Positions 1 through 64,000 of a stretch of DNA of 64,000 nucleotides are shown here, one piece after another. The position numbers and the translations under genes are program-made. Position 1 is the stretch's first letter. Every line of letters begins with the position of its first letter. The stretch lies in NCBI GenBank assembly GCA_964599405.1, contig CAZRED010000001.1, forward strand, positions 149,942 to 213,941. The letters are read 5' to 3'. The notes beneath the pieces were generated by a model. The model saw nothing but the letters and a program-made list of their open reading frames with translations. It searched no databases and was not told the origin of the DNA. This stretch comes from an uncultured Candidatus Saccharibacteria bacterium. GTDB taxonomy: Bacteria; Patescibacteriota; UBA1384; 2-12-FULL-50-11.

Positions 1-1291
1 CGTAAAATTCGATAATCACTTCCGACAGCGGCGCCTCGTAGCGACAAATTACTCGGTCGCCGACATACTCAACCGTTACAAAATTCATCCGATAGCGCGA
101 ACAGAGTTCGCTAATTGTGCCGTAGTAGCGATTAGGCCCAACAATCTCTAGATCCACCCACGGCTCTTCTTGCACATCACCGGTAAACTTGTAGGCCACG
201 GTGGGAGTAGTGACTAGAACCGAGACATCGAACTCGCGATTTAGGCGCTCTTTAACAATTTCCATATGTAATAGTCCTAAAAAGCCAATATTATAGCCTG
301 GCCCGAGTGCCTTCGAGTGGATTGGCTCGTAGGTAAGCGAAGCGTCGTTGAGCTGAAGCTTTTCCAGGGCTTGAGCTAATAACCGTTCCTCGCCCGGCTC
401 CGGAAAAAACGAGGCGTACAGCATTGGCTTGGGTGTTTGGTAGCCCTCCAGTGCCGTGGCCGTGCTGCCCGCTTCGACAATGGTATCGCCCACCCGACAG
501 TCGCGAACAGTTTTTAAACCGGTGGCAACGTAACCGATCCCGCCGTTTTCTAACACCTCTTGGGCAACGCGTTTGATTTGCATATACCCCGTTTGGACGC
601 AGTCGAACTGGGCGGTAGTAGCGCGCATCAATAGCCGCTGTTGCCTAGACAACTGGCCGTCGATGACTTTGACATATGCTACGGCACCAAGGTACTGATC
701 AAAAAACGAATCGAAAACCAACGCTCGTAGTGGCTTGTCAGAAGTTTGGATCGGGGCAGGAATTCGGCCGACAATGGCGTGTAATAGGTCATTAACCCCC
801 TCGCCGGTTTTGCCGGACACAAAGCAGACATCGTTCAAGCTACAGTCCAGCAAGTTCATCACTTGTGCGGCCGTGTCTTCCACTTGAGCTGTTGGTAGGT
901 CAATTTTGTTGACCACCGGAATTACAATAAGCCCCAGTTTTTGAACCAAATGGAGGTTGGTTAATGTCTGAGCTTGAATACCCTGGCTGGCGTCAACCAA
1001 CAAAACCACCCCCTCCACCGCTGCCAGCGAGCGAGAAACTTCGTAGCCAAAATCCACATGGCCGGGGGTGTCGATTAGGTTAAGCTGAAAATCCCGACCA
1101 TCGTGACGGTAGAACATTCGAGCGGGGTTGAGTTTGATAGTAATGCCCTTTTCTTTTTCCAGATCCATTGTGTCGAGCATTTGATCGCCGCTGCCAACTT
1201 TTACGGTTCCAGTTTTCTCTAGCAAACGATCGGCCAGTGTCGACTTGCCGTGATCAATATGAGCAATGATGGCGAAATTCCGGATTTGCAT
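1..1291 (-). CDS. lepA: Elongation factor 4 (LepA), 3'-truncated by the window edge
   Basis: Reverse-strand translation from ATG at 1289-1291 gives MQIRNFAIIAHIDHGKSTLADRLLE...NLIDTPGHVDFGYEVSRSL, the canonical translational GTPase G1-G3 motifs of LepA. The ORF runs off the window start. Confidence 0.9.
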   Translation of the reverse strand, partial: MQIRNFAIIAHIDHGKSTLADRLLEKTGTVKVGSGDQMLDTMDLEKEKGITIKLNPARMFYRHDGRDFQLNLIDTPGHVDFGYEVSRSLAAVEGVVLLVDASQGIQAQTLTNLHLVQKLGLIVIPVVNKIDLPTAQVEDTAAQVMNLLDCSLNDVCFVSGKTGEGVNDLLHAIVGRIPAPIQTSDKPLRALVFDSFFDQYLGAVAYVKVIDGQLSRQQRLLMRATTAQFDCVQTGYMQIKRVAQEVLENGGIGYVATGLKTVRDCRVGDTIVEAGSTATALEGYQTPKPMLYASFFPEPGEERLLAQALEKLQLNDASLTYEPIHSKALGPGYNIGFLGLLHMEIVKERLNREFDVSVLVTTPTVAYKFTGDVQEEPWVDLEIVGPNRYYGTISELCSRYRMNFVTVEYVGDRVICRYEAPLSEVIIEFY

Positions 1292-1428
1292 ACCTGTTAA
1301 TTCTACCTGAAAACCTATAAAAAATCCCTACCTGTACAGAAAGAAATAGGCCAGTGCGCCCAAAACAAGTAATCCAAAAATCGCCACAAAAATCATGCAC
1401 GAAAAACCGCGGCGGTGCCGAGATTTAT

Positions 1429-3042
1429 CTACGTCTCGATAGAATTCTTCTCTGGTTGAATGAGGCGCCATTGTTCAAGTTTTAAGACCTTACTCCAAGC
1501 GATATAGAAAACCATCCCGACAAGCAAGCCGAAAATGATTTCCACGAAGCGGCGGACCGACCCCCCGACACCGAGCTGGGCGCTAAAAGTCGGGGCAAAT
1601 TTTTCGGCGATAATAAAAACGGTTGTCGTGATGCCAACACCCAATAGCAGCGGCAAAAAGTTGAAACGTCGGTCGGCGTCAAACAGAATCTCCCGAATCG
1701 GCAGGCGGAGCGAGAAAAAGAGCAGTATAGCATTGAGCGCCGAACCAATCGAAAAGGCTAGTGATAGACCAGCAACACCCAGATTGGTAGATTGGGCAAA
1801 ATATTCGGCCAGCAGCCAGGCACTACCTAACGAAACTAAGCTAATGGTGGTGGGAATAATGGTGTTGTTTTGGGCAAAGAACGCTCGAGCCAGTAGTAAC
1901 ACCGTAGCCTGAAAGAAAAGTGAGATAACAAAATAGGTAAACGTCGTCACCGCTAGTTGAGTTTCGGCTGGATCAATGCTCTGCCCCAGCGATATATAGA
2001 GGCCAATAATTTGCTCGCGAAAAACCAAGAGAAACGCCATCGTCGGCAGGAATACGTAAAGAATGAATCTTAGAGCCTTCCCAACTAACGCCCGAAACTC
2101 GGTGAGCTGGGCTTTAGCAAAATGTCGGGCAAAGTCCGGCAAAATCGCCATGGCCAACGTATTGGCCAACAACAAAACCGGTGCGGTTTGAAGGTCGTCG
2201 GTTAAGCGGTAAATCGCAATCGAGCCGTCGGGAAAATTCGAGGCGATCCGGTAGAAAACAATTAGTAACAATTGGGTGCCGGTCAGCGCAATTGTCCGGG
2301 GGATCATCAGCCGCACTACCCGAGCAATATGCTGATTACCAAAACCCAGCTCGAATTGGAATCTCCACCCCAACCGCAACAGACTAGGTAGCTGGACTAA
2401 GAAGTGGGCGGCAGCACCTAATACCACGCCAAAAACCAGTACCGACAGGCCGTACTGGGGAATTAAGGTGGCCGCCGAGATGATCGCCAAGTTGTAGATA
2501 ATCGGCGACAAAGCTGGCGCAAAAAATAGCCGCTTGGCTTGCAGAGCCGAACTGGAAAGTTGGGAGACGGTGAAGAAAAGCGGCGAAAGTAATAATACTT
2601 GGGACAGGGTAGTGGTAAGACGCAGCTCCTCGCCGGTAAAGCCGGGGAAAAGACGCGGTGTCACTAATGGTAGTACAAAGTAGAGCACTACCAGCCCCAA
2701 CATCACCGCGATAATGCCAGTACTAATTAAGACGTTGAAAGTGTGCCAAAACTTTTTCTGATCACCTTCCGTATCAATCTGGACCAGTAGTGGCAGAATG
2801 GCCGAGGAAAGAGCGCCGACAATTAAAATACTGTAGAGCAAGTCCGGAAGGGCAAAAGCACTATAGTAGGTGTCGAGCGGGCCAATTGAGCCATAGGTTA
2901 ACCCGACGCGATTGGCGATAATAATATTGCGCGTCAAACCTAAAACGTTGCTGATTAGCACCGTCACAAAAAGAATGCCGGCGGCTTGCTTAAGATTGTT
3001 TGATTTGTGGAATAGTCCGGCCAACCGGCGCAGGGCAGTCAT
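1429..3042 (-). CDS. murJ: Lipid II flippase MurJ (MviN family)
   Basis: 537 aa polytopic membrane protein. N-terminus KQAAGILFVTVLISNVLGLTRNIIIANRVGLTY is typical of MurJ/MviN. Confidence 0.8.
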   Translation of the reverse strand: MTALRRLAGLFHKSNNLKQAAGILFVTVLISNVLGLTRNIIIANRVGLTYGSIGPLDTYYSAFALPDLLYSILIVGALSSAILPLLVQIDTEGDQKKFWHTFNVLISTGIIAVMLGLVVLYFVLPLVTPRLFPGFTGEELRLTTTLSQVLLLSPLFFTVSQLSSSALQAKRLFFAPALSPIIYNLAIISAATLIPQYGLSVLVFGVVLGAAAHFLVQLPSLLRLGWRFQFELGFGNQHIARVVRLMIPRTIALTGTQLLLIVFYRIASNFPDGSIAIYRLTDDLQTAPVLLLANTLAMAILPDFARHFAKAQLTEFRALVGKALRFILYVFLPTMAFLLVFREQIIGLYISLGQSIDPAETQLAVTTFTYFVISLFFQATVLLLARAFFAQNNTIIPTTISLVSLGSAWLLAEYFAQSTNLGVAGLSLAFSIGSALNAILLFFSLRLPIREILFDADRRFNFLPLLLGVGITTTVFIIAEKFAPTFSAQLGVGGSVRRFVEIIFGLLVGMVFYIAWSKVLKLEQWRLIQPEKNSIET

Positions 3043-3048
3043 TCGGTC

Positions 3049-4359
3049 TTAGTGTACCCGCAGCAGCCGCACCAGAACTAGCCCAGTCGTGAGCAGAATT
3101 ACTAACACTGCCAATACTATCAACTGGACACTGCGGGTAAACGGCAGCGTCTGGTTAATGGTTTGATCGGGCTCCGCCAGTTGCTCAACTGTTGGATCAA
3201 ATAGTAGGGAAGTTCGAGCGATAACCACTTCACCAGCCACCGCTTCCACTACCACTTTTTGTTTTTGGCTGGATAGTGTTTGAACTCGGACTCTTGGTAA
3301 TGTGTCGTCGGCTGCTGTGATAGTCGCTTCACCCGTGACAATGCGAAAGATGACGGAGTTGGTGTCCGCCGCGCCACCATCAACCGTGCGCAGCTTGCCG
3401 TAGACGTCGCTCTCCCGGCTGGTGACCGGCGCCACAGCCAGCAGCTGACTGGTTTCGGCACTGGCTGGTTGGGCCGAAGCTAATGGAGTGGTAAAAGTTT
3501 TTATCTGCGAAGCAGTACTGGTGTCTCCGGTAACAGTGAGGGTACTGACCCGGAAAAAATATTGCTCGCCAGGTAACAGACCGCTCAAACGAATAGCTTG
3601 GTTGGCGTCAGAGGTAGAACCAACAACTTTTTGCGACAGATTGTTGGCGGACACTCCGAAACGAACCTCTACCTGCCCCAGGTAGCGCAGTTGGGCTAAT
3701 ACCACCGCTTCGGTTGGGTACGGCACTACTTCCACTCGGGATATTTGCTGAATCGTCCCCAATTTTTCCCTGGGTTGTTCAACTATTTCTGGCGCTGTTA
3801 CCGCGTCGCTACTAGCTCCACTGCTAATTTGCCCGACGCTGCCTTGAGTAGAAACAACGGCATTGTAGAGGGCGGTGGCTCCTTCTGGGTCGATAGCCGA
3901 GATGATCGTCCGGCTCGGATCAATAGCAATTGTCGTGGCAGATTCAACTAATGCTTTGAAGCTAATCAACCCCACCGATATGTCGCCACGCAGTTGAGCA
4001 ACTAGTCCGTGGCTTGGCGCCGGGATAAACGCCCAGAGGGTTTCGCCGGCTTCGTTAACGGTTTTGCTGGTAGTAAAATCGCTGGCCGGTGTAATCCCCA
4101 CGTACTCCAGTTGGGTTTCGTCGTAAGTCACAGCCACTTGCCCAGCCACGATAAAGGCCGGTATGGAGAAATTGGAGCGCAGCGTCAGCTCCACCGTCCC
4201 GCTGGGCTGAACAGAAAAACTGGTAGGCGTAACGTAAAAACTCGATTGACTTTCAGCCGCTTTAAAGACAATTCGCTGCAAAAACACCGAACCCAGCAGT
4301 AGTACTAGTGTGACAAACGTGACAAAGACAAAGGCCAGCCGGGTGCTCTTCACAGCCAC
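3049..4359 (-). CDS. Membrane-anchored extracellular protein with a fibronectin-III-like domain
   Basis: N-terminal TM helix and C-terminal TM helix. Internal GLLPGEQYFFRVSTLTVTGDTS matches the FN3 signature. Confidence 0.5.
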   Translation of the reverse strand: MAVKSTRLAFVFVTFVTLVLLLGSVFLQRIVFKAAESQSSFYVTPTSFSVQPSGTVELTLRSNFSIPAFIVAGQVAVTYDETQLEYVGITPASDFTTSKTVNEAGETLWAFIPAPSHGLVAQLRGDISVGLISFKALVESATTIAIDPSRTIISAIDPEGATALYNAVVSTQGSVGQISSGASSDAVTAPEIVEQPREKLGTIQQISRVEVVPYPTEAVVLAQLRYLGQVEVRFGVSANNLSQKVVGSTSDANQAIRLSGLLPGEQYFFRVSTLTVTGDTSTASQIKTFTTPLASAQPASAETSQLLAVAPVTSRESDVYGKLRTVDGGAADTNSVIFRIVTGEATITAADDTLPRVRVQTLSSQKQKVVVEAVAGEVVIARTSLLFDPTVEQLAEPDQTINQTLPFTRSVQLIVLAVLVILLTTGLVLVRLLRVH

Positions 4360-4871
4360 TCCTTGCCATCAGGACGCTTTTCGCCAACACCATAATTTAG
4401 CCGCACCAGCGCTAAGTCTTCACTGGTAACAAAACTATCCAAATCGACATCACCAGTTAGCTGGTCGCTAAACAGGTTATTAATTACGATGGCTTCGTCG
4501 CGCTCGTCAATAACGTTGTCGGCATTAACGTCGCCGATCCGTGGCGTAACAACGTAACGTGCCACGCTTTTGCTGTAGGAAATAGACAACGGTAAGGCCT
4601 GGGGAAGGAGTAGGTAAACCGTGTCCCGCTCCCCGAGAGTGATATTGTCAAGGTTGATTGACCGACAGTTGGTAACCGGGGCATTAATCACCATTGTAAG
4701 ATTGCTGGCGTAGAGCAGCTTCGCCTGCTCCGGACAATAACGCTCCGGCAGGTTGGCTAAGGAAATTGTTTGCCCAACGCTTTGTTGGTTAGCCGCCTTC
4801 GGCCAAGTAACAATGGCATACGCCGCCAATCCCACCAAACCAGTCAAAACCAGGAGGTAAAAATACCGCAT
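4350..4871 (-). CDS. Secreted dockerin-like domain protein
   Basis: Signal peptide. C-terminus carries two Ca-binding F-hand-type loops, GDVNADNVIDERDEAIV and GDVDLDSFVTSEDLALV (D-x-N/D-x-D...D spacing as in dockerin type I). Confidence 0.5.
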   Translation of the reverse strand: MRYFYLLVLTGLVGLAAYAIVTWPKAANQQSVGQTISLANLPERYCPEQAKLLYASNLTMVINAPVTNCRSINLDNITLGERDTVYLLLPQALPLSISYSKSVARYVVTPRIGDVNADNVIDERDEAIVINNLFSDQLTGDVDLDSFVTSEDLALVRLNYGVGEKRPDGKEWL

Positions 4872-4895
4872 AATTGTAGCCTAACACACCTGTCA

Positions 4896-5159
4896 CTAAT
4901 ATTCCCTGGGAGCGTGTTGGCGGTAGACGTAACGAGACAGCCACCACAGCAGTACAAATAGTCCGACCAGCAGCCCATTAATCAGCAGCAGCGTTTCAGT
5001 AAGTGTCACGTCGGCCCTCACTGCCCCCTCGGACGCTTGCAGGAGAAACTGCTTGCCGTAGAGAAAAACTACTACCAGGTTGGCTAGTACGACACAGACA
5101 ATAAAAAGAGTGGCGTAGATTTTGACGAAGCGTTTCATTGGTTTATTAGTTTGATTCAA
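4896..5159 (-). CDS. Small 2-TM membrane protein
   Basis: 87 aa with two hydrophobic helices. No recognisable family. Confidence 0.3.
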   Translation of the reverse strand: MNQTNKPMKRFVKIYATLFIVCVVLANLVVVFLYGKQFLLQASEGAVRADVTLTETLLLINGLLVGLFVLLWWLSRYVYRQHAPREY

Positions 5160-5180
5160 GCATTGCGTTAAGATGTAGTC

Positions 5181-6776
5181 ATGGCCAAATTACATCGTAC
5201 GGTCTTGATGGGGTTGGGACAAGTAATTCTCGCCCTGTTCTTACTAACAACCGCTTCTCCTGTCAGAGCAGCCGCTCCCATCAATTCATTGGATGTATCT
5301 ATTAACTTGGAAAAGACCGGCCTAGTTACCATCACCCAAGCTATCCAATATGTAACTCCCCAGCAATTAAGCTGGACCCTCTCTTCGCCAGAACGTGGCT
5401 TGAATGTTACCGCCGACGGGAAATTTAGTGAGGTAAAAACCCGTGAACGGAGCGGCAGCACGTTGGTAACGGCCACGACTTTTGCCCGCAATTGGCAGCT
5501 GCAGTACCAGACACCGAGCAGCTTAATTCGCCACAATAACCGCGACCAATTATTTCTGAAAGTTTTCGACCAACCTGGATCGACGATTTATGCGGTTTCG
5601 ATAACGTTCAACCTACCGGGTGTTGTTACCGGTAGCCAACTCACCGGCAATGTCTATGCTATCGGCGGCGTCGAAAACCCCCAGACAACCACCAGCTCCC
5701 CCGACCAACTTCACTACTCCGCCGATTTCGCTGGACCGAGCTCACTTCTGACCGTCAACGCCAATTGGGCGAAAGATGTGCTCGTCCTATCGGCCGTTCA
5801 GGAAGCCCAACTGGCTTTCTACCAGCTTGATGCCGCCCCCTGGCTAGCATTGGGAGTACTGTTGCCACTAGCTAGCCTAATTGTTCTAGCCCGCCTACTT
5901 TTCGCCCAGCGCCGCAGCGAGAGGGTGGTTACAGCCACCAATCCAAAGTTGCCCTCCGCTGCCCCAGCCGTTATCGCTGGCGTACTGGTCCGGAAAAAAA
6001 TCTACCCAGAAGAAATCGCTGCCTTAATTATCGACCTCTGCCAGCGCGGCTACTTACTAATTGTGAAGCGATCGGGAGTGTACTACCTAGTAAGACGCAA
6101 ACCGGCCGACGAAGCCCTCCAAGATTGGGAGCGAAAAATTGTCGATGAATTACTGCCCGTCAACGATCAAACAGGCAGCGAACCAAATTTGCACCAACTG
6201 GGTAGCCAAGCCCTCTACAGCCCGAAAGTCCGCAGCGCCTTCAACAGTATCTACCAAATCGTCACTAACCAAGGCTACTTCACCGAAAACCCCCACCAAA
6301 CCCGAATTCAGTACAAGCTTTTCGCCCTTTTTCTCTATTTCGCTAGTGCTGCCGGGATGGTTTGGTTGGCCGTTTCCGCTGGCAGCCCGTACTTGATTTT
6401 ACCGCTGGCTGGAACGATTATCATTTCACAGCTGATTATTAGAACTTCGCCGCAGATTGCTCACTACAGCGCTAAGGGGATTGCGGAGCGGCAAAAGTGG
6501 CTGGAGTTTGCCAACTTTTTAGCTGAGACTAAACCGTTACCTTTTGAGATGGCTCGCAACCATACATTTGAAAAATACTTGCCGTACGCGGTCGCCCTAG
6601 AAAAAACCTTACCGTGGGCCAAGCGCTTTGACTACTCCAGCATCACCATTTTGAAACCGGACTGGTTTGTGGCCTACGAAGACAGCTCAACCGTTGAGTT
6701 CGCTAAAGAAATTACGGCTTTCGTCAACGAAATATCAACTGGTATTACGACGCTGCGGGGACCGTTAGTGGGCTGA
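5181..6776 (+). CDS. DUF2207-like membrane protein (signal peptide, extracellular domain, C-terminal TM bundle)
   Basis: 531 aa. N-terminal signal, a TM helix near residue 220 and two or three helices near residue 380 give a DUF2207-type topology. Confidence 0.45.
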   Translation: MAKLHRTVLMGLGQVILALFLLTTASPVRAAAPINSLDVSINLEKTGLVTITQAIQYVTPQQLSWTLSSPERGLNVTADGKFSEVKTRERSGSTLVTATTFARNWQLQYQTPSSLIRHNNRDQLFLKVFDQPGSTIYAVSITFNLPGVVTGSQLTGNVYAIGGVENPQTTTSSPDQLHYSADFAGPSSLLTVNANWAKDVLVLSAVQEAQLAFYQLDAAPWLALGVLLPLASLIVLARLLFAQRRSERVVTATNPKLPSAAPAVIAGVLVRKKIYPEEIAALIIDLCQRGYLLIVKRSGVYYLVRRKPADEALQDWERKIVDELLPVNDQTGSEPNLHQLGSQALYSPKVRSAFNSIYQIVTNQGYFTENPHQTRIQYKLFALFLYFASAAGMVWLAVSAGSPYLILPLAGTIIISQLIIRTSPQIAHYSAKGIAERQKWLEFANFLAETKPLPFEMARNHTFEKYLPYAVALEKTLPWAKRFDYSSITILKPDWFVAYEDSSTVEFAKEITAFVNEISTGITTLRGPLVG

Positions 6777-7310
6777 AGCCTCGTTGGCGCTGATTGAAAA
6801 AAGTCGCACTGATGCTTTACCGACAATATAACTCTCCGGTACTGGTCCCCAGGCTCGGGAGTCGGAGCTGTTGCTACGGTTGTCGCCAAGCACAAAGTAT
6901 TCGTCTTCAGTTAGTTGCCTAGTTAAATCCGGAGTTGTTGCTAAGTCTTTCGGTAAGTAAGCCTCCGGCACTGCCTGGCCGTTAACGGAAACCAGTCCGC
7001 CGGTAATTGTGACTGTTTCTCCGGGCAAGCCGATTACCCGCTTAATAAAACGTTTGTCGGTTTCGCCGGGAAAAAACATTGCCACCACGTCGCCGCGCTT
7101 CGGATTGCTAACTTGATATGTTATTTTACTAACTGCCAAGACTTCACCGTCGTGGTAATTTGGCTCCATACTAGCCCCGCGAACTACCAAGACCGAGTAG
7201 AAAAAGTAATGGGTAATTAACCCGACAACTAAAAGTATAGTCGCCAATTTCGAAAAATCGTAGAGCCAACCAGAAAACCAAAAAAGCCTGTCTGTTATCC
7301 CCTCGCGCAT
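6765..7310 (-). CDS. lepB: Signal peptidase I (S26)
   Basis: GASMEPNYHDGEVLAVSK, RGDVVAMFFPG, KRVIGLPGETV and VLGDNRSNSSDSR match S26 boxes B-E. The ORF opens at 7415, but the internal Met (MREGITD...) at 7310 avoids overlap with ftsH. Confidence 0.8.
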   Translation of the reverse strand: MREGITDRLFWFSGWLYDFSKLATILLVVGLITHYFFYSVLVVRGASMEPNYHDGEVLAVSKITYQVSNPKRGDVVAMFFPGETDKRFIKRVIGLPGETVTITGGLVSVNGQAVPEAYLPKDLATTPDLTRQLTEDEYFVLGDNRSNSSDSRAWGPVPESYIVGKASVRLFSISANEASAH

Positions 7311-7323
7311 TTGTTTTGTTTGT

Positions 7324-9138
7324 TTACCTAGCTGGCTTAAGTGTAGCAAAGATTGCCGAGAGCTCGCTGTCTTCCAGTGTTTCCTGCTCCAGCAAGGAGC
7401 TAGCCATCTGGTCAAGCACTTGGCGGTGTTTCTTTAAGAGGGCTAGCGCTTGTTTCCAGGCTCGATCAACCATGGTGAAAATCTCCCGGTCAATTTTAGC
7501 GGCTAGTTCTTCGGAATTGGTTTTATGCATGCCTAGCTCACGACCTAAGAAGACCATCTCTTCCCGTTCGCCCATTTTAATTGGCCCGAGCGGGCTCATC
7601 CCGAAAATCATTATCATGTTGCGGGCAATAGTGGTGGCTCGATCCAAATCGTTACTGGCACCGGTCGTGATGCTTTTGAATACTAATTCTTCAGCCGCGC
7701 GGCCACCCAGCAATTGAACAATTTCCTGCTCGAATTTGGCTTTGGAAATTAGTTTACGATCTTCGCTCGGCAAGCTCAAAGTGTAGCCCAGCGCCATTCC
7801 CCGCGAGACAATCGAAACTTTATGAACGTCGTCCAGCTCTGGCAGGAGGTGACCGATTATGGCGTGTCCGGCTTCGTGATAGGCGACAATTTTTCGCTCA
7901 TCTTCTTTCATTAAGTGGCTGGTTCGCTCCGGCCCCAGCAGGGTTTTTTCAATCGCCTGGCGCAAGTGTTTTTGGCTGATTTTTTTCTTGTTTTCCCGGG
8001 CGGCTAAAATCGCCGCTTCGTTAACAACATTGCGCAAATCCGCTCCCGACAAACCGGGGGTGGATTTAGCGGTTTCGGAAAAGTTAACAGTGCTGTCAAA
8101 TGGTTTGTTTTTGGAGTGGATCTTCAAAATCTCTTCGCGTTCTTGGCGATCTGGTAAATCCAGCACGACCTTGCGGTCAAACCGGCCCGGGCGCATCAGC
8201 GCTGGGTCCAACACATCTGGCCGGTTAGTAGCGGCCAAAACAATAACATTAACGTCGGTCTCGAAGCCGTCCATCTCCACCAGGATTTGGTTAAGGGTTT
8301 GTTCACGCTCATCGTGCGAGCCGCCCAGGCCAGCACCGCGCTGGCGACCAACGGCATCCAGCTCGTCGATGAAAATCACCGTCGGCGAAAGTTTCTTGGC
8401 TTTATTAAATAAGTCACGGACCCGGGAAGCCCCGACACCGACAAACATCTCGACAAACTCAGAGGCCGATAGCGACATGAACGGCACGGCGGCTTCACCG
8501 GCGACCGCTTTGGCCAGTAGGGTTTTACCGACACCGGCCGGACCGACCAGCAAGACACCGCGGGGGATTTCTGCGCCGAGAGCTTGGAACTTTTTCGGAT
8601 TTTTCAAAAATTCCACGATTTCCACCAGCTCCTGTTTGGCGTGTTTCAAGCCAGCGACATCGGCAAAAGTCACTTTATTAGCACCGGCATACGGCCGGGC
8701 ACTGGTTTTGCCAAACGACATCGCCTGGGAGTTGCCGCTACGAGCCTGACGGCTCAAGTACCAAAACAGCCCACCGAGCAGTAAGAACGGCAATATAATA
8801 GAAGCAAGCGTGCCCCAAATCGCCCCGGCATCAGGGTCTTTAATGTCAACAATCGTTTTTTCTTGGGTGATGCCATAGTCTTTCAGACCTTGGCTAGCCT
8901 CTTTGTAACCTAGTAGTTTTTTACCTTCGCGGGTTTCGGCGGTAATTTTATTGCCTTCCACCACAACTCGCTCAATATTGCCCTGCTCAACCTGTTTGGC
9001 GATATCGGAGATTGCTACTTCTTCAACAGCCGGATTGCCGCCGAGCGCAAAAAGGCTCCAGATCACCAGCCCTAGAAAAACTAGGGTGAGCACCGAAAAA
9101 GTTTGTCGCCAAAACCGGTTCCTGTTTGTCATTGCCAT
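7324..9138 (-). CDS. ftsH: ATP-dependent zinc metalloprotease FtsH
   Basis: 604 aa with two N-terminal TM helices. Walker A GPAGVGKT, AAA SRH region and zinc motif HEAGHAI are present. Confidence 0.95.
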   Translation of the reverse strand: MAMTNRNRFWRQTFSVLTLVFLGLVIWSLFALGGNPAVEEVAISDIAKQVEQGNIERVVVEGNKITAETREGKKLLGYKEASQGLKDYGITQEKTIVDIKDPDAGAIWGTLASIILPFLLLGGLFWYLSRQARSGNSQAMSFGKTSARPYAGANKVTFADVAGLKHAKQELVEIVEFLKNPKKFQALGAEIPRGVLLVGPAGVGKTLLAKAVAGEAAVPFMSLSASEFVEMFVGVGASRVRDLFNKAKKLSPTVIFIDELDAVGRQRGAGLGGSHDEREQTLNQILVEMDGFETDVNVIVLAATNRPDVLDPALMRPGRFDRKVVLDLPDRQEREEILKIHSKNKPFDSTVNFSETAKSTPGLSGADLRNVVNEAAILAARENKKKISQKHLRQAIEKTLLGPERTSHLMKEDERKIVAYHEAGHAIIGHLLPELDDVHKVSIVSRGMALGYTLSLPSEDRKLISKAKFEQEIVQLLGGRAAEELVFKSITTGASNDLDRATTIARNMIMIFGMSPLGPIKMGEREEMVFLGRELGMHKTNSEELAAKIDREIFTMVDRAWKQALALLKKHRQVLDQMASSLLEQETLEDSELSAIFATLKPAR

Positions 9139-9223
9139 AATTTTACACGCAACGGCGAAAAATTCAATCAGCCTAACTGGTTTGGCTGGATTTTTTCAAC
9201 CTAATACTGTAAAATTGTTAATT

Positions 9224-9294
9224 AGCGGGGTGGAGGAATGGCACCTCGGGTGGCTCATAACCACCAGTTGCACGTTCGAATCGTGCCCCCGCTA
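9224..9294 (+). tRNA. tRNA with CAU anticodon (Met, fMet or Ile2)
   Basis: Folded by hand. Acceptor AGCGGGG/CCCCGCT, D-arm GAGG-AATGGCA-CCTC, anticodon arm GGTGG-CTCATAA-CCACC, T-arm GCACG-TTCGAAT-CGTGC, discriminator A. Confidence 0.7.
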
Positions 9295-9394
9295 CAAAAA
9301 GAAAGGCCGCCCAACCGGGCGGTTTTTCTTGATAGGCCAACCAAAATGAACTAAAGTCGACTTTACTAGTCAGCGATATGAACGACTGTTACAT

Positions 9395-10114
9395 ATGAAC
9401 AATCCCATGAGTCACCAGGTAAAAATTCACGGCGCCCAAACCAGCATTTTGCGCGAGCTGTTGTTTAAGCCGGTGATGGGTTATGCCGAGCTACAGAAGC
9501 CCACTGGCCTAACCAGCGACCACTTCAACTTTCACATCAAAAGGCTTGTTGATGTTGGATTTGTAGAAAAATCCAAAAACGGTCAGTACAAATTAACGTC
9601 GCGTGGCAAAGAATACGCCAATAAGCTCGATACCGACCAAAACACCATCGAACAACAACCGAAAACTACGGTAATCTTAGCGATCACCCGTCAGCGCCAG
9701 GGCGAAACCGAATACCTTTTCCAAAAGCGGTTGAAGCATCCGTATTACGGCTATTGGGGCTTCCCCACCGGAAAAATCCGCTGGGGGGAAACGGTTTTAG
9801 AGACCGCGGCGCGCGAGCTAAAAGAAGAGACCGGACTGGAAGCCAAACACGCCTTCAAAGGAATCTACCACGAGCACGTCTACCAAGAAGAGTCGGGAGA
9901 GCTGCTGGAAGATAAATTATTCTTTATTGTCAGCTGCACCGATACAACGGGGGACTTGATCGAAGAGTTTGAGGGCGGCAAGAACGCCTGGGTTACCCTG
10001 AAAGAAATGGAGACAAAAAAAGTTTTTAACAGCTACCAGCTGGAGCTAGAAGTCGCCCAGGGCAAGCACCGCTTCGTTGAACAAATCCACAAATACTCCA
10101 AAGAGGAGTTTTAA
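9395..10114 (+). CDS. Winged-helix DNA-binding domain fused to a NUDIX hydrolase
   Basis: N-terminal HTH-like region. Nudix box GFPTGKIRWGETVLETAARELKEETGL is present. Confidence 0.7.
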   Translation: MNNPMSHQVKIHGAQTSILRELLFKPVMGYAELQKPTGLTSDHFNFHIKRLVDVGFVEKSKNGQYKLTSRGKEYANKLDTDQNTIEQQPKTTVILAITRQRQGETEYLFQKRLKHPYYGYWGFPTGKIRWGETVLETAARELKEETGLEAKHAFKGIYHEHVYQEESGELLEDKLFFIVSCTDTTGDLIEEFEGGKNAWVTLKEMETKKVFNSYQLELEVAQGKHRFVEQIHKYSKEEF

Positions 10115-10170
10115 TATTGCTCTTCGTTTCGTTTAAATTATCACCGTTTCTTGCTACAATTTACAGGTTC

Positions 10171-10243
10171 GCCGGTGTAGCTCAACGGTTAGAGCGAAGC
10201 ACTCATAACGCTTAGGCAGGTGGTTCAACTCCACCCATCGGCA
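10171..10243 (+). tRNA. tRNA with CAU anticodon (Met or Ile2)
   Basis: Acceptor GCCGGTG/CATCGGC, D-arm GCTC-AACGGTT-AGAGC, anticodon loop CTCATAA, T-arm GGTGG-TTCAACT-CCACC. Confidence 0.7.
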
Positions 10244-10246
10244 CGA

Positions 10247-10687
10247 TTAACCGTTTCGGCTTTGTCCGAGCAGGTACTTCCACCATTTTTGTAAGTTTGT
10301 TTCTTGGGGAGGCGCTTCCGGAGTGGGTTCGCGGTAAACAAAATCTTCTAGCGCCGAGGCTAAACTATTAGCTGGAATGCCGTTAACCAAAACTGCCGTT
10401 TCGTCGGGCCGCTTTAAGCCGAGCCGCCGCTTCGCTTCCACTTCTTGATATTCCGGAGTTTGGTAGAAGGTTAGTAACAATTTCAATTTTTCGTTACGAG
10501 CCGAAAGGTCGCTAACTTCTTGTCTGGTAAATTCAATTGTTTGGTTAATTTGATAGTTACGCACCCCCAGGCGGACGTTAGAGTAGGCCGCAAACAGAAA
10601 GACCGCCACCAACAACAAGTAGCCCAACCAGCGCTGCGTTAACTTTAGGCTCATCAAGGGCAGTCTAACAAACCAAGCCCAAAACAA
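10247..10687 (-). CDS. Septum-formation initiator (FtsB/DivIC-like)
   Basis: Single TM helix plus coiled-coil (SDLSARNEKLKLLL) plus YQEVEAKRRLGLKRPDE, the conserved FtsB C-motif. The true start is probably the internal Met at about 10654. Confidence 0.5.
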   Translation of the reverse strand: MFWAWFVRLPLMSLKLTQRWLGYLLLVAVFLFAAYSNVRLGVRNYQINQTIEFTRQEVSDLSARNEKLKLLLTFYQTPEYQEVEAKRRLGLKRPDETAVLVNGIPANSLASALEDFVYREPTPEAPPQETNLQKWWKYLLGQSRNG

Positions 10688-10722
10688 AAACGACTCCCTG
10701 TCCGGGGAGCCGCTTTTGTTTG

Positions 10723-12882
10723 TTAGCGGCGTGACTTACCGCGTTTCTTACCCTTTCTCTTCGCTGCCTTGCCAGCAGCAACCGGCAGTGCCGGAATATC
10801 CAGTGGACCGCTCTGCATGGAACGGGACAGCGAGTAGAACCCGCCGGCCACTATCAGCAGCAGTACCACCACGATGGCAATGCGCAACCAATCTTGCTGT
10901 CCGGCCACGTTGACCACCATGTCGTCGGCCGCTTGGGCGGTTGGGACGAGTTTAGCAGGCGTTGTTGGAGCCGGTGACTGGATTGTTTCCTTGCTACCTT
11001 CTAAAGCAGCAGTCGTTACCGCCAAATCGCCGTCAACCAGTTCGCCGCTTGTCACTACCCCGGCCACCAGACTGGCAAAAAAGCTGTTGCTCTTGCCGCT
11101 GATGTTGCCGAATTGATCAAGCGCGTAGACCACGAAACTGTTGTAACTGCCGTCGGCCGGCAAATCCAGAATTAGCGTCGTGTTGCTGATTGGGGCAGTG
11201 CGGATAACGTTGACGCCCGAGCCATATTCAACGATGTATGCTGTTGAATCCGCTGGAGCTGTCCAACTCAATTCCACTCGGCAGGACATGGTTTTGCAGG
11301 TCACTTTACCTTTGGTAATCGTCGGTGTTGCTGGTCCAACAATGTCGTTGGCCACACTAACGATGTTGCTGGCATTACCACCAGCATCCACTAACTGCAG
11401 CCAGACAGTTGGGTAGCGATTGTCGCCAATTGAGACGGCGTCAAAGCCAAAACCAACGTTAGTCTGGACCGAAGCCAGTACCACCGCCATTGGGTCGGTT
11501 GGAGCTCGGTCGAAGACTGTTACCGTTGCCAACTCACTGGAAGCGCCAGCTGCGCCGGAAACCGTGTCGTTGCTGCCCGGATTGTTCTGGGCAACTGTTA
11601 ACTTCGTTGCGTCCAAGATCGGAGCGAGGTTGTCTAGCGCCGAACCTTGAACAGTTGGATTAACCAACGATTCGCGGGAGCTGAAGTCAATTGCCACAAT
11701 GGCAAACTCGTAAACAACGGGGCCATTTTCCAGACCGTTAATCGTTGCTTCGAGCAAACTGCCGGCACTTTGACTAAGAACAGTGGCGTCACCAACTTTG
11801 TGGTAGTCGACGCGGTAGGTGATTTCATCTAACGAAGTCGAAGCATCCCACTGCACCAGTACGCTACCGCCATTATCGCTGGCGACGTCTGTTACCGTTG
11901 GGTTGCTGGCTGGTTCCGGGTTAGCCGTATCGACGGTAAAACCGTCGCTCGACAGTTCGCTGACCAATCCAACACCGTTGACTGCCTGAACCGTTGCGAA
12001 ATACGTCACGCCTTCCGTCAAATTCGCGCCTAGCACGAAGACGTGGGAAGTGGCCAGATCGACATCAGTAAATGCAACAACATCGTCAGATCCCGCGGAC
12101 AGACCAAGACCGACCATGTAATCAACAACGCCGCTCTCATCGTCGGCAAAACCGTCCCAGTTGGCACTGGCTACTGCCGGATTGTCGTTCCAGTCAACGT
12201 CGTCAGCCGATCCGTCGTTAACGATTGCCGCCGTTGTGTTGGCTGGTGTTTCGTCGTTGACGAATTTGGGCGTGGCGAAGTTGTTTGGTGCGGCACCAGC
12301 AACCAGGTTTTTGAACCCAATTGACGTGTGCCAATTACCCGGCTGAGTGCCATCTGCAACGATGAAGTTTCGCTCTAATGAGCGCTTTGTTGCTGTGTTT
12401 TCACCGCCAAAGTAACTTCCATCGCCGTTACAATCCATACCGTCGATTAACTCGTCGAGCTGATTTTTCAGCTCAATTATCCGACAGCTCGAAGGATTAC
12501 TAAGCGAGAAGCTTGTTACTTCAAGGTCTAGCGGTACTGCCCTTACGGTGGATAATAGACCAGCCTGACCGATCAGTAAGTACTCACCGGCATTTAGTTC
12601 AGTGTTGGCGGGAATGACAAAGTCGTTACCAGCTCCAACCGTTCTAACGTTTGTTAGCGTCCAGCTGGAAAGGTCGACAAATCCTTCGGTCGCAGTGTTG
12701 AACAATTCAACCCACTCATCTTCAGAACCACTAGCAGCAGTTGACCCCATCCACATCACTTCATTAATGACCACATCGGGCGCCGCGGAAGCGTGAGCGG
12801 GCTCAATCACAAGGAGTTGAGCAGCCACGAAACCCTGGAACGCCAAAAGGATCGTAAGGAAGCGTATCATTACGTTTTTCAT
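10723..12882 (-). CDS. Large surface protein with a lamin-tail (LTD) domain, signal peptide and C-terminal TM plus basic tail
   Basis: VVINEVMWMGS...DEWVELFNT...VDLSSWTL is the LTD signature. C-terminal hydrophobic helix is followed by KAAKRKGKKRGKSRR. Confidence 0.55.
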   Translation of the reverse strand: MKNVMIRFLTILLAFQGFVAAQLLVIEPAHASAAPDVVINEVMWMGSTAASGSEDEWVELFNTATEGFVDLSSWTLTNVRTVGAGNDFVIPANTELNAGEYLLIGQAGLLSTVRAVPLDLEVTSFSLSNPSSCRIIELKNQLDELIDGMDCNGDGSYFGGENTATKRSLERNFIVADGTQPGNWHTSIGFKNLVAGAAPNNFATPKFVNDETPANTTAAIVNDGSADDVDWNDNPAVASANWDGFADDESGVVDYMVGLGLSAGSDDVVAFTDVDLATSHVFVLGANLTEGVTYFATVQAVNGVGLVSELSSDGFTVDTANPEPASNPTVTDVASDNGGSVLVQWDASTSLDEITYRVDYHKVGDATVLSQSAGSLLEATINGLENGPVVYEFAIVAIDFSSRESLVNPTVQGSALDNLAPILDATKLTVAQNNPGSNDTVSGAAGASSELATVTVFDRAPTDPMAVVLASVQTNVGFGFDAVSIGDNRYPTVWLQLVDAGGNASNIVSVANDIVGPATPTITKGKVTCKTMSCRVELSWTAPADSTAYIVEYGSGVNVIRTAPISNTTLILDLPADGSYNSFVVYALDQFGNISGKSNSFFASLVAGVVTSGELVDGDLAVTTAALEGSKETIQSPAPTTPAKLVPTAQAADDMVVNVAGQQDWLRIAIVVVLLLIVAGGFYSLSRSMQSGPLDIPALPVAAGKAAKRKGKKRGKSRR

Positions 12883-13042
12883 GTGTTCTCCTTTTTATTA
12901 ACGAGCACAGAAACCGATTGCGGTCTCTAGCCCCTCTTTCTGTTTCCCCTCTACGCTCCCTAAGAACGGTCTGTCCGCCCCTAAAGTGCTGCTTCTCAAC
13001 GTTAATCATATGCGTCACCACCTGTCAAATCTGTTGAACTGG

Positions 13043-13071
13043 TTGAGAATTGGCCTCTAAAATCGTACAAT
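13043..13071 (+). promoter_or_regulatory. Sigma-70-type promoter for the tRNA cluster
   Basis: TTGAGA, 17-nt spacer, TACAAT, about 12 nt upstream of the first tRNA nucleotide. Confidence 0.45.
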
Positions 13072-13083
13072 ATACTTCCGTAA

Positions 13084-13266
13084 GGGTCCGTAGCTCAGTG
13101 GCAGTAGCAATCGGCTTAACAGTCAGGCCAGGTGGGAGTGTAGCTCAGCGGTTAGAGCGCCAAGCTTATACCTTGGTGGTCCATGGTTCGAATCCATGCA
13201 CTCCCACCTGGCAGGACTGTATGTAATATATCCGATCGGTCGGAGGTTCGATCCCTCCCGGACCCA
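13084..13266 (+). tRNA. Interrupted (split) class-I tRNA gene: 5' half 13084-13114 and 3' half 13232-13266, separated by a 117-nt insert in the anticodon loop
   Basis: Acceptor GGGTCCG (13084-90) pairs 7/7 with CGGACCC (13259-65). D-arm GCTC-AGTGGCAG-TAGC. Anticodon stem ATCGG (13110-14) pairs 5/5 with CCGAT (13232-36). Variable CGGTC. T-arm GGAGG-TTCGATC-CCTCC. The insert 13115-13231 contains a whole tRNA. Confidence 0.45.
13134..13206 (+). tRNA. tRNA-Ile with UAU anticodon, nested inside the split tRNA
   Basis: Acceptor GGGAGTG/CACTCCC, D-arm GCTC-AGCGGTT-AGAGC, anticodon arm CCAAG-CTTATAC-CTTGG (anticodon TAT), T-arm CATGG-TTCGAAT-CCATG, discriminator A. Confidence 0.75.
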
Positions 13267-13270
13267 CAGA

Positions 13271-15082
13271 ATGAAAAATATTTGGCGGCTTTTCGAGTTA
13301 GTCCCCAGCTACAAAAAGCGTCTAACCCGTGTGTTATTGGTTAATAGCGTCCTCGGCCTGGTTGGCCTAGCAACACCGTATCTCCTTAAAACTGTCCTCG
13401 ACCTGGTCATTGCCGCCGTTGGAACGGGGGTGACGCCAGAAAGTAGCGGGCAAATCACTACCGCACTCTCGGTTCTCATAAGCGTAAGTTTGCTTGGTGT
13501 CTTATTTGACTATATAGGTGAACGCCTTAGCGACTTACTATTCATCGACATTATGTGGGAGATCCGCAAAAAAACCTTCCAGCATCTTTCGAAACTGTCG
13601 ATCGACTACTACGAGAAGAACAGGGCAGGGGAAATTATGGAACGCATTAGTACGGGTACGATGGCTTTCTCCCGATGGGCATTTAGTATTGCCGATGGTT
13701 TTCTGGGAGTATCCATCACCATTATTCTTGCTATTATCCTGCTCTGGATACAAATCCCAGTGGTCGGGTTAATTGCCACCATTTCCGTACCGTTAAATTT
13801 CTATTTAGTAATTAACCGTAGTATTAAAACGAAACCAATCCGCGAGGAGTGGTCTAAGCATGCCGAACAGGGCATGGGCGAGATGGGCGAAACCCTGTCA
13901 CAAATTAGTACCGTACGGAGTTTCGCTCAGGAAGAAGAGCGCCTTAGTCGCTACACAAAACAAGTCGACGGCTACCGACATTTGCGTATCCGCCAATCGC
14001 AAATCGAGTGGCGGACGAACGCCCTTCGCGGGCTTCTCAACATGGTAACGTTCATCGGATCGATTGGTTATGTAGCTTGGGGCATTTTTCACGGTCAGCA
14101 CACCGTTGGTGACGTTCTAATGGTATCTCTATACCTCCAACAGATTCGCGGAAATATTGCCCCGTTGAGCAGAATTATGACCGATACGGGTGAGGTCGAA
14201 ACCGCCGCTACCCGACTAGCTACTATTCTTGACGCTGACTCTGCAGTCATCGACCAGGTCGGTGCTTCCGATCTCGATGAGCTGCGATCAATAGAGTTCC
14301 GTTCGGTTTCTTTCCAATACCCGGGAAAAACCAAAAAGGTCCTTCGCGACGTTTCGTTCAAGCTCGCGCGCAGCCAAACACTAGCTTTGGTCGGCCCCTC
14401 TGGCGTCGGTAAAAGCACGATTACCAAACTGCTATTACGTTTTTACGAACCAACCAGCGGTCAGATTCTGATAAACGACAAACCAATTGAAACGTTTACC
14501 CAAAGTTCTGTCCGGAAACTGCTCGGAATGGTTATGCAAGACGTTGCGTTATTTAACGACACCATTAAGGAGAATCTTCGTTTCGCGCGGCCAGACGCCA
14601 GCGATGCTGAAGTGATGCGCGCCGCGGCAATCGCCCACGCTGACGCGTTTATCGATAAATTCCCAGATAAATACGAAACGCTTGTTGGCGAACGGGGAGT
14701 ACGTTTGAGCGGTGGCGAGAAGCAGCGGGTTGCGATTGCCCGAGCCGTATTGAAAAATCCCCAGTTAATTATCCTTGACGAAGCTACATCAGCCCTCGAT
14801 TCCCAATCTGAACGCTATGTCCAAGACGGTCTTTACCAGCTCTTAAAGGATAAGACGGCTCTCATTATCGCGCACCGGCTCAGTACCGTGATGCGAGCAG
14901 ATAAAATCGTTGTACTCAGCGACGGTTCAGTCCTAGAGCAGGGTAACCATCAAGATCTGCTCGAGCAAAAAGGACTCTACGCCAAGCTCTTCTCCATGCA
15001 ATCCGACAGCCTCAAAGATTTCGACATTGCCCCAGAACTAATATCGAAACGGACCAAGAATGATACCGAACCCACACAATGA
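13271..15082 (+). CDS. ABC exporter, fused permease and ATPase (MsbA/lipid-exporter type)
   Basis: Six-TM N-terminal domain. Walker A GPSGVGKST, signature LSGGEKQR and Walker B LILDEATSALD. The track start at 13196 lies inside the tRNA, so MKNIWRLFELVP at 13271 is used. Confidence 0.9.
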   Translation: MKNIWRLFELVPSYKKRLTRVLLVNSVLGLVGLATPYLLKTVLDLVIAAVGTGVTPESSGQITTALSVLISVSLLGVLFDYIGERLSDLLFIDIMWEIRKKTFQHLSKLSIDYYEKNRAGEIMERISTGTMAFSRWAFSIADGFLGVSITIILAIILLWIQIPVVGLIATISVPLNFYLVINRSIKTKPIREEWSKHAEQGMGEMGETLSQISTVRSFAQEEERLSRYTKQVDGYRHLRIRQSQIEWRTNALRGLLNMVTFIGSIGYVAWGIFHGQHTVGDVLMVSLYLQQIRGNIAPLSRIMTDTGEVETAATRLATILDADSAVIDQVGASDLDELRSIEFRSVSFQYPGKTKKVLRDVSFKLARSQTLALVGPSGVGKSTITKLLLRFYEPTSGQILINDKPIETFTQSSVRKLLGMVMQDVALFNDTIKENLRFARPDASDAEVMRAAAIAHADAFIDKFPDKYETLVGERGVRLSGGEKQRVAIARAVLKNPQLIILDEATSALDSQSERYVQDGLYQLLKDKTALIIAHRLSTVMRADKIVVLSDGSVLEQGNHQDLLEQKGLYAKLFSMQSDSLKDFDIAPELISKRTKNDTEPTQ

Positions 15083-15951
15083 ATGAAGTAGGAATCCTCA
15101 CTGGAGGAGATTCATCAGAACGGGAAGTTTCGCTTAAAACTGCCGAAATAATAAAAAAATGTCTGAAAGAAAATGGAACTAGATTTAAAGTTATTGACGT
15201 ATCCGACAAAGATTGGCAAAAACAAGTTCCTAGCTCCGTAGTTATTATCGCCCTCCATGGTCGTTTTGGTGAAGATGGAACGCTACAGAATATTCTTGAA
15301 GGTCTCCAAATCCCTTTTACGGGTTCTGGCAGTCAGGCTTCAAAAATCGCCTTCGACAAAATCGCTACTAAAAAAATTGCTCAAGAACTTGGGATTAATT
15401 GCCCTGAGAACGTTAGCGCCGACAGTACGGGTTTTCCTGTCGTTGTTAAGCCAAACAGAGAGGGCTCAAGTTATGGGGTAACTATTGTTAAAGATAGCTC
15501 CAAGATGCCCGAAGCCATCGCCTTGGCAAAACAATACGGCAAAGACCTTGTCATAGAAAAGTATATCGAAGGCAAGGAATTAAGTTGCGCCATTACCCAA
15601 ATGATCGGTCACGCAAAAGCCCTGCCGGTAATTGAGATTGTTCCTAAGGGGGAGTACTTCGATTACAAATCAAAATATTCTACAGATGGCGCCAATGAGA
15701 TTGTTCCGGCCAATATAAGTCAAGAAATAAGCGAGAAAATCCAAAAGTTATCCGAAAAAATATTCGACACTCTTAAATTGCGTCAATACGCTCGTATTGA
15801 CTGGATATTGAACGGCGAAACGCCGTATTTTCTGGAGGTAAACACGCTACCAGGAATGACCAAAACTTCGCTAATAAATAAAGAATTGGCAGCCGCCGGT
15901 GTTTCTACTGCTGATTTCATACAATTTTTAGTTGATACCGCCTCCTCCTAG
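15079..15951 (+). CDS. ddl: D-alanine--D-alanine ligase
   Basis: ATP-grasp fold with the typical Ddl N-terminus (VGILTGGDSSEREVSLKTA, IALHGRFGEDGTLQ) and C-terminal EVNTLPGMT. Confidence 0.85.
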   Translation: MNEVGILTGGDSSEREVSLKTAEIIKKCLKENGTRFKVIDVSDKDWQKQVPSSVVIIALHGRFGEDGTLQNILEGLQIPFTGSGSQASKIAFDKIATKKIAQELGINCPENVSADSTGFPVVVKPNREGSSYGVTIVKDSSKMPEAIALAKQYGKDLVIEKYIEGKELSCAITQMIGHAKALPVIEIVPKGEYFDYKSKYSTDGANEIVPANISQEISEKIQKLSEKIFDTLKLRQYARIDWILNGETPYFLEVNTLPGMTKTSLINKELAAAGVSTADFIQFLVDTASS

Positions 15952-15984
15952 TAAAACCTCAATAATTTCGTAATATATACACAG

Positions 15985-17415
15985 ATGAAACACGGAACCC
16001 GCAAAGTATTTGCCTGGACGTTCGGCATTCTTTCGGGCGTGTCGTTGTTGCTGGCCGCCGCCGGGGGAGTGGCCACGGCATATCAGGGGCGGATCGCACC
16101 CAATACGATAGTGGCTGGGGTTTCCGTCGGCGGGCTAACCGTTAGAGACGCCTACCAAAAGATTAATGCCAAAAGTCAGTCGATTGCCGAAGCGGCGATT
16201 CCTGTTGTGGTCGATAGCGAGCAAAAAGAGCTAACCCTCCAACAGCTTGGTGTTAGCTTGCAAGCCAACCAAAGCGAGCTTTTTCTTTCCTCAAAAAATT
16301 CCTTTGCTTGGGTCACCCCGGGTTATTGGCAGAAGTTTTTTGCTAAAAAAGTGCTACCAGTAGAATACGACATTAACGAAGAACAGTTCCGCCAGGCTGT
16401 GGAAGACAGTTTCAACCTCCATAGCACCGCCAAAAATGCCGAAGTTACCATCCAAAACAAAGAGCTAACTGTTAGCCCGGCCATCACTGGCAAGCAGATT
16501 GACGTAACGGCCGCCCTCCAGAAGCTAAAAGACCAATTCCAAACCGGCATCTTATTAACTCTGCCGTTTACCTACGCCGAAACAGCCGCGGAAATTAGTA
16601 CCGACGAGGCCACCCAAACAAAAAACGAAATAACTACCGCTCTCCAGCCAGCTAAGCTCACCGGCGGGGGACGCAATTTTACTATTAGCGTCGAAGACCA
16701 GTACGGGCTGATTGATTACACTACCACCGGCAGCGATTTACAGTGGCGGGTTTCTGAAGAAAAATTGCGTAGCTACCTAACAACTACTGTTGCCAGCAAG
16801 CTGAATATTAAAATGATTGAACGGGTATTTCAGATTAAGCCGGAAGCGCTGCTCCAAGAGGGGAAAGATGGCCGAGCCGTGGTGATGCCAACGCTGTTAG
16901 CCAGTGTCTACCGTAGAATAACCGAACAAAAAGACACTGGCGTGATCGAAGTGCCGCTGCAAACAATTACCTTCACCGATAAGTGGGTGGAAGCCGATTA
17001 CATTCCGGGGCTTTTCCCGGGAATCTACGTGGACATTAACTTGGCCAAACAACGCCTCCATATCGTCAACGGCGAGACGTTGGTCAGCACTTTTCTCATT
17101 TCCAGCGGTAAGGCCGGCCTACCAACGCCGAAAGGAACTTTCTACATCAAGAATAAAATTGACCTGGCCCAGTCACGGCTCTACCCAGGAATTTGGATGC
17201 GCTACTGGAACGCCCTGGCCAAAAACCCTGACGGCTCGGGGTATGAGGGCTACGGCATCCACGACCTACCGTGTTTCAACTCTAGCTGTACCCTGATTGA
17301 AGGAGCCGGACACTTAGGCCGACCGGTGTCGCACGGCTGCGTTCGGTTAGGACACGATAACGCTGTCTGGTTCTACGAGAACATCCCGATCGCCACACCG
17401 GTTAATATCCACTAA
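15985..17415 (+). CDS. L,D-transpeptidase (YkuD domain) with N-terminal PG-binding/VanW-like region
   Basis: C-terminal catalytic motif SHGCVRL preceded by GLPTPKGTFYI. N-terminal TM/signal. Confidence 0.8.
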   Translation: MKHGTRKVFAWTFGILSGVSLLLAAAGGVATAYQGRIAPNTIVAGVSVGGLTVRDAYQKINAKSQSIAEAAIPVVVDSEQKELTLQQLGVSLQANQSELFLSSKNSFAWVTPGYWQKFFAKKVLPVEYDINEEQFRQAVEDSFNLHSTAKNAEVTIQNKELTVSPAITGKQIDVTAALQKLKDQFQTGILLTLPFTYAETAAEISTDEATQTKNEITTALQPAKLTGGGRNFTISVEDQYGLIDYTTTGSDLQWRVSEEKLRSYLTTTVASKLNIKMIERVFQIKPEALLQEGKDGRAVVMPTLLASVYRRITEQKDTGVIEVPLQTITFTDKWVEADYIPGLFPGIYVDINLAKQRLHIVNGETLVSTFLISSGKAGLPTPKGTFYIKNKIDLAQSRLYPGIWMRYWNALAKNPDGSGYEGYGIHDLPCFNSSCTLIEGAGHLGRPVSHGCVRLGHDNAVWFYENIPIATPVNIH

Positions 17416-18782
17416 ATCTGCACAGACTGGCCGACTCGGGCGGGCTGGACACTGACACCGGGAAACGCCGCAATCACATTTTTTCCAAATGTTTCCACCC
17501 GTTTCGGGTCGGCGTGAACGATAAAAATTTTGCCGTCTGCGGCTAATTTGATGGCTTTCAGCCAATCCAGTAGTTCCGAGTTATCGGCGTGGCCGGAAAA
17601 GGCATCAATTACCTGGATTTTGGCGTTAATCGGCACATCTTTTCGGTCAATCCGCACATGTTTAGCGCCGTTAATAATATCGCGCCCGAGTGTTCCTTCG
17701 GCCTGATAGCCAATTACCAACAGCAGGGTTTTCGAGTTTGGCAGGTAACGCTTCATATGGTGGACAATCCGGCCACCGACCATCATGCCACTGCCAGCAA
17801 TAATTACTTTCGGTGGCGGGATGTCGTTGATGGATTTGGACTGCTCAACGGACGGCGTTAAGGCCAGGCTCTTAAAAGAGAAAATTTCGTGATCAGTGTT
17901 GGAATCTTTCCGGACCTGCTCGGCGTACAGCTCCAAATGCCGGTCAAACACTTCCAGCGCCTCAATTCCCAGCGGTCCGTCCAGATAAATCGGCAGTTGC
18001 GGTAATTTTTGGTGGGTAAATAGTTGGTGGAACAAATAGAGCAGTTCCTGGGTGCGCTCAATAGAAAAGGCCGGGATCAGTAGCACGCCCTTATTTTGGA
18101 TTGTCCACTCAATCGCTTCCCGCAACACCGTCATTCGGTCTTGGCGGGGTTCGTGTTCAACGCCGCCGTAGGTGCCTTCGGTCACAATTACATCCGCTTC
18201 CGGTGGTGGCTGGGAATGGGGCAGTAGAGTATTCGGGTAGTGGCCCAAATCACCCGAGAAAACTATCCTCTTACCGCCAGCATCGAGCAAAACGCTGGAC
18301 GAGCCCAAAATATGCCCAGCGTCATATAGCGTTACCGAGTCATCGCCCTCGAGCGGCTGGGGTTTATGATAAGAAATCGACTTAAACAGCGTCAATGTTC
18401 GTTTTAAATCCGCCTCTTCGTACATTAACCCCTCGTTTCTTTGCATCTGATCGTGATGAGCCCGGCTTAGCATCACGTGGTAGGCATCTTTCAATACCAA
18501 GCTAGTTAGCTCCAAGGTCGCCTCGGTGGCATAGATCGGGCCGCGGTAGCCGTCTTTAACTAATTTGGGCAAACGCCCGATATGGTCCAAATGGGCGTGA
18601 GTCACTGTTACCGCCTTAATTTCAGCTGGGTCGAACTGAAATCCGGCCATATTCGAATCAAAGGCGTGCTCGCTGCCCTGGAATAAGCCACAATCTACTA
18701 AATATTTGGCTGAACCGGTGTTGATTAGAAAATTTGAGCCCGTTACTTCGCCGGCAGCGCCGTAAAAGCTAATTTCGGTCAT
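17412..18782 (-). CDS. MBL-fold beta-CASP ribonuclease (RNase J/CPSF73-like)
   Basis: HAHLDH metallo-beta-lactamase motif, beta-CASP motifs (D, H, H) and a C-terminal RNA-metabolising MBL domain. Confidence 0.7.
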   Translation of the reverse strand: MTEISFYGAAGEVTGSNFLINTGSAKYLVDCGLFQGSEHAFDSNMAGFQFDPAEIKAVTVTHAHLDHIGRLPKLVKDGYRGPIYATEATLELTSLVLKDAYHVMLSRAHHDQMQRNEGLMYEEADLKRTLTLFKSISYHKPQPLEGDDSVTLYDAGHILGSSSVLLDAGGKRIVFSGDLGHYPNTLLPHSQPPPEADVIVTEGTYGGVEHEPRQDRMTVLREAIEWTIQNKGVLLIPAFSIERTQELLYLFHQLFTHQKLPQLPIYLDGPLGIEALEVFDRHLELYAEQVRKDSNTDHEIFSFKSLALTPSVEQSKSINDIPPPKVIIAGSGMMVGGRIVHHMKRYLPNSKTLLLVIGYQAEGTLGRDIINGAKHVRIDRKDVPINAKIQVIDAFSGHADNSELLDWLKAIKLAADGKIFIVHADPKRVETFGKNVIAAFPGVSVQPARVGQSVQI

Positions 18783-19342
18783 TAGTCGCGCCGAGCACGG
18801 TCTTTTTTGACTTCTTTGAGTAGTCCGATTACTAATTTTTCCGGGTCGGATTCAAACACAATCCTGGCTCGACCGCGCTTGGCAACAGTTAAGATATGAT
18901 CAATTTCGTCGATCATTCCGCCGGAATCCAGCAAAATGCCGATCGGTTTTTTGTCTTCAAAGGCTACTGTAAACTCGTTCAAAGTCCCAATCCGGCCGCA
19001 GATAAAAATCACCGCGTCGGTCGAGCGAATAAACAGCAAATTGCGCCCGGAGTAGCCAAAGCCGGTGTACATGGTGAAGTCGGTGTACTGGTGGGGGAGC
19101 TTGTACTTGCGGACGTGCTCAAGATAGCTGGAAGCAGGGGAAATCCCCACCGTAAAGCCACCGGCTTTTTTGGCGCCCTTGGCCGCTTCCAGGGGAATAC
19201 CGGTAGTGTCACCGGTAACCACTACGATACCGCGTTTGGCTAGTTCCCGGCCAACTTTTTGGGCATTTTCTATCGCATCCGGTGTGCAGTTAAAAACCGC
19301 CGAACCAGAAACGCCAATCTTAATTGAATCGTTTGACCCCAT
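18782..19342 (-). CDS. TIGR00725/LOG-family Rossmann-fold protein
   Basis: GxSGS...VVTGDTTGIPLEAAKGAKKAGG...GGxGTLNE pattern of the LOG/TIGR00730 superfamily. Confidence 0.65.
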   Translation of the reverse strand: MGSNDSIKIGVSGSAVFNCTPDAIENAQKVGRELAKRGIVVVTGDTTGIPLEAAKGAKKAGGFTVGISPASSYLEHVRKYKLPHQYTDFTMYTGFGYSGRNLLFIRSTDAVIFICGRIGTLNEFTVAFEDKKPIGILLDSGGMIDEIDHILTVAKRGRARIVFESDPEKLVIGLLKEVKKDRARRD

Positions 19343-19437
19343 CCCTTTTAATCATCTTACTGGGAAACTGGCTAAATATCCAAACTACCCCCCACCGTTG
19401 CCCGAAAGGCCCAAAATAAGGTAAAATACACCCGTAT

Positions 19438-19509
19438 TCCGGAGTAGCTCAGCGGTAGAGCGACGCCCTGTTAAGGCGCTGGCCGTCGGTTCGAATCCGA
19501 CCTCCGGAG
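19438..19509 (+). tRNA. tRNA-Asn (GUU)
   Basis: Acceptor TCCGGAG/CTCCGGA, D-arm GCTC-AGCGGT-AGAGC, anticodon loop CTGTTAA, T-arm GTCGG-TTCGAAT-CCGAC. Confidence 0.9.
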
Positions 19510-19514
19510 CAAAA

Positions 19515-19550
19515 ACAAAAAATCCACCCTTGCGGTGGTCTTTTTGTTTT
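19515..19550 (+). terminator. Rho-independent terminator after tRNA-Asn
   Basis: Hairpin CCACC-cttgc-GGTGG followed by a T-rich run. Confidence 0.55.
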
Positions 19551-19687
19551 GTTTGGGAGGAGATTGAACCGACCAGCCGAAGGCTTGTCGGTGCGGTTCC
19601 GAGCGAGTACATTGCGAGCGAGGATCAAGGAGCGAAGCGACGCTTGGTCTCCGACCTCCGGAGCAGCATGGACGACGTTAGAACCTA

Positions 19688-19727
19688 ACTCGACATTTTA
19701 AGGTTGGGGGGTACAATCCTGAATATG
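19688..19727 (+). promoter_or_regulatory. Conserved promoter cassette copy P1 (CTCGACATT...TACAAT)
   Basis: TCGACA 19690-95, 16-nt spacer, TACAAT 19712-17. ATG of a 14-codon mini-ORF lies 7 nt downstream. The DUF305 gene follows, with its own SD. Confidence 0.55.
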
Positions 19728-19850
19728 AACCTTACAACACGCGGAGCGGAGGAAGTAAAAGGAGGTTAACTGTCGGCGAGCAAATGGCGACAAGGGAGAC
19801 CATAAAGAAACGATAAATTTCAGCCGTTTGGCTGATAAATAGGAGGTAAA

Positions 19851-20450
19851 ATGGAAAATAAGAGTAACTTATTCATCGCCGGTGTGTTCTTGGTAGGAAT
19901 AATTGCCGGGGTATTACTTGCTCCAGTCGTAAAAAATACTACGGGAATGATGAGCAGAGATGGTAGCACGCAACAGGAGCGAATGGACAAAATGTTCATT
20001 GAACAGATGGTCCCACATCACGAAGACGCGATTGCAATGGCTAAGATTGCCCAAGAAAAAGCTACACGACCGGAGATTAAACAGTTAGCAGCTGATATTA
20101 TTTCTAGTCAGTCGACGGAAATAGAACAAATGAAGAAGTGGTATAAAGATTGGTTTGGGAGTGATGTATCTAGCGTTGACCATACCGCAATGCATCACGG
20201 CGGTGGAATGATGCCAGGCAGTATGATGTCTGAAACTGATATTACCCGACTCACGACAGCCAATCCATTTGAGAAAGAATTTATTCGGCAGATGATACCC
20301 CATCATCAAATGGCAGTAATGATGGCCGAGATGCTAAAAACTACAACTGACCGAGCCGAAATGAAAAAACTGGCCGAAGATGTTATTACGGCCCAAACCG
20401 CTGAGATTGAAAAAATGAGAGCGTGGGATAAGGCTTGGTATGGGGCCTAA
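19851..20450 (+). CDS. DUF305 family four-helix-bundle metal-binding protein
   Basis: Two repeats of the DUF305 motif (QMVPHHEDAIAMAKIA and QMIPHHQMAVMMAEML). N-terminal TM/signal. Confidence 0.8.
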   Translation: MENKSNLFIAGVFLVGIIAGVLLAPVVKNTTGMMSRDGSTQQERMDKMFIEQMVPHHEDAIAMAKIAQEKATRPEIKQLAADIISSQSTEIEQMKKWYKDWFGSDVSSVDHTAMHHGGGMMPGSMMSETDITRLTTANPFEKEFIRQMIPHHQMAVMMAEMLKTTTDRAEMKKLAEDVITAQTAEIEKMRAWDKAWYGA

Positions 20451-20493
20451 TAACGAAAGGTTCTAGACCGGAGTAGCGAGCGAAATAATACCC

Positions 20494-20862
20494 ATGAAAC
20501 AGGACGATAAGACAAAACAACGGATTCACACAATGAGAGTCGGCGGCGTCTATCCTTTCTATGTTGCTAAAGCACAGAAAAAAGGACGCACAAAAGCAGA
20601 GGTTGATGAAGCCATCTGTTGGCTAACGGGCTATAGCCAGAAAGAGCTGGAAGCCGAGCTGGCCAAAGAAACCAACTTTGAAGCTTTCTTTAAGAAAGCG
20701 CCGAAGCTGAACCCAGCCCGAAAATTAATTACCGGCCTAATCTGCGGTGTGCGGGTGGAAGAGATCGAAGATCCAATAATACGGGCTGTTCGTCAGCTAG
20801 ATAAGCTGATCGACGAGTTAGCCAAAGGCAGAGCGATGGAGAATATTCTGCGTAAACAATAA
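20494..20862 (+). CDS. DUF2200 family protein
   Basis: [40 protein letters not shown] matches the DUF2200 consensus closely. Confidence 0.75.
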
Positions 20863-20875
20863 GCTCTCATCGAAT

Positions 20876-20912
20876 ACTCGACATTTCCAGGTTCGGCGGT
20901 ACAATTCGGATA
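20876..20912 (+). promoter_or_regulatory. Conserved promoter cassette copy P2 (leaderless)
   Basis: TCGACA 20878-83, 16-nt spacer, TACAAT 20900-05, ATG at 20913 (7 nt after the -10). Confidence 0.6.
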
Positions 20913-21470
20913 ATGAATTTAGAAAAAAGCTTTCGTGAGTTCATCGAAAGCGACGCACTTTATCAGGAAGCTTTTAGAATCGTTCAGCACAACTCATCGG
21001 GAAAAATCTGGCTAATTGGCGGGTACCTATCCCGTAACCTGGCAAACATCCTGTATGGCACCGGGGAACCAGACAAGGGCGATATTGATTTTATTGTTGA
21101 AAAGCTCAACCCGTATTTCTTTGCTTCCGACTGGGGGATACGGATAAACAGTTACGGTAATCCCAAGTTAAGAAAAGGTGCGGTGCGAATGGACGTAGTT
21201 CCGCTAGACAATGTCCTTTCCATTCGGCAGCGAAGCCTTGAGCCAACAATCGAAAACTACCTTACAGGCGTTCCCCTCACATTTCAGTCAATCGCTTATG
21301 ACACAACCAGTGGCAAAATAATTGGCGGGATTGGCAAACACTCACTGAAGACTAGAACTATCGGTATTAATAGCCCCGAGTTGATTGCCAGCACAGCCCG
21401 GAAAAAAGGCATGACTATAGACGAGTATGTAGACAAGTACTGTCGCAGCTTCGGTTTCCGAAAAGTTTAG
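20913..21470 (+). CDS. Minimal nucleotidyltransferase-fold protein (putative)
   Basis: IGGYLSRNL...GDIDFIV resembles the GS/GG...D-x-D motif of NTase-fold proteins. Confidence 0.45.
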   Translation: MNLEKSFREFIESDALYQEAFRIVQHNSSGKIWLIGGYLSRNLANILYGTGEPDKGDIDFIVEKLNPYFFASDWGIRINSYGNPKLRKGAVRMDVVPLDNVLSIRQRSLEPTIENYLTGVPLTFQSIAYDTTSGKIIGGIGKHSLKTRTIGINSPELIASTARKKGMTIDEYVDKYCRSFGFRKV

Positions 21471-21506
21471 CTCGACATTCCCAGGTTCGGGAGTAGAATC
21501 TAAGGA
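21471..21506 (+). promoter_or_regulatory. Conserved promoter cassette copy P3 (leaderless)
   Basis: TCGACA 21472-77, 16-nt spacer, TAGAAT 21494-99, ATG at 21507. Confidence 0.6.
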
Positions 21507-22154
21507 ATGAAGCGAAGCGAGCTACTTGTAGATATTGGTCTTGTGGTATTGGCTATAATCTCTACCGGTCTATTAGTCTTCGAGATTACCCACGATGTAA
21601 CCGCTTCAACAAGCACGCTAATAAGCCGGGTGGATATAGTTATTGCACTAATTTTCCTCGCAGATTTCATATACGGTTTCTCGCAAGCAAAGAATAAAAG
21701 TCAGTTTTTTAGTAAGCGTTGGTACGAATTACTTGCTTCTATACCGATTACGTCAACTACAACTCAGATTCTAAGAAGTTTGCGGTTGTTGAGGGTACTC
21801 CGAATCATCCGTTTGATGGCACGAATGAGGCGGGTAGCCGATTTTTACCTCGACGGTCCAAAGTTTCAGATTCTATCAATCGTGCTGACAGTATTTACTC
21901 TTGTATTTATGGGGGCAGTCGCCTTCCACAGTTATGAATTCGGAATAAATCAGAATGTTCACAACCTCTTCGACAGTTTCTGGTGGGCAATGGTTACGGT
22001 TACGACCATTGGTTATGGCGATATTTATCCGGTCACAACTGCGGGAAGGGTTGTTGCAATGATATTAATGGTTATCGGTATAGGAACTCTGGGAACGGTT
22101 ATCGGATCCGTGGCTACCCAATTCCTAAAAGCCGAAGAAGAATTCAAAAGGTAG
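21507..22154 (+). CDS. Voltage-gated potassium channel (Kv-like)
   Basis: Selectivity filter TTIGYGD. S4-type arginine repeat RSLRLLRVLRIIRLMARMRR. Confidence 0.75.
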   Translation: MKRSELLVDIGLVVLAIISTGLLVFEITHDVTASTSTLISRVDIVIALIFLADFIYGFSQAKNKSQFFSKRWYELLASIPITSTTTQILRSLRLLRVLRIIRLMARMRRVADFYLDGPKFQILSIVLTVFTLVFMGAVAFHSYEFGINQNVHNLFDSFWWAMVTVTTIGYGDIYPVTTAGRVVAMILMVIGIGTLGTVIGSVATQFLKAEEEFKR

Positions 22155-22157
22155 CAG

Positions 22158-22190
22158 GCTCGACATTCCCAGGTTCACACACCTGTCAAA
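22158..22190 (+). promoter_or_regulatory. Degenerate copy (P4) of the cassette -35 block, lacking a recognisable -10
   Basis: CTCGACATTCCCAGGTTC is present 5 nt after the K-channel stop codon, but no TAnAAT follows at 16-17 nt. A 10-bp-stem hairpin lies at 22213-22238. Confidence 0.3.
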
Positions 22191-22259
22191 CCTAATGACG
22201 CCTGGGAACAACCCAGCCGGGTGGGTTGTTCGTGATACAGGCGGGAACAGGAGGAACCA

Positions 22260-22586
22260 CTATGTGCGCGTGCTCTTTAAGCGTTTGTCGAGAATCCCCT
22301 GGATTGACGGACTAATCTTTTTGTCCGGGCGGTGGATACAACCTACCCAGCAACAAGGCCGGCGCTTGCCTTCGAGTAGTTCTTCGCCGGTTCTTTTAAT
22401 ACGGCGGCTCCGGGTTTCAATCTGTTTGGCATTCTCCACCCAGCAGATGAACTCGTTGCGAGCGAGCACAGTTATGTCTTCCCATAGCTTAAGAACTTTT
22501 GGGTCCGCAACCAGCGCTTTGCGCAGATCCGCTGGCATTTTATGTACTGTGCCGCCAGAAATTTCTTTTGCAACCATTGGATACAT
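22260..22586 (-). CDS. YdeI/OmpD-associated (DUF1801-related) family protein
   Basis: 108 aa with a coherent sequence (KMPADLRKALVADPKVLKLWEDITVLARNEFICWVENAKQIETRSRRI). The overlapping plus-strand ORF 22195-22596 is low-complexity. Confidence 0.5.
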   Translation of the reverse strand: MYPMVAKEISGGTVHKMPADLRKALVADPKVLKLWEDITVLARNEFICWVENAKQIETRSRRIKRTGEELLEGKRRPCCWVGCIHRPDKKISPSIQGILDKRLKSTRT

Positions 22587-22601
22587 TTTACATTAACATG
22601 C

Positions 22602-22636
22602 CTCGACATTTCTAGGTTCAACGGTAGAATTGAGCA
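22602..22636 (+). promoter_or_regulatory. Conserved promoter cassette copy P5 (leaderless)
   Basis: TCGACA 22603-08, 16-nt spacer, TAGAAT 22625-30, ATG at 22637. Confidence 0.6.
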
Positions 22637-22909
22637 ATGGATCTACAATTGCTGTTCAGTATTTTGGTTACAATCTTCTCGCTGGGCCTAACACTTATCG
22701 GCATCCCAGCACAAATTATGAAAAACTATCGGGAAAAGCGTTCTGGCCAACCATTAATCACTATTGTAATTGCTATGGGATTTTACGCGTCTTCAATCGT
22801 CCTTTTTGCCTTGACCAAAACATACCTCCCACTGGCCGCTTTCTGCATCGGTTTCGTGATGTGGGGGATAACCTTAGGACAGTACTTGACGTATAACCGG
22901 AAACGTTAG
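22637..22909 (+). CDS. 3-TM PQ-loop/SemiSWEET-like small membrane protein
   Basis: 90 aa with three helices. Helix 1 is followed by GIPAQIMKNYREKRSGQ, resembling the PQ-loop motif. Confidence 0.4.
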   Translation: MDLQLLFSILVTIFSLGLTLIGIPAQIMKNYREKRSGQPLITIVIAMGFYASSIVLFALTKTYLPLAAFCIGFVMWGITLGQYLTYNRKR

Positions 22910-22954
22910 CTCGACATTTTCAGATTCAAGATACGAGTTTTGGACTGCTATAAT
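22910..22954 (+). promoter_or_regulatory. Cassette -35 block (P6) followed by an extended -10 (TGcTATAAT)
   Basis: CTCGACATTTTCAGATTC starts 1 nt after the stop codon. TATAAT at 22949-54 is preceded by TGC. Confidence 0.4.
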
Positions 22955-22996
22955 ACGGGCGTTATGAACCTTATTCTTATCGGAGGTGACTAGAGT

Positions 22997-23188
22997 TTGG
23001 ACGAGAGTGATCGTTACTGCGTGAAGTGTGGCCGCCCCATTGAAGAATGCATGGGGTTTGTGAAAGCCGGCGATGTCCTGGAGTTGATTCTGGGGACGGG
23101 CACGAGACTTCGCGAACTTTGCGGAGTTTGCATAATCCTCTGGAGATGGACCAGAAAAGACACCCTCGTCATGCGAAAAGCTGCCTGA
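22997..23188 (+). CDS. Small zinc-ribbon-like protein (TTG start)
   Basis: SD GGAGGTGA lies 6 nt upstream. CVKCGRP...CGVC gives two CxxC pairs. Confidence 0.35.
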   Translation: MDESDRYCVKCGRPIEECMGFVKAGDVLELILGTGTRLRELCGVCIILWRWTRKDTLVMRKAA

Positions 23189-23195
23189 CCAAGCC

Positions 23196-23236
23196 AAAAG
23201 AGACTTACTACCAAAACAGTTGGTCTCTTTTTTTAT
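23196..23236 (+). terminator. Rho-independent terminator
   Basis: AAAGAGAC...GTCTCTTT stem followed by TTTTTTT. Confidence 0.55.
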
Positions 23237-23270
23237 ACTCGACATTATCGGGTTCGGAGGTATGATCAAG
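23237..23270 (+). promoter_or_regulatory. Conserved promoter cassette copy P7
   Basis: TCGACA 23239-44, 16-nt spacer, TATGAT 23261-66, then SD AAGGAG and ATG at 23284. Confidence 0.6.
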
Positions 23271-23283
23271 AAAAGGAGAGAGA

Positions 23284-23412
23284 ATGATGGATTGGACGTG
23301 GGGCCAAGGGATGATGAGTGGAATGGGTTTTTGGGGAGCGATCTTCGGTATTGTTATCCTGATTAACCTAGTTTTTCTCGCTGTCTGGCTCTGGAAACAA
23401 ATTAGTAAGTAG
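23284..23412 (+). CDS. 42-aa Met-rich single-TM micro-protein, co-transcribed with the P1B ATPase
   Basis: MMDWTWGQGMMSGMGFWGAIFGIVILINLVFLAVWLWKQISK. SD AAGGAG lies 6 nt upstream. Stop is 4 nt before the ATPase ATG. Not in the ORF track because it is short. Confidence 0.4.
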   Translation: MMDWTWGQGMMSGMGFWGAIFGIVILINLVFLAVWLWKQISK

Positions 23413-23416
23413 CTCA

Positions 23417-25384
23417 ATGGATCACCACGGTCATACTAGCGGCCATCATTCGATGGGCGCTGATGATGCTCAAATGTTTTTGCGGCGATTTTGGTACACA
23501 ACATTTCTGCTAGTTCCGCTCCTGTTGGTTAGCAACGTCGGGATAAAGTTTTTTGGTGTGCCGGACTTTGGCGGCCGTGAATTTGTTGGCTTTGCCATTT
23601 CCACGGTAATCTTTTACTTTTCTTGGATATTCTTTGAGCACGCTACCCACGAGATAAAGAGCCGAAGTTACGGGATGATGACACTGGTTTCGGTAGCGGT
23701 GGCCAGCGGCTTTTTGTTTTCAGTGGCTTCCACTTTTATTCCGTCGTTTGGCGGGGTGGAATTTTTCCTGGAAATCTCAACCTTAATCTGGGTACTGCTG
23801 TTTGGCCACTATTTGGAGGCGAAATCAACGGCGACCGCCGGTTCGGCCTTGCAAGAAGTGGCCAAATTACTGCCAAAAGTTGTCCACCTGCTCGACGGCG
23901 AGCAAACCACAGACGTGCCGGTGGAGCAGATTAAAGCTGGTGACATGATTGTGGTTAAGCCAGGCGAAAAGTTACCGGCCGACGGCACAATTTTGGAAGG
24001 GGCGGCCAATATGGACGAAGCGCTAGTAACTGGCGAGTCAAAACCAATCAGTAAAAAAACGGGGGACGCGGTGATTGCCGGATCAATTTGTTTGGACGGT
24101 TCGCTCAAAATCAGAATTGAAAAAACTGGCCTGGATTCGACGGTTGGTCATATTCAACAGCTAGTTGAGCAGGCCCAAACAACCAAGCCACAACTGCAAC
24201 ATATCGCCGACCGGGTGGCCTCGTTGTTGACCTTTGTGGCGCTGGGTACGGCAATTTTGACGGTGCTGATTTGGACGTTGGTGAGTGGCCAGACGTTTGC
24301 ATTTGCCCTGACGATGGCCGTGACGGTGCTGGTGATTGCTTGCCCGCACGCCCTGGGATTAGCAATTCCAACCGTTTCTACTACCGCCACTTCCTTGGCA
24401 CTAAAGCACGGCATTTTCTTAAAATCACTTAAAAAATTAGAGGCGGCCCGAAATATCAGCATCGTTGCCTTCGACAAAACCGGGACACTGACCGAAGGCC
24501 ATCCTGGGGTTACTGATGTGGTGGGCGAGAACCGTGAGGAGGCTTTGCGAGTTGCCGCGGCGTTAGAAGCGGGCTCCAGCCACCCGCTCGCCCAGGCAAT
24601 TATTGCCGAGGCTAAGGGAGCTAAGGCGAAAGTAACCGAATTTAAAAACCTGGCCGGGCGGGGCGTTAGCGGCACAGTTGAAGGCAATAAGTATTGGCTG
24701 GGCAACACAGAGATTCTGGAACAAGTTGATTTGAGCGAACAGAAAAATGATTTCGAGCGATTAAGCGCCGAGGGCAAAACAGTGGTGATACTACGCGATA
24801 AAACCCAGGTGCTTGGTCTAATCGCCGTTGCCGACAAAGTTCGTCCGGAGTCCAAAGAGGCGGTCAAACAACTGCACAACATTGGCGTGAAAGTGGCGAT
24901 GATTACCGGCGATAACGAAGGCGTGGCCAAAACCGTCGCCGGAGAATTGGGAATCGATACGTACTTTGCACAGGTTTTGCCAGAGGACAAATACAAAAAA
25001 ATTAAAGAACTTCAGGACAAGGGCGAGCAAGTGATGATGGTCGGGGACGGGGTCAATGATGCCCCGGCCTTGATTCAGGCAAACGTTGGGGTAGCAATCG
25101 GTGCCGGAACGGATGTGACGGTGGAAGCTGGCGATATTATTTTAACCAAGAACAACCCTGCTGATATCCCCAAGCTATTAATATTAAGTAAAAAAGTTTA
25201 CGGCAAAATGATTCAAAACTTGGTCTGGGCCGTTGGCTACAACGTTATAGCGATCCCCGCTGCCGCTGGGGCGTTTGCGAGCTTCGGTTTATTTTTGCGC
25301 CCGGATGTCGGAGCGTTTCTGATGGCGATGTCGTCGGTGGTGGTGGTAATTAACGCCCTGCAATTAAAGAGAGTGAAATTGTAG
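23417..25384 (+). CDS. copB: P1B-type heavy-metal ATPase, CopB-like (CPH motif, His-rich N-terminus, no HMA domain)
   Basis: N-terminal MDHHGHTSGHHSMG. TM6 CPH (IACPHALG). DKTGTLT phosphorylation site, GDGVNDAP, HP motif. Confidence 0.9.
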   Translation: MDHHGHTSGHHSMGADDAQMFLRRFWYTTFLLVPLLLVSNVGIKFFGVPDFGGREFVGFAISTVIFYFSWIFFEHATHEIKSRSYGMMTLVSVAVASGFLFSVASTFIPSFGGVEFFLEISTLIWVLLFGHYLEAKSTATAGSALQEVAKLLPKVVHLLDGEQTTDVPVEQIKAGDMIVVKPGEKLPADGTILEGAANMDEALVTGESKPISKKTGDAVIAGSICLDGSLKIRIEKTGLDSTVGHIQQLVEQAQTTKPQLQHIADRVASLLTFVALGTAILTVLIWTLVSGQTFAFALTMAVTVLVIACPHALGLAIPTVSTTATSLALKHGIFLKSLKKLEAARNISIVAFDKTGTLTEGHPGVTDVVGENREEALRVAAALEAGSSHPLAQAIIAEAKGAKAKVTEFKNLAGRGVSGTVEGNKYWLGNTEILEQVDLSEQKNDFERLSAEGKTVVILRDKTQVLGLIAVADKVRPESKEAVKQLHNIGVKVAMITGDNEGVAKTVAGELGIDTYFAQVLPEDKYKKIKELQDKGEQVMMVGDGVNDAPALIQANVGVAIGAGTDVTVEAGDIILTKNNPADIPKLLILSKKVYGKMIQNLVWAVGYNVIAIPAAAGAFASFGLFLRPDVGAFLMAMSSVVVVINALQLKRVKL

Positions 25385-25506
25385 GGTTGTTACTTCGTAA
25401 TCAACGCCCTGCAGCTACGTCGGGTAAAGTTATAGCTCTCGGCACGTTAACCAGAATTTAACAACTCCGTGCTATCCTTAATATAATTAAGGAGCCGAAG
25501 ATAACT

Positions 25507-26718
25507 ATGTACCGCCAGCACGAATCACCTAAAAAATTTGATTTTGGAAGGTTGGTAATTGTTGCCATCACGGCAGTCGTAATAATTACCGCCACCCTCA
25601 TTTATCTAACCCGCAAAGAAATTATAAAATTTGGCGAGCTTGGCCCTACCCCTCTAGCCTACAACTCCACCCTTTCCTTACTACCTGGTAGCGGGGTACT
25701 TAACTTGGGCGAGCCCCAACGCATTGCTATTCAGCTAACAACGGGTGGTGATGCGATAAACGCCGTCCAGACCACGGTTGTCTATGACCCCCAAAAAGTA
25801 ACGATTACCGAAATTCTGACAACCGATTCTTTCTGTCAGCTCTTTCCGGTTAAAACTATTAACGCCACAATCGGCGAAGCAACGATCGGCTGTGGCTTAC
25901 CAACCCCCGGGTTTAGCGAGGCTACCGGTACAGTTGCGGTGTTATCGCTGGGCCTGAACCAGGCCGGTACAGTCTCGTTGGGATTGAAAGACAGCTTAGT
26001 TTTAGCCAACGACGGGCTGGGAACAAACGTTTTGCGCTCAACCACTGGCGCTGAGTATCAAGTGACCGACAGCTTACAGACAACGACTGTTTTGGCGCAA
26101 GGATCGGGCATGCTGACTGTCGCACCGATTTTGAGCGTTACTTCGCCAACCCACCCAGATCCTGAACAGTGGTATAAAAGCCGGGACGTGCAGTTTGTCT
26201 GGACAGCCACTAGCGGCTACCAATATGTCTACCACTTTGATCAACTTCCAGCCTTGGTACCGGACAGTTCGTTTATAGCTGCCGTTAGCCCTTTAACTGT
26301 AACCGCCCCCGCTGATGGGGTTTTTTACTTCCATATGGCAACAAAAAAGGCCGGGGTCGTCCAATCAATCTACGACCGACCGGTTAGAGTTGATACCGCC
26401 CCACCGCAAACCGTTAATCTTAGTGCCAGTCAAACCGAGATTAAAGTAGGCGAGATTGTTCAGCTCGTGTCGTCAGGCCAAGACGATACCAGCGGCGTTC
26501 AGTCTGCTTTTTACCTGCGAGAGGGTAGCGGCTCCCCCCTGTTTATCGGTGCTAATCACAGCCATACATTTAGCGACCCGGGAGAACACATTTTAGTACT
26601 GCAAGCGTTCGATAACGCTGGTAATTATAGTGAGGATCAGATTGTGATTAGCGTCACTAGCCCCGGGTTCTTTGCCAAAGTCTGGTCTGGTCTGTTGTCA
26701 CTGGTTGGTCTGCGCTAA
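25507..26718 (+). CDS. Membrane-anchored cohesin-like domain protein
   Basis: N-terminal TM. Residues about 60-190 match the cohesin beta-sandwich pattern (INAVQTTVVYDPQKVTITEI compared with cohesin CDFVYSYDPNVLEIIEI). Confidence 0.5.
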   Translation: MYRQHESPKKFDFGRLVIVAITAVVIITATLIYLTRKEIIKFGELGPTPLAYNSTLSLLPGSGVLNLGEPQRIAIQLTTGGDAINAVQTTVVYDPQKVTITEILTTDSFCQLFPVKTINATIGEATIGCGLPTPGFSEATGTVAVLSLGLNQAGTVSLGLKDSLVLANDGLGTNVLRSTTGAEYQVTDSLQTTTVLAQGSGMLTVAPILSVTSPTHPDPEQWYKSRDVQFVWTATSGYQYVYHFDQLPALVPDSSFIAAVSPLTVTAPADGVFYFHMATKKAGVVQSIYDRPVRVDTAPPQTVNLSASQTEIKVGEIVQLVSSGQDDTSGVQSAFYLREGSGSPLFIGANHSHTFSDPGEHILVLQAFDNAGNYSEDQIVISVTSPGFFAKVWSGLLSLVGLR

Positions 26719-26784
26719 TTGTAATAATTCCTGACAATTACCGGACTTCAAAAGACTTGTAATTAACGTAACAAAATAGTTACT

Positions 26785-27516
26785 ATGGTTATGAACCAAC
26801 AAAAAATACTAATGAAAAACATCACATTTGTTGTACTACTCATCGTGACCGTCGTGGCTTTTGTGCTTATTGCGACAGTTAGTAATCTGGTAGCAACCAC
26901 TGTCCCGGGTTTTCCCAACACTAGCTCCACTTCTGATTTTACCCAGACGATTAACCCCGGCACGTTGACAGTGGATATCGTCGACGGCAGTTACGTGGCA
27001 GTTGGTAGCCCGGCCGTAGCGATGAGCGCGGCAACGTTCGGTTTTACCTGTCAGACCACCACTGGCACCTTCGGAACCGGCACCCAGCAAATTTATGTTA
27101 AAAACCCCGACGCTTCCGACACCGGCTGGTCAACTACATTGGCCGCTTCCGCCCCCACCGCTTTTTGGGACAGTGCCGGTACTGATATGGACTTTAACGA
27201 CCCAACAACTGCTGGCTGTACTGATGGTGCCGACGCCGATAGTTTGAAAGGCCAAATGACGGTTGATCCTTCGGTCGGTACATTGGCCGTTGGGCAGTGC
27301 TTAAGCTGTGTGGTCACCAACGTCACCAAAGGATCGCTGGCGGCATTTAACCAAGCCACTCTCGATAGCATCACTATCTTAAGCGGCGCTGCAGGGTCGG
27401 ATGATATCGGCGACTGGAAATTAACCGGTGTATCGATTAGCCAAAAGATCCCGGGCGAACAGCCAGCGGCCAGCGACTACACCATTCCTCTGACACTTTC
27501 GATTGTGGCCATCTAA
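26785..27516 (+). CDS. Small secreted protein with a C-terminal WxL-like module (paralog A)
   Basis: N-terminal TM/signal, then a roughly 170-aa module shared with 27503-28228 and with the C-terminus of the 1914-aa protein. Trp-x-Leu motifs GDWKLTGVS and GWSTTL. Confidence 0.6.
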   Translation: MVMNQQKILMKNITFVVLLIVTVVAFVLIATVSNLVATTVPGFPNTSSTSDFTQTINPGTLTVDIVDGSYVAVGSPAVAMSAATFGFTCQTTTGTFGTGTQQIYVKNPDASDTGWSTTLAASAPTAFWDSAGTDMDFNDPTTAGCTDGADADSLKGQMTVDPSVGTLAVGQCLSCVVTNVTKGSLAAFNQATLDSITILSGAAGSDDIGDWKLTGVSISQKIPGEQPAASDYTIPLTLSIVAI

Positions 27517-28210
27517 AGTTTGGGGGATTATCAAAAACAATACATTCCTCCTCGTCATCATCTCCATTGTCGTGCTGTCGATACCGTTTATTGTTAATGC
27601 CTTAATTACCAACGAAGCCCCACGATTACCAAACACCGCCGACGTTAACTTCACCCATACCATCAACCCCGGCACGTTGACGGTGGATGTTGTGGATGCT
27701 AGTTATGTCGTCGTCGGCAGTCCATCGGTGGCAATAAGCGCCTCAACCTTTGGTTTTACCTGTCAGAGTGCAACTGGGCTTTTTGGTACGGCCACCCAGC
27801 AAATCTACGTCAGAAATCCCGACGCGGCCGATAACGGTTGGGTAACGAGTTTGGCCGCTTCCGTCCCCACCGCTTTTTGGGACAGTGCCGGGACCGATTT
27901 AGACTTCAACGATCCGACGACTGCTGGCTGTACTGACGGCGCTGATACCGATACCTTGAAGGGTCAGATGTCGGTTAACCCAACCGTGGGGACATTGGCC
28001 ATCGGGCAGTGCGCCAGCTGTACTACTACCAACGTCACTAAGGGCTCCTCATCGGCCTACAACGAAGGGACGGTAGACAGCATTACCATTTTGAGCGGCG
28101 CCGCGGGGTCAGATGACATCGGCGACTGGAAATTAACCGGTGTGTCTGTTAGTCAAACTATTCCCGCCGAACAGCCAGCGGCCAGTGATTACAATATCAA
28201 CCTAACTCTT
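26940..28210 (+). repeat. Tandem gene duplication (two roughly 560-bp near-identical coding repeats)
   Basis: 26940-27500 and 27650-28210 encode near-identical modules (TINPGTLTVD...LTLSIVA). Confidence 0.7.
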
Positions 28211-28228
28211 AGTATTGTTGCCAGCTAA
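27503..28228 (+). CDS. Small secreted protein with a C-terminal WxL-like module (paralog B, tandem duplicate)
   Basis: About 80% identical to paralog A over the module. 14-nt overlap with the upstream gene. Confidence 0.6.
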   Translation: MWPSKVWGIIKNNTFLLVIISIVVLSIPFIVNALITNEAPRLPNTADVNFTHTINPGTLTVDVVDASYVVVGSPSVAISASTFGFTCQSATGLFGTATQQIYVRNPDAADNGWVTSLAASVPTAFWDSAGTDLDFNDPTTAGCTDGADTDTLKGQMSVNPTVGTLAIGQCASCTTTNVTKGSSSAYNEGTVDSITILSGAAGSDDIGDWKLTGVSVSQTIPAEQPAASDYNINLTLSIVAS

Positions 28229-28269
28229 CAATAATTAGAGAATAATAATTATATAAAACAGAGGGGATT

Positions 28270-29271
28270 ATGAAAAAACTACATCTAAAAAAACTCTTAT
28301 TGGCAACCAACCTAATGACTGTGCTGTCGTTATTGTCGCCCAACTTTGCCCAGGCAATTGAGTATGGTGGCGTTGGTGGAAAACCGGCCAATCCGATTGC
28401 CGGCAACTCTCGAACCGAGTCAATATTTATCCACACCCTTGAGCCGGGAGCAACCCAAGAAGACGGGGTGCTGGTGGTAAATAATAGCCCCGAGACTAAA
28501 ACCCTGTTGGTCTATGCAGCCGACTCCACTCCTTCCACCGATGGCGCTTTCGCCTGTAAGCAACTAACCGAAGAGAAGACCGACGTCGGTGCTTGGATTA
28601 CCTTAAAAAAGTCAGAGGTAACACTGGAATCCGGTACCAAAGAAACCGTTCCCTTCACCATTCGCACTCCTCTAACCGCCAGCGTTGGCGAACATAACGG
28701 CTGTATCCTGATTCAGGAAAAGAAAGCCGCCGTTGAAGGCCAAACCGGCGCGGCCATATCGATGCGGACCGGTCTGCGCGTCGCTATTACTATTCCTGGA
28801 GATATCCTTAGAAAACTGGAAATTGGCGCCCTGACAGTGGCACCAACAGACGCTGGATTTTCCCTTACCCCCACAGTTAAAAACATTGGTAACGTCTCAA
28901 TTGACGCAAACGTTCGGGTAATAACACGCAATTTCATTGGGATGACGCATTTCACGAACGGCGGAGAGTTTCCGATTCTCCGAGGCGATACCTCACAGTG
29001 GAATTTCGATTTGAAAAGACCGTTTTGGGGCGGTTTTTACCGTTCCACCCCCGGCGTTGAGTACGACGAAAATCCAGAAGCGGGCGTTGGACTAAAAAGC
29101 GGCAAGGCGCTGACTAATTTAACTGGAGCCACCGTTTGGTTCTTTAGTTTCCCAACGCTACCGGCCTTACTAATCGAAATCTTGGTACTACTGTTTATTT
29201 TCCTTGGCTTACCGTTGATCATTCGCCAGATCCGCAAAAATCGCTCAGTGCCTTCAGTGCCGCTAGCTTAG
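28270..29271 (+). CDS. Signal-peptide protein with a C-terminal TM anchor and short basic tail (DUF916/CscA-like architecture)
   Basis: 333 aa. Lipobox-less signal peptide. C-terminal helix FPTLPALLIEILVLLFIFLGLPLII is followed by RQIRKNR. Confidence 0.45.
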   Translation: MKKLHLKKLLLATNLMTVLSLLSPNFAQAIEYGGVGGKPANPIAGNSRTESIFIHTLEPGATQEDGVLVVNNSPETKTLLVYAADSTPSTDGAFACKQLTEEKTDVGAWITLKKSEVTLESGTKETVPFTIRTPLTASVGEHNGCILIQEKKAAVEGQTGAAISMRTGLRVAITIPGDILRKLEIGALTVAPTDAGFSLTPTVKNIGNVSIDANVRVITRNFIGMTHFTNGGEFPILRGDTSQWNFDLKRPFWGGFYRSTPGVEYDENPEAGVGLKSGKALTNLTGATVWFFSFPTLPALLIEILVLLFIFLGLPLIIRQIRKNRSVPSVPLA

Positions 29272-29308
29272 GCCAGCTTGTGCTGGTGGTGGGGCTTTTG
29301 GATAAAGG

Positions 29309-32300
29309 ATGACTAAGCTCCAAATACAACTCCTGCTTGTGATTGGTCTATTGGCGTTGATTGTCAGTGGTTCCTTGGCGTTACGTAAACCGCCCTCAGT
29401 AACTCCGCCCGAAGCTACCTACCGCTACCGCCCACTATCAGAGCTGAAGCTCAATACCACGAATCGGGACAAGTATTTCGTTGGCCAGCACGAAGTGGTT
29501 CCGACGACGGAGCCAATCACGGCGGCTGTGCCACCACTGGCGCACCAAGCTCGGCTCTCTTTGAACAGCGCTCACCCCGGTCTACCAAATACTGGTGCCG
29601 GCGATTTTGATACCTCGATTAAAGCCACTGGCACGGGTTCGATTGCCGAAGCGGTACCGAAAAGCTCCCAGGCCAAAGCGGGTCTGTATCAGCTGAAAGT
29701 AACCGACGGGGTCACTGGGCAGGTAGTTTCTGACCAGACCGTTGCCTGGGGCGTATTAGTTTTTAACTCCGATTACGCCGCCTATCCAATCAACACCAAA
29801 GCCAGACTAGCGATGGCGGTTTTGGACGACCGTGGCAAGATGATCTGTGACGCCGAGCTGACGCTGGCGATCACTGAGCCCAACGGCCGAACTATTACAT
29901 TAAGCACGGCTAATAACCAAATTCTCGTTAATGAGGCCTGTTTTGTCTACGGATTGACCGAAGAGCCAGACTACGTGGCCGAATATTTACCAACCCAAGC
30001 TGGTAACTATCAGGTTGCCTTAACCGCTCGGATCGGTAACGGCGTTAGAGTGCTACACGATCAATTCTCCGTGGTCGAAAACGCCCCGTTCTATCTGCAA
30101 AGGGTTGGTGCTTCCCGAACCTATCCGGCCGCTAGCTATCCCTACACCTTTAACTTTCAACCCACCCAAAGCGGTCGTTACCAATTAACCGAAAACGTGC
30201 CGGGCAGTTTCGAAATACTCGACCTGACGATTGACGGCAACCCCTGCCCGACGGAAAGCTTACTGAACGCCGGAGCTTGCAAGATTGAGGTCTCTGAGGA
30301 CGGCAATGAGAAGCAATTAATCTGGCGGGTCGACGCCCGAGCCAATCGTGATATAAAGATCGCCTATACATTTAAGGGGCCTAGTATTTCGCCGTATTTA
30401 TTCCGGCTTGGACCGGCCGAAATCACCTCACCCGACGACTCAATTTGGACGGAGACACGTTCTTGGCTAATTGCCTCCGATGCCGCTTGCCAATCGAACG
30501 GCACTGGCGGCGGCAACTCCAACGCATCTGGCTCTTGGCAGACCTGCGGTGGGACGACCCCGCAGGCCGCTGACTCAATTACCATTCTGAGCGGCGACAC
30601 CATTACTATGAACGCCGCCTTGAGCGTCACCAGCATTGTTATCAACAACGGCGGCATTTTTACCAACAACGCCAGCCCCTTCACCTTAACGCTCACCGGT
30701 ACCACTGGCACCCTCTTCACCTTGGGCGCAACCGGTACCTTCACGCCCGGCACTTCGATTAGCGTCACGATGAACCCAAATGCTTCAATTACCACTACCT
30801 CCGGTACCATTACTTTTTTTGACTTAAACTTTACGCCGACAATCTCTGCCAGCAACAAAACCTATACGATGGGTTCCGGCGCTCTGACCATTAACGGCAA
30901 CTGGGCTATTACCGGTACGGCCGCGAGTAACGCCTTAACCTTAACGGTTAATATGAGTGCCAACGTGACGGTGGCTTCGACAAAAACCACGACGATTGGC
31001 CCGGCGTCGTTAACTAACAGAGCCACTTTGGACGTACAGCCCTCACTGGCCAGCTACAACCTAACGACCGGTACCCTGGCTATCACCGCCCTAGGTACGC
31101 TAAACGCCGCCAATGCCACCTCGGCGATTACGGTTGCCAACAGCTACAGCAATAGCGGCATTTTCACCGCCGGTTCTAGCACGGTTAGCTTCACCGCTAC
31201 TGCCACTGGTAAAACTTTGAGCGGTACACTATCCGGCGCTAACGGTAAATTCTTCAACGTCATTTTCAACGGCGTCGGCGGTGCCTGGGCATTCGGTGCT
31301 GCCGTCGAAGTAGCTAACGACTTTACCGTTACAAATGGGGCCGTCACTGCTAGTAACAATAATCTCTCCGTCACTCGTGACTTTACACTGGCTTATACCG
31401 CCGGTGTTTCTTACGTGGCTGGATCGTCAACCGTTACCGTCGCCAGACACTTCAATGACCCTGGCGTCAAATACGTTTCTAACACTTCCGAGCTGGCTCT
31501 GGACGGCACGGGCACTTTAACCACCGCTACAACTGCTTCCCTTTACGATGTATCGCTTGGCCAATCCGGCAACACAACAACACTGGCAATGGCCGGAGCG
31601 ATCGACAACTTTAACTACTACGCTAGCGACACAGATCATTTCCGGGTCCTGCTCTTCGACGGGAGTGTTGTCAAATACAAAAGCGCCGAGATAACCCCGC
31701 CCGGCACCGGTGTCAGAAGCTATACTCCGCCATCCCCTGTCCCCTACAAAGCTGGCTGGAGTATCGGTATCTATACCGTCGGTAATGGCGTCATTCCCTA
31801 CACCGGTAGCGGCGGCACACACTACTACCAAGCCAATAACTCTGGCCAACCAAACGAGGAAGCTACGATTTCCTGGCAAGGAACAACAGTCCGAACCTAT
31901 TCGATTAACGGCGAGGTCAACGGCGTCCGGGTAATCGGCAATGACGCTATCAGCCGGCCTTCGCTCGACTCATTCACTAATACCTCCCTGAAAGACACCA
32001 ATAACAACGCTACGGGGGTGGCGGAAGGATTATTAACTGTGACCAACGGCGCTACCTTGAACGGCGGTACGGTTACCGGCACTGATACCGGACTATTTCT
32101 ACCGTGTAGCACAACTTGTTCCGGCCACCTGGTCTTTAACTCACCGACCACCTTGAGCGGCTCCGGCGACAACCGGGTAGTTTACTCAACCGGCAACTCA
32201 ATAACCTATACCGTTACTGGGGGAACCTACGGCAGTTGGAATATTGCAATGGAGACAACCACCCTGTCCGATACGCCGATAACGTTCGAGCTTGGGGGAA

Positions 32301-35053
32301 ATATTATCACCGACGGGTTTGTCGCCCTTCAAGGGTCGCCCCTGGGTGGGAGCAATAGCTTCAACACCGCCGGTTTCAATATGACCGCACTGCGTTTTGA
32401 CGCTGGCAGCGAAAACCAGACCGGTAGTTGGGTCGTTAATCTTGGCGCCTCAACAATTACCCTGGACTCGACTAGCGACTCCTTTGGCGTAGCCAGCAAC
32501 GGCGGCTCCCATACCTTCAACCTCTCTACTTCCTCTGTCTCCACGACTGGGGATATCCGGTTTATTAACGGTACCGGTACAGTCGCCGCGTCTGGCAGTA
32601 CTTCCACGATTACGATGACACCAGCCGCTTCGACCACCCGGACTTTCACCACTAACGCCCAAACGATTGATAACTTTGTCGTTAACGGCGGTAACGGTGC
32701 CGCCACTGTCAACCTGGACGGCAATTTAATTGCCTCTGACAACTTAACGATTACCGCTGGTACTTTGGACGTTACGGCAACGCCGTACAGCGTCACAATC
32801 GGCGGCAACTACTCTAACTCCGGCAGCTTTACTCCCCGGTTGGGTACTGTGACTTTTAATGCTACCGACGCGGGTAATACTCTGGCGGGCACGATGACCG
32901 GTGCGTCAGCCTTTTATAATCTCGTTTTCGACGGCGTTGCTGGCGGCTGGAGCTTTAGCGCCGCGGTGACGGCAACGAACGACTTTACCGTTACCAACGG
33001 GGACGTTACCGCCAATAACAATAACTTGACTGTTACCAGGGACTTTACGCTAACTAACGTGGTGGGCGTTTCCTACACGGCCGGCTCCTCCACCATCACC
33101 GTTAGCCGCGACTACAATAACCCCGGCGACCGGTTTGTTCGTGGCACATCATTAGTTATCCTTGACGGCACCGGCAACGTTAATACCACTGGCGGTAAAT
33201 TTAATAACCTTTCTCTGGCTTACACCTCACAAGTCTCAACCTTCAATACCACCAACTTCGCGGTTTACGGCGTTCTCACCTTTAACGGCGGTACCGCCAA
33301 CGGGAGTGTTGACGGTTACGTTTCGCTGGAGCGATCTGCTAGCGCTACCCCAATTGTGTTCGCATCAGCCACCACCCTCTCCGGCACTAGTAGGACGCTT
33401 TTTCATAACAACAACGCCAATAGCCTGACTACCACCATCGCTGGTGGTAACTACGGGACGTGGAATATTATTTTGTTTACTACCCTTGGGCCTGCCACCA
33501 GTAGTATCTACCAGTTAGCCGGTAATATTACTAACACTGGTTACGTTACCCTCCAGGCCGTTGGGGGATCGACGGGCAACGTTTTTAACACCCAAAACTT
33601 CAACATTACATCGCTACGGTTTGACCTCGGCACCCAGTCCCGAACCGGACCGTGGACTGTCAATTTTGGGTCTTCGACGCTGACCCTTTCTGATACTGCT
33701 GATTCGTTTGGCGTTGCTAGTAACGGCGGCTCTCATACCTTCAACCTTTCAACCGCCGCCATCAACACCGTTGGGAACGTGCTGTTTGCCAACGGCACCG
33801 GCACCGTGTCCGTGAGTCAGGGCACCTCGACCGTGACTTGGGCGCACCCAACTGGTACCAAAACTTACGCCCCCAACAGCCAATCTCTGCACAATCTCAC
33901 GCTCAACAGCGCCGCTGGTACCCTTCAACCCAATGGTGCCGTTATTGCTACCGGCAACTTTATTATCACCGCCGGCAGCTACGACACCGTTGCTGGCCAA
34001 GACTACGCCTTAACGATCGGCGGCAACTACACCAACTCCGGCACATTTAATGCGCAGGGTGGAACGGTTACCCTAAACGGCTCCGCTACCCAAACGCTTT
34101 CTGGCACGATGGTCGGCGGTAGCGCATTCAATAACTTAACGATTACCAATAATTCTGGCACATCGGCTAGCGACTGTGAGCGAACAAGTTTTGTCCCATC
34201 AGTGGACTTTAATGCCGCTGCTTGGACAAGCGGTAACTACACCATCACTACGGCCAATGTTCGGGTCGAGTACAACTCCGGCTCTACCTACGCCTTCACC
34301 AACATCAATTGGAACGGTCAGACGATTGGGACACAGATTTACTTCCGCAACTCGGTCGCCAGCGACACCTGGCTGTTGGATGTTTCGGGAACGCAGACAG
34401 CTGTCTCCTACGTTAACGTCTCCCGGTCTAACGCCGCTAGTGGCCTTCAGATTGTTGCTAGCGACGGTACCAACACTGACTGCAACAACAATAGTAACTG
34501 GCTTTTCGTTTCTGGTGCCTTATCGACCGATATCGTTAACGCTGGCGGCACTCCAATTGATTCACCATCTATCGCCATGGGTGCAGCCACATTCTCCCTT
34601 TTATATCAAACAGTTAGCGGTATCTTTGGCGCCACTGATGAAAAAGTCAGAGTTAGTAACACCACCGTTAACCCCCAATGGAGCTTGACGATTGCCGCCA
34701 GTAGCGGTCCGACTGGGCTCTGGTCGGCTGGGACACCGAAGTATGACTTTAACGACCCAACTGGGAGTGCAGGAGACGGCGGCGATGGCGACGCTTACGG
34801 GGGACAGCTGACAATGGATGTGACTGGTGGAACCCTTGGTGGAACCTGCTCGACGACCGGAATAACTAAAGGATCATCTGCTGGTTTTTCTGAAGGAGTG
34901 GTCAACTCAATCACCCTGCTCACGGCCAGTGGCACGGCCGACGTTAGTTGCTATTGGGATTTAACCGGCGTGGACGTACTTCAAACCCTACCTTCCGAGC
35001 AAGCAACTAGCAGCTACTCCATCAATATGACTCTCACTATTACCGCCAATTAA
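29309..35053 (+). CDS. Giant (1914 aa) repeat-rich surface protein ending in the WxL-like module
   Basis: Signal/TM at the N-terminus. Long Thr/Gly/Asn-rich beta-solenoid-like repeats with two roughly 400-aa internal duplications. The last roughly 170 aa are homologous to the two small paralogs (YWDLTGVDV, QWSLTIAAS). Confidence 0.7.
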   Translation: MTKLQIQLLLVIGLLALIVSGSLALRKPPSVTPPEATYRYRPLSELKLNTTNRDKYFVGQHEVVPTTEPITAAVPPLAHQARLSLNSAHPGLPNTGAGDFDTSIKATGTGSIAEAVPKSSQAKAGLYQLKVTDGVTGQVVSDQTVAWGVLVFNSDYAAYPINTKARLAMAVLDDRGKMICDAELTLAITEPNGRTITLSTANNQILVNEACFVYGLTEEPDYVAEYLPTQAGNYQVALTARIGNGVRVLHDQFSVVENAPFYLQRVGASRTYPAASYPYTFNFQPTQSGRYQLTENVPGSFEILDLTIDGNPCPTESLLNAGACKIEVSEDGNEKQLIWRVDARANRDIKIAYTFKGPSISPYLFRLGPAEITSPDDSIWTETRSWLIASDAACQSNGTGGGNSNASGSWQTCGGTTPQAADSITILSGDTITMNAALSVTSIVINNGGIFTNNASPFTLTLTGTTGTLFTLGATGTFTPGTSISVTMNPNASITTTSGTITFFDLNFTPTISASNKTYTMGSGALTINGNWAITGTAASNALTLTVNMSANVTVASTKTTTIGPASLTNRATLDVQPSLASYNLTTGTLAITALGTLNAANATSAITVANSYSNSGIFTAGSSTVSFTATATGKTLSGTLSGANGKFFNVIFNGVGGAWAFGAAVEVANDFTVTNGAVTASNNNLSVTRDFTLAYTAGVSYVAGSSTVTVARHFNDPGVKYVSNTSELALDGTGTLTTATTASLYDVSLGQSGNTTTLAMAGAIDNFNYYASDTDHFRVLLFDGSVVKYKSAEITPPGTGVRSYTPPSPVPYKAGWSIGIYTVGNGVIPYTGSGGTHYYQANNSGQPNEEATISWQGTTVRTYSINGEVNGVRVIGNDAISRPSLDSFTNTSLKDTNNNATGVAEGLLTVTNGATLNGGTVTGTDTGLFLPCSTTCSGHLVFNSPTTLSGSGDNRVVYSTGNSITYTVTGGTYGSWNIAMETTTLSDTPITFELGGNIITDGFVALQGSPLGGSNSFNTAGFNMTALRFDAGSENQTGSWVVNLGASTITLDSTSDSFGVASNGGSHTFNLSTSSVSTTGDIRFINGTGTVAASGSTSTITMTPAASTTRTFTTNAQTIDNFVVNGGNGAATVNLDGNLIASDNLTITAGTLDVTATPYSVTIGGNYSNSGSFTPRLGTVTFNATDAGNTLAGTMTGASAFYNLVFDGVAGGWSFSAAVTATNDFTVTNGDVTANNNNLTVTRDFTLTNVVGVSYTAGSSTITVSRDYNNPGDRFVRGTSLVILDGTGNVNTTGGKFNNLSLAYTSQVSTFNTTNFAVYGVLTFNGGTANGSVDGYVSLERSASATPIVFASATTLSGTSRTLFHNNNANSLTTTIAGGNYGTWNIILFTTLGPATSSIYQLAGNITNTGYVTLQAVGGSTGNVFNTQNFNITSLRFDLGTQSRTGPWTVNFGSSTLTLSDTADSFGVASNGGSHTFNLSTAAINTVGNVLFANGTGTVSVSQGTSTVTWAHPTGTKTYAPNSQSLHNLTLNSAAGTLQPNGAVIATGNFIITAGSYDTVAGQDYALTIGGNYTNSGTFNAQGGTVTLNGSATQTLSGTMVGGSAFNNLTITNNSGTSASDCERTSFVPSVDFNAAAWTSGNYTITTANVRVEYNSGSTYAFTNINWNGQTIGTQIYFRNSVASDTWLLDVSGTQTAVSYVNVSRSNAASGLQIVASDGTNTDCNNNSNWLFVSGALSTDIVNAGGTPIDSPSIAMGAATFSLLYQTVSGIFGATDEKVRVSNTTVNPQWSLTIAASSGPTGLWSAGTPKYDFNDPTGSAGDGGDGDAYGGQLTMDVTGGTLGGTCSTTGITKGSSAGFSEGVVNSITLLTASGTADVSCYWDLTGVDVLQTLPSEQATSSYSINMTLTITAN

Positions 35054-35081
35054 CAGACTTTCCTCTCCATTAATTTACGTA

Positions 35082-36089
35082 GTGAGTTTGTTTCGTTATC
35101 CTAATATTGGTAGGGGTGTAATCGATTCCATGAGAACTGGCCGTTTTAAACTGTTTGCTTTGATACTAGGTCTGACCATAGTAGCGTTTGGGAGTGGCAT
35201 AAAAACCGTCGCCGCCCAAGACAGTCCCAGCGTCTTATATGTCCCCTTAATCGGCCTAACATCGGTACCAGATCCGTTGGCACTACCGGATGGGGCGGGT
35301 GATGTAACGTATCATTACGCAGTTAAAAACTTTCTTAGCGAGGCGGCTTTAACTAACGTCCAAGTCGTCGACGACAACTGTGCCTCCGTTAAATTTATCG
35401 AAGGCGACGATAATAACGACTCCGAGCTTGATTACGACGAAACCTGGCGCTACACCTGTACCACTAAAGTTTCCGTCACCACTCAAAGTACGGCCACGGC
35501 CACCGGTACTGCCAATAATTTAACCGCGACTCACAAAGCCTACGTTACCGTTATTGTTGGTCTAAGTGACCCAGCCCCACTTGTTAGTATTGTTAACATC
35601 ACCAAAGTTGCCTATCCATTGTCCCTACCGGCCGAAGGAGGCGACATTACCTTTATCTATAAGGTTAACAATCCAGGCGTCGTGTCATTAAGTGATGTCA
35701 CTGTCGTTGATGATAGGTGTGGGGCGATGTCCGGCAAACTCGGGGACAGGAACGGCAACGGCCTGCTGGATACCAATGAGGTTTGGATTTACACCTGTAC
35801 AATGACTCTGAGAGAGACTACTACCAATACCGCCACCGTTACCGCTTTTGCTAATGGATTAATGGCCACGAATAACTTTTCCCTGACCGTCAAGGTTGAC
35901 ACCCTAGTCGATCAGGCGCTCATCAAACTTCCCGATACCGGCAAAGATGCGCTATTAAAAATTATGGTTTGGGAAATCTTATTAGGTATATTGGTAACTC
36001 TACTCACCATATCTATTGTTTTAAACCGAAAGAATCGACTGCGAAGCGTTGAAATTACACAAAATATCTTAGACGGGGGAAGAAAGTAA
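35082..36089 (+). CDS. LPXTG-anchored surface protein with two tandem roughly 110-aa repeats
   Basis: C-terminal LPDTG, hydrophobic helix, then NRKNRLRS. Repeats contain VVDDNC...WRYTCT and VVDDRC...WIYTCT. The likely start is the internal Met at 35130. Confidence 0.65.
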   Translation: MSLFRYPNIGRGVIDSMRTGRFKLFALILGLTIVAFGSGIKTVAAQDSPSVLYVPLIGLTSVPDPLALPDGAGDVTYHYAVKNFLSEAALTNVQVVDDNCASVKFIEGDDNNDSELDYDETWRYTCTTKVSVTTQSTATATGTANNLTATHKAYVTVIVGLSDPAPLVSIVNITKVAYPLSLPAEGGDITFIYKVNNPGVVSLSDVTVVDDRCGAMSGKLGDRNGNGLLDTNEVWIYTCTMTLRETTTNTATVTAFANGLMATNNFSLTVKVDTLVDQALIKLPDTGKDALLKIMVWEILLGILVTLLTISIVLNRKNRLRSVEITQNILDGGRK

Positions 36090-36132
36090 CCATGAATTGT
36101 TTAGAGGACTAAATGAATAGTTTGTTACACAA

Positions 36133-37044
36133 ATGAAAAGACCAAAATTAGTATTAATAATTATTGTGCTGGTTGTTGTAGCCGCGTTGGGGGCCGGAGT
36201 TTATTTCAAGCTGATTCCCCGTCTGTTCCAAAAACCCGTCGCCACAGTAGTCGATCAGCTATTCGGTTGGAAGTTTCCAATTACCAAATTCCCACTGGTT
36301 GGGCCGGATGGCCAACTGGCGTACTCCAACATCCGTGATCCTGGCGGTATACCACAAGGGCTACCAGTTCGCCTGAAAGTTCCCGTTATCGGCGTCGATT
36401 CAGCTATTGAAGACGCGCTGATTACCCCGGACGGAAGAATGGACGTGCCAATCGGCTCGGTTAATGTTGCCTGGTTTTCTCTTGGCCCTCATCCCGGCGA
36501 CGAAGGAAGCGCGGTGATCGGTGGGCATTTTGGGATTAGAGACGGGGTGCCGTTCGTCTTCTACAACTTAGACAAGCTAAAGGTTGGCGACAAGGTATAT
36601 GTGGTCGACGACAAAGACCAGACATTGGCTTTCCAGGTCAGGGAAATTAAATTATTCGATCGAAACGCTGATGCAACGACGGTTTTTACCTCCGATGACG
36701 GGTTGGCTCATCTTAACCTGATTACTTGCGAAGGCATTTGGAACCAAGTTGACGGTTCGTATCCCGAGCGGCGAGTAGTGTTTACCGATGCCATACCATC
36801 AGAAGGGGCAGTAACCGTTACTCCTAAGTCTCCAACGGCGGCGATTCCCACGCCAAACCCAACACCAACTCCGACACCAACTCCGACAACAGAAAATACA
36901 GTATCTACAGCTGCCTTGCTTCAGAGCGTGAATCGGGCAATAAAAAGTGCGGCCAGTACGCCAATCGACGCACTAATCACTTTCACCCTACTAGCTTCGA
37001 TAGCGTATATGGCCACCAAAATCGTCAGGCTCCGCAGAGCATAG
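36133..37044 (+). CDS. Sortase family transpeptidase
   Basis: N-terminal TM. Catalytic His in GGHFG, TLxTC-type motif LNLITCEG, Arg in RRVVFTD. Pro/Thr-rich linker and C-terminal TM. Confidence 0.75.
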   Translation: MKRPKLVLIIIVLVVVAALGAGVYFKLIPRLFQKPVATVVDQLFGWKFPITKFPLVGPDGQLAYSNIRDPGGIPQGLPVRLKVPVIGVDSAIEDALITPDGRMDVPIGSVNVAWFSLGPHPGDEGSAVIGGHFGIRDGVPFVFYNLDKLKVGDKVYVVDDKDQTLAFQVREIKLFDRNADATTVFTSDDGLAHLNLITCEGIWNQVDGSYPERRVVFTDAIPSEGAVTVTPKSPTAAIPTPNPTPTPTPTPTTENTVSTAALLQSVNRAIKSAASTPIDALITFTLLASIAYMATKIVRLRRA

Positions 37045-37060
37045 CGACAGTGTTACCGCA

Positions 37061-38032
37061 CTATTTAGTTGTTAAATTCCACAGAAACTCAATTGCTCGA
37101 TTCTCTGCCCAGTGATGGTCGGGGTCGCCGTTTTTGGACTGACTAATAAATCCACCGTGGCCACCGCCATTGGTGATGATTAACTGGACGTTCGGGTTGT
37201 TGTCTACCCCATCAAACGAGCGGGCGGGGATTACCACATCGTCAGCGCTCTGAATAATCAGGGTGGGAACGGCAATGTTTGGCAAAAACGGCCGGGCGCT
37301 GGCCTTGGCGTGATAGTCGCCGGCATCAATAAAACCGTTATGGGGAGCACAGAACCGATCGTAATCCCCCAGTGTTTTAATGTGCTTAATGGCCTGGATA
37401 TCGTACCTTCCCGGAAAAAGACGGCTCCGAGTGCGCAGCGACGACATCTGCCAATACAACATCAGCCAACGATAGATGGCCGGGGCCTTGTTATCGACAG
37501 AATCAACAGCGGCGGCTAGGTCAATTAGCGGTGAAATTCCGACTGCTCCAATTAGTTGCTTCGGAGCGTCCTGGCCCCATTCGCCAACCGCTTTTAGGCA
37601 GGCGTTGCCGCCGTAGGAAAAACCCATCAGCCCAATTTTCGGCAGTGAATCTTCCCTAATTAACTCTTCAATCACTATGCGCAGATCGGCACTCTGGCCG
37701 GCGTGAGAGAGGGTTTTACTGTATTTCTCACTGCCGCCGCCGTTGCGTAAATTAACCCTGACCACGTTGAAACCGCGGGTGTAGGCTTTGGCGGTGGTGC
37801 CTCGAACGTATGGGCTGATAGTCGAACCATTGAGCCCGGCAATGATAACTAAAGTGGGGGAGGTAGTTTTATCAGCCTGCCAAGAGCATTCCCCAACTAG
37901 TTGAGAGCCATCGGGCAGTTGAAAACGGCGATCTTTCGACGGAAAAAACCTAATTGGCCTGGGCATCAGCACGCTGCCGATTGTTTGGAGATGCGGGCTT
38001 TTTAACCATTTGGCTACGACAAAATTATTCAT
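37061..38032 (-). CDS. Alpha/beta-hydrolase (YheT/ABHD-type)
   Basis: Nucleophile elbow GFSYGGN. Asp and His positions are consistent with the fold. Confidence 0.65.
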   Translation of the reverse strand: MNNFVVAKWLKSPHLQTIGSVLMPRPIRFFPSKDRRFQLPDGSQLVGECSWQADKTTSPTLVIIAGLNGSTISPYVRGTTAKAYTRGFNVVRVNLRNGGGSEKYSKTLSHAGQSADLRIVIEELIREDSLPKIGLMGFSYGGNACLKAVGEWGQDAPKQLIGAVGISPLIDLAAAVDSVDNKAPAIYRWLMLYWQMSSLRTRSRLFPGRYDIQAIKHIKTLGDYDRFCAPHNGFIDAGDYHAKASARPFLPNIAVPTLIIQSADDVVIPARSFDGVDNNPNVQLIITNGGGHGGFISQSKNGDPDHHWAENRAIEFLWNLTTK

Positions 38033-38117
38033 TTAGTCCTCTAAACAGTTCATTTAGTCCCCTAAACAGTTCATTTAGTCCTCTAAACAATTCATTTAGT
38101 CCTCTAAACAATTCATT
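38029..38117. repeat. 21-bp tandem repeat, 4.2 copies (TCATTTAGTCCTCTAAACAGT)
   Basis: Copies at 38029, 38050, 38071 and 38092. The first copy contains the hydrolase start codon and SD on the minus strand. Confidence 0.85.
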
Positions 38118-38189
38118 ATATTTGGTGTAGTATACATCGTTAGCTCTAGGACTTACCGGTACTTGAATTCTACAGCTGCGGGCTGGAAA

Positions 38190-39470
38190 TTAGCGAGTAT
38201 AAACTTGAGCGGCGGCGGTGAAGGCAGATACTTCGCTGGCCATTTTGCCGGGGAATGTTTCTACCTTCAACTTGTCGGGCGCAGTCATTTGCAGCAACGC
38301 AACTCCCTTAACCTGATTGCCAGCCTGTAATTTCGGGTTCGCAATGACATGGTCGAGCATCCAGCTCGCACCACTGTCGCCATCGATGTAGCCGCCCTCG
38401 ACAAGCTCGTACTTAACGAGCCCTGTCTCCATGCTAACGACGGCGGGATCTGGGGCATTGCCCTTGACCATAAATTGACTGGCCCCGGTCTTCCAGTTGC
38501 CGACCGAAAATTTAATGGCGGTTGGGTCTAAATAGTCGTAGGCAATCGCCAAATGGCCATCCCAATAACGCGAAAGGGCCTGGCCTTGGATAGCTGGCGG
38601 TCCGTTAAATCCATTCGTTCCTTCTTGGAACCAGTTGCCAACGAGCTTGCCAGCAATATCGTAATTGATTTTTCCTGTCCGCGGTTCAACAACGCGCGCT
38701 GCTTTGGCCAAGAGCTGTGCCCGGAGCCCTACTTCAAAATATTTGAACATATCATCAAGGTAAAAACGGGATTCCTGGTCCTTATAGGAAGCGGTATTGG
38801 CGACAAAATCTGGTTCTTTTTCAAAATTCCAGACTGCAAAATCAACGGTCTGGCCGCCAATCCGACCGACTAACTGACCGGCCTTGATTGGAATGCGAAC
38901 GGACTTACTCTCGAAGCCTTCAAGTTTGCCGACAACCGCGGTCAGCTCTGGTGAGAGCGAGGTCAAAAGGTCGTAATAACTATAAAACGTGCACGTATGC
39001 TCAAACTGCATCTGATACTCGTCAGTGACGTGATTCGGGTCTTGATTGTCACCGACGGCCTGACCGCGATGGGAAATACTAACGATAAAGCCGTCGGCGA
39101 TAGCGTAAACAGGATATTTATCGCGCTCTGACCTAAAAATGATGGGAGAATAGTAGCCGTGATCGGTTGGCATCACGTGCGCACCGACCATAATACCGTA
39201 GGGCTGAATAATGCCGATATCGGCGACATCCATCGGGGCGTGCGTAAACACGACGGTACCGCTTCCCTGACATTTCCCTTGACTCATGTTCCGGCTAAAT
39301 GGATTATCTTTCGCGTCTCCGGTGGTGGTTGTCTCTTGGGTCGTGGGGTTGTTGGTTACCGTCAGTTTACGAGTACTCCTGTACACAAAATAGCCGGCCG
39401 TCAGAAGAATAACGCCACTCACGACCACCACAATCAGCCAACGCTTCATTTTGTGAGCGCTAGCGAACAA
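38190..39470 (-). CDS. N-terminally anchored extracellular protein, unknown function
   Basis: TM helix at residues 10-30. No recognisable motif. Confidence 0.4.
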   Translation of the reverse strand: MFASAHKMKRWLIVVVVSGVILLTAGYFVYRSTRKLTVTNNPTTQETTTTGDAKDNPFSRNMSQGKCQGSGTVVFTHAPMDVADIGIIQPYGIMVGAHVMPTDHGYYSPIIFRSERDKYPVYAIADGFIVSISHRGQAVGDNQDPNHVTDEYQMQFEHTCTFYSYYDLLTSLSPELTAVVGKLEGFESKSVRIPIKAGQLVGRIGGQTVDFAVWNFEKEPDFVANTASYKDQESRFYLDDMFKYFEVGLRAQLLAKAARVVEPRTGKINYDIAGKLVGNWFQEGTNGFNGPPAIQGQALSRYWDGHLAIAYDYLDPTAIKFSVGNWKTGASQFMVKGNAPDPAVVSMETGLVKYELVEGGYIDGDSGASWMLDHVIANPKLQAGNQVKGVALLQMTAPDKLKVETFPGKMASEVSAFTAAAQVYTR

Positions 39471-39583
39471 AAGAATAGAATATTCATTACTTTTAGTTTG
39501 ACCGGTTAGTAGTAAAGAACAAGTCGACAGCCCTTGCGCAAAATATTGAATTAATCCATGCTGGACAAAAGGAGCAACAAACT

Positions 39584-39850
39584 ATGGGATGGATTGTCAC
39601 TATTATAGTGGGAGCGTTAATTGGTTGGATAGCCAGTAAGATGATGAGTACGGACGAGCAACAGGGGGCGTTGGCCAATATTGGGATTGGAATTGCCGGC
39701 TCGTTGCTGGGTAGCTGGTTGTTTGGCAGTGTCCTGGGAATTGGTAGCGCCGGTGCCGCCGGAGCGTTTAGCTTCTGGGGAGTTGTTTGGGGAATCGTTG
39801 GCGCAGTGGTCTTAATTGCCATATTGAAGGCCTTTAAGGTGTTGAAGTAA
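39584..39850 (+). CDS. GlsB/YeaQ/YmgE family transglycosylase-associated membrane protein
   Basis: [20 protein letters not shown]...[13 protein letters not shown] glycine-zipper pattern of PF04226. Confidence 0.7.
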
Positions 39851-40266
39851 TGCCGGTGGAAGTGGAGAAAGAGGTAACGACCACCAGCGAAGGGCCAGTG
39901 GCCGACCAAGTCAGCCAAACTGCTACCGTTTCGCAAGTGCCAACGGGAGCAGAAGTTCAAGACGCCCGTTCGGATCGGGGCAATGCCTGGATTTGGTATA
40001 TCGTGGGAATTATCGATCTGATACTACTGCTACGATTGGTATTTTTGCTGTTGGGCGCTCGAGCTGTCGGCTTTGCCGATTTTCTCTACAGTATTTCTAG
40101 CCCGTTTGTAGCGCCGTTTCGGGGAATCTTTCCCAACCCGCAAGTAGAAGGGTCGTATTTTGATATGGCCTCGTTTGCTGCGATTATCGTCTACGCCCTG
40201 TTAGGCTGGGTTGTGGCTCGGCTAATTGATCTGGCCACTCGGCCAGGGAACAGCAGCAAAATCTAA
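39850..40266 (+). CDS. YggT family membrane protein
   Basis: FLYSISSPFVAPFRGIFP...DMASFAAIIVYALLG matches the YggT (PF02325) consensus. Confidence 0.6.
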   Translation: MPVEVEKEVTTTSEGPVADQVSQTATVSQVPTGAEVQDARSDRGNAWIWYIVGIIDLILLLRLVFLLLGARAVGFADFLYSISSPFVAPFRGIFPNPQVEGSYFDMASFAAIIVYALLGWVVARLIDLATRPGNSSKI

Positions 40267-40311
40267 CTTCCTCTTGACAGTACTATTTCTAATATACTAA
40301 CCTAACTACAT

Positions 40312-41253
40312 ATGAGGGTTCTGAACATGACTAAGCCTAGTAAGTATTCAACAATCAATGTATTGATCGCTTCCTTGGTGGTTGGACTCGCTGGTGTAGT
40401 TGTAGCATTCGCGGCCGGCCCCACAACCGTCAATCTTGGCACAGCCGAACCTTTTGCCATCCTAGCTGGGACTCCTGATATTACTGACTCTCCGACATCG
40501 ACTATTACTGGAAACGTTGGGTTGTACCCAGGCCCTGCTTCCGGTATCGGGCTACTTTGTTCACAAGTAACCGGGACAATCTATGGGCGCGATGGCACGG
40601 GTGACCCGTGTTTTACGGTCAACGATCCGTTACTCCTGGCGGCCAAGAACGACTTAACTGCCGCGTTTACCGATGCAGCCGGGCGAACACCGGTTATTAT
40701 TGTACCAACCGAGCTCGGCGGAACGACTAAATTTGCAGGTGTTTACGCCTCTGACGACACTACGTTTCAGATTTCGGCACCAATCCCCCTCATCCTCGAT
40801 GGACAAGGCGATCCCAATGCCGTTTTCATCTTCGAAATGAATGCGGAGGGAACCGGACTGACTGTCGGACCGGGTAGTGTGGTACAGCTCACGGGCCAGG
40901 CCCAGGCCTGCAACGTCTTTTGGCGAGTAGACACAGCTACTATCGACAGCACCGCGGTATTCAAGGGTACTATCCTGGCTCTGACCTCGATTACGGTGGC
41001 TAACGGCGCCAACATTGAAGGAAGACTATTGGCTCGTAACGGTAGCGTCACCTTAATTAACGACACCATCACCAAACCGACTTGTGTAGCAGCGGCTACA
41101 GTCACTCCGCCGGCAACTACGCCATCTCTCCCCGACACTGGTCTAACTCCCGATGGCAGCAACAGTGCCGTGTGGAGCGTTATTATCCCAGTTTGGGCCA
41201 TTGCCGGTCTGTTCTCGTTCTGGTTAGTTCGACGCAAACAGCGGACGATTTAG
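40312..41253 (+). CDS. LPXTG-anchored ice-binding-like (DUF3494) beta-helix protein
   Basis: AEPFAILAGTPDIT...GNVGLYPG and CNVFWRVDTATIDSTAVFKGTILALTSITVANGANIEGRLLARNGSVTL are DUF3494 hallmarks. C-terminal LPDTG, TM, then RRKQRTI. Confidence 0.7.
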   Translation: MRVLNMTKPSKYSTINVLIASLVVGLAGVVVAFAAGPTTVNLGTAEPFAILAGTPDITDSPTSTITGNVGLYPGPASGIGLLCSQVTGTIYGRDGTGDPCFTVNDPLLLAAKNDLTAAFTDAAGRTPVIIVPTELGGTTKFAGVYASDDTTFQISAPIPLILDGQGDPNAVFIFEMNAEGTGLTVGPGSVVQLTGQAQACNVFWRVDTATIDSTAVFKGTILALTSITVANGANIEGRLLARNGSVTLINDTITKPTCVAAATVTPPATTPSLPDTGLTPDGSNSAVWSVIIPVWAIAGLFSFWLVRRKQRTI

Positions 41254-41301
41254 TCTAGGCATTAAATAAGAGGCGCTAATATATTTACCTGGAGGGCCGG
41301 T

Positions 41302-41922
41302 ATGGGTCTATCACCAGCTCCATTAAAACGAGTGCTATTAGCTATCAAGCTGGTGGGGGTGTCAGCGGGAATTGTCGTCTCTTTGGCAATTTACTCTGCC
41401 AAAAATACCCCCGACTATGAAAACGTCTTAGTGCCCGTTGAGAAAATCGTCGTTCCTTCGGTGGTAGCGCCGGCTCTTTTGGCTTCTCCGTTGCGACTGA
41501 AGATTCCTAAGATTGAGGTTAACGCCGTCATCGAATACGTCGGTCTGAACACTGATGGAGCAATGGGAGTGCCGAAAGATCCCGCCGATGTTGCTTGGTT
41601 CAATCTCGGGGCACGACCCGGTGAGGTTGGTAGCGCGGTAATCGCCGGGCACTACGGGTGGAGAAATAATATTCCAGCGGTATTTGACGATCTCCATAAA
41701 TTGCGTCCTGGTGATACCTTAGTAATCGAGGACGACAGAGGAGCAAGCACCACCTTCGTGGTGCGGGAAAGCCGCCGGTACGACCCGACAGCGGACGCCT
41801 CGGAGATATTTTTGCAAAGCGACGGGATAGCTCACCTTAACCTAGTTACCTGCGAAGGGGTGTGGAACGTCGCTACTGATAGTTACTCTCGGCGGCTGGT
41901 GGTATTTACCGACAAACAGTAG
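41302..41922 (+). CDS. Sortase family transpeptidase (second copy)
   Basis: Paralog of 36133-37044 (IAGHYGW, NLVTCEG, RRLVVFTD). N-terminal TM. Confidence 0.75.
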   Translation: MGLSPAPLKRVLLAIKLVGVSAGIVVSLAIYSAKNTPDYENVLVPVEKIVVPSVVAPALLASPLRLKIPKIEVNAVIEYVGLNTDGAMGVPKDPADVAWFNLGARPGEVGSAVIAGHYGWRNNIPAVFDDLHKLRPGDTLVIEDDRGASTTFVVRESRRYDPTADASEIFLQSDGIAHLNLVTCEGVWNVATDSYSRRLVVFTDKQ

Positions 41923-41925
41923 CCA

Positions 41926-41964
41926 GCTCGACATTTGCGTGTCTGTAGGTAACATCTAGACAAT
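41926..41964 (+). promoter_or_regulatory. Conserved promoter cassette copy P8
   Basis: TCGACA 41928-33, 16-nt spacer, TAACAT 41950-55, ATG at 41965. The cassette starts 3 nt after the sortase stop codon. Confidence 0.5.
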
Positions 41965-42324
41965 ATGCAAAAAGCTCAATCAGTTGACGAATACATCGGC
42001 CGTGAGCCAAAAAATGTTCAAGAAAAACTGAAACAGTTTCGAGAGATTGTTAAGGAAGCCGCGCCAATGGCTGAAGAACGAATCAGCTATGGGATGCCGG
42101 GTTACTTCTACAACGGAGCGCTGGTATATTTCGGCGGATTTAAGAATCATGTAAGCCTGTTCGGAACAGCCTCCGGCGTGATGAAAAAATTCGCCAAAGA
42201 ACTGGATGATTACATTACGTCAAAAGGGACAATTCAGTTTCCGCTCGACCAACCCCTGCCGACTGTCCTCATAAAAAAATTAGTGCACGAACGGGTTGCT
42301 GAAAACGAATTGAAGAAGGGCTGA
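41965..42324 (+). CDS. DUF1801 (YdhG-like) domain protein
   Basis: SVDEYIG...KLKQFREIVKEAAP...ISYGMPGY...FKNHVSLFG matches the DUF1801 pattern. Confidence 0.6.
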   Translation: MQKAQSVDEYIGREPKNVQEKLKQFREIVKEAAPMAEERISYGMPGYFYNGALVYFGGFKNHVSLFGTASGVMKKFAKELDDYITSKGTIQFPLDQPLPTVLIKKLVHERVAENELKKG

Positions 42325-42373
42325 GAATGGACAGCTATTGCGCAAAGAGTACAATCACCTCAAAGGAGAATAG

Positions 42374-42610
42374 ATGAAAAAGGAAGAATTCAAAGTCAAC
42401 GGCGAAGAACTACTGAAAAAGGTTAAAGCCCTCATTAAAGAGGGTAATATCCGCTCGATTGCCATCACTGATAAATCTGGCAAAAAGTTAGCCAATTTCC
42501 CTCTGACGGCCGGAGTAGTTGGAGCAGTGTTACTGCCGACATTAGCCGCCATCGGCGCTATCGCCGCTTTAATTACTGAGTGTACAATCACCGTGGAGAG
42601 AGAGGACTAA
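42374..42610 (+). CDS. DUF4342 family protein
   Basis: KVNGEELLKKVKALIKEGNIRSIAI...PLTAGVVGAVLLPTLAAIGAIAAL matches DUF4342. Confidence 0.55.
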   Translation: MKKEEFKVNGEELLKKVKALIKEGNIRSIAITDKSGKKLANFPLTAGVVGAVLLPTLAAIGAIAALITECTITVERED

Positions 42611-42611
42611 T

Positions 42612-42833
42612 ATGGGTAACTGGGACTATTTCGGCGTTAACACCCATCCTGGATTCACGGTAATGTTTCCGTTTTTTCTGCTGTTAGCCTTGTGGGAGCT
42701 GGCGTGGAAGGGCTGGGCCATGTGGAAAGCGGCCGAGAGTAAGGAAACCGGCTGGTTTATCGCCCTACTAATCTTCAACACTATCGGTATTCTGCCGATT
42801 CTCTACATCTACGTTTTTTCTAAGAAAAAATAA
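42612..42833 (+). CDS. Small 2-TM membrane protein
   Basis: 73 aa, Trp-rich (WELAWKGWAMWK). Confidence 0.35.
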   Translation: MGNWDYFGVNTHPGFTVMFPFFLLLALWELAWKGWAMWKAAESKETGWFIALLIFNTIGILPILYIYVFSKKK

Positions 42834-42865
42834 GGCAAAAGTCCGGCTTCTTATTTTATAAAAAA

Positions 42866-42897
42866 CAAAAAGTCCGCCATCTGGCGGAATTTTTGTT
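42866..42897. terminator. Bidirectional rho-independent terminator
   Basis: TCCGCCA-tc-TGGCGGA stem flanked by an A-run upstream and a T-run downstream, between convergent genes. Confidence 0.6.
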
Positions 42898-42923
42898 AAC
42901 CAAACGTTCGGTTATAACACCTT

Positions 42924-43760
42924 TTACCTGCTATCTTGGCCAGTATTTACGAACCTAATACACTGACCTTGATTGCTGAAGCCGAAGTCCATCCAACCGC
43001 CTTGTTTGCAGTCGTCTTTAGTCTCGGGATCAACCAGTCCTGCGTGCCAATGCGCCGCGTAGCTGTCGTTACTTAGAGTTGGGAACTCATCCAAGCCATA
43101 GTTGTAGCTGTTTAGAAACAGCTCACGGATGAAGTTTTCGCCACCCCCTGCACTCGCTACGAAGTCACCGTTGAGGTAGTAGTTGTACAACTGCGTCGTG
43201 GTATCGAGCTCAATGCCCAGCGTTACCCATTCTCCGTAGGTAAACGGTGTATTTAGGTTGGTCCATAAGCCGGTTGCAGAACTCCAGAAACGCCAGCCTT
43301 CGTGGTTGCCTTGTGCCGAAGCGCCGGAAGTGCTCGGTTCTAGGTTCACGAACTCGAGAATCCCAAACCAGTTATCTCTAGCACCAGCACCATCATCTCC
43401 AACCACCCAGAACCCTGCTCGGACCGCCTTGTTTTCCCAATTGGGGTCGATATAAAGATCAACCTGTACTGAGTCGCCGTAGTTATCTACACCCGTGGTT
43501 TTAATTCCTTCGGTGCGCTGGAAGGTTCCAGCGGCTGTTTCGTCGCTATCGATACCTAAGCGCGCAACGTCATCCCTGCCAAAGGCCGAGACTGAAGTTA
43601 CTCCGTCAGTCGGAAATGCTCGATCTGCTTCCCAATTAGTGTCTAACTCAGCTTGAGTAAATGGGTTTAACAAGTGGCTACTTGCCGTTGCAGTTCCGAT
43701 TGAAGCCATTAGAGTAAGCACACCAGCCATTGAGAACATTAATACTTTTCTTATATTCAT
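42924..43760 (-). CDS. Secreted protein, unknown function
   Basis: Signal peptide. Asp/Gly/Trp-rich. No family recognised. Confidence 0.4.
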   Translation of the reverse strand: MNIRKVLMFSMAGVLTLMASIGTATASSHLLNPFTQAELDTNWEADRAFPTDGVTSVSAFGRDDVARLGIDSDETAAGTFQRTEGIKTTGVDNYGDSVQVDLYIDPNWENKAVRAGFWVVGDDGAGARDNWFGILEFVNLEPSTSGASAQGNHEGWRFWSSATGLWTNLNTPFTYGEWVTLGIELDTTTQLYNYYLNGDFVASAGGGENFIRELFLNSYNYGLDEFPTLSNDSYAAHWHAGLVDPETKDDCKQGGWMDFGFSNQGQCIRFVNTGQDSR

Positions 43761-43852
43761 TTATTTCACCACCTTCCCGACGTTTTTTATTACTACTGCG
43801 AACATAGTCCCCGACACCAGCACTGTCAAACAAAAATGTGTAATATTGATAT

Positions 43853-44611
43853 ATGAGTACTGCTCGTAAACTTTTTCTCTTCCTAGGCCTACCCCTGATA
43901 CTGGTCTTTGCCATTGTGGTGGCTTGGGCGTTTCAAGGGAAGAATACCACCGACACTGCCAACACCAGCCAAGTTACCACCGAAACAGCTTCTTGCGACC
44001 TACTGTCACCAGTTGACGTATCCAAAGCTACTAGTATCCTCTACCCCGGTCAAACCCGTGGCGGCGACTTCAAACCGCACGGCGGTTTCCGCTTTGACGG
44101 GTTGAAAAACGAAGACGTAACGGTAACAGTACCGCTTGCCGCCAAGGTTACTTCCGGCAGTCGTTATATTGAGCGGGGAGAGGTTCAGTATATGTTCGAT
44201 TTTGAGGGTGATTGCGGTATAAATTATCGCTTCGACCACCTGAAAACCCTGTCGGCCAAGTTTCAAGCAATTGCCGATAAATTACCGGCTGCCAAAGTAG
44301 ACGATTCTCGCACTACCGCGGTCAGCCCCGAAGTATCGGTAGCGACCGGGGAAGTTGTAGCAACAGCTGTCGGATTTGCGGTAGGCGACAACGGTCCAAA
44401 CGTCAGTGTTGACTTCGGCGTCTACGACAAGCGGCAGAAGAATGCATCTTCGAAAGATGCTGCATGGGTAGCTGCCCACAGCGAAGACGGCGACCAAGCC
44501 TATTACGGCGTTTGTTGGTTTGATTTGCTGCCGGCGGCCGACGCCGCTATCGTCAAAGCTCTACCGGCTGGCGATAGTGCTGCCGGCAAAACCAGTGATT
44601 ACTGTAACTAG
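43853..44611 (+). CDS. Secreted protein, unknown function
   Basis: N-terminal TM/signal. No family recognised. Confidence 0.4.
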   Translation: MSTARKLFLFLGLPLILVFAIVVAWAFQGKNTTDTANTSQVTTETASCDLLSPVDVSKATSILYPGQTRGGDFKPHGGFRFDGLKNEDVTVTVPLAAKVTSGSRYIERGEVQYMFDFEGDCGINYRFDHLKTLSAKFQAIADKLPAAKVDDSRTTAVSPEVSVATGEVVATAVGFAVGDNGPNVSVDFGVYDKRQKNASSKDAAWVAAHSEDGDQAYYGVCWFDLLPAADAAIVKALPAGDSAAGKTSDYCN

Positions 44612-44613
44612 CT

Positions 44614-45828
44614 ATGAGTAAACTTCCCGGCTGGCTCTTAGGAGTGATCGGCGCAGTAGTAGTTGTTGGCTCGGCAACAGCTTTTTACTTTTGGCAGAAG
44701 CAACCGGAGCCGCCAGCTCAATCAGAACAGGTAGAAACCACCGCCACTCCACCGCCCGCCACCACCAAGCTAGCATCAATATTGGTAGTAGACGGGCTGG
44801 AAGCGCCAACTGTCATAATGACCATTGCCGGTGACGATCGGCTGTTTGTGGCTGAACAAGGCGGCACCATCCGAACCGTCGCCAACAAAACGTTGTCAGC
44901 AACACCATTTATCGACATTTCCGACCGAGTGCGCTTCGACGGCGAAATGGGGCTGCTAGGTGCGTCCTTTCACCCGGACCTAGCCAATGACGGCCGGATT
45001 TTCCTGAACTACGTTGATAAAAACATGAATACCACTATCTCCAGTTTTCGGGTGACCGGCGAAAATTTCGCCACGGCCGATCCGGCCAGTGAGAAAGTGC
45101 TACTGCGCTTTAAGCAACCGTATGCCAACCATAACGGCGGTGATCTGCATTTTGGACCAGACGGCTACTTGTACATTGCCACCGGTGATGGCGGGAGCGG
45201 TGGCGATCCGCAAGACCGCGCCCAAAACTTAACTAATTTTTTCGGGAAAATTCTCCGAATTGATGTCAACAGCGGCGACCCCTACAAAGTTCCCACCGAC
45301 AATCCGTTCGTGGCCACGGCGGGCGCTACCACCGAAATTTGGGCCTACGGGTTGCGTAATCCCTGGCGCTTCAGTTTCGACAAAACCACCAAGGATATGT
45401 GGATTGCCGATGTCGGACAAGGGGACCAAGAGGAAGTTAACTTCATTGCAGTTGGTAGTAAGAGTGGTTTGAACTTTGGTTGGCGCTGCTACGAAGCGGC
45501 CAGCAATTATAATTTGAGCGGCTGTTTGGCCAAAGAAAATTACACTTTCCCCGTTACCAGCTACGACCATAGCGCCGGGCGCTGCTCGGTAACCGGCGGC
45601 CACGTTTACCGCGGCGAAAAGTACCCATCTTTGGTGGGACAGTATTTCTACGCCGATTACTGTGGTGGGCAGATCTACACCGGCTCAATTGCTAACGGAG
45701 TATGGACGGACGGCTTCAGTTTAGAAACAGAATTTGGGCCGACCGCCTTTGGCCAAGACAACGACGGCGAAATATATCTGGCCGACGCCAAATCCGGCAG
45801 CCTCTACCACCTCCAAGGCGCTAACTAA
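44614..45828 (+). CDS. PQQ-dependent sugar dehydrogenase family beta-propeller (sorbosone/glucose dehydrogenase-like), N-terminally anchored
   Basis: LFVAEQGGTIR, GLLGASFHPD, HNGGDLHFGPDGYLYIATGDGG and KILRIDV motifs of the soluble quinoprotein glucose dehydrogenase family. Confidence 0.7.
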   Translation: MSKLPGWLLGVIGAVVVVGSATAFYFWQKQPEPPAQSEQVETTATPPPATTKLASILVVDGLEAPTVIMTIAGDDRLFVAEQGGTIRTVANKTLSATPFIDISDRVRFDGEMGLLGASFHPDLANDGRIFLNYVDKNMNTTISSFRVTGENFATADPASEKVLLRFKQPYANHNGGDLHFGPDGYLYIATGDGGSGGDPQDRAQNLTNFFGKILRIDVNSGDPYKVPTDNPFVATAGATTEIWAYGLRNPWRFSFDKTTKDMWIADVGQGDQEEVNFIAVGSKSGLNFGWRCYEAASNYNLSGCLAKENYTFPVTSYDHSAGRCSVTGGHVYRGEKYPSLVGQYFYADYCGGQIYTGSIANGVWTDGFSLETEFGPTAFGQDNDGEIYLADAKSGSLYHLQGAN

Positions 45829-45962
45829 CTGGGGTTACGTTTGGCGGTGCACATCGGGCACTCGCAAGCGTTATCGCTGCATTTGCACTCGGCCATGCCG
45901 TCGTTATTGTTGGCGCCGCACACTGCACACGGTGCTCCACAAACACACATACTTTCTTCCAT
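45825..45962 (-). CDS. 45-aa Cys-rich metallothionein-like micro-protein
   Basis: MEESMCVCGAPCAVCGANNNDGMAECKCSDNACECPMCTAKRNPS has 10 Cys in 45 aa. SD GGAGG lies 5 nt upstream. The stop overlaps the convergent dehydrogenase stop. Absent from the ORF track because it is short. Confidence 0.45.
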   Translation of the reverse strand: MEESMCVCGAPCAVCGANNNDGMAECKCSDNACECPMCTAKRNPS

Positions 45963-46052
45963 CAAGCCTCCTTTTCAATACCTAACCACAAAATCACAAA
46001 AAGAAAAACCGCGCTCGAAGCGCGGTTTTCCGCCGAACATGTAATCCGTTGA

Positions 46053-46487
46053 CTACATTACCGGTTTTTGCGGTGGTGGCATGCTGCTGCCGCCACTTGA
46101 GGCCATCGAATCCATTGACGAGCCGCCTCCTGCGAAGCCGCCCCAAAGGAAAATCAGAGCCAAGACCACGTAGACCCAAGTGTGGGCCATATTGGTATCC
46201 ATAATTCCTAGAATCGTATCGGTTTGGAAGAAGCCGATAATCGCAAACAGCGCAAAAATAACTCCGAAAATCCGGAGATAAGTCTTGGCTGAATCGTTAC
46301 CCGCCATACCCATCCATAGACCCAAAGCACCAATGACGATATGAACAATGCTGTGAACGGTATCAACTTGGAAGATACCGAAGATCATTTTGTCGTCGTT
46401 AGTAATGCCAGGGATGAAACCAAGAACACCTAGCACGACTAGGATTAATCCGAACCATGTTGCTAATGACTTTGCCATAGGTTTCAC
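46053..46487 (-). CDS. DUF4383-like 4-TM membrane protein
   Basis: Two repeated LG(F)IPG...H.IVH.VIGALG units. Gly/Ser-rich tail. Confidence 0.4.
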   Translation of the reverse strand: MKPMAKSLATWFGLILVVLGVLGFIPGITNDDKMIFGIFQVDTVHSIVHIVIGALGLWMGMAGNDSAKTYLRIFGVIFALFAIIGFFQTDTILGIMDTNMAHTWVYVVLALIFLWGGFAGGGSSMDSMASSGGSSMPPPQKPVM

Positions 46488-46627
46488 CTCCTCCCCTAAT
46501 AGTTGTTCAACTTTACTCTTGTATTAAGAGTTATCTATTTAAAATAAAAAAGCAAGCAATTACCGCCGCCAGGCTGATTGACAGGGTTAGCGGGAGGCGT
46601 ATCGTAATATTAAAGAGGGGGTTAATA

Positions 46628-46852
46628 ATGTGGTTTGGAAAAAAACATCAGGATCGATCGTACGTAGCAGTCGCCATGACCGTGATTTTCATGGGAGCAG
46701 CGATTTTTGCCTTTGGAGTGAGCGGCTGGCTGATTAACTGGATGAACGAAGACCTTATCGTCGCGATTCCATCAATGAAAATCCTCGGCGGTATTGTGAT
46801 TATGAGTCTTGGCTACATTCAATTAGAGCTCGGTTTACTACGCAACAAGTAA
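46628..46852 (+). CDS. Small 2-TM membrane protein
   Basis: 74 aa, two helices. Confidence 0.35.
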   Translation: MWFGKKHQDRSYVAVAMTVIFMGAAIFAFGVSGWLINWMNEDLIVAIPSMKILGGIVIMSLGYIQLELGLLRNK

Positions 46853-46853
46853 A

Positions 46854-47348
46854 ATGCTGCGCGCGCTTTACGTAATTGCTATCGGCCTGCTTTTTGCGGG
46901 GGTGGTAGGTTTTGGTTTTTCAGCCTTTTATCCGGCGCCAGAGTATCCAGAAACACCGGCGTCGCTACGCTACCCACCGGTTTACAACGATCAGCCTACG
47001 GCTGAAGAGAAGGCAGCTCAAGAAAAATTCGACGCTGAACAGAAGGCCATCAACGACAGCTATACTGACGTCTCTGAAAACTACAACCGCAATCTGTCGA
47101 TTGGGCTGATTATTGTGGCCATGATTGTTCTGGCCGTTTCAATTATCGGGCTAGGAAAAATTGAGGTAATTGGCGACGGGCTAACCCTGGGTGGCGTGTT
47201 TACTTTGCTGTATGGATTGGGCCGAGCGATGGCTGCCGGTAACGAAAAAATTCAATTTTTAGCAGCACTGTTTGGCCTGGGAGTATTAATTTTCCTGGTT
47301 TACTGGAAATATATCCGGTTGGAAAAGAAAAGTGTTCCAATAACTTAG
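46854..47348 (+). CDS. 4-TM membrane protein, unknown function
   Basis: 164 aa. Start is 2 nt after the upstream stop, so the two are probably co-transcribed. Confidence 0.4.
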   Translation: MLRALYVIAIGLLFAGVVGFGFSAFYPAPEYPETPASLRYPPVYNDQPTAEEKAAQEKFDAEQKAINDSYTDVSENYNRNLSIGLIIVAMIVLAVSIIGLGKIEVIGDGLTLGGVFTLLYGLGRAMAAGNEKIQFLAALFGLGVLIFLVYWKYIRLEKKSVPIT

Positions 47349-47368
47349 TTAAAAATTTAGGTATAGAG

Positions 47369-47398
47369 AAAGGCCACAGTCTGAAGACTGTGGCCTTT
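47369..47398. terminator. Bidirectional terminator hairpin (13-bp perfect stem)
   Basis: AAAGGCCACAGTC-tgaa-GACTGTGGCCTTT between convergent genes. Confidence 0.6.
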
Positions 47399-47409
47399 AG
47401 TGTCCGCCG

Positions 47410-47718
47410 TTAGGACATTTGGGCTGGCTGTGATGCCCCCTGAGATTGCCCAGAGGTTATCTCCCCAATCTTCTGAAGGAAGCTCTCTCCTTCGTTTCTC
47501 GTGTCAACCGAGAGGAGTAAGTTTCCGTCGTGCCAAAGCTGTGGACCCTCAGCCCTCTTGCAAGAGAGTTCGTCTCCGGTCTGGACTGTAACCCCAATCG
47601 TAAGACCGGGGTAAGCTTCTTTGCATCTGCGCACAATCCTGTTGTTCTCGTTGTGCGATGGTGGGACTACAATGTGCAAATCGATATTCGTTACTTCCTG
47701 TCGCATAAAATTTCCCAT
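47410..47718 (-). CDS. Hypothetical protein
   Basis: 102 aa ORF with a coherent sequence. No family recognised. Confidence 0.3.
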   Translation of the reverse strand: MGNFMRQEVTNIDLHIVVPPSHNENNRIVRRCKEAYPGLTIGVTVQTGDELSCKRAEGPQLWHDGNLLLSVDTRNEGESFLQKIGEITSGQSQGASQPAQMS

Positions 47719-47870
47719 TTCCGCAGGTGGCGGTTATACAATTCTGCTCCCAATTTCTAGCAATTTCAACATTTTCAGTGACATTTTTACTCGGGCAATG
47801 TAGGATAGCAGGTTAGGACGCCCGCTTTGTAGCTGTAAAAAATATTATTCCCAGCTACAATGACCCAAGC

Positions 47871-48938
47871 ATGAATGACGTCTATTACCTAATCGGCGGA
47901 GTGATTTTGGGCGCGGGGATTGTCTACGCGGTAATGCGTCACCGTCAAACCGATTTCTCCAAAATTAGCGAACAATTCCTTGGTTTAGCCAAAGAACGAT
48001 TGGGCGCGGAAAAAGAGGTGATCAGAACCGATCTTGAAGGCAAAAAAGACGCGATTAAAACCCTGGTAGACGAAATCCGCAAACAGCTCAAAGACACCGA
48101 CGACAAATTGCGAGCCAGCGACAAAGAGCGGATTAATTCGTTTTCCACCCTGAAAGCCGAGCTTGAGAACCAACGTCAACTAACCCACGAACTACGGGGC
48201 AGTGCCGAAGATTTAAAGCGCGTGCTCTCCAATAATCAGATGCGCGGCGCTTTCGGCGAACGAGTGGCCGAAGACCTGCTAAAAATGGCCGGTTTTGTAA
48301 TTGGCCAGGACTACACCGTTCAAACCCAAGCTGGCTCCACTCGCCCGGATTTAACGCTGCTAATGCCGGACGGCACGAAAGTCCAAATTGACGTTAAGTT
48401 CCCTTACTCCAACCTCCAACGCTTTACCGAAGCTAAGACCGAAGAAGAAAAGCAAAAATACATCAAACTCTTCAAGGCCGACGTTAAAGAAAAAATTAAG
48501 CAAATCGCCAGCCGCGACTACATTAACCCGGACGAAAAAACGGTGGATTTTGCGATTGCTTTTATCCCCAACGAAATGATTTTCAGCTTCATCTACGACC
48601 AGATGAACGATATTTGGGAGGATGGCATGCATAAAAAAGTAGTATTGGCTGGACCGTTTAGCTTTACGGCCATGTTGCGCTTAATCCGCCAAACGCACTC
48701 GAATTTCCAGTTCCAGGAAAATATCCACCAGATTATTTCGTTAATCCAAAAATTCCGTGGCGAGTACGACAAATTTAGCGAGTCGGTGGATGTGCTTGGT
48801 GCCCGGTTGGAATCAGCCAGCAAACAGTTTGAAGTGGTTTCCTCCACTCGTTCCCGCCAGCTTGGCCGAGTGATGGACCAAATTGACAACCAGCAGCTTC
48901 CCGCCGCGCCAAAAAGCGACCGACTTCTGGAGGAGTAA
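47871..48938 (+). CDS. rmuC: DNA recombination protein RmuC
   Basis: N-terminal TM, coiled-coil, and the RmuC core (RPDLTLLMPDGTKVQIDVKFPYSN, FIPNEMIFSF). Confidence 0.8.
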   Translation: MNDVYYLIGGVILGAGIVYAVMRHRQTDFSKISEQFLGLAKERLGAEKEVIRTDLEGKKDAIKTLVDEIRKQLKDTDDKLRASDKERINSFSTLKAELENQRQLTHELRGSAEDLKRVLSNNQMRGAFGERVAEDLLKMAGFVIGQDYTVQTQAGSTRPDLTLLMPDGTKVQIDVKFPYSNLQRFTEAKTEEEKQKYIKLFKADVKEKIKQIASRDYINPDEKTVDFAIAFIPNEMIFSFIYDQMNDIWEDGMHKKVVLAGPFSFTAMLRLIRQTHSNFQFQENIHQIISLIQKFRGEYDKFSESVDVLGARLESASKQFEVVSSTRSRQLGRVMDQIDNQQLPAAPKSDRLLEE

Positions 48939-48960
48939 GGTTTAGGGTAAAATCTGGTAG

Positions 48961-50421
48961 ATGACACAGGCGCCAAAGCCGGAATCAGTTGTTCGGTTGG
49001 AAAAGTTAGCGGAGCTGAAGAAGCTCGGAATCAACCCGTTTCCGGCAACTACGCCGGCTTATATTACGATTGAAGAAGCCCGAACCAAGAAAAATAGCGC
49101 CAAGTTGGCCACGGTCGGACGAATTACTGGTGTCCGCGGCCACGGTGGTTCGGCGTTTTTGGATATTGAAGACGAAGGCCATAAGCTCCAGCTTTTCTTC
49201 AAAAAAGACGAAGTTGGCAAAGACTACGACTTACTAAAGCTACTCGACCACGGCGACTATATCTGGGTGGAAGGTGAGATTTTTACGACCAAGGCCGGGG
49301 AGTTGTCGCTAAAAGCCACTAAATTCCAGCTATTAGCCAAATCGCTACTGCCGGTACCAGATGGCTGGCATGGTTTGAGCGATGTCGAAACCCGCTATCG
49401 CCAGCGGACAGTTGACTTTAAAGCTAACGATAAAGCCCGGGAAATTATCGTCACCCGTTCAATGGTGGTGGAAGCCATCCGCGAGTTTTTCGTCCGCCAC
49501 GGCTTTATGGAGATCCACACCCCTGTTTTGCAGCCGATTCCCGGTGGAGCAATGGCCAAGCCGTTTATCACCCACCACAATGCCTTGGACGCCGATTTTT
49601 ACCTGCGAATCGCCCCGGAGCTCTACCTGAAGCGCCTGATAGCTGGCGGTTTTAACCGAGTTTTTGAGATTGGCCCGAACTTCCGTAATGAAGGTTTGAG
49701 CCATATGCACAACCCGGAATTTTACTCGGCCGAAGCCTATTGGGCGTATCAAGATTATGTTGGTTTTATGAAAGCCACCCAAGAACTAATCCAAGAATTG
49801 GTCAAGAAAGTCCATGGCTCACTGAAAATCACCTACCAGAACCAGAAAATCGACTTTTCTGGTGACTTTAATACCGTTAAATACGCCGATTTAATCAAGA
49901 AAGACACCGGCATCGACATCGCCAAAGAAAATGACTTCGATAAACTCAATGCGGCGGTGAAAAAAGCCAAAATCACCTTCGATAACCAAAATATTAAGGT
50001 TTGGAGCGAGATGGTGGATGAACTGTTTAAAAAAGTTAGCCGGCCAAAAATCGTCCAGCCAACTTTTGTCGTTGACTACCCGTTAGTAACTACCCCGTTA
50101 GCCAAGAAACACCGCGATAACCCCGAATTAGCCGAGAGATTCCAGCTGATTGTTGCCGGTGGTTTCGAACTAGTTAACGCCTATACCGAGTTGAATGACC
50201 CAGTTGACCAAGAAAATCGCTTCCGTGAGCAGCTGAAAATGAAACAACAGGGCTGGGAGGAAGCCCAAATGCTCGATGAGAACTTTGTGGAAGCCCTGAA
50301 GTTCGGCATGCCGCCCACTGCCGGCTGGGGCATGGGGATTGAGCGGTTAGTGATGGTTTTAACCAACCAGCACTCGATCAAAGAAGTGATCCCTTTTCCA
50401 ACATTGCGGCCAATAAAATAG
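48961..50421 (+). CDS. lysS: Lysine--tRNA ligase, class II
   Basis: Anticodon-binding OB fold plus class-II motifs (FMEIHTPVL, FRNEG, GGFELVNAYTELNDP, GMGIERLVM). TAAAAT lies 7 nt before the ATG (leaderless). Confidence 0.9.
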   Translation: MTQAPKPESVVRLEKLAELKKLGINPFPATTPAYITIEEARTKKNSAKLATVGRITGVRGHGGSAFLDIEDEGHKLQLFFKKDEVGKDYDLLKLLDHGDYIWVEGEIFTTKAGELSLKATKFQLLAKSLLPVPDGWHGLSDVETRYRQRTVDFKANDKAREIIVTRSMVVEAIREFFVRHGFMEIHTPVLQPIPGGAMAKPFITHHNALDADFYLRIAPELYLKRLIAGGFNRVFEIGPNFRNEGLSHMHNPEFYSAEAYWAYQDYVGFMKATQELIQELVKKVHGSLKITYQNQKIDFSGDFNTVKYADLIKKDTGIDIAKENDFDKLNAAVKKAKITFDNQNIKVWSEMVDELFKKVSRPKIVQPTFVVDYPLVTTPLAKKHRDNPELAERFQLIVAGGFELVNAYTELNDPVDQENRFREQLKMKQQGWEEAQMLDENFVEALKFGMPPTAGWGMGIERLVMVLTNQHSIKEVIPFPTLRPIK

Positions 50422-50448
50422 CTCCATCATAAATATCACTCTAACCCC

Positions 50449-50476
50449 TTGACTTTTCTCGAGAATCTGCTATAAT
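50449..50476 (+). promoter_or_regulatory. Strong sigma-70 promoter with extended -10
   Basis: TTGACT, 16-nt spacer, TGcTATAAT. Confidence 0.55.
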
Positions 50477-50532
50477 TCCGGCACAACGTTCGAGCAGCTT
50501 CAAGCTGCTTTGGGCGCGCAAGTAGGACAAAC

Positions 50533-51213
50533 ATGAAGGCAAATATTTTACTCGCAGTCTTTGTACTGGCTGCGCTTTCGAGCGCCCAGTACGTTCAGCG
50601 GCCTGAAGAAACGGAACCAATTCGGCAGCAGGAAACCACAACTGTGGAGACCGGCTCGCCGCAGACAACCGACCTAGAGCCGACCGACCAGGGTTACCAA
50701 CAGCCGACTAACACCGGGCAACAGTCCGGTGTGGACGAGCAAGGGCGTCTCCGTCAGGAGAAAGCGTTGCGCGAGCGCGATCGTGAATGGTTTCAGTCCG
50801 TATTGGACAGCCCCGGCATGGTTAAAGATCACGGTTCGGCAAGTAAGAAACTTGCTAAAACCAACAATCGTTTAGCCGTGCTTGAGAAAAAACTCAACGA
50901 TCTGGCCAACGAAACACGCCGCGGGCTAAACAAGCACCGACAGGAGATTGACGCACTCAACAAGAGGGTTGATGACATCTGGGGATCGGAAGAGGCTAAA
51001 GCACTCAAAAGCTCACTCAAGAAGGAGCTGCTTAGCGAGCTGGCCGCCCCACCCGAAGATGCCGGCCAAGAGGTTGCCGACACCCAAGAAAAAGGTAACA
51101 CCTTCTACTGGATTGTTGGAGTCTTTGTTTTGGCTTTGGTGGTGCTGGGGTACCTAATGTTTGGAAGAAAGCCCCAGAAAGAAACGCCCGAAGAAAAAAG
51201 CGAGACTCCCTAG
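50533..51213 (+). CDS. Secreted coiled-coil protein with a C-terminal TM anchor
   Basis: Signal peptide, Gln/Thr-rich region, coiled-coil, then C-terminal helix FYWIVGVFVLALVVLGYLMF. Confidence 0.45.
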   Translation: MKANILLAVFVLAALSSAQYVQRPEETEPIRQQETTTVETGSPQTTDLEPTDQGYQQPTNTGQQSGVDEQGRLRQEKALRERDREWFQSVLDSPGMVKDHGSASKKLAKTNNRLAVLEKKLNDLANETRRGLNKHRQEIDALNKRVDDIWGSEEAKALKSSLKKELLSELAAPPEDAGQEVADTQEKGNTFYWIVGVFVLALVVLGYLMFGRKPQKETPEEKSETP

Positions 51214-51225
51214 CTCTCGCACCCC

Positions 51226-51256
51226 GCCTGGTCGCACCCGCGACCAGGCTTTTTTA
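51226..51256 (+). terminator. Rho-independent terminator
   Basis: GCCTGGTCG-cacccg-CGACCAGGC followed by TTTTTTATT. Confidence 0.65.
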
Positions 51257-53197
51257 TTACTGTTTTTTGCGTTTCTTGTTGATACGTTCGGTCAACATAT
51301 CTAATTGCTGCTGGTTTAGTTCGGTGTGAGTTTCAATTTTATTGTTACGGTTGTCGAAAACATTAAGTGAGAAATGATCCCTCTTAATAGCATCTCGGTG
51401 ATTATTAACAGTGTGTGAATAGTAGTAGGTATGGCCATTTTTGTCTGAAAAGACAATCCGGCGCGTCTCTACACCGGGCTCTGGCTCTTTAATGTTCATA
51501 GTCTCGACGCCTTCCCACTCTTCTTTCGATTCGGGAGCGCTCACCCCCTGAAAAATGTTGTCAAACCGGTCAAAGTTAGTAGTAGCTTCTTCGTTACCGG
51601 CTGGTTTTTCTTCTGAAATACCGCCGTTTATTGGCACGCGAACTTCTTCGTCGTATTTCGGTCCGCTGCCGGGGACGCTCGGTTCTTGCTGGGCTGCAGC
51701 TGCGCCCGCTTCCCACTGTTCCCACGCCCGATCCGTCACCGAACCTTCGTCCGAAGGCGTTTTGGGCGGCTCGCCGCGGCCAGCAAACAGGTTGCGGACA
51801 AAGAAAGCCATATTGGCGGCGGCCACTGGTACCGCTTCCCGGAAAAACCCGGCAGTATTAAACACCGTCTGCGTCACAACCTCTGTGCTGATGCCAGGCA
51901 CTTTACCTAGTAACTCGGCAAACCGGCTATCGGTCATGCCGGAAAGGGTATGAACAACTTCACCACTATTCAGGGTTGCTGTTGTCATTTCGTAGCCGTA
52001 TTTGGCTGCTTCCGCCGTTTTAGCAGCCAGCTCGCCGGGGTTGTATTGGAAAACGTAGCCACCACTTTCGCGGAGAAGTTCGCTGAACCCTTCCTGGCTA
52101 GTAGAGGCAACCTGATTCGGGGTTATATGGCGGACAAAATGCTCAACAGTGTCTTTATCAAAATCGGCTGCAAACCCTTGAGCGGCTTCCTGAGTAGTAC
52201 GTTGGAATGTATCAACAACAAACGATCCGGCAAAACCACCGATAATCGATCCGCCAGCCGCGATCAAATCGGCGGTTTTTTCCCGCTTTCTTTCAAGAGT
52301 ATTTTTGGCTTTACCCAGCTCGAAAACCTTTTCCATGCCTCGGATTGTTGCCTTTTCGCCCTCGTCGCCTTCGCTATATATATTTTCTTCGGATTTGTAT
52401 TTTAGTTCGGCCACCAGCTGGATTTGCATATTCTTAATTTCCGCATCAATCTCTGCTTGACGCTCCGGAGTAGCGCTTCCCCGTTCGTCCAGCAAAACCC
52501 CCTCCTCTTGCTTTAGGCGAGCGGCGTAGGCAAAAACATCAGCTCGTGCCTCAATGGCTTTGAAGCGGGACTCCTGTTCGTTAAGATCAAACTGCCGTAA
52601 CAGTTCGTAGACGCCACGGAAAACTGCGCCGCCAGCCAAGGCCGCTAAGAAAGCTGGAGAGGCAACTGCGCCACCCAAGACCGCCGTAATCCCGGCACCG
52701 ACTCCACCGGTAACAGCAGTTTTAACGAGGTTTTTGCCAATGCGCCTGGCACTTTCCCGACTGAAAAAATTCAACGCTGTCTTAATCGCCTCTTCCCGTT
52801 GCTCTGGGTCCAGTTCAGCAACTTCCTTGGCGATATCGATGTCCCGACGTTCCCCGGCAAAAAAGACGGAGACGTTTTTAATAAACTTGGATATGGCGTT
52901 ACCGTCGTTTAGCTTGTAGCGTTCGGCCAGCTCTTTGTCGCTCGCCTCTTTAACAAGATCGATAGCACTCAACAGTACCGCTTCCCGCTCCTGTCGAGAT
53001 TCCGCAAGGCGGTCTGGGTCGGCTTCGTTAATCAGCGGCTCGGCATCAGCCGGGTCTTTTTCGGTCCCCTTATCAAAATCAGCCTCCGCCCGCCGGCTGT
53101 CGTCCTGCCACTGCTCGCCCGCTTCCGGACTGGCTGCGCCGATATTTTCTGGGCCAGCTGCTTCACCTGAACCTAGCCCGCCCCCTTCTACTGACAT
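51257..53197 (-). CDS. Large hypothetical protein with an acidic N-terminus and central Gly-rich TM hairpin
   Basis: 646 aa ORF. No recognisable family. Confidence 0.4.
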   Translation of the reverse strand: MSVEGGGLGSGEAAGPENIGAASPEAGEQWQDDSRRAEADFDKGTEKDPADAEPLINEADPDRLAESRQEREAVLLSAIDLVKEASDKELAERYKLNDGNAISKFIKNVSVFFAGERRDIDIAKEVAELDPEQREEAIKTALNFFSRESARRIGKNLVKTAVTGGVGAGITAVLGGAVASPAFLAALAGGAVFRGVYELLRQFDLNEQESRFKAIEARADVFAYAARLKQEEGVLLDERGSATPERQAEIDAEIKNMQIQLVAELKYKSEENIYSEGDEGEKATIRGMEKVFELGKAKNTLERKREKTADLIAAGGSIIGGFAGSFVVDTFQRTTQEAAQGFAADFDKDTVEHFVRHITPNQVASTSQEGFSELLRESGGYVFQYNPGELAAKTAEAAKYGYEMTTATLNSGEVVHTLSGMTDSRFAELLGKVPGISTEVVTQTVFNTAGFFREAVPVAAANMAFFVRNLFAGRGEPPKTPSDEGSVTDRAWEQWEAGAAAAQQEPSVPGSGPKYDEEVRVPINGGISEEKPAGNEEATTNFDRFDNIFQGVSAPESKEEWEGVETMNIKEPEPGVETRRIVFSDKNGHTYYYSHTVNNHRDAIKRDHFSLNVFDNRNNKIETHTELNQQQLDMLTERINKKRKKQ

Positions 53198-53198
53198 G

Positions 53199-53525
53199 TT
53201 ATTTCGAGTAGCTCTCGCTCTTGAGTGCTTCGGATAAGCTGGCTAGTTCAACCTTGTATTTCAATGTTTCAGTAGTAGCTAACTGCTCAATTTCGATGCC
53301 GTTGTCGGTAAAAAACTGGCTGACCGCCCCGCCGTCGCCTTTTTCAAATAATGCTTTTAATTCGTCTAGTTTGACTTCGTCGAGCCGGTCGGCAATCTGT
53401 AACATTATCCGGTTCATCACCGTATCGTAAGCCTGCTGAAAAATTTCGTCTTTCTTTTCTTGAGGTAGATGCTCAAGATCAAGCAGCTCGAAGATGTTTT
53501 GCTGGAGTACCCCCTCCAATTTCAT
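53199..53525 (-). CDS. Hypothetical acidic helical protein
   Basis: 108 aa. Its stop abuts the start of the 646-aa gene, so the two are probably co-transcribed. Confidence 0.35.
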   Translation of the reverse strand: MKLEGVLQQNIFELLDLEHLPQEKKDEIFQQAYDTVMNRIMLQIADRLDEVKLDELKALFEKGDGGAVSQFFTDNGIEIEQLATTETLKYKVELASLSEALKSESYSK

Positions 53526-53590
53526 AGCTTTAGCCTAGCAGAATTGCGGGCTGTTATCGACGTAAAGAAAAACCGGCATGTTACTGCCGG

Positions 53591-54475
53591 TTAAGAAACT
53601 AGGTGCTTAAAGTGGTCTTTCTGCAAGCGCAGCTTTCGAATTGCAGATGTCTCTGCATCAATGACCGTGTGACGACAGATGCTAAGTATCTCTCCAACTT
53701 CATCAAGTGTTCTAACAACGCCATCTTCTATGCCGAAGCGCAATACGATGACGTCTCTCTGTCGAGCTGTGAGTTCCCCCAGTACTGCTTTGAACAGTTC
53801 TTCTCGCACTAACTTATCTTCAACTTCGGACATTTGATTACTAGCTAGTAGTTCAACGATCGTATCATCGCCACTTTCTCCAACAGGTGTGTCAAGAGAA
53901 ATAATAGACTGCCCAGAAGACAACATATTGGCTACTTTTTCCGAACTGTAGCCTAGGTAGTTGGAGATATCGGCTTGCGTCACGGAATGCCGAAGTTTTT
54001 TCTCGAGTGCTTCCACCTCCTTTCGAAAACCGCTCAATGCGGTGGTAACGTGGATTGGAAGACGGATAGTTCTACCTTCATTGAGTAAACCGCGATTTAT
54101 CTTCTGGCGAATCCATAGAGTCGCGTAAGTAGAAAATCGACAGCCTCTGCTATAGTCGTAGCGCTTCGCCGCTTCCATCAGACCTATAAACCCCATCATG
54201 AAAAGGTCGTCCATATCCTGGGAGTAGGCTTTTCTTTCGGCGGCCTTTTTGGCGATCGACAAGACCAGACGAAGGTTGGCCTTGACCAGGTGTCTGTGCG
54301 CTTCAATACTTCCTTCTTCTTTAACCTTTCGGCCAAGATCTAACTCCTGTTCTTTGTTCAGAAGGTGATCTTGCGAAGTTACCCGGACAAGTGCCGAAAT
54401 TGATGACGAGCTTTCCAGCTCGCTCTCTTGTGTTAGTAACGAGTTGGTCGGCTTTTTTCTCATATCAAGTCTCAT
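53591..54475 (-). CDS. Sigma-70 family sigma factor (group 2/3-like, regions 2-4)
   Basis: Region 2 (YSQDMDDLFMMGFIGLMEAAKRYDYSRGCRFSTYATLWIRQ) and region 4 HTH (TLDEVGEILSICRHTV). Confidence 0.75.
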   Translation of the reverse strand: MRLDMRKKPTNSLLTQESELESSSSISALVRVTSQDHLLNKEQELDLGRKVKEEGSIEAHRHLVKANLRLVLSIAKKAAERKAYSQDMDDLFMMGFIGLMEAAKRYDYSRGCRFSTYATLWIRQKINRGLLNEGRTIRLPIHVTTALSGFRKEVEALEKKLRHSVTQADISNYLGYSSEKVANMLSSGQSIISLDTPVGESGDDTIVELLASNQMSEVEDKLVREELFKAVLGELTARQRDVIVLRFGIEDGVVRTLDEVGEILSICRHTVIDAETSAIRKLRLQKDHFKHLVS

Positions 54476-54540
54476 ATGTGAACGTTCACTGGGAAATTAT
54501 AGCTCTAAAATGGCACAAACTCAATTATCAAGCCGGCAGT

Positions 54541-55659
54541 TTACGTCAAGTAGTCTTTGAGACGCGAGGCTTCTTCGTGCTTTTTCAGCTTCTGCAGAGC
54601 TTTGGCTTCAATCTGGCGGATACGCTCGCGAGTAACGCCGAACTCTTTACCCACTTCTTCCAGGGTGTGGGTGCGGCCGACGCCCTCTTCTGGCTCCAAG
54701 CCAAAGCGCATTCGGAGAATCTTTTGCTCGCGCGGCGTTAGAATCGCTAGGGATTCCTCGACGTGGCCTTTCATCAACTGGTAAATCGCCTGCTCTTCTG
54801 GGGAGATGGCCGTTTTGTCTTCGATAAACTCGCCCAAACTGGAATCGCCTTCATCGCCGACAGGGGATTCCAGCGAAACGGTTTCTTGGGAAATCTTCAT
54901 GATGTGCTCGAGCTTCTCCAGGTCAACGCCAAGTTTTTTGGCCAGCTCTTCGTGGGTTGGTTCGCGGCCCAGCTCTTGCTGCAGTTCGCGCTGGGTGCGC
55001 ATGTAGCGATTGATGGTTTCCACCATGTGAACTGGGATACGAATCGTTCTGGCTTGGTCGGCAATCGCTCGGGTAATCGCTTGGCGAATCCACCAGGTAG
55101 CGTAAGTCGAGAACTTAAACCCCTTTTTGTAATCAAATTTTTCAACGGCTCGGTGCAAACCCAGGTTGCCTTCTTGAATTAAATCCAGCAGCGACAGACC
55201 CCGGCCGATGTATTTTTTGGCAATCGAAACAACAAGGCGCAGGTTAGCTTCAGCTAAACGGCGCTTAGCGGCTTTATCGCCGCGCTCAATCCGCTTGGCT
55301 AGCGCCACCTCTTCTGGGCCGGTTAGCAATGGGTATTGCCCAATTTCCCGCAGGTACATTCGAACAGAATCTTCGGAAATGCCGGTTAAATCGTCTTCTT
55401 TGATGTTTTTCTTTTTCTCATCAACGCCCGGGATATCCAGTAGGGCTTTTGGTTCGCGCAGCTCCACGCCAATAGCGCTAAGGTAGCGCATATATTCGTC
55501 AATCATCTCCAAATCCTGCTCCGGTTCGGGAAACGACTGGAGAATTTCTTTGTAGGTAACAAAGCCGTGCTGACGGCCTTTTTTAATCATGTACATTAGC
55601 TCATCGGGAAAATCTAACCCGACGTCTTGTTTAACTTTTTTGGGAACCGCTTTTGTCAT
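54541..55659 (-). CDS. rpoD: Primary sigma factor RpoD
   Basis: Region 1.2, region 2.x ([41 protein letters not shown]), region 3 and region 4 ([24 protein letters not shown]). Confidence 0.9.
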
Positions 55660-55660
55660 C

Positions 55661-57433
55661 TTAGGAAGTTACCTCTTTTGTTAGCTGGTTGAGCTCGTCC
55701 ATTAATTTTTTCACTCCGGCAATATCGCCGGTTTCCTGGGCGGCTCTGATGGCTTGAGCCAGGTCGGTTTTTTGGTTCTCCCGCGCTCGGGTAGAGAGTA
55801 GGGCCAATTTTTCGTCGATCAACTCTGTTGCTGTTTCATCGGTCAAATTTTCCCACTGACGGGAAAGCCAAAACATCCACGAATCGATCTTCTCTGCAGC
55901 CTGCGAGTCCAATGGGTTTTTAACCTTAGATAGGAATTGGGTCTGGTTACTAACCAAAGCTTTGTCAGTATAACACTTCTGAAGTTCTCGAGCAATCGTC
56001 TCGGCATCGACGCTTTTCCACGACACGTCAGCCAAAGTCTTGGCAACTTTGGTGATTAACTTCGGTCGGTTCAATAATATCGCCAATATCTGCTCTTCGT
56101 TCGTTAATGCTGCCGACACGGCAACGGGTGAGGAAGAGGATCCGGGACCAGACTTAGACTTGGCAACAGCTGCGTAGACGCTATCAACCGACAGTCCTAA
56201 ACGAGTGGATAGGCGTTGGACGGCATAATCTAGCCGAGTCGGATCCACCAGTAAGCGTAGCGACGGCAGAACCGCTTTGAGGATGGTTTTCTTGTTCTCG
56301 ATCTGTTTAATATCACCAGCTTCGCTAATCGCTTGATCAATCAGCCAGTCGACCGCTTCTTTGGCGGCTTTTTCCTGAATAGCCCAGCCGGTTGGGTCGT
56401 TCGCCAACAGCTCGTCGGCGTCTTTATGCATGCCAAAATCCACCACCCGCGCGTTCAAATCAGCCGCCAGCAGCATCTCTATTACCTTTTTAGTGGTGTT
56501 AATGCCGGCCGAATCGTTGTCGAAAGCCAGCAGAAAGTTCTGGGTGTACTTGGAAAGGATCTGCAGTTGACCTTCAGTAATGGCGGTGCCGGAGCTAGCG
56601 ACAGCGTTGGTGACGCCGTAGCGATGAAGGGTGACCACGTCGAACTGCCCCTCGACCAGAATTACCGAGTCTTTTTCTTTAATAGCCGCTTTGGCGAAGT
56701 TTAGGCCGTAGAGAATCCGACTTTTATTGAAGAGCGGCGTCTCGGGCGAATTAAGGTATTTTGGCTGGGCATCGCCCAAAGTTCGGCCGGTAAAGCCAAT
56801 CACATGCCCCATCACATCGAAAATCGGGAAAATTATCCGCTCGAAAAACTTGTCGGGCGAGCCGGCCTTTTCCAAATCGGCCGCTGGGACGCCTTTTTTG
56901 AGCATTAAATCTTTGACCGAAATGTTCCGGGCAGCAAAACCCAGGCGGAAGTCTTTGATAGTTTTGTCGTCCAGCCCCCGCTTTTTTAGATAATTTTGGG
57001 CGACTTGGCCATCTTTGGTATCCCAAAGGATTTTTTCAAATATTTTGCTGGCCAATTCGTTAATCCGGTAGAGCGAGTCTTTTCGGCCCTGGCTTTGGTG
57101 CTCGGCTTGGGTACGCGGCTTCAACGTAACGCCGGCTTTTTGAGCCAACAAGCGCAAAGCATCGCCGAACTCTAAGTGTTCGGTTTCCATAATGAAGGAG
57201 AAATGGTCACCGCCCTTACCGCAGCCAAAGCATTTCCAAATTTGTTTCTGCGGGCTAACCATCAGCGACGGGGTTTTTTCCTGGTGAAACGGGCAGACGC
57301 CTTTGTAGTTGGCGCCGGCTTTTTTGAGCGTAACGTACTGACTAATTAGGTCGACAATATCCAGCCGCTGGCGGACTTCTTCAACTTCGTTCATCGCCCC
57401 AATTCTAACAGGGAAATAACAGATTAAAAGCAC
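55661..57433 (-). CDS. dnaG: DNA primase DnaG
   Basis: Zinc-binding [10 protein letters not shown]...CFGCG. TOPRIM domain (EGQFDV, DNDSAG). Confidence 0.9.
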
Positions 57434-57444
57434 AAACGCCCCTC

Positions 57445-57473
57445 TTGACTTTTAGGTGTTTTTATGGTATGGT
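57445..57473 (+). promoter_or_regulatory. Sigma-70-type promoter
   Basis: TTGACT, 17-nt spacer, TATGGT. Confidence 0.4.
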
Positions 57474-57496
57474 ATCGAAACCACTATGCGGAGAAG

Positions 57497-57849
57497 TGGA
57501 ACACGGAGGAAATGCACTTTTGCAAACAAATACTAAGGCGCCGCTAAGCGTCCAGCTTGAGAAATGTTCTCGGGCTGCTAACTTTCGCTCTCTTACCCGC
57601 CAAGCCCTGTCAGAGGACTGGCGAAGGATCGAAAAGATCGTCGAGATCGCCGAACGATCCGCCAATCTCAACGGCGAAAAAGAAGCGCTGCTCAAAGAGC
57701 TTCGCGAAATGAAGGAAACTCTCCCAAAACTTCGAGATGGAGAATTGGGTGCGTTCCTGAAGGTCGCTTGCCGACGGAGCAGCCGGATCACCACCTTACG
57801 GCGATTCCAGGTCCTTCAGCAAAACAAACGCGGCGTCAAAGAGCGCTGA
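57497..57849 (+). CDS. Small hypothetical helical protein (possible GTG start)
   Basis: The ORF has a protein-like C-terminal half (EKIVEIAERSANLNGEKEALLKELREMKETLPKLRDGELGAFLKV). It is bracketed by a promoter and a terminator. The start is uncertain. Confidence 0.3.
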
Positions 57850-57859
57850 AACAAATCAA

Positions 57860-57892
57860 GCCCTCCCCATCGCGGGGAGGGCTAAACTTTTA
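57860..57892 (+). terminator. Rho-independent terminator
   Basis: GCCCTCCCC-atcgc-GGGGAGGGC then a T-rich tract. Confidence 0.5.
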
Positions 57893-57921
57893 CCCTGAAA
57901 AAAGGTACAATTTCAAGCATT

Positions 57922-58011
57922 GGAGAGGTCGCCTAGTGGACTATGGCGCCGCCTTGGAAAGGCGGTTTGCTCGCAAGAGTATCGAGGGTTCGAATCCCTC
58001 CCTCTCCGCCA
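57922..58011 (+). tRNA. tRNA-Ser (GGA), class II with long variable arm and encoded CCA
   Basis: Acceptor GGAGAGG/CCTCTCC, anticodon arm CGCC-TTGGAAA-GGCG, 17-nt variable arm, T-arm GAGGG-TTCGAAT-CCCTC, then G-CCA. Confidence 0.85.
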
Positions 58012-58187
58012 GATTAAAATGTGGAACTTTTTTATGGTTCCAAAAGACATAACAAAGGAAGGAAATCACCGAAAGATCGCTTTTGGGCTGACGTGATGCC
58101 CAAAAAGGCTTACTTTGGGCAAGACCCCACTAGGGACTCGAACTAAATTTTCTCCTGAACCCTCATGAAATTGTGGAACTTTTCTGA

Positions 58188-58568
58188 TTACTTGGCTACG
58201 TAACGATTACCGGCTTTTGAATAGGCCTCTTGTTCGTACTTGTTATTACGGTAACCGTGCCGTGCCGACTCCAACGAATAGAGAAAAAAGTGAACGAACG
58301 GCTCTCGCTCATACTGTTGAACGTGAATGAGCTCGTGAACAAGATCCTTTTCGTCAGCCAAAGGCCCGAGCTGGACAACATTACCGTTCGCGAGTGCCCG
58401 GGCGCCTCGGTAAGCTGGGATCCAATCGAGCCACCAAAAGCTTTTTACTCGGAAAATAAGGGCAAAAGGCTTCATAGAAATCTTAACGCCTGTCGGCATC
58501 GATAATACCGCCCCGATTAAGCCAATTAACGTCCATGGCAAGTTGAGGATCAGAGCCAGGAACTTCAT
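58188..58568 (-). CDS. DUF4157-type HExxH zinc-metallopeptidase-like small membrane protein
   Basis: N-terminal TM. RGARALANGNVVQLGPLADEKDLVHELIHVQQYE matches the DUF4157 core with HELIH. Confidence 0.55.
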   Translation of the reverse strand: MKFLALILNLPWTLIGLIGAVLSMPTGVKISMKPFALIFRVKSFWWLDWIPAYRGARALANGNVVQLGPLADEKDLVHELIHVQQYEREPFVHFFLYSLESARHGYRNNKYEQEAYSKAGNRYVAK

Positions 58569-59227
58569 TCTGGTAAACGGTCATATAGCGCATTGAGAGC
58601 GCTGGTTCGAAGAGCCCAGCCAGAGTCGCCATAGCTCCAGTGCCACCACTCGCCGACGTAATTTGTTAGGCCGACTGATTCCATGGCACCGGTTAGTAAT
58701 TGACGGTTCTTTCGCGTCTTTTCACTTAGCCCCTTGACGCTAGTTTCAGCACTTTCGGTGCTCCACGGTTCGTACGGCGAAGTCATATCCAACATCTTCC
58801 CAGTTTTATTGTCGATTAAATAAATATCAGCCGCTCCACCGGTTAAATGTGGGGGCGGACATCGGTCATCAGCGGGCGCTGAAAACTCATTAATTTTTCG
58901 CTGCAGTGCGGCTTTGGTCCAATTAGGGTACTTTTCGGTCATAATTTTTCGAACCCACTCGTTATTAGAACGTTGAACCTCGATCGGCCGAAAACCTTCA
59001 AAAATAACTAATTCAATTCCGGCTGGTAGTTTTTCCGCAGCCTCGGCAAGTTTTTTAGCGACCGTTTCGCGCAACAATATGCTGCGCTCAATGCCTGGCA
59101 TAACAGGATGTTCTTCAGCTTTGTGAACTCGCTTCGATAAGGATGTCGGATCAATCAACTTCTCGCCGTTATCCTCGATTGGTACGGCTCGCAGTTTCTT
59201 CAACGGCTCACCGAAGGACTTAGCCAT
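58565..59227 (-). CDS. D-Ala-D-Ala dipeptidase, M15 VanX/DdpX family
   Basis: xHxxGxAxD (PPHLTGGAADIY) and ExxH (GEWWHW) catalytic motifs. Confidence 0.65.
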   Translation of the reverse strand: MAKSFGEPLKKLRAVPIEDNGEKLIDPTSLSKRVHKAEEHPVMPGIERSILLRETVAKKLAEAAEKLPAGIELVIFEGFRPIEVQRSNNEWVRKIMTEKYPNWTKAALQRKINEFSAPADDRCPPPHLTGGAADIYLIDNKTGKMLDMTSPYEPWSTESAETSVKGLSEKTRKNRQLLTGAMESVGLTNYVGEWWHWSYGDSGWALRTSALNALYDRLPE

Positions 59228-59627
59228 TTAAATATTCTAGGTAGAGTCGACAGCAGTCACCCATAACCTTCATTGATCCCAACTGCTTCTTTGGCTCAAA
59301 CCAGCCTAGCTCGATATAATCGTCAGAAGCTATTCTCGGCTCACCACTCTCGATAATTGCTTCGTAGTCGTGCATAAATAAGATGAAATCATCACGCTCT
59401 GACTTACCTTCGTTTATCAGCTTGCCGGTAGCTAACTCAATCCCAAGTTTATCTTTGCCGATTCGGTTAATAGTTTCTTCGGGGCTCTCTTCACCATCCA
59501 CGAAATACGATGGTAGACTCCAGGCAAGTGGGTAAGAGCGTTTACGAGCTGAGCGCTTCGCAAACAACGTTTTGCCCTTACTGTCATTGATAACCACAGA
59601 AATTGCGTGACGAACCGGCTTGCTCAT
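59220..59627 (-). CDS. NUDIX-like hydrolase
   Basis: Approximate Nudix box GEESPEETINRIGKDKLGIEL. Confidence 0.45.
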   Translation of the reverse strand: MSKPVRHAISVVINDSKGKTLFAKRSARKRSYPLAWSLPSYFVDGEESPEETINRIGKDKLGIELATGKLINEGKSERDDFILFMHDYEAIIESGEPRIASDDYIELGWFEPKKQLGSMKVMGDCCRLYLEYLNG

Positions 59628-60361
59628 AAATGGTACGTATCCAAGAATCTGCCAATACTTTCGTTTATTTCTTTGATGGCTGTTGGGTGATAGCGGTAGT
59701 CGTGCTTGGACTTAATCTCATGGATTTCTTTTGGCTCAGCCGAGGATTCGTAAGCTTTCTGTACGTCTCCTGGTTCGGCCATCACATCCTCCGTGCCGTA
59801 AAAGAACAGCTTTGGTTTACTCCAGACTTTCAGTCCGGGCAGGGCGTTATACTTTTGACCATCTTCAAAATAGCTCAGAGGTAGTTTAAAAACCTTCTTT
59901 TTATCTGTCGGTGCAGTACCCGGCGGCAAGTCCCTAAAAGACTCGTCATAGCCCAGCGTTTTCGCGTTTTTTCCTGGAGGACTAGCCGGCCCGACGTTAG
60001 AAAATATGGCAACGATATGTGATACATGCGGATTGTTAGGTCCAGAGAGCATTGCCACGCTTCCACCCCTACTATGACCGGCCAGAACGGTTGGTTTGTT
60101 GCCAAAGTATTCGATTAACTCGTTTACTGCTTTGATGTAGTTGGTGGTGGTGTAAATATCAATTTCCCCGGCACTTTCCCAAGTTCCGGGCGGGTCAAAC
60201 GAGAGAGCTAAATATCCTTTTCCCGCCAAGTAATCTACAAGGCTCATGTTGTGAGCGTAGTCTTTGGTGTCTAAACGGCCGGGAATAACAATCGCGAGCT
60301 TGTCTGAATTTGGATCACCTTTGATGTATTCAGCCAGTTCAAAGCTTTTAGTTTTTATCAT
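59624..60361 (-). CDS. Alpha/beta-hydrolase (dienelactone-hydrolase-like)
   Basis: GHSRGGS nucleophile elbow. Later Asp and His. Confidence 0.6.
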   Translation of the reverse strand: MIKTKSFELAEYIKGDPNSDKLAIVIPGRLDTKDYAHNMSLVDYLAGKGYLALSFDPPGTWESAGEIDIYTTTNYIKAVNELIEYFGNKPTVLAGHSRGGSVAMLSGPNNPHVSHIVAIFSNVGPASPPGKNAKTLGYDESFRDLPPGTAPTDKKKVFKLPLSYFEDGQKYNALPGLKVWSKPKLFFYGTEDVMAEPGDVQKAYESSAEPKEIHEIKSKHDYRYHPTAIKEINESIGRFLDTYHL

Positions 60362-61013
60362 TGAAAACTATATGGTCGCCTTCACCGACAACTTCTAATT
60401 TGTCGCCTTCAATCTTGATCGCAGTGTTATCGTCAACTGCGTAAGTTGGAATATCTATTTCTTCTGCACATTTAGCGATCTTGTTCTCGCGCAAGTTAGT
60501 AAAGTATTCCGAGTTTAAGTGGGGCAAGAGACAGAAATCAACAATGCTAAGACCATCTTTGACGCCCATTTCGTTTGTTTCCCCTGGATAGAGAAAGTCG
60601 TTGTACGGAATATCGAGCCTTGGTCCCATCACCATACTGCCAGCGCTAATACCGACATAAATCTTTGATTCCAACAACCTCTGTAATATTTCAGCTAAGC
60701 CGGATTGGGTGATGTGCCACATTAGGTGAAAAGTGTTGCCGCCGCCCATAAAAATTATGTCGGCTTTTTCGAGTCGAGGCCTCCAGTTTTCCGGCTTCAC
60801 TGCGGCAATATCCACAATGTCGAGATATTTAAACCCACAGTCTCGTGTCTGAACCAAGTTCTCTATCAACCAAGTCTTTTCTTCGTTCACCGCACTGGCA
60901 GCTGTGGGGATAAAGACTGCTGAAAGCTCGGTTAATGGCTTTCCCGCTAATTGTTGCAGCACGTTTTTAAGTGTTGGGTTTGTGATACCCGAGGAAGTAA
61001 GAAGAGCCTTCAT
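60348..61013 (-). CDS. Peptidase S51 (dipeptidase E-like)
   Basis: GGGNTFHL and GISAGSMV motifs. Confidence 0.65.
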   Translation of the reverse strand: MKALLTSSGITNPTLKNVLQQLAGKPLTELSAVFIPTAASAVNEEKTWLIENLVQTRDCGFKYLDIVDIAAVKPENWRPRLEKADIIFMGGGNTFHLMWHITQSGLAEILQRLLESKIYVGISAGSMVMGPRLDIPYNDFLYPGETNEMGVKDGLSIVDFCLLPHLNSEYFTNLRENKIAKCAEEIDIPTYAVDDNTAIKIEGDKLEVVGEGDHIVFNDKN

Positions 61014-61016
61014 AAG

Positions 61017-61415
61017 CTACCCTAGCTTAACTGATCGCCACCAATAAGGCTGAACTTGTTTTAGCGATACCGATTGCCATTTAGTCGGATCGTTTTCTTG
61101 CGGAATTGCTACCTGCACTTCTCCACCAAACCAAAAGAAGCGTTCCTGGCAAATACCGCAAGGAGTATAAACGATTATCTGCCCAGTTTTATCGTTATTG
61201 GCGATACAAATTGAGGCGGCAATTTTCTTCTTTAATTTTTGGGCTTCACAAATTGGTCCAGCTTCAGCGCACAGACAAACTTGGTCGTGTGGACTTTCTG
61301 TTGAAACTCCGGTCAGAATTTGGCCATCTTCTGTATAACAAGCGCTCACAGCTTGATCGGGATGCTGTTCCAATAGTTCCTTTGCTGCACCGTACAATTT
61401 GTCATCAACTTTCAT
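61017..61415 (-). CDS. cdd: Cytidine deaminase
   Basis: CAEAGPICEA and PCGICQERF zinc-binding motifs of the CDA fold. Confidence 0.7.
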   Translation of the reverse strand: MKVDDKLYGAAKELLEQHPDQAVSACYTEDGQILTGVSTESPHDQVCLCAEAGPICEAQKLKKKIAASICIANNDKTGQIIVYTPCGICQERFFWFGGEVQVAIPQENDPTKWQSVSLKQVQPYWWRSVKLG

Positions 61416-61419
61416 ATTG

Positions 61420-61962
61420 CTAAAGTCTTTCTAGAAACTCTTTTAGTTTTTCAAATGGTTTGATTTGAATATAGGTTTTACGATCATCTTCCTCGCTTAA
61501 CGAAGCTCGAGTTACGGAATAGCCTTCGGGAATAAATATCCTGTCCCAACCAAAGCCGTTCTCGCCGGTCGGAGTTTCGGCAATCTCGCCGTTCATTGAA
61601 CCCTCAAATAGCTCTAGGCGCTCGCCGTCGTAATAACCAAATACGCATCGAGCGATCGCCTTTCGGTCTTTGCCGTCGAGCAATGAACAAATTGTTTCAA
61701 AAGGCATCTCGTCAACAAAGAAGCGGATGAAAGTGCCGGGTAACCGACCAAGGGCAGAGAATTCTAACGACACGTCCTCAACAATCACCGGCTTTTTAAT
61801 CTGCTCGTATGCCTGTTTAACTTTGTGTTCAACGATTTCTTTAAGATCTAACGATTGAAGCTCGTCCAGATCCAGCTTTTGATGTTCGACGGGAAACCCT
61901 AAAAATTTCGCTAAATAATCAGCTTTATTTTGATTGCCAGTAATAAATACGATTTCTTTCAT
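61420..61962 (-). CDS. rdgB: Non-canonical purine NTP pyrophosphatase (RdgB/Ham1)
   Basis: ITGNQNKADY N-terminal motif. FGYD/GFGWD motif. Confidence 0.75.
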   Translation of the reverse strand: MKEIVFITGNQNKADYLAKFLGFPVEHQKLDLDELQSLDLKEIVEHKVKQAYEQIKKPVIVEDVSLEFSALGRLPGTFIRFFVDEMPFETICSLLDGKDRKAIARCVFGYYDGERLELFEGSMNGEIAETPTGENGFGWDRIFIPEGYSVTRASLSEEDDRKTYIQIKPFEKLKEFLERL

Positions 61963-62003
61963 CTACTAAATTGTACTCCTGAACCTGGGGTCAGTCGAGG
62001 CGG

Positions 62004-63359
62004 CTAGGAATTTAATGTAATCAGTTTTCGATTTTCTATGTAGAGGACGGTGCTTAGGCAGCTAACTAGCTGTCGCTTCTCTTCTTTGGCGCCTTCTTCA
62101 AAGATATGTCTGATGAAATTCTTGTGAAGGGTTTGCTCAACGCCCTCTTCGTCCATTCCCATGACACTGAAGCGCTGGAAAATGGCGAACTTTTCTTTCA
62201 GCCCTGGATTAATTTTGATCTGCTCGAGAGCCGGGTCGTCAAACCTAGATACTAACTCCTCAATTAAGATCTCTTCTCTAATATACGGTTCTGGGCAGTG
62301 AAGATCCCGGGCTTTGGTACAGTGGTAGTAGATATATTTATGCAAGCCTTTCTTGGTTTGCTTAGACTTCTCTTGAGCTGTAATTCCTGATCCACACGTA
62401 GCGCATTTAAATATTTTACTGAAAGTGAACGTCTTAGTACCCGGCCTGGTTTTCGGGTGGATAGCTAACTTCAGCTGAACTTCTTTAAATAGCTCTTTTG
62501 AGATGATTGGTTCGTAGGAACCCTTGTACCATTTGCCGCTACCGACTGGGAACTCAAACGTGCCGCAGTAATACGGATTATTGAGCATCCGATAAATTGA
62601 GCTTAGAGTCAGCAGCTTGCCGGTTCTCGTACGGAAATTAGCCTCGTTTTTATGCCAGGCGAAGATATCTCGCCCTGAAGCGCCAGCCGCTACTTTCTCG
62701 AACATTTCCTTAATAAACGGGGCTATCTTCTGATCTACAAAGACTTTCTTCAGACCCTTACCGGAATAGTGATCATTTAAGTAGCCAAGTGGTGTTAAAT
62801 TCGGGCGAAAACCGAGCTGGCACTTGGTTTTCATGCCTCGTTTGACGTTGACCCCTCGATTATCGTTCTCCAGCTTGGCTTGGGAGCAAAGGATCATCAG
62901 CAAAAATTTGTCATTTGGCGAGTTGGTAAAACTTTGTCCGTGAGTCCGGATTTGGGTCAGGTAACCGTTGTCCATCAGGTCAACAATTGCGCCTAGGTCC
63001 CCGGCATTGCGACTTAATCTATCCGGTGCCCAGCTAAGAATGCCCTGGAACACTCCACATCGAATGTCAGCGATTAATTGGTTGAAAACCGGCCTCTGGC
63101 CAGTCGCCTTGGCCGAATGGCTCTCTTGGCGAATTTCGATCACACTTATCCCTTCTGATTGAGCCTGAACGGTCATTTCCCGGATCTGGGATTCAATTGA
63201 AAGAGCTTGCCGTTCGTCGTCTTCGCTGCTTTTACGGGCATATAAACAGTAGTTAACTCTAACTACGGGCTTATCGGCTACGTTAACAGGATGACCGTTC
63301 TCTTCTTGTGGCAGAGTAATTGGCGATGTGTTGGTTAGCTGAACCTGTTCTTCTTCCAT
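62004..63359 (-). CDS. Large serine recombinase
   Basis: N-terminal resolvase domain with catalytic Ser (YARKSSEDDE...SIESQ), recombinase domain, and C-terminal zinc ribbon (CATCGS...YYHCTKARDLHCPEPY). Confidence 0.8.
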   Translation of the reverse strand: MEEEQVQLTNTSPITLPQEENGHPVNVADKPVVRVNYCLYARKSSEDDERQALSIESQIREMTVQAQSEGISVIEIRQESHSAKATGQRPVFNQLIADIRCGVFQGILSWAPDRLSRNAGDLGAIVDLMDNGYLTQIRTHGQSFTNSPNDKFLLMILCSQAKLENDNRGVNVKRGMKTKCQLGFRPNLTPLGYLNDHYSGKGLKKVFVDQKIAPFIKEMFEKVAAGASGRDIFAWHKNEANFRTRTGKLLTLSSIYRMLNNPYYCGTFEFPVGSGKWYKGSYEPIISKELFKEVQLKLAIHPKTRPGTKTFTFSKIFKCATCGSGITAQEKSKQTKKGLHKYIYYHCTKARDLHCPEPYIREEILIEELVSRFDDPALEQIKINPGLKEKFAIFQRFSVMGMDEEGVEQTLHKNFIRHIFEEGAKEEKRQLVSCLSTVLYIENRKLITLNS

Positions 63360-63405
63360 TTACAGGAGGAAGGGTACCGCCACGGTCTAGCAAGTCAAGC
63401 GAAAT

Positions 63406-63918
63406 TTAGGAGTAATTCTTTCGTAAAACGTCGAGCCTCTTTTTCAGCTCGTACGGGTCGTCAATGTGGTCCATTTTCTTGTCTTTCTGCCCGACGTCAG
63501 CCGTATGAACACTTATACCACCAATCTTGAGTAGCTTTCTTTCGAGAAATCCCTGCTCGACGGTGATATCGGTAATCTTTTCGTAATCGAGGCTAGTAGT
63601 TTTATGGCTTAGCCAGCCGGTATGGATAACCACTCTTTTATTGGTTAACGCATAAGCTCGAGCGGCCTTTAGATAAAAGGCGAAGTAGAAGAAGATGCTG
63701 CCAAAGATGATCAAGCTGATCCAAGTTCTCCCGAAGAACCACATTGCCAAAAGACCAATAATTATTGATATAGCCATACCAAGCATCATGTAGTTGTCGC
63801 TTACGCCGAACTCATGGACAATCTTTTCATCCTCGCTCAGAACCTTGTTCCAAATATCTGGATGCTCGAGCCTCACTCCCGCCTCCTTTGGCTGATCTAA
63901 ATTAGGGGATTCTAACAT
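63406..63918 (-). CDS. Bacterial PH-domain (DUF304/YdbS-like) membrane protein
   Basis: Two N-terminal TM helices then KRVVIHTGWLSHKTTSLDYEKITDITVEQGFLERKL. Confidence 0.6.
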   Translation of the reverse strand: MLESPNLDQPKEAGVRLEHPDIWNKVLSEDEKIVHEFGVSDNYMMLGMAISIIIGLLAMWFFGRTWISLIIFGSIFFYFAFYLKAARAYALTNKRVVIHTGWLSHKTTSLDYEKITDITVEQGFLERKLLKIGGISVHTADVGQKDKKMDHIDDPYELKKRLDVLRKNYS

Positions 63919-64000
63919 TTCTTGGCGCCTTATTTGTAGTCTTCAACGGTCATGGTGTAGGTACCGAGCGAGTTCGAATCAATATAGTAGTCACCCTTCC

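What the first reader, a model, noticed from the sequence alone, without database searches (positions are those of the whole stretch)
29309..35053. 1914-aa protein built from long internal duplications of a Thr/Gly/Asn-rich beta-solenoid-like unit
Two roughly 400-aa blocks are clearly duplicated. Examples are SSTVSFTATATGKTLSGTLSGANGKFFNVIFNGVGGAWAFGAAVEVANDFTVTNGAVTASNNNLSVTRDFTL against GTVTFNATDAGNTLAGTMTGASAFYNLVFDGVAGGWSFSAAVTATNDFTVTNGDVTANNNNLTVTRDFTL, and FGVASNGGSHTFNLST appears twice. Short NxT/S-rich strands suggest a parallel beta-helix fibre such as an adhesin. The many N-x-S/T sequons could be glycosylation sites.
Basis: seen in the sequence. Interest (0 to 1): 0.5.

Follow-up and report, generated by a model that had tools for sequence, protein, structure and literature searches.

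The report
Giant beta-helix surface fibre, CPR bacterium
The 1914-residue gene is real and internally duplicated, and it most likely encodes a long beta-helix surface fibre held on the cell by a previously unnamed C-terminal domain, as part of a three-gene cassette conserved across the ultra-small CPR (Patescibacteria) bacteria that resembles the WxL adhesion clusters of gut Firmicutes.

Summary
ORF 29309..35053 (+) encodes 1914 aa with about 2.5 copies of a roughly 410-aa super-repeat (E = 2e-44 and 5e-30 with composition correction). Copy 1 carries a 141-aa orphan insert.

The context is the new information. The last 178 aa form a beta-sandwich domain paralogous to two small secreted proteins encoded just upstream. 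A DUF916 (WxL-interacting-protein) homologue with a C-terminal TM anchor lies between them. An LPDTG protein and a sortase follow.

The order small, DUF916, large recurs in CPR loci from several lineages. The domain is C-terminal in 147 of the 150 best of 601 protein clusters, on passengers of 132-2069 aa. This mirrors Firmicute WxL/Csc clusters, but the domain shows no detectable homology to WxL (PF13731).

Best reading: the large subunit of a CPR variant of the WxL-type surface complex, probably an adhesin. A sortase-like N-terminal motif remains unexplained.

The parts
29309..35053 (+). Gene for the 1914-aa 'large' surface protein (whole ORF including the stop codon).
   Evidence: ORF list and translation. 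An identical protein, P0001, is in the public collection on a 326-kb contig. It has 45 homologues, all unnamed giant proteins from CPR/Patescibacteria.
29309..29386 (+). N-terminal hydrophobic segment (aa 1-26, MTKLQIQLLLVIGLLALIVSGSLALR), a Sec signal peptide or signal anchor.
   Evidence: Read from the sequence. Homologues also begin with one TM segment. Whether it is cleaved was not determined.
29582..29596 (+). LPNTG (aa 92-96), a sortase-type motif in an unusual N-terminal position.
   Evidence: it is the only such motif in the first 200 aa, and 0 of 194 homologous large proteins have one there. The same motif type occurs in both small paralogues. Its function is unexplained.
29636..30478 (+). 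Two Ig-like N-terminal domains (aa ~110-390). The first is MG2/macroglobulin-like by transitive homology. These are the presumed distal, binding end.
   Evidence: aa 55-397 are 41% identical to P0004 (E = 9e-73). P0004's MG2 hit (aa 196-238) and P0013's (34.4 bits, above the cut-off) fall on the equivalent of window aa ~155-197. The window protein itself gives only weak Ig-like hints (DUF4397, Filamin).
30506..34168 (+). Thr/Gly/Asn/Ser-rich repeat region (aa ~400-1620), predicted to form a right-handed parallel beta-helix stalk. It starts with a G8-like cap in homologues.
30974..32596 (+). Super-repeat copy 1 (aa 556-1096), interrupted by the insert.
31598..32020 (+). 141-aa orphan insert in copy 1 (aa 764-904, AIDNFNYYASDTDHFRV...), absent from copy 2.
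   Evidence: Boundaries come from the copy 1 / copy 2 alignment. No Pfam or PDB sequence match. Modelled at pLDDT ~30 with no secondary structure, so its fold is unknown.
32597..33829 (+). Super-repeat copy 2 (aa 1097-1507).
33830..34168 (+). Partial super-repeat copy 3 (aa 1508-~1620).
   Evidence: aa 1508-1657 match aa 1102-1248 and aa 556-650. This is the best-modelled part of the helix, at pLDDT 79-96.
34169..34516 (+). Conserved C-terminal cap of the helix (aa 1621-1736, CERTSFVPSVDF...NINWNGQ...YFRNS...VSYVNVSRSNA...NNSNWLF).
   Evidence: Conserved in P0002, P0003, P0004, P0005, P0011, P0013, P0028 and others. pLDDT 77-96. No Pfam match.
34517..35050 (+). C-terminal ~178-aa beta-sandwich anchor/assembly domain (aa 1737-1914). 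It has W-x-L motifs at W1791-S-L and W1883-D-L, and an acidic loop D1813-x-N-D...D1823-G-x-D-x-D.
   Evidence: 38% identical to both small upstream proteins. AlphaFold pLDDT 78.7 and pTM 0.79, all-beta. 601 representative clusters carry it, and it is C-terminal in 147 of the best 150. Invariant residues are listed. No Pfam WxL hit, and hhalign against genuine WxL gives 1.3% and 0.3% probability.
26785..27516 (+). Small paralogue 1 (243 aa): an N-terminal hydrophobic leader followed only by the anchor-type domain.
   Evidence: The family has 762 hits at 60-91% identity across CPR lineages, all unnamed and without a Pfam domain.
27503..28228 (+). Small paralogue 2 (241 aa by the ORF list; the public gene call, P0051, is 218 aa).
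28270..29271 (+). DUF916 / WxL-interacting-protein (WxLIP) homologue: signal peptide, PGBD domain, a second beta domain, a C-terminal TM helix and a basic tail.
   Evidence: Pfam PF06030 scores 31.5 bits, above the 27.3 cut-off. tblastn hits annotated 'DUF916 domain-containing protein' genes with E down to 6e-15. hhalign gives 98.7% to the Clavibacter protein, 96.4% to Cohnella and 43% to the E. faecium WxLIP. The TM helix and tail are read from the sequence.
25507..26718 (+). PKD/OmpL47-like membrane-anchored protein. It is the first gene of the same-strand run and a possible accessory.
   Evidence: Pfam PKD and NCBIfam OmpL47 domains. Homologues lie near the cassette in L010 and L015. The best promoter-like site, 25458-25487, lies just upstream, but such sites are not more frequent here than in shuffles.
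35082..36089 (+). DUF7507/DUF11-type protein with a canonical C-terminal sorting signal (LPDTG, then a hydrophobic stretch, then RKNR).
   Evidence: It is adjacent in this window only; no homologue was found next to the cassette in the 26 genome loci.
36133..37044 (+). Sortase (closest to class F), the last gene of the same-strand run.
   Evidence: Pfam Sortase, E = 1.6e-17. NCBIfam class F sortase scores 101 bits, below its cut-off. The NLITCEG active-site motif is read from the sequence.

Best explanation
The ORF encodes the 'large' subunit of a three-component cell-surface complex that is conserved across CPR/Patescibacteria and is built like the WxL/Csc clusters of Firmicutes.

The protein is exported by Sec through its N-terminal hydrophobic segment. 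Its body is a long right-handed beta-helix stalk that grew by duplication of a ~410-aa block, giving 2.5 copies. One copy has acquired an orphan 141-aa insert. Two Ig-like (MG2-type) domains sit at the N-terminal end, and a conserved cap closes the helix.

The last ~178 aa form a beta-sandwich domain that is also the whole mature part of two small secreted proteins encoded upstream. I infer that this domain docks on the membrane-anchored DUF916/WxLIP homologue encoded between them, and probably on the cell wall too, so the fibre is held non-covalently by its C-terminus while the N-terminal domains project outward. The most likely role is adhesion, to a host cell or a surface, as expected for an episymbiont.

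Shown here: the ORF and its repeats, the domain paralogy, the DUF916 homology, the conserved synteny, the strictly C-terminal and modular use of the domain, and the beta-helix fold of the modelled parts. Inferred: the physical interaction with the DUF916 protein, cell-wall binding, orientation, and adhesive function.
For: - Repeats.
- Domain paralogy: 38% identity to both small ORFs.
- DUF916 homologue: Pfam above cut-off, tblastn to annotated DUF916 genes, and hhalign up to 98.7%.
- Synteny: small gene(s), then DUF916, then a larger protein of 343-2185 aa ending in the same domain. This order is seen in most of the 26 loci from Levy-, Doudna-, Peri-, Sacchari-, Gracili- and Tagabacteria.
- Modularity: 601 representative clusters, with the domain at the extreme C-terminus in 147 of the best 150 and protein lengths of 132-2069 aa.
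- Operon-like layout: seven same-strand genes with gaps of 66 nt or less.
- The published definition and model of WxL clusters (small WxL + large WxL + DUF916-DUF3324-TM, often LPxTG, with large proteins carrying beta-helical adhesin, A2M and Ig domains and anchored by the C-terminal domain) match this layout (PMC9772566 and PMC10599100).
- The genome encodes MurJ and an L,D-transpeptidase with a PG-binding domain, so a peptidoglycan wall is expected.
Against: - The C-terminal domain is not detectably a WxL domain. None of 70 members hits PF13731 at E <= 10. Profile-profile probability against 16 genuine WxL proteins is 1.3% and 0.3%.
- Pfam does not detect the DUF3324/HBD half of WxLIP in the window protein.
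- The match to the Lactobacillales WxLIP is weak, at 43% probability and covering the first domain only.
- The stalk model has low confidence (pLDDT 56.6), and Foldseek found nothing significant.
- The LPDTG protein and sortase are not found beside the cassette in other loci.
- No interaction, localisation or binding was tested.
- The small paralogue's very high conservation (60-91% identity across classes) is unusual for a mere wall anchor and hints at a self-assembling role.
Confidence: 0.6

Rival explanations
1. The cassette builds a polymeric fibre. The highly conserved small proteins polymerise by donor-strand exchange, like archaic chaperone-usher, TasA or cannulae subunits. The DUF916 protein, with its two Ig-like domains and a TM anchor, acts as the chaperone or assembly base. 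The 1914-aa protein is the tip subunit, analogous to FimH: a C-terminal pilin-like domain plus an N-terminal functional part.
Confidence: 0.15
2. It is a surface-displayed polysaccharide-degrading enzyme (a lyase, hydrolase or depolymerase) on a beta-helix scaffold, used to attack a host cell wall or capsule, rather than an adhesin.
Against: No Pfam or NCBIfam catalytic family hits the protein at E <= 1. The sequence is dominated by T, G, S and N, with D + E at only 6%. The closest folds include as many non-enzymatic adhesins. No conserved catalytic residues were identified.
Confidence: 0.1
3. It is a passive envelope component, such as an S-layer-like coat or spacer fibre, with no specific ligand.
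For: The cassette is very widespread and its small and DUF916 components are strongly conserved, which suits a housekeeping envelope structure.
Against: The passengers vary from ~130 to over 2000 aa and differ in domain content. That pattern is typical of variable, interaction-facing modules rather than a uniform coat.
Confidence: 0.1

Closest known systems
WxL / Csc cell-surface clusters of Firmicutes (Lactiplantibacillus plantarum Csc, Enterococcus faecium Lwp/Swp/DufA, E. faecalis Elr, Listeria)
   Same: The gene set and logic are the same: one or two small secreted proteins consisting only of a ~180-aa beta domain, one large protein carrying the related domain at its extreme C-terminus behind adhesin-type domains (beta-helix, A2M/MG2, Ig), and a DUF916 protein with a C-terminal TM helix. 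In this window there is also an LPxTG protein with a sortase. The DUF916 component is a true homologue. The big protein even has two W-x-L motifs on predicted strands.
   Different: The shared domain is not PF13731 and shows no significant profile similarity to it. The small paralogues' first motif is GW-x-x-x-L rather than W-x-L. Pfam does not detect DUF3324. The organisms are CPR bacteria rather than Bacilli. The large protein is two to four times longer than typical large WxL proteins (500-1000 aa). The DUF916 branch is closer to actinobacterial and Paenibacillaceae proteins than to Lactobacillales WxLIP.
Right-handed parallel beta-helix adhesins and passengers (Fap2, Vag8, Hap, UpaB, VacA p55; L. 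reuteri SRRP binding region; Caldicellulosiruptor tapirins; S. pneumoniae PfbA)
   Different: There is no beta-barrel translocator or TPS domain, and no C-terminal LPXTG signal on this protein. There are no Pfam beta-helix, PbH1 or PATR hits. Anchoring is through a separate beta-sandwich domain paired with a DUF916 protein.
Donor-strand-complemented filament subunits (Csu/CFA pilins, TasA-like DUF1102, Pyrodictium CanX)
   Same: They have a small beta-sandwich subunit, a tip protein made of a functional N-terminal part plus a C-terminal subunit-like domain, and an Ig-like partner protein. These are the best, though weak, structural neighbours of the C-terminal domain.

Membership tests
WxL / Csc cell-surface cluster | At least one WxLIP protein with a DUF916 (PGBD, PF06030) domain. 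| tested here: met
   PF06030 scores 31.5 bits against a 27.3 cut-off, over aa 48-149 of ORF 28270..29271. tblastn hits annotated DUF916 genes. hhalign gives 98.7%, 96.4% and 43%.
WxL / Csc cell-surface cluster | The WxLIP also has a DUF3324 (HBD, PF11797) domain and a C-terminal TM helix. | tested here: inconclusive
   The TM helix and basic tail are present in the sequence. PF11797 is not reported at E <= 10. A second domain does align with the Clavibacter and Cohnella DUF916 proteins, up to aa ~243-262.
WxL / Csc cell-surface cluster | At least two proteins with a WxL domain (PF13731), one small and one large. | tested here: not met
   There is no PF13731 hit for the big C-terminus, the two small ORFs or 67 relatives at E <= 10. 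hhalign against 16 genuine PF13731 proteins gives 1.3% and 0.3% probability. A different shared domain occupies the same positions.
WxL / Csc cell-surface cluster | The shared domain is always at the extreme C-terminus of the large protein, and the small protein is a signal peptide plus that domain only. | tested here: met
   The domain is C-terminal in 147 of the best 150 carriers. The small proteins are a leader plus a ~195-aa domain.
WxL / Csc cell-surface cluster | Two conserved Trp-x-Leu motifs on adjacent beta-strands that form a buried platform. | tested here: inconclusive
   The big protein has W1791-S-L and W1883-D-L, both in predicted strands, and both Trp are near-invariant. The small paralogues have GWSTTL / GWVTSL at the first site. 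Whether the strands are adjacent could not be read, because model coordinates are not exposed.
WxL / Csc cell-surface cluster | Non-covalent binding of the domain to peptidoglycan, and binding to DUF916. | not testable with these tools
   This needs binding assays or multimer modelling.
Right-handed parallel beta-helix (pectate-lyase-like) fold | A stack of three-stranded coils forming a right-handed solenoid. | tested here: met
Type V autotransporter / two-partner secretion adhesins | A C-terminal beta-barrel translocator, or an N-terminal TPS domain with a TpsB partner. | tested here: not met
   No such Pfam or NCBIfam hit. The C-terminus is a 178-aa beta-sandwich. No TpsB-like neighbour is present.
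Sortase-anchored LPXTG surface proteins | A C-terminal LPXTG motif followed by a hydrophobic segment and a basic tail. | tested here: not met
   The protein ends ...SSYSINMTLTITAN with no sorting signal. Only ORFs 35082..36089 and 40312..41253 have one.
Donor-strand-exchange pilins (chaperone-usher, TasA-like) | An incomplete Ig fold completed by a strand from the next subunit or a chaperone. | tested here: inconclusive

The most novel reading that the evidence does not exclude
In this lineage a sortase, not signal peptidase, removes the N-terminal membrane anchors of the cassette proteins.

- In the window's subclade of the small-protein family (15 of 100 members), [LF]P[ND]T|[GSA] replaces the usual YVLA|S signal-peptidase site in exactly the same register. 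Either cut leaves the same mature N-terminus, (A)TSNFTQTIN.
- The giant protein uniquely carries LPNTG at aa 92-96, while 0 of 194 homologues have such a motif.
- A sortase closes the operon.

Cleavage would free the fibre's N-terminal tip after its C-terminus has docked. That would be a new use of sortase, as a leader peptidase or release switch.
Probability: 0.15. Interest if true: 0.7.

Novelty: new variant of a known kind. Interest (0 to 1): 0.5.

Why it matters
CPR/Patescibacteria make up a large share of bacterial diversity and, where cultivated, live attached to host cells. The molecules that mediate attachment, apart from type IV pili, are largely unknown.

This work identifies a cassette that is widespread and strongly conserved across CPR lineages, including Saccharibacteria, some of which can be cultivated and genetically manipulated. 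The cassette pairs a DUF916/WxLIP homologue with an unnamed ~180-aa domain family (601 representative clusters) that carries very diverse passengers, the window's 1914-aa beta-helix fibre among them.

It extends the WxL-type surface-complex design well beyond Firmicutes, using a different anchor domain, and it gives concrete candidates for CPR adhesins. I found no paper in the held library linking CPR to WxL or DUF916. The giant repetitive beta-helix protein on its own is an ordinary kind of thing.

Tried and rejected
- Pfam and NCBIfam scans on the whole protein and on its parts gave nothing usable. The MG2 hit at aa 1425-1457 and the SPP1_Dit hit are below cut-off and are taken as noise.
- PDB sequence searches with the N-terminus, the insert and the domain profile found nothing.
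- The AFDB fold libraries were not available, so the domain model could not be compared with AlphaFold WxL models.
- tblastn of the small paralogue against plasmids gave no match.
- I tried to bridge to WxL through the Clavibacter 208-aa gene upstream of its DUF916 gene. Its C-terminus looks alike (GSWT...DAGDYSSTITLSLF), but hhalign is not significant and it has no Pfam hit.
- A wider CPR-domain profile did not improve the WxL comparison.
Assignment to CPR therefore rests on the homologues' names.
- The glycosylation reading was rejected because sequons are not enriched.
- The autotransporter and LPXTG-anchored readings were rejected on the C-terminal sequence.
- Promoter and terminator scans were no better than shuffles.
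- The motif-sortase association test was underpowered. Only the window is an informative PxT-type locus, and 1 of 30 AxA-type loci has a sortase nearby.
Full report
**Observation.** ORF 29309..35053 on the + strand is open for 1914 codons. The protein is rich in Thr (15.4%), Gly, Ser, Ala and Asn. A tiled self-comparison shows two strong off-diagonals. With composition-based statistics and low-complexity masking, aa 916-1095 match aa 1324-1503 at 50% identity (E = 2e-44), and aa 607-727 match aa 1162-1281 at 59% (E = 5e-30). Shuffled copies never exceed 67 bits. The repeat is therefore real and not an effect of biased composition.

The repeat layout is as follows:
- Copy 1 is aa 556-1096 and carries a 141-aa insert at aa 764-904.
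- Copy 2 is aa 1097-1507.
- A partial copy 3 runs from aa 1508 to about aa 1620.
- A weaker related stretch covers aa 404-550.

**What the protein is made of.**
- It starts with one hydrophobic segment (aa 1-26).
- Residues 55-397 are 41% identical to the N-terminus of the homologue P0004. In P0004 and P0013, Pfam places an MG2 (macroglobulin-type Ig) domain at the position equivalent to window aa ~155-197. It places a G8 domain, a known N-terminal neighbour of beta-helix repeats, at the start of the repeat region.
- An AlphaFold2 model of aa 540-1739, supported by 23 homologous segments, has low overall confidence (pLDDT 56.6, pTM 0.42). It contains only short beta-strands and no helix. It is confident for aa ~1509-1729 (pLDDT 79-96) and moderate for aa ~1109-1259.
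- Hydrophobic residues show periodicities of 2 and of multiples of about 7 residues.
- The insert has no Pfam or PDB relative and is modelled without structure. Its nature is unknown.
- A ~116-aa segment (aa 1621-1736) is conserved in many homologues and closes the helix.
- N-x-S/T sequons number 43 against 40.3 +/- 5.3 expected from composition. They give no support to glycosylation.

**The C-terminal domain and the neighbourhood.** The last ~178 aa are 38% identical to two small ORFs immediately upstream, 26785..27516 and 27503..28228. Apart from an N-terminal leader, those two consist of this domain only.

Between them and the big gene lies ORF 28270..29271. It matches Pfam WxLIP_PGBD (DUF916) above the curated cut-off and ends in a TM helix and a basic tail. 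Its DUF916 identity has two independent confirmations:
- tblastn hits genes annotated 'DUF916 domain-containing protein' in Clavibacter, Streptomyces, Arthrobacter, Cellulosimicrobium and Cohnella, with E down to 6e-15 for an unannotated match in Embleya.
- A CPR profile matches the Clavibacter protein at 98.7% probability, the Cohnella protein at 96.4% and the E. faecium WxLIP at 43%.

Downstream are a DUF7507/DUF11 protein with a canonical LPDTG sorting signal and a sortase. A PKD-domain protein lies upstream. The seven genes share one strand with gaps of 66 nt or less.

**How general it is.**
- The big protein's 45 homologues are all unnamed 1,400-3,300-aa proteins of Patescibacteria (Microgenomates, Nomurabacteria and others) with the same overall plan but variable C-terminal ends. 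P0008 shares this exact C-terminal domain.
- The small paralogue belongs to a family of at least 762 clusters at 60-91% identity across CPR lineages. None has a name or a Pfam domain.
- In 26 loci from GTDB species genomes (Levy-, Doudna-, Peri-, Sacchari-, Gracili- and Tagabacteria), the order small gene(s), then DUF916 homologue, then a larger protein of 343-2185 aa ending in the same domain recurs in most loci.
- An exhaustive HMMER search with the big protein's domain finds 601 representative clusters (508 at E <= 1e-10). In 147 of the best 150 the domain ends within two residues of the C-terminus, in proteins of 132-2069 aa (median ~750).
- Some passengers carry autotransporter-type PATR beta-helix repeats.
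- The LPDTG protein and sortase are not found next to the cassette elsewhere.

**Comparison with the known system.** Hassan and Williamson define WxL clusters as one WxLIP protein plus at least two WxL proteins, often with an LPxTG protein.
- The WxLIP protein has a DUF916 PGBD domain, a DUF3324 HBD domain and a TM helix.
- The small WxL protein is a signal peptide plus the domain.
- The large WxL protein has N-terminal adhesin domains, including beta-helical adhesin, A2M and Ig domains, plus a C-terminal WxL domain.
- They propose that the C-terminal domain and WxLIP hold the complex on peptidoglycan while the other domains point outward.
- More than 91% of known WxL sequences are from Firmicutes (PMC9772566 and PMC10599100).

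The window's cassette reproduces this design gene for gene. I then tested membership directly. I reached a genuine cluster on E. faecium plasmid pDMEA1 and collected 16 PF13731 proteins.
- Profile-profile comparison with the CPR domain gives 1.3% probability, and the only aligned piece is the first GW-x-L motif.
- A more diverse CPR profile of 218 sequences gives 0.3%.
- None of 70 CPR members hits PF13731 even at E <= 10.

The DUF916 partner is therefore a homologue, but the anchor domain is not demonstrably WxL. It is either a very remote relative or an analogue.

**Mechanism.** The best-supported reading (confidence 0.6) is a Sec-exported, C-terminally docked beta-helix fibre that forms the large subunit of a CPR variant of the WxL-type complex. 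The N-terminal Ig-like domains would be the distal, probably adhesive end. The genome encodes MurJ and an L,D-transpeptidase with a PG-binding domain, so a wall to bind is expected. The docking, the orientation and the adhesive role are inferred, not shown.

The rivals are:
- A polymeric fibre in which the small proteins are subunits and the big protein is the tip (0.15). This is prompted by the extreme conservation of the small protein and by its fold neighbours.
- A surface-displayed polysaccharide-degrading enzyme (0.1).
- A passive coat (0.1).

**An unexplained detail.** In this window all three cassette proteins carry [LF]PNT[SAG] shortly after the N-terminal hydrophobic segment.
- In the small family, 15 of 100 members (the window's nearest relatives) have [LF]P[ND]T[GSA] in exact register with the predicted signal-peptidase site of the others. 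Compare APQFPNT|GATSN-FTQTIN with GATYVLA|SATSS-FTQTIN.
- None of 194 homologous large proteins has such a motif in its first 200 aa. I estimate that about 0.005 would be expected by chance.
- A sortase is in the operon here, but in only 1 of 30 loci with the ordinary leader. The other two loci with the unusual leader are cut off too early to tell.
- I found no literature on this.
- It could mean that a sortase acts as a leader peptidase, but this rests on a single informative locus.

**Verdict.** The added value is its membership in a conserved DUF916-linked cassette with an unnamed anchor domain. I rate this a new variant of a known kind of system, of moderate interest.

Noticed in passing
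window 26785..27516 (aa ~43-47 FPNTS), 27503..28228 (LPNTA), 29582..29596 (LPNTG in the big protein); family members P0046-P0074, P0100: A sortase-type [LF]P[ND]T[GSA] motif follows the N-terminal hydrophobic leader. In 15 of 100 small-family members it lies in exact register with the signal-peptidase site (YVLA|S) of the rest. It is unique among 194 large homologues, and a sortase sits in the same operon.
   Followed up: partly
window 40312..41253 and 41302..41922: A second surface-protein/sortase pair: an Ice_binding (DUF3494) protein with an LPDTG sorting signal, immediately followed by its own small sortase.
   Followed up: partly
window 31598..32020 (aa 764-904 of the big protein): A 141-aa insert is present only in repeat copy 1. 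It has a beta-like hydrophobic pattern but no Pfam or PDB relative, and it is unmodelled (pLDDT ~30). It may be an orphan binding module grafted onto the helix.
   Followed up: partly
window 34745..34792 approx. (aa 1813-1828); alignment of 218 domains: A near-invariant acidic loop, D-x-N-D ... D-G-x-D-x-D, plus an invariant Cys1847 in the C-terminal domain family. It looks like a metal (Ca2+) site. This loop is the least confident part of the model.
   Followed up: no
L028 7089..7715 and 7848..8903 (Clavibacter phaseoli plasmid pCCh): An actinobacterial DUF916 gene is preceded by an unannotated 208-aa protein whose C-terminus (GSWT...DAGDYSSTITLSLF) resembles the CPR domain's end. The pair is flanked by GH43 genes. 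DUF916 may have non-WxL small partners outside Firmicutes, but hhalign was not significant.
   Followed up: partly
L006-L008, L011, L017, L019 (Peribacteria/Gracilibacteria loci): The cassette genes appear split into several short ORFs under translation table 11, as expected if these lineages read UGA as a sense codon (code 25). Sizes in those loci are therefore underestimates.
   Followed up: no
window 13134..13208: tRNA-Ile with anticodon TAT (UAU), an uncommon way for bacteria to read AUA. Two tRNA-Met(CAT)-type genes lie nearby at 9224..9295 and 10171..10244.
   Followed up: no
window 10723..12882 (-): A 719-aa protein with a Lamin Tail Domain and fn3 domains, another predicted surface protein in this region.
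   Followed up: no
P0053, P0057 (small-family members of 309-317 aa): Some small-family proteins carry an extra N-terminal PG_binding_1 (PF01471) domain, which independently links the family to peptidoglycan.
   Followed up: no

What the first reader, a model, noticed from the sequence alone, without database searches (positions are those of the whole stretch)
38029..38117. Tandem 21-bp repeat (4 copies) duplicating the RBS and start codon of the hydrolase gene
On the coding (minus) strand each unit reads ...TTTAGAGGACTAAATGAACTG..., i.e. SD GAGGA plus ATG. The proximal copy initiates the alpha/beta-hydrolase. Each upstream copy creates a 6-codon mini-ORF (MNCLED*). The unit length is 21 bp, a multiple of 3. 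Copy-number change by slipped-strand mispairing would add or remove decoy initiation sites, giving a possible phase-variable translational switch. Alternatively it is a ribosome stand-by array.
Basis: seen in the sequence. Interest (0 to 1): 0.55.

Follow-up and report, generated by a model that had tools for sequence, protein, structure and literature searches.

The report
Tandem mini-gene insert before hydrolase start
A 21-base cassette that carries its own start codon, stop codon and ribosome-binding site sits in four tandem copies at the start of a hydrolase gene in an uncultured Patescibacteria genome. The same cassette lies in front of two unrelated genes, so it is a small dispersed insert that probably lets translation pass through, and nothing shows it to be an on/off switch.

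Summary
The repeat is real: 4.3 copies of a 21-bp unit at 38027-38117. On the minus strand each unit reads ATG AAY TGT TTA GRG GAC TAA, and every TAA abuts the next ATG. The last ATG (38032) starts the alpha/beta hydrolase.

- **It is an insertion.** Four relatives (87-67% protein identity) lack it. With 84 nt removed, the window aligns with them through a conserved -10 box (GTATACT) and the ancestral ATG.
- **The unit is dispersed.** A 28-nt identical copy lies inverted in front of the neighbouring sortase gene (36092-36119). Another lies between two co-directional genes in a different Patescibacteria species, where a relative has the stop directly against ATGAAT with no unit.
- **Both checkable targets begin ATGAAT**, which also ends the unit.

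Best reading: a self-contained mini-cistron copied into ATGAAT starts by microhomology, then expanded by slippage. The hydrolase is still translated through the proximal Shine-Dalgarno site and stop-start reinitiation.

Copy-number change cannot shift the frame, so any effect would be graded. Copy-number variation could not be tested. How the unit spread is unexplained.

The parts
38033..38116 (-). Four tandem 21-nt units (38096-38116, 38075-38095, 38054-38074, 38033-38053). Each is ATG-AAY-TGT-TTA-GRG-GAC-TAA. Together they form an 84-nt in-frame insertion at the ancestral start of the hydrolase.
   Evidence: absent in four relatives and colinear once removed
38129..38134 (-). -10 box TATACT, 12 nt upstream of the first ATG. 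The GTATACT core is invariant in all relatives, where it lies 11-14 nt before the hydrolase ATG (near-leaderless promoter).
   Evidence: leaderless-type geometry is common in this window
38115..38120 (-). Perfect TATAAT overlapping the first ATG. It is specific to this window and could be an alternative -10 that would start the mRNA inside unit 1.
   Evidence: read; relatives have CTAATG or similar here; not called by the promoter scan
37061..38032 (-). Alpha/beta-hydrolase gene (YheT-like, 323 aa), intact. Its start codon is the ATG that follows unit 4.
   Evidence: Pfam Abhydrolase_1/Hydrolase_4; homologues
36092..36112 (+). Solitary copy of the unit, inverted relative to the array, 2 nt after the stop of the DUF7507 surface-protein gene. 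The identity runs over 28 nt (36092-36119, ATGAATTGTTTAGAGGACTAAATGAATA).
   Evidence: (inverted repeats I1-I4, 32 nt, 88-97%)
36113..36136 (+). Second mini-ORF ATG AAT AGT TTG TTA CAC AAA TGA (MNSLLHK*). It is fed by the unit's SD, and its stop overlaps the sortase ATG (ATGA).
   Evidence: the sortase N-terminus at 36133 is full length against homologues; relatives have a 6-nt gap or an overlap here
36133..37044 (+). Sortase gene, convergent with the hydrolase. It has no SD of its own.
35082..36089 (+). DUF7507/CLIPPER_2 surface-protein gene, directly upstream of the sortase. The two genes are tightly linked in relatives.
38190..39470 (-). 426-aa secreted protein of unknown family, co-directional with and upstream of the hydrolase. 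It is absent from this position in relatives L001 and L005. No terminator-like site was found between it and the array.

Best explanation
The array is a lineage-specific 84-nt insertion made of four copies of a 21-nt self-contained mini-cistron: ATG, five codons, TAA, with a GAGG Shine-Dalgarno core 5 nt before the following ATG.

Origin (inferred). The unit was copied into the hydrolase start from another copy in the same genome by template switching on the 6-nt microhomology ATGAAT, which both begins the target gene and ends the unit. A locus with 1.3 copies can then expand by ordinary replication slippage, here to 4.3 copies.

Function (inferred). The ancestral gene is near-leaderless, with a conserved -10 box 11-14 nt before the ATG and no SD. 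In this genome the ancestral ATG now opens mini-ORF 1. Ribosomes reach the hydrolase in two ways. Some initiate directly at the SD-led proximal ATG. Others terminate at each TAA and reinitiate at the abutting ATG, passing along the array as a relay. The insert is therefore largely transparent to translation, and it converts a leaderless-type gene into an SD-led one. That may matter because a new gene now lies upstream on the same strand with no detected terminator. Copy number could tune output by degrees but cannot switch the gene on or off.
For: **Shown**
- The array is real and non-random.
- Unit anatomy and reading frames were read directly from the sequence.
- Four relatives at 87, 78, 68 and 67% protein identity lack the repeat. 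blastn homology to the closest one stops exactly at 38033.
- The window with 84 nt removed aligns colinearly with the relatives through the invariant GTATACT and the ATG.
- An identical 28-mer lies in front of the sortase, and the similarity does not extend significantly beyond it.
- An identical 28-mer lies in another Patescibacteria species between a PRC-barrel gene and a tRNA_bind gene, as TAG|unit|ATGAATATT. A relative there has TAG|ATGAATATT with no unit.
- The checkable native targets read ATGAAT: ATGAATATT in L010 for the tRNA_bind gene, and ATGAATAAT in L006 for the hydrolase (L001 has ATGGAT). Only 5 of 55 gene starts in the window begin ATGAAT.
- The window is SD-poor and rich in -10 boxes about 7 nt before ATG. 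The unit's SD is of moderate strength.
- In relatives the sortase and tRNA_bind genes abut or overlap the upstream gene. In the loci that carry the unit, every junction is still +2, 0 or -4 nt.

**From the literature**
- Reinitiation needs overlaps or very short gaps. An untranslated gap of about 20 nt nearly abolishes it, and the last 15 nt of an upstream ORF are enough for coupling (PMC10666635).
Against: - No expression data exist. The transcription start site, translation of the mini-ORFs and reinitiation are all inferred.
- The stop-start relay geometry is not statistically striking on its own. Shuffled inserts keep some relay in about 11% (sortase) and about 8% (hydrolase) of trials under lenient rules.
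- Microhomology-guided copying does not by itself explain why two different species carry a 100% identical 28-mer at non-orthologous loci.
- The anti-SD of this organism is unknown (no 16S rRNA in the window), and some Parcubacteria lack it (PMC9297842).
- The ancestral hydrolase start may have been ATGGAT rather than ATGAAT (L001).
Confidence: 0.5

Rival explanations
1. Contingency locus. Slipped-strand changes in unit number occur often and set hydrolase output by adding or removing competing or stand-by initiation sites. This would be a heritable, reversible graded switch.
For: Perfect head-to-tail 21-bp repeats are substrates for RecA-independent slippage (established knowledge). The array has clearly expanded from one unit, since single copies exist at the other two loci. 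Each unit carries a usable SD and ATG.
Against: The unit length is a multiple of 3 and each unit is self-contained, so no frame or proximal-site change is possible. Two substitutions distinguish the copies, which argues against rapid turnover. No copy-number polymorphism could be observed. The three assemblies that carry the single-copy locus are 100% identical over more than 5 kb, so they represent one strain and say nothing either way.
Confidence: 0.15
2. Binding-site array. Each unit carries the palindrome TTTAG-AGGA-CTAAA. As RNA it is a small hairpin with GGA in the loop over the SD, which resembles a CsrA-type site. As DNA it is a 14-bp dyad repeated every two helical turns, which resembles an operator. 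A regulator would bind cooperatively and repress the hydrolase, the sortase and the tRNA_bind gene together.
For: The palindrome and the AGGA loop can be read from the sequence. The isolated unit folds better than its shuffles (-3.4 kcal/mol, z = -2.4). The 28-mer is identical at three loci. TAACTGA repeats just upstream of start codons have been proposed to bind Csr-, S1- or Csp-type proteins (PMC4679880).
Against: The hairpin is marginal, and the whole leader folds no better than shuffles (z = -0.47). There is no Rfam match. No CsrA-like motif was found in the window or the fetched loci, though that search has low power. No regulator gene is adjacent. Two of the three sites lie between the stop and start of co-directional genes, which is an unusual place for an operator.
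Confidence: 0.1
3. Inverton. The inverted 28-32-nt copies at 36092-36123 and 38022-38117 are recombination sites. Inversion of the 2-kb sortase-hydrolase segment would swap which gene lies behind the surface-protein operon and which lies behind the TATACT promoter and the 426-aa gene.
For: The inverted repeats are 88-97% identical and flank a convergent gene pair. They include the start codons, so an inversion would make clean swaps. A large serine recombinase is encoded in the window at 62004-63359.
Against: The recombinase is 24 kb away, next to a tRNA gene and accessory genes, so it looks like an island integrase. No recombinase is adjacent to the repeats. The inverted orientation follows simply from the unit always pointing the same way as its gene, and here the two genes converge. 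The third copy, in another species, has no inverted partner on its 10.8-kb contig. The present hydrolase orientation is the ancestral one.
Confidence: 0.05
4. Tiny mobile element or footprint. The unit is moved by an enzyme, or is left behind by a larger element that targets ATGAAT. It spread horizontally between Patescibacteria species, and its translation-friendly design is what lets insertions at gene starts survive.
For: The 28-mer is identical at non-orthologous loci in two species, whose tRNA_bind proteins fall in different 90%-identity clusters. Close relatives have precise empty sites. The checkable targets share ATGAAT.
Against: Only three loci are known. One exact hit appears among 185,579 species-representative genomes, and none in JGI metagenomes, IMG/VR, phage or plasmid collections. 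No HUH or DDE transposase is present in the window. Twenty-one nucleotides is far below any known autonomous or non-autonomous element. Shared ancestry at one locus plus ectopic copying within a genome could explain the data without any mobility.
Confidence: 0.15

Closest known systems
Translational coupling by termination-reinitiation at overlapping or abutting stop/start codons (ATGA, TAATG, UAAAUG), including short upstream ORFs
   Same: Every junction in the array and at the two other loci is +2, 0 or -4 nt. An SD lies within the end of the upstream ORF. The mini-ORFs (18 nt plus stop) are longer than the 15 nt shown to be enough for coupling (PMC10666635).
   Different: Here the upstream ORF is not a gene. 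It is a 6-codon cassette repeated four times in tandem, dispersed to other loci, and inserted into a gene whose relatives are near-leaderless.
TAACTGA heptamer direct repeats just upstream of start codons in Beggiatoaceae, Cyanobacteria and Bacteroidetes (PMC4679880)
   Same: Both are short tandem direct repeats within a few nucleotides of start codons, found in front of unrelated genes and in unrelated lineages. The mechanism of spread is unknown in both, and a translational role has been proposed.
   Different: Those units are 7 nt long, occur in over a hundred sets per genome, and carry no start codon or SD. Here the unit is 21 nt, is a complete mini-cistron, and is known at only three loci.
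Simple-sequence or minisatellite phase variation in 5' regions (for example Haemophilus and Neisseria contingency loci)
   Same: A tandem repeat lies between the promoter and the coding sequence and is prone to slippage.
   Different: Contingency repeats act by shifting the frame or changing promoter spacing or UTR structure. This unit is neutral for the frame and recreates the same initiation site in every copy, and no polymorphism has been observed.
5'-terminal uAUGs on SD-led mRNAs (PMC4965119)
   Same: An AUG at or near the 5' end, here the ancestral near-leaderless start, lies upstream of an SD-led start on the same mRNA. It could recruit ribosomes.
   Different: The transcription start site is not mapped here, and several SD-led mini-ORFs lie in between.
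REP/BIME and other small palindromic dispersed repeats
   Same: A short extragenic unit with a small palindrome, found singly and in tandem, at different loci.
   Different: Copy number is very low. The palindrome is weak (-3.4 kcal/mol). The unit always points the same way as a start codon and is in register with it. No RAYT-type gene was seen.

Membership tests
Tandem-repeat contingency (phase-variation) locus | Tandem repeat tract in the promoter, 5' region or ORF of the regulated gene | tested here: met
   4.3 x 21 bp between the -10 box and the hydrolase ATG
Tandem-repeat contingency (phase-variation) locus | A change in repeat number switches expression, by a frame shift or altered promoter spacing | tested here: not met
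   The unit is 21 nt (a multiple of 3) and carries its own stop, SD and start. The proximal site is the same at any copy number, and the array lies downstream of the -10 box. A graded effect is not excluded.
Tandem-repeat contingency (phase-variation) locus | Copy-number polymorphism among reads or strains | not testable with these tools
   No other assembly of this species could be retrieved. The three assemblies of the single-copy locus are the same strain.
Termination-reinitiation coupled upstream ORFs | Stop of the upstream ORF overlaps or lies within a few nt of the downstream start | tested here: met
   TAA|ATG at all four junctions. At the sortase the junctions are TAAccATG, TAA|ATG and ATGA. 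In L007 they are TAG|ATG and TAA|ATG. About 8-11% of shuffled inserts also give a relay.
Termination-reinitiation coupled upstream ORFs | SD-like element upstream of the restart codon | tested here: met
   GAGG or GGGG lies 5 nt before the ATG, at -5.8 to -6.4 kcal/mol against an assumed canonical anti-SD
Termination-reinitiation coupled upstream ORFs | The upstream ORF is translated, and downstream translation depends on it | not testable with these tools
   Needs Ribo-seq, toeprinting or reporter mutants
Inverton (invertible DNA switch) | Inverted repeats that flank the segment | tested here: met
   Arms 36092-36123 and 38085-38116 are 32 nt long and 97% complementary
Inverton (invertible DNA switch) | A dedicated site-specific recombinase encoded nearby | tested here: inconclusive
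   None lies within about 20 kb. One large serine recombinase is at 62004-63359, beside a tRNA gene.
Inverton (invertible DNA switch) | Both orientations present in the population | not testable with these tools
   Needs the raw reads
REP/MITE-like dispersed repeats | Many copies per genome | tested here: not met
   Two sites in 64 kb. One exact site in the species-representative MAG of the other species, and no other genome among 185,579 species.
REP/MITE-like dispersed repeats | Stable palindrome or terminal inverted repeats | tested here: inconclusive
   A stem of up to 8 pairs (five Watson-Crick pairs from the TTTAG/CTAAA core, extended by two G-U wobbles and one A-U), -3.4 kcal/mol. It is significant for the isolated 28-mer but not in context.
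Iteron or operator array | Tandem 17-22-bp direct repeats next to a replication-initiator or regulator gene, or in an origin | tested here: not met
   The repeat length fits, but the neighbours are a hydrolase, a sortase and a secreted protein. No Rep or regulator gene is present.
Known structured RNA (riboswitch, leader, sRNA) | Match to a curated covariance model | tested here: not met
   Only tRNAs reach gathering score. The only sub-threshold hit is noise at E = 0.94.

The most novel reading that the evidence does not exclude
The 21-nt unit is a previously undescribed kind of micro-element. It would be a translationally transparent mini-cistron (start, SD, stop) that copies itself into ATGAAT start codons, moves between Patescibacteria species, and can amplify in place. 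In SD-poor, leaderless-type genomes it would convert a gene to SD-led, coupled initiation.
Probability: 0.15. Interest if true: 0.75.

Novelty: new variant of a known kind. Interest (0 to 1): 0.42.

Why it matters
If the relay reading is right, this is a natural experiment in how a gene start is rewired. A near-leaderless gene acquired an SD-led, reinitiation-coupled start through a 21-nt cassette, and the cassette was then amplified. The same cassette has landed precisely at start codons of unrelated genes and appears in two species. That hints at a homology-guided, and possibly mobile, way of spreading ribosome-binding sites in SD-poor CPR genomes. If instead it is only a tolerated insertion, it is a neat but ordinary minisatellite. 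In either case it warns annotators that tandem in-frame start-stop cassettes can sit on top of true gene starts.

Tried and rejected
- **Same-species assemblies.** Exact-protein look-ups for the window's hydrolase and sortase found nothing on record, even for the 100% identical database entries. Copy number in other assemblies could not be compared.
- **Public collection scans.** Two complementary 20-21-nt patterns gave no match in JGI metagenomes. One was also run against IMG/VR and gave none. BLAST of a two-unit query gave no match in phages and only sub-significant chance hits in plasmids. In GTDB representatives there was one real locus and one chance hit inside a 418-aa archaeal ORF.
- **Structured RNA.** There is no Rfam family, and the leader folds no better than its shuffles.
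- **Copying of a longer segment between the two window sites.** Similarity beyond ATGAATA is not significant (p = 0.3). A 12-nt upstream match is marginal (p = 0.02) and out of register.
- **MNSLLHK* as a frameshifted old sortase N-terminus.** Rejected, because the sortase at 36133 is already full length against 15 homologues.
- **Relay geometry as proof of selection.** Shuffled inserts keep a relay in 8-11% of trials, so it is not decisive.
- **CsrA search by motif.** Nothing was found, but the search has low power.
- **Copy-number invariance of the single-copy locus across three assemblies.** They are 100% identical over more than 5 kb, so they are one strain and not independent.
- **The open third frame through the array, (NELFRGL)x4, in frame after the stop of the 426-aa gene.** Judged to be chance.

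Full report
**Observation.** The repeat exists as described. Tandem Repeats Finder gives 38027-38117, period 21, 4.3 copies, 94% matches and score 161, the strongest array in the window. The degenerate unit matches four times head to tail on the minus strand, and none of 100 shuffles gave a match.

On the coding (minus) strand the units are 38096-38116, 38075-38095, 38054-38074 and 38033-38053. Each reads ATG AAY TGT TTA GRG GAC TAA. The peptides are MNCLED*, MNCLED*, MNCLGD* and MNCLED*. Each TAA directly abuts the next ATG, and the fifth ATG (38032) opens the 323-aa alpha/beta hydrolase. That start agrees with the public gene call (P0001) and with the N-termini of relatives. A GAGG core (GGGG in unit 3) lies 5 nt before each following ATG. 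The first ATG has no SD in front of it.

**Organism and translation style.** The closest proteins come from Patescibacteria (CPR) metagenome-assembled genomes. In a crude gene set of 55 starts, about one fifth have a clear SD. Many have a TAnnnT box about 7 nt before the ATG, which is leaderless-type geometry. The unit's SD ranks about 15th of 55 (-5.8 to -6.4 kcal/mol against an assumed canonical anti-SD). The 16S rRNA is not in the window, and some Parcubacteria lack the anti-SD (PMC9297842), so SD use here is an assumption.

**The array is an insertion.**
- Four related hydrolase loci were recovered: L001 (87% protein identity), L004 (78%), L005 (68%) and L006 (67%). None has the repeat.
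- All four have an invariant GTATACT -10 box 11-14 nt before the ATG and no SD, so the gene is near-leaderless in relatives.
- In the window the same TATACT (38129-38134) lies 12 nt before the first ATG. blastn homology to L001 stops exactly at 38033.
- With the 84 nt removed, the window aligns colinearly with all four relatives through the -10 box, ATG AAT and AAT TTT GTC.
- The ancestral start codon is therefore now the start of mini-ORF 1, and the hydrolase body is reached only after four stop-start junctions.
- Relative to L001 and L005, the window also has an extra co-directional gene (426 aa, no known family) between the hydrolase and the divergent Transgly_assoc/YGGT pair. No terminator-like site lies between that gene and the array.

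**The unit is dispersed.**
- A fifth copy lies on the plus strand at 36092-36112, and the identity runs over 28 nt (ATGAATTGTTTAGAGGACTAAATGAATA). It starts 2 nt after the stop of the DUF7507 surface-protein gene.
- It is followed by a second mini-ORF (MNSLLHK*) whose TGA overlaps the sortase ATG. In relatives the two genes are 6 nt apart or overlap.
- A scan of one genome per species (185,579 species) for a 20-nt core found only one further true locus, in another Patescibacteria MAG (L003/L007). There the unit sits exactly between the TAG of a PRC-barrel gene and the ATG AAT ATT of a tRNA_bind gene.
- A relative of that locus (L010, 85% protein identity) has TAG|ATGAATATT with no unit.
- The second genome hit is a chance match inside an archaeal ORF.
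- JGI metagenomes and IMG/VR gave no match, the phage collection gave none, and the plasmid collection gave only sub-significant chance hits.
- L007, L008 and L009 are 100% identical over more than 5 kb, so they count as one strain.
- The two species differ. No protein within 90% identity of L007's tRNA_bind protein exists in the database that also holds the window's proteins.

**What the three sites share.**
- The unit always points the same way as the downstream gene and is in register with its start.
- The native targets that can be checked read ATGAAT (ATGAATATT in L010; ATGAATAAT in L006, although L001 has ATGGAT). This hexamer is also the last six bases of the unit in the rotation TGTTTAGAGGACTAAATGAAT. 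Only 5 of 55 starts in the window begin ATGAAT.
- All junctions keep stop-start distances of +2, 0 or -4 nt.
- Similarity between the two window sites does not extend beyond ATGAATA (p = 0.3).

**Mechanism, and how far it is supported.** The insertion and its dispersal are shown. The rest is inferred.

- *Origin.* The shared ATGAAT suggests homology-guided copying, meaning a template switch onto another copy and back. A locus with 1.3 copies can then expand by ordinary slippage. The two substitutions among the four copies show that the array is not brand new and has not been homogenised recently.
- *Function.* Reinitiation after termination needs overlapping or nearly abutting stop and start codons. 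An untranslated gap of about 20 nt almost abolishes it, and the last 15 nt of an upstream ORF are enough (PMC10666635). A random 21-nt insert between coupled genes, or after a leaderless start, would therefore be harmful. A unit that is itself a translated mini-ORF ending in TAA|ATG, with an SD 5 nt upstream, would pass ribosomes on. The hydrolase can also be initiated directly at the proximal SD-led ATG, for example on read-through transcripts from the new upstream gene.
- *Limit.* The relay geometry alone is not statistically strong. Between 8 and 11% of shuffled inserts keep some relay.

**Rivals.**
- *Contingency switch.* It is possible only as a graded effect, because the unit is frame-neutral and recreates the same proximal site. 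Polymorphism could not be tested.
- *Binding-site array.* The TTTAG-AGGA-CTAAA dyad, or a GGA-loop hairpin, is compatible with the sequence. However, the hairpin is marginal (-3.4 kcal/mol) and the leader folds no better than shuffles (z = -0.47). No Rfam family matches, and no regulator or CsrA-like gene was seen.
- *Inverton.* The two window sites do form 88-97% identical inverted repeats around the convergent sortase/hydrolase pair. That follows from the unit always pointing the same way as its gene. The only recombinase is a large serine recombinase 24 kb away, beside a tRNA gene.
- *Micro mobile element.* The 100% identical 28-mer in two species at non-orthologous loci remains unexplained. 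This keeps the mobile-element reading alive at low probability.

**Comparison with known systems.** It works most like termination-reinitiation-coupled upstream ORFs. Its genomic behaviour resembles the TAACTGA start-proximal direct repeats of Beggiatoaceae and Cyanobacteria, whose spread is also unexplained (PMC4679880). It fails the defining switch feature of contingency loci and the copy-number feature of REP-like repeats. It lacks the neighbouring genes of iterons or operators, and it matches no known RNA family.

**Verdict.** I rate it a new variant of a known kind, namely a tandemly amplified, dispersed start-stop mini-cistron inserted at a gene start. Interest is moderate and depends on whether more copies exist in the complete genomes and whether copy number varies in the reads.

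Noticed in passing
window 19688-23278 (copies at 19688, 20876, 21470, 22158, 22601, 22909, 23237): A dispersed promoter-like repeat, CTCGACATTYCCAGGTTC-N5-6-TA(C/G)AAT, lies in several cases exactly 7 nt before an ATG. It precedes a DUF305 / DUF2200 / ion-channel / P-type ATPase cluster. It looks like a shared leaderless promoter or operator for a metal-homeostasis-type regulon.
   Followed up: partly
window 62004-63359 (-), with tRNA at 57922-58008: A large serine recombinase (Resolvase + Recombinase + Zn_ribbon_recom, 451 aa) lies at the end of a block of accessory genes (M15 dipeptidase, NUDIX, hydrolase, S51 peptidase, deaminase, Ham1) next to a tRNA gene. This may be an integrated island.
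   Followed up: no
window 19472-36909 compared with L001 3950-5151: In the closest relative, the tRNA region homologous to window 19472-19664 lies about 1 kb from the hydrolase. In the window it is 17 kb away. The region from 19.7 to 36.9 kb (metal cluster, 1914-aa surface protein, DUF7507 protein, sortase) is therefore either lineage-specific or deleted in L001. Homology resumes at 36909, inside the 3' tail of the sortase ORF.
   Followed up: partly
window 38190-39470 (-): A 426-aa protein with an N-terminal membrane anchor has no Pfam or PDB sequence match. It is inserted between the hydrolase and the Transgly_assoc/YGGT pair relative to L001 and L005.
   Followed up: partly
window 38030-38189 (-), frame of the 426-aa gene: The reading frame that follows the TAA stop of the 426-aa gene stays open for 54 codons through the array, reading (NELFRGL)x4, and ends at TAA just inside the hydrolase start. 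This is probably chance. It would matter only if the stop were read through.
   Followed up: partly
window 19473-19511 and 19627-19665: The 3' end of the tRNA at 19438-19509 is partly duplicated 154 nt downstream (74% identity). L001 shares this duplication. It may be a remnant att-like site.
   Followed up: no
window 29309-35053 (+): A 1914-aa surface protein with long internal repeats (about 1.2-kb period, 72% identity) lies upstream of the DUF7507 gene and the sortase. A second Ice_binding-like protein plus sortase pair lies at 40312-41922.
   Followed up: no
window 47871-48938 (+): An RmuC-family protein is encoded here. From my own knowledge, the E. coli member has been linked to limiting inversions at short inverted repeats. 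It is mentioned only because of the inverted 28-mers; no link is shown.
   Followed up: no

What the first reader, a model, noticed from the sequence alone, without database searches (positions are those of the whole stretch)
40312..41922. Ice-binding-like (DUF3494) beta-helix protein with an LPXTG signal and its own adjacent sortase
The DUF3494 domain is clear (AEPFAILAG..., CNVFWRVDTATIDSTAVFKGTILALTSITVANGANIEGRLLARNGSVTL). The protein ends LPDTG, TM, then RRKQRTI, and a sortase gene follows 48 nt downstream. A second sortase-substrate pair lies at 35082-37044. Paired sortase-substrate cassettes point to dedicated (housekeeping-independent) anchoring. The function of DUF3494 outside ice binding, possibly adhesion, is open.
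Basis: partly seen in the sequence, partly recalled or inferred. Interest (0 to 1): 0.55.

Follow-up and report, generated by a model that had tools for sequence, protein, structure and literature searches.

The report
Wall-anchored DUF3494 protein with its sortase

Summary
ORF 40312-41253 (probable true start 40327) encodes a signal peptide, a DUF3494/Ice_binding beta-helix (Pfam E 3e-45; predicted fold TM 0.87 to solved ice-binding proteins), a 16-residue linker, LPDTG, a membrane helix and RRKQRTI. A sortase gene with its own GGAGG ribosome site follows 48 nt downstream.

The pairing is not chance. In 25 of 26 non-redundant close homologues with enough flanking DNA, a same-strand sortase lies within -60 to +200 nt, while the other neighbours mostly differ. 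The one exception lacks a sorting motif. Three searches started from the sortase again found DUF3494 genes just upstream. All 42 linked sortases score best as class F, and the window's two fall below NCBI's curated cutoff. The DUF3494 domain is more conserved (mean 69% identity) than its sortase (52%).

In Parcubacteria-type loci the DUF3494 head is fused to the CLIPPER_2 stalk domains of the window's second substrate (35082-36089). That supports a surface-binding head displayed from the wall.

Most likely mechanism: Sec export, then cleavage at LPDT|G and covalent attachment to peptidoglycan by the co-transcribed sortase. Ice binding is neither shown nor excluded. This is a new member of a known kind, of modest interest.

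The parts
40312..41253 (+). Gene for the DUF3494 (Ice_binding) LPXTG surface protein. The longest ORF starts at 40312; the probable true start is the ATG at 40327.
   Evidence: ORF list; Pfam PF11999 E 3.2e-45; P0001 (308 aa, 100% identical) starts at 40327; GAGGG at 40314-40318 lies 8 nt before 40327.
40312..40413 (+). N-terminal signal peptide (res 1-34: basic n-region, hydrophobic core, A-F-A then A cleavage-type motif).
   Evidence: Sequence inspection. The AxA motif before the mature domain is conserved in 20 homologues (alignment A1). No signal-peptide predictor was available.
40471..41073 (+). DUF3494 right-handed beta-helix domain (res 54-254 by Pfam; structural core about 47-256) with a long flanking alpha-helix (res 105-123) and a conserved capping Cys pair C83/C100.
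   Evidence: Pfam. AlphaFold2 core pLDDT about 75-95. Foldseek against PDB: the top 31 hits are all ice-binding proteins, target-normalised TM 0.87-0.88 to 3wp9 and FfIBP. The Cys pair aligns with the Cys pair of FfIBP and ColAFP. Invariant residues.
41128..41142 (+). LPDTG sortase recognition motif (res 273-277), preceded by a 16-residue T/P/A-rich linker (res 257-272).
   Evidence: Sequence. P274 and G277 are invariant in A1. Motif spectrum in 72 non-redundant relatives: LPNTG 32, no motif 14, FPHTG 4, LPNAG 3, FPNTG 3, LPDTG 2, plus rarer variants.
41167..41250 (+). C-terminal hydrophobic membrane segment (res 286-306) and positively charged tail RRKQRTI (307-313), completing the cell-wall sorting signal.
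   Evidence: Sequence. AF2 predicts a helix at 298-310. The same layout occurs in all 20 aligned homologues.
41254..41301 (+). 48-nt intergenic spacer with a GGAGG Shine-Dalgarno sequence (41291-41295) 6 nt before the sortase ATG and no terminator-like hairpin. Co-transcription is inferred.
   Evidence: Sequence. The terminator scan found nothing in the spacer and nothing above the shuffled expectation.
41302..41922 (+). Class-F-like sortase (206 aa): N-terminal membrane helix (res about 8-34), catalytic domain res 58-204, catalytic His117 (41650-41652), Cys184 in LNLVTCEG (41851-41853) and Arg198 (41893-41895).
   Evidence: Pfam PF04203 E 7e-21. NCBIfam class_F 113.5 bits (cutoff 166), other classes 28 bits or less. 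H117, C184 and R198 are invariant in 31 sequences. AF2 helix 8-34. NCBI names close relatives 'class F sortase'.
35082..36089 (+). Second sortase substrate: signal peptide, two CLIPPER_2 (DUF7507, CnaA-like isopeptide-type) domains, LPDTG (res 283-287; 35928-35942), TM helix and a basic tail. The database copy starts at 35130.
   Evidence: Pfam PF24346 E 4e-8 with 2 stretches. Family alignment A4 has invariant K175/D210/N258 and Cys pairs. Domain meaning from PMC12617251. P0241 is 319 aa.
36133..37044 (+). Second class-F-like sortase (303 aa), 50% identical to the first in the catalytic domain, with an extra Pro/Thr-rich linker and a C-terminal membrane helix plus RLRRA tail.
   Evidence: Orthologous sortases follow CLIPPER_2 proteins in L090 and L091.
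39584..40266 (+). Upstream neighbours Transgly_assoc (39584-39850) and YggT (39850-40266) membrane proteins. They are occasionally, not generally, co-located with the cassette.
   Evidence: Pfam. The same pair lies upstream in L087 and YggT lies upstream in L090. YggT is within 300 nt upstream in only 1 of 44 non-redundant loci.

Best explanation
This is a two-gene surface-display cassette of a Patescibacteria (CPR) bacterium. The first gene encodes a secreted single-domain DUF3494 beta-helix protein carrying a canonical C-terminal cell-wall sorting signal. The second gene, probably co-transcribed, encodes a membrane-anchored class-F-like cysteine transpeptidase.

Proposed sequence of events:
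1. Sec export and signal-peptide cleavage after A-F-A (inferred).
2. Retention in the membrane by the C-terminal helix and RRKQRTI tail (inferred from the standard sorting-signal layout).
3. Cleavage between Thr and Gly of LPDTG by the Cys184/His117/Arg198 active site, followed by transfer of the protein to a peptidoglycan precursor amine. This links the beta-helix covalently to the wall (inferred from sortase family knowledge, not tested).
4. The beta-helix, held only about 16 residues from the wall and stabilised by conserved disulfides, acts as a binding surface for a conserved ligand on a host cell or substratum (inferred).

Shown here: domain identities, fold, motif layout, catalytic residues, phylum-wide conservation of the gene pair, and co-divergence of the two genes.
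For: - Domain and fold.
- Sorting-signal layout is conserved in homologues.
- Sortase identity, catalytic triad and class.
- Linkage: 5 of 5 Patescibacteria genome or long-contig loci, and 25 of 26 non-redundant close homologues. The single exception lacks a sorting motif.
- Reciprocal test: 3 of 3 srt1-type sortases from other CPR lineages have PF11999 genes immediately upstream.
- Orthology: all 25 linked sortases are closer to this sortase than to the window's other sortase.
- Co-divergence: the identities of the two genes correlate (Spearman 0.65, p 4e-4).
- Operon signals: a strong SD sequence and no terminator between the genes.
- Binding-head reading: in L087-L089 and L091, DUF3494 is fused N-terminal to CLIPPER_2 stalk domains followed by LPxTG (L091's copy stops just after FPNTG). 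Tandem paralogues instead end in a sequence resembling a peptidoglycan-binding domain (not HMM-tested). So the module is repeatedly hung on the wall by different anchors.
- Literature: CLIPPER_2 is a stalk domain of fibrillar adhesins and pilins (PMC12617251). Ice-binding-like folds are proposed adhesive domains (PMC9210967, bioRxiv 10.1101/2023.03.06.531300). More than half of CPR genomes carry a sortase family (PMC6744442).
Against: - No biochemical step was tested.
- The sortase scores below NCBI's curated class F cutoff (113.5 against 166), so its specificity could differ from known enzymes.
- Both window substrates share LPDTG, so exclusivity of each sortase for its neighbour is not shown.
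- The 16-residue linker is short for a wall-spanning adhesin, so the domain may sit in or at the wall rather than project from it.
- The DUF3494 domain is unusually conserved (62-80% identity) for a host-specific adhesin, which argues for a generic ligand or a structural role.
- The ligand is unknown. The closest solved relatives are all true ice binders.
Confidence: 0.75

Rival explanations
1. It is a genuine ice-binding protein displayed on the cell surface (an ice adhesin or cell-attached antifreeze). Sortase anchoring lets the cell hold on to ice or shape ice around itself.
For: All significant sequence and structure matches in PDB are experimentally characterised ice-binding proteins (33-37% identity, target TM 0.87). 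The capping-region Cys pair of FfIBP and ColAFP is conserved. Positions aligned to three matches to FfIBP's published T-A/G-x-T/N pattern that I located in the printed FfIBP sequence remain Thr/Ser-rich (T-S-I-T and G-S-V-T; T-G-I-T is retained in some homologues) (motif definition as quoted in bioRxiv 10.1101/2023.03.06.531300). An anchored DUF3494 'ice adhesin' has been proposed for Shewanella frigidimarina (PDB 6bg8; own knowledge).
Against: It scores 118.8 bits against a cutoff of 400 for NCBI's ice-binding equivalog model. The family has thousands of members across Patescibacteria metagenomes, including contigs labelled as Hainich groundwater wells (that the habitat does not freeze is my own knowledge). 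Ice-binding sites in this family are not recognisable from sequence. DUF3494-like folds also occur in non-ice contexts (bioRxiv 10.1101/2023.03.06.531300).
Confidence: 0.12
2. The two cassettes in the window cooperate to build a covalent two-part fibre. One sortase ligates the Thr of the DUF3494 LPDTG to a lysine of the CLIPPER_2 protein, and the other sortase anchors that stalk to the wall. This would reproduce in trans the head-stalk fusion seen in other CPR lineages, as a minimal sortase-assembled pilus.
For: Rosetta-stone fusion: in L087-L089 and L091 a single protein carries DUF3494 plus two CLIPPER_2 domains similar to window 35082-36089 (phmmer E 1e-49 to 1e-58 in L087-L089; Pfam domains for L091), followed by LPxTG in L087-L089 and by FPNTG in L091, whose called gene stops just after the motif. 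The two cassettes lie close together in the window (3.3 kb apart), in L090 (8 kb) and directly adjacent in L091. There are two distinct sortase paralogues, and the second has a C-terminal TM helix as pilus sortases often do. CnaA-like isopeptide domains are the building blocks of Gram-positive pilins (PMC12617251). An invariant Lys82 (Y-A-V-K-N) sits in the first CLIPPER_2 domain, which lacks the usual isopeptide Lys position.
Against: Both sortases score as class F, with class C at only 22-29 bits against a cutoff of 160. No canonical YPKN pilin motif or E-box is present. 0 of 23 close DUF3494 loci with at least 3.5 kb of flank contain a CLIPPER_2 gene or a second sortase within 4 kb. The DUF3494-sortase pair is self-sufficient in most genomes sampled.
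Confidence: 0.08
3. The adjacency is incidental. The sortase is the cell's general sortase and merely happens to sit next to one of many substrates.
For: Both window substrates use the same generic LPDTG motif. The only characterised class F sortase is a housekeeping enzyme (PMC13251363, PMC8225981). Small CPR genomes may have few sortases.
Against: Linkage holds in 25 of 26 non-redundant loci whose other neighbours mostly differ. The one unlinked close homologue has no sorting motif. The reciprocal sortase-first test was 3 of 3. The linked sortases form an orthologous set distinct from the window's second sortase and co-diverge with the substrate.
Confidence: 0.05

Closest known systems
DUF3494 / Ice_binding family (PF11999), e.g. 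ColAFP (3wp9), FfIBP (4nu2), EfcIBP (6eio)
   Same: Same domain by HMM and the same predicted beta-helix plus flanking alpha-helix fold. 33-37% identity. The capping Cys pair is shared with FfIBP and ColAFP.
   Different: The characterised members are soluble secreted proteins of cold-adapted organisms. This one carries an LPXTG sorting signal, is paired with a sortase, and belongs to a Patescibacteria-wide subfamily. It scores far below NCBI's ice-binding equivalog cutoff (118.8 against 400). Its ice binding is untested.
Class F sortases (NF033748; prototype C. acnes SrtF)
   Same: Best-scoring class for all 42 linked sortases. It has the His-Cys-Arg triad, an N-terminal membrane anchor and an LPXTG-type substrate motif. 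NCBI names close relatives class F.
   Different: The window enzymes score below the curated cutoff (113.5 and 101.2 against 166). They are encoded next to a specific substrate and co-inherited with it. The prototype is described as housekeeping, and the physiological roles of class F enzymes are stated to be unknown (PMC13251363).
Sortase-substrate gene cassettes of Gram-positive bacteria (e.g. srtB-isdC, class D or E sortases next to their substrates, pilus islands)
   Same: A sortase gene lies directly next to the gene of a protein carrying a matching sorting signal. The implied logic is a dedicated enzyme for a dedicated cargo.
   Different: Different sortase class, different cargo fold, different phylum (CPR). 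The cargo motif is the generic LPXTG rather than a specialised motif such as NPQTN or LPXTA (comparison from own knowledge).
Fibrillar adhesins with ice-binding-like heads: choice-of-anchor A / pAdhesive_15 (PF20597, TIGR04215), and SfIBP_1 of Shewanella frigidimarina (6bg8)
   Same: A beta-solenoid head of the ice-binding fold is attached to the cell surface through exchangeable anchors. The CPR fusions DUF3494 + CLIPPER_2 + LPxTG have the head-stalk-anchor plan (PMC9210967; bioRxiv 10.1101/2023.03.06.531300).
   Different: The window protein has no stalk, only a 16-residue linker. It scores below the cutoffs of PF20597 (17.2 against 23.8) and TIGR04215 (17.6 against 29).

Membership tests
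DUF3494 / Ice_binding (PF11999) | Match to the family HMM above Pfam's gathering score | tested here: met
   154.8 bits against 28.7, E 3.2e-45, profile positions 4-208 of 208.
DUF3494 / Ice_binding (PF11999) | Right-handed triangular beta-helix with a long alpha-helix packed alongside | tested here: met
   The AF2 model has strands from 48 to 254 and a helix at 105-123, with core pLDDT about 75-95. Foldseek target TM is 0.87-0.88 to 3wp9 and FfIBP, and the top 31 PDB hits are all of this fold.
Functional ice-binding proteins | Binds ice (thermal hysteresis or recrystallisation inhibition) | not testable with these tools
   Sequence only. NCBIfam IBP_CFB equivalog scores 118.8 bits against a cutoff of 400. 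Positions aligned to FfIBP T-A/G-x-T/N-type motifs are T-S-I-T and G-S-V-T, which is inconclusive.
Sortase substrates (cell-wall sorting signal) | C-terminal LPXTG-type motif, then a hydrophobic segment, then a positively charged tail | tested here: met
   LPDTG 273-277, hydrophobic 286-306, RRKQRTI 307-313. The layout is conserved in the 20 aligned homologues (19 with an L/F-P-x-T/A-G motif; P0097 reads PPSG).
Sortase substrates (cell-wall sorting signal) | N-terminal secretion signal | tested here: met
   By inspection: basic n-region, hydrophobic core and an A-x-A site, conserved in alignment A1. No dedicated predictor was available.
Sortase substrates (cell-wall sorting signal) | Actual cleavage at Thr-Gly and covalent linkage to peptidoglycan | not testable with these tools
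   Requires biochemistry.
Sortase superfamily (PF04203) | HMM match and the conserved His, Cys (TxxTC-like) and Arg catalytic residues | tested here: met
   E 7e-21. H117, C184 (LNLVTCEG) and R198 are invariant in 31 sequences. Foldseek matches at E <= 0.001 are led by sortases (all 50 rows shown).
Class F sortase (NF033748) | Score at or above NCBI's curated cutoff for the subfamily model | tested here: not met
   113.5 bits (41302 gene) and 101.2 bits (36133 gene) against a cutoff of 166. Class F is still by far the best class, with others at 39 bits or less. 42 of 42 linked sortases match class F best. Hence 'class-F-like'.
Class C (pilus-polymerising) sortase | Match to the class C model; lid over the active site | tested here: not met
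   22.2 and 28.6 bits against a cutoff of 160. The Foldseek ranking (class C and E on top, TM about 0.5) does not discriminate between classes because the model's loops are low-confidence.
   Class E scores 27.7 and 16.1 bits against a cutoff of 160. No class A model was reported at E <= 0.01.
Choice-of-anchor A / pAdhesive_15 | HMM match above the cutoff | tested here: not met
   PF20597 scores 17.2 against 23.8. TIGR04215 scores 17.6 against 29. This is a related fold only.
Sortase-assembled pilus locus | Pilin with a YPKN-type lysine motif, a class C sortase, and several pilin genes in one cluster | tested here: inconclusive
   No YPKN motif. The CLIPPER_2 protein has an invariant K82 in Y-A-V-K-N. 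There are two sortases, but both are class-F-like. The cassettes are adjacent only in L091, and 0 of 23 close loci show co-location within 4 kb.

The most novel reading that the evidence does not exclude
In Patescibacteria, class-F-like sortases and their neighbouring substrates form a modular, covalently assembled attachment organelle. A highly conserved DUF3494 head would be joined either in cis (fusion proteins) or in trans (sortase ligation onto the CLIPPER_2 LPxTG stalk protein of the second cassette) and then fixed to the thin CPR wall. This would be a minimal, non-class-C sortase pilus used for epibiotic attachment.
Probability: 0.08. Interest if true: 0.7.

Novelty: new member of a known kind. 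Interest (0 to 1): 0.38.

Why it matters
The physiological roles and natural substrates of class F sortases are stated to be unknown (PMC13251363). A phylum-wide, co-inherited pairing with one specific cargo gives a concrete enzyme-substrate pair to test.

Patescibacteria live attached to other microbes, yet apart from type IV and Pam pili their attachment molecules are poorly known (PMC11623550; bioRxiv 10.64898/2026.03.03.709456). A strongly conserved wall-anchored beta-helix is therefore a reasonable candidate surface factor.

The result also adds a large, apparently non-psychrophilic clade with a defined cellular location to the open question of what DUF3494 domains do outside ice binding.

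None of this is surprising in kind. Public annotation already labels relatives of these genes 'ice-binding family protein' and 'class F sortase'.

Tried and rejected
1. The genome-contig scan with the single protein gave only 2 loci because the patterns were too specific. An alignment query should have been used. The metagenome scan with alignment A1 compensated.
2. Exact look-ups of the window's own proteins (P0001 and the sortase) found no contig on record, and the cluster look-up gave no names. The source organism is therefore known only as a Patescibacteria-like MAG contig of 326 kb.
3. The sortase structure prediction (pLDDT 71) and Foldseek search could not assign a class. Class C and E structures tie at TM about 0.5, and no solved class F structure stood out.
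5. The idea that upstream Transgly_assoc/YggT genes belong to the cassette was rejected: YggT lay within 300 nt upstream in 1 of 44 loci and Transgly_assoc in none, though the arrangement recurs in L087 and L090.
6. The idea that the 25.5-37 kb cluster is a WxL/Csc-type cluster got only partial support. WxLIP_PGBD hits at E 2e-7, but no WxL domain hit appears even at E 10.
7. The 2026 'Pam pilus' preprint on CPR was checked and is unrelated: it describes Ig-like pilins with donor-strand exchange and no sortase.
8. Literature searches for DUF3494 with sortase (0 papers) and for ice-binding with Patescibacteria (4 papers, none evidently on this topic by title and abstract) found no prior description.
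9. The promoter and terminator scans were at background level.
Full report
**1. Observation**

The ORF list shows a 313-aa ORF at 40312-41253 (+) and a 206-aa ORF at 41302-41922 (+), separated by 48 nt.

- The first protein matches Pfam PF11999 (Ice_binding/DUF3494) at E 3.2e-45 over nearly the whole model. The second matches PF04203 (Sortase) at E 7e-21.
- The first protein ends with LPDTG (res 273-277), an 8-residue spacer, 21 hydrophobic residues and RRKQRTI. Its N-terminus has a basic/hydrophobic/A-F-A signal-peptide layout.
- A GAGGG lies 8 nt before the second ATG (40327), and the database copy P0001 begins there. The real start is therefore probably 40327.
- The sortase has GGAGG 6 nt before its ATG, and no terminator-like hairpin lies in the spacer.
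35082-36089 carries two DUF7507 (now CLIPPER_2) domains, LPDTG, a TM helix and a basic tail. 36133-37044 is a sortase 50% identical to the first in its catalytic domain.
- No other sortase or DUF3494 gene is found in the window by BLAST.

**2. The proteins**

*DUF3494 protein.*
- Sequence search of PDB returns only DUF3494 ice-binding or antifreeze proteins. The best is 6eio at E 4e-28.
- An AlphaFold2 model built from 20 homologues has a confident core (blocks 6-25 mostly pLDDT 75-95), with strands from 48 to 254 and a long helix at 105-123.
- Foldseek places the model on ColAFP (3wp9) and FfIBP with target-normalised TM 0.87-0.88 and 33-37% identity. All 31 significant hits are ice-binding proteins.
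- The conserved Cys83/Cys100 pair aligns with the Cys pair in the capping region of FfIBP and ColAFP.
- NCBI's ice-binding equivalog model is far from satisfied (118.8 against 400 bits). The related adhesive families pAdhesive_15 and choice-of-anchor A are sub-threshold.

*Sortases.*
- Both have invariant His, Cys (LNL[VI]TCEG) and Arg residues and an N-terminal membrane helix.
- By NCBIfam they are clearly closest to class F (113.5 and 101.2 bits; other models 39 bits or less) but below the curated cutoff of 166.
- NCBI labels several close relatives 'class F sortase'.
- Structure comparison could not discriminate between classes.

**3. Source organism**

The nearest relatives of all three proteins queried (the DUF3494 protein, its sortase and the CLIPPER_2 protein) come from Patescibacteria/CPR metagenome-assembled genomes, including Saccharimonadales, Paceibacterota, Yanofskybacteria, Terrybacteria and Liptonbacteria. 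The identical proteins sit on a 326-kb NCBI contig that the tools could not name.

**4. Is the pairing meaningful?**

- Twenty close homologues share the same architecture, almost all with LPNTG, LPNAG or FPNTG.
- In five Patescibacteria loci from genomes or long contigs, a sortase follows immediately while the flanking genes are mostly different.
- A metagenome scan gave 80 further loci. After de-replication at 90% identity there were 31 close-family clusters, of which 26 had at least 650 nt of downstream sequence.
- Of those 26, 25 have a same-strand sortase within -60 to +200 nt. The only exception encodes a protein without a sorting motif.
- Every linked sortase is more similar to the 41302 sortase than to the 36133 sortase. 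All 42 examined score best as class F.
- In the reverse direction, three srt1-type sortases chosen from other CPR lineages each have one or two PF11999 genes directly upstream.
- Across the 25 pairs the DUF3494 domain is 62-80% identical to the window protein (mean 69%). The sortase catalytic domain is 46-61% identical (mean 52%).
- The substrate is the more conserved partner in 25 of 25 pairs, and the two divergences correlate (Spearman 0.65, p 4e-4).
- The pair therefore behaves as a co-inherited two-gene module. A more distant DUF3494 group (400-450 aa; some with FPHTG, FPTSS or LPRSS tails, others with no detected motif) is likewise followed, in most cases with a 4-nt overlap, by a more distant class-F-type sortase.

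**5. Function of the head domain**

- In the Parcubacteria-type loci L087-L089, and in L091, the sortase-adjacent substrate is a protein of about 600 aa. It consists of a signal peptide, DUF3494, and two CLIPPER_2 domains. In L087-L089 these are strongly similar to the window's second substrate (E 1e-49 to 1e-58) and are followed by LPxTG.
- CLIPPER_2 is a CnaA-like domain predicted to contain an intramolecular isopeptide bond. It is typical of the stalks of fibrillar adhesins and pilins (PMC12617251).
- Tandem DUF3494 paralogues in L087 and L091 end in a sequence resembling a peptidoglycan-binding domain (by eye, not HMM-tested) rather than LPxTG.
- The DUF3494 module is thus repeatedly attached to the wall by interchangeable anchors, with or without a stalk. 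That is the pattern of a surface-binding head.
- This fits published proposals that the ice-binding fold serves as an adhesive domain outside cold habitats (PMC9210967; bioRxiv 10.1101/2023.03.06.531300).
- In the window protein the linker is only 16 residues, so the head would sit at the wall surface.
- Its high conservation argues for a generic ligand rather than a fast-evolving receptor.
- Ice binding cannot be excluded from sequence. Positions aligned to FfIBP's T-A/G-x-T/N-type motifs remain Thr/Ser-rich.

**6. Relation between the two cassettes**

- The CLIPPER_2 LPxTG family is itself widespread in Patescibacteria. In L090 and L091 it is followed by an srt2-type sortase.
- L090 is syntenic with the window: CLIPPER_2 + sortase, then YggT + DUF3494 + sortase 8 kb later. 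In L091 the two cassettes are adjacent.
- Together with the fusion proteins, this allows a speculative model in which the head is ligated in trans onto the stalk.
- Against that model, 0 of 23 close DUF3494 loci carry a CLIPPER_2 gene or a second sortase within 4 kb. Both sortases are class-F-like rather than class C, and no canonical pilin motif is present. I give this reading about 8%.

**7. Comparison with the known, and novelty**

- Sortase-substrate cassettes, DUF3494 proteins and class F sortases are all known kinds.
- It is known that more than half of CPR genomes carry a sortase family (PMC6744442).
- The physiological role of class F sortases is stated to be unknown (PMC13251363; PMC8225981).
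- No paper in the searchable library mentions DUF3494 together with sortase or evidently describes this cassette in Patescibacteria. The recently described CPR Pam pili are unrelated.
- The finding is therefore a new, well-supported member of a known kind. It is useful as a candidate cognate pair for class F sortase biochemistry and as a candidate CPR surface factor, but it is not surprising in principle.

**8. Verdict**

- Observation: confirmed.
- Best explanation: a sortase-anchored DUF3494 surface module, confidence about 0.75.
- Interest: 0.38.

Noticed in passing
window 25507-37044 (+): The second sortase pair closes what looks like one cell-surface gene cluster. Its members are a PKD-domain protein (25507-26718), two paralogues of about 240 aa (26785-27516, 27503-28228), a WxLIP_PGBD/DUF916-like protein with a C-terminal TM anchor (28270-29271, PF06030 E 2e-7), a 1914-aa giant protein (29309-35053), the CLIPPER_2 LPDTG protein and the sortase. 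The layout recalls the Lactobacillus csc and Enterococcus WxL clusters (from memory), but no WxL domain is detected even at E 10.
   Followed up: partly
window 26785-27516, 27503-28228, 29309-35053 (N-terminal regions): All three proteins have an N-terminal membrane helix followed by a sortase-like motif, P-[GR]-[FL]-P-N-T-[SAG] (PGFPNTS, PRLPNTA, PGLPNTG). It lies directly after the helix in the two small paralogues and roughly 70 residues further on in the giant protein. They also share a similar C-terminal end (..DWKLTGV..P.EQPA.S.Y.I.LTL.I.A). An LPNTG-like motif near the N-terminus, next to a sortase gene, is unexplained.
   Followed up: no
L087 1973-3814; L088 1968-3782; L089 2046-3971; L091 6840-8687: In other CPR lineages the window's two separate sortase substrates occur as one fused protein (DUF3494 + 2x CLIPPER_2), followed by LPxTG in L087-L089 and by FPNTG in L091, whose called gene stops just after the motif. 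The fusion lies upstream of an srt1-type sortase, directly in L087-L089 and with two small genes between in L091.
   Followed up: partly
L091 10921-12117: The srt2-type sortase of this locus (398 aa) carries a PG_binding_1 domain. Near its own C-terminus it has LPNTG followed by a hydrophobic segment and an RRR tail, so the sortase itself appears to bear a sorting signal.
   Followed up: no
L087 585-1808; L091 5649-6824: Tandem DUF3494 paralogues upstream of the fused gene lack LPxTG. They end in a sequence that by eye resembles a peptidoglycan-binding domain (..LTRAALAEFQA.VGISPALGNFGPITR.YL..; not HMM-tested), which would be an alternative, non-covalent wall anchor for the same head domain.
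   Followed up: no
L052, L058, L060-L064, L072, L083: A more distant DUF3494 group (about 360-490 aa; some with FPHTG, FPTSS or LPRSS tails, others with no detected motif) is followed by a more distant class-F-type sortase (phmmer about 64-87 bits to the window sortase). In most of these loci its start overlaps the substrate's stop by 4 nt. The organisms are unknown.
   Followed up: partly
window 13134-13208 (+): A tRNA-Ile with anticodon TAT lies near two tRNA-Met(CAT) genes (9224-9295, 10171-10244). UAU-anticodon tRNA-Ile is uncommon in bacteria (own knowledge).
   Followed up: no
window 38190-39470 (-): A 426-aa ORF with an N-terminal membrane helix has no Pfam match. It sits between the two sortase cassettes on the opposite strand.
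   Followed up: no
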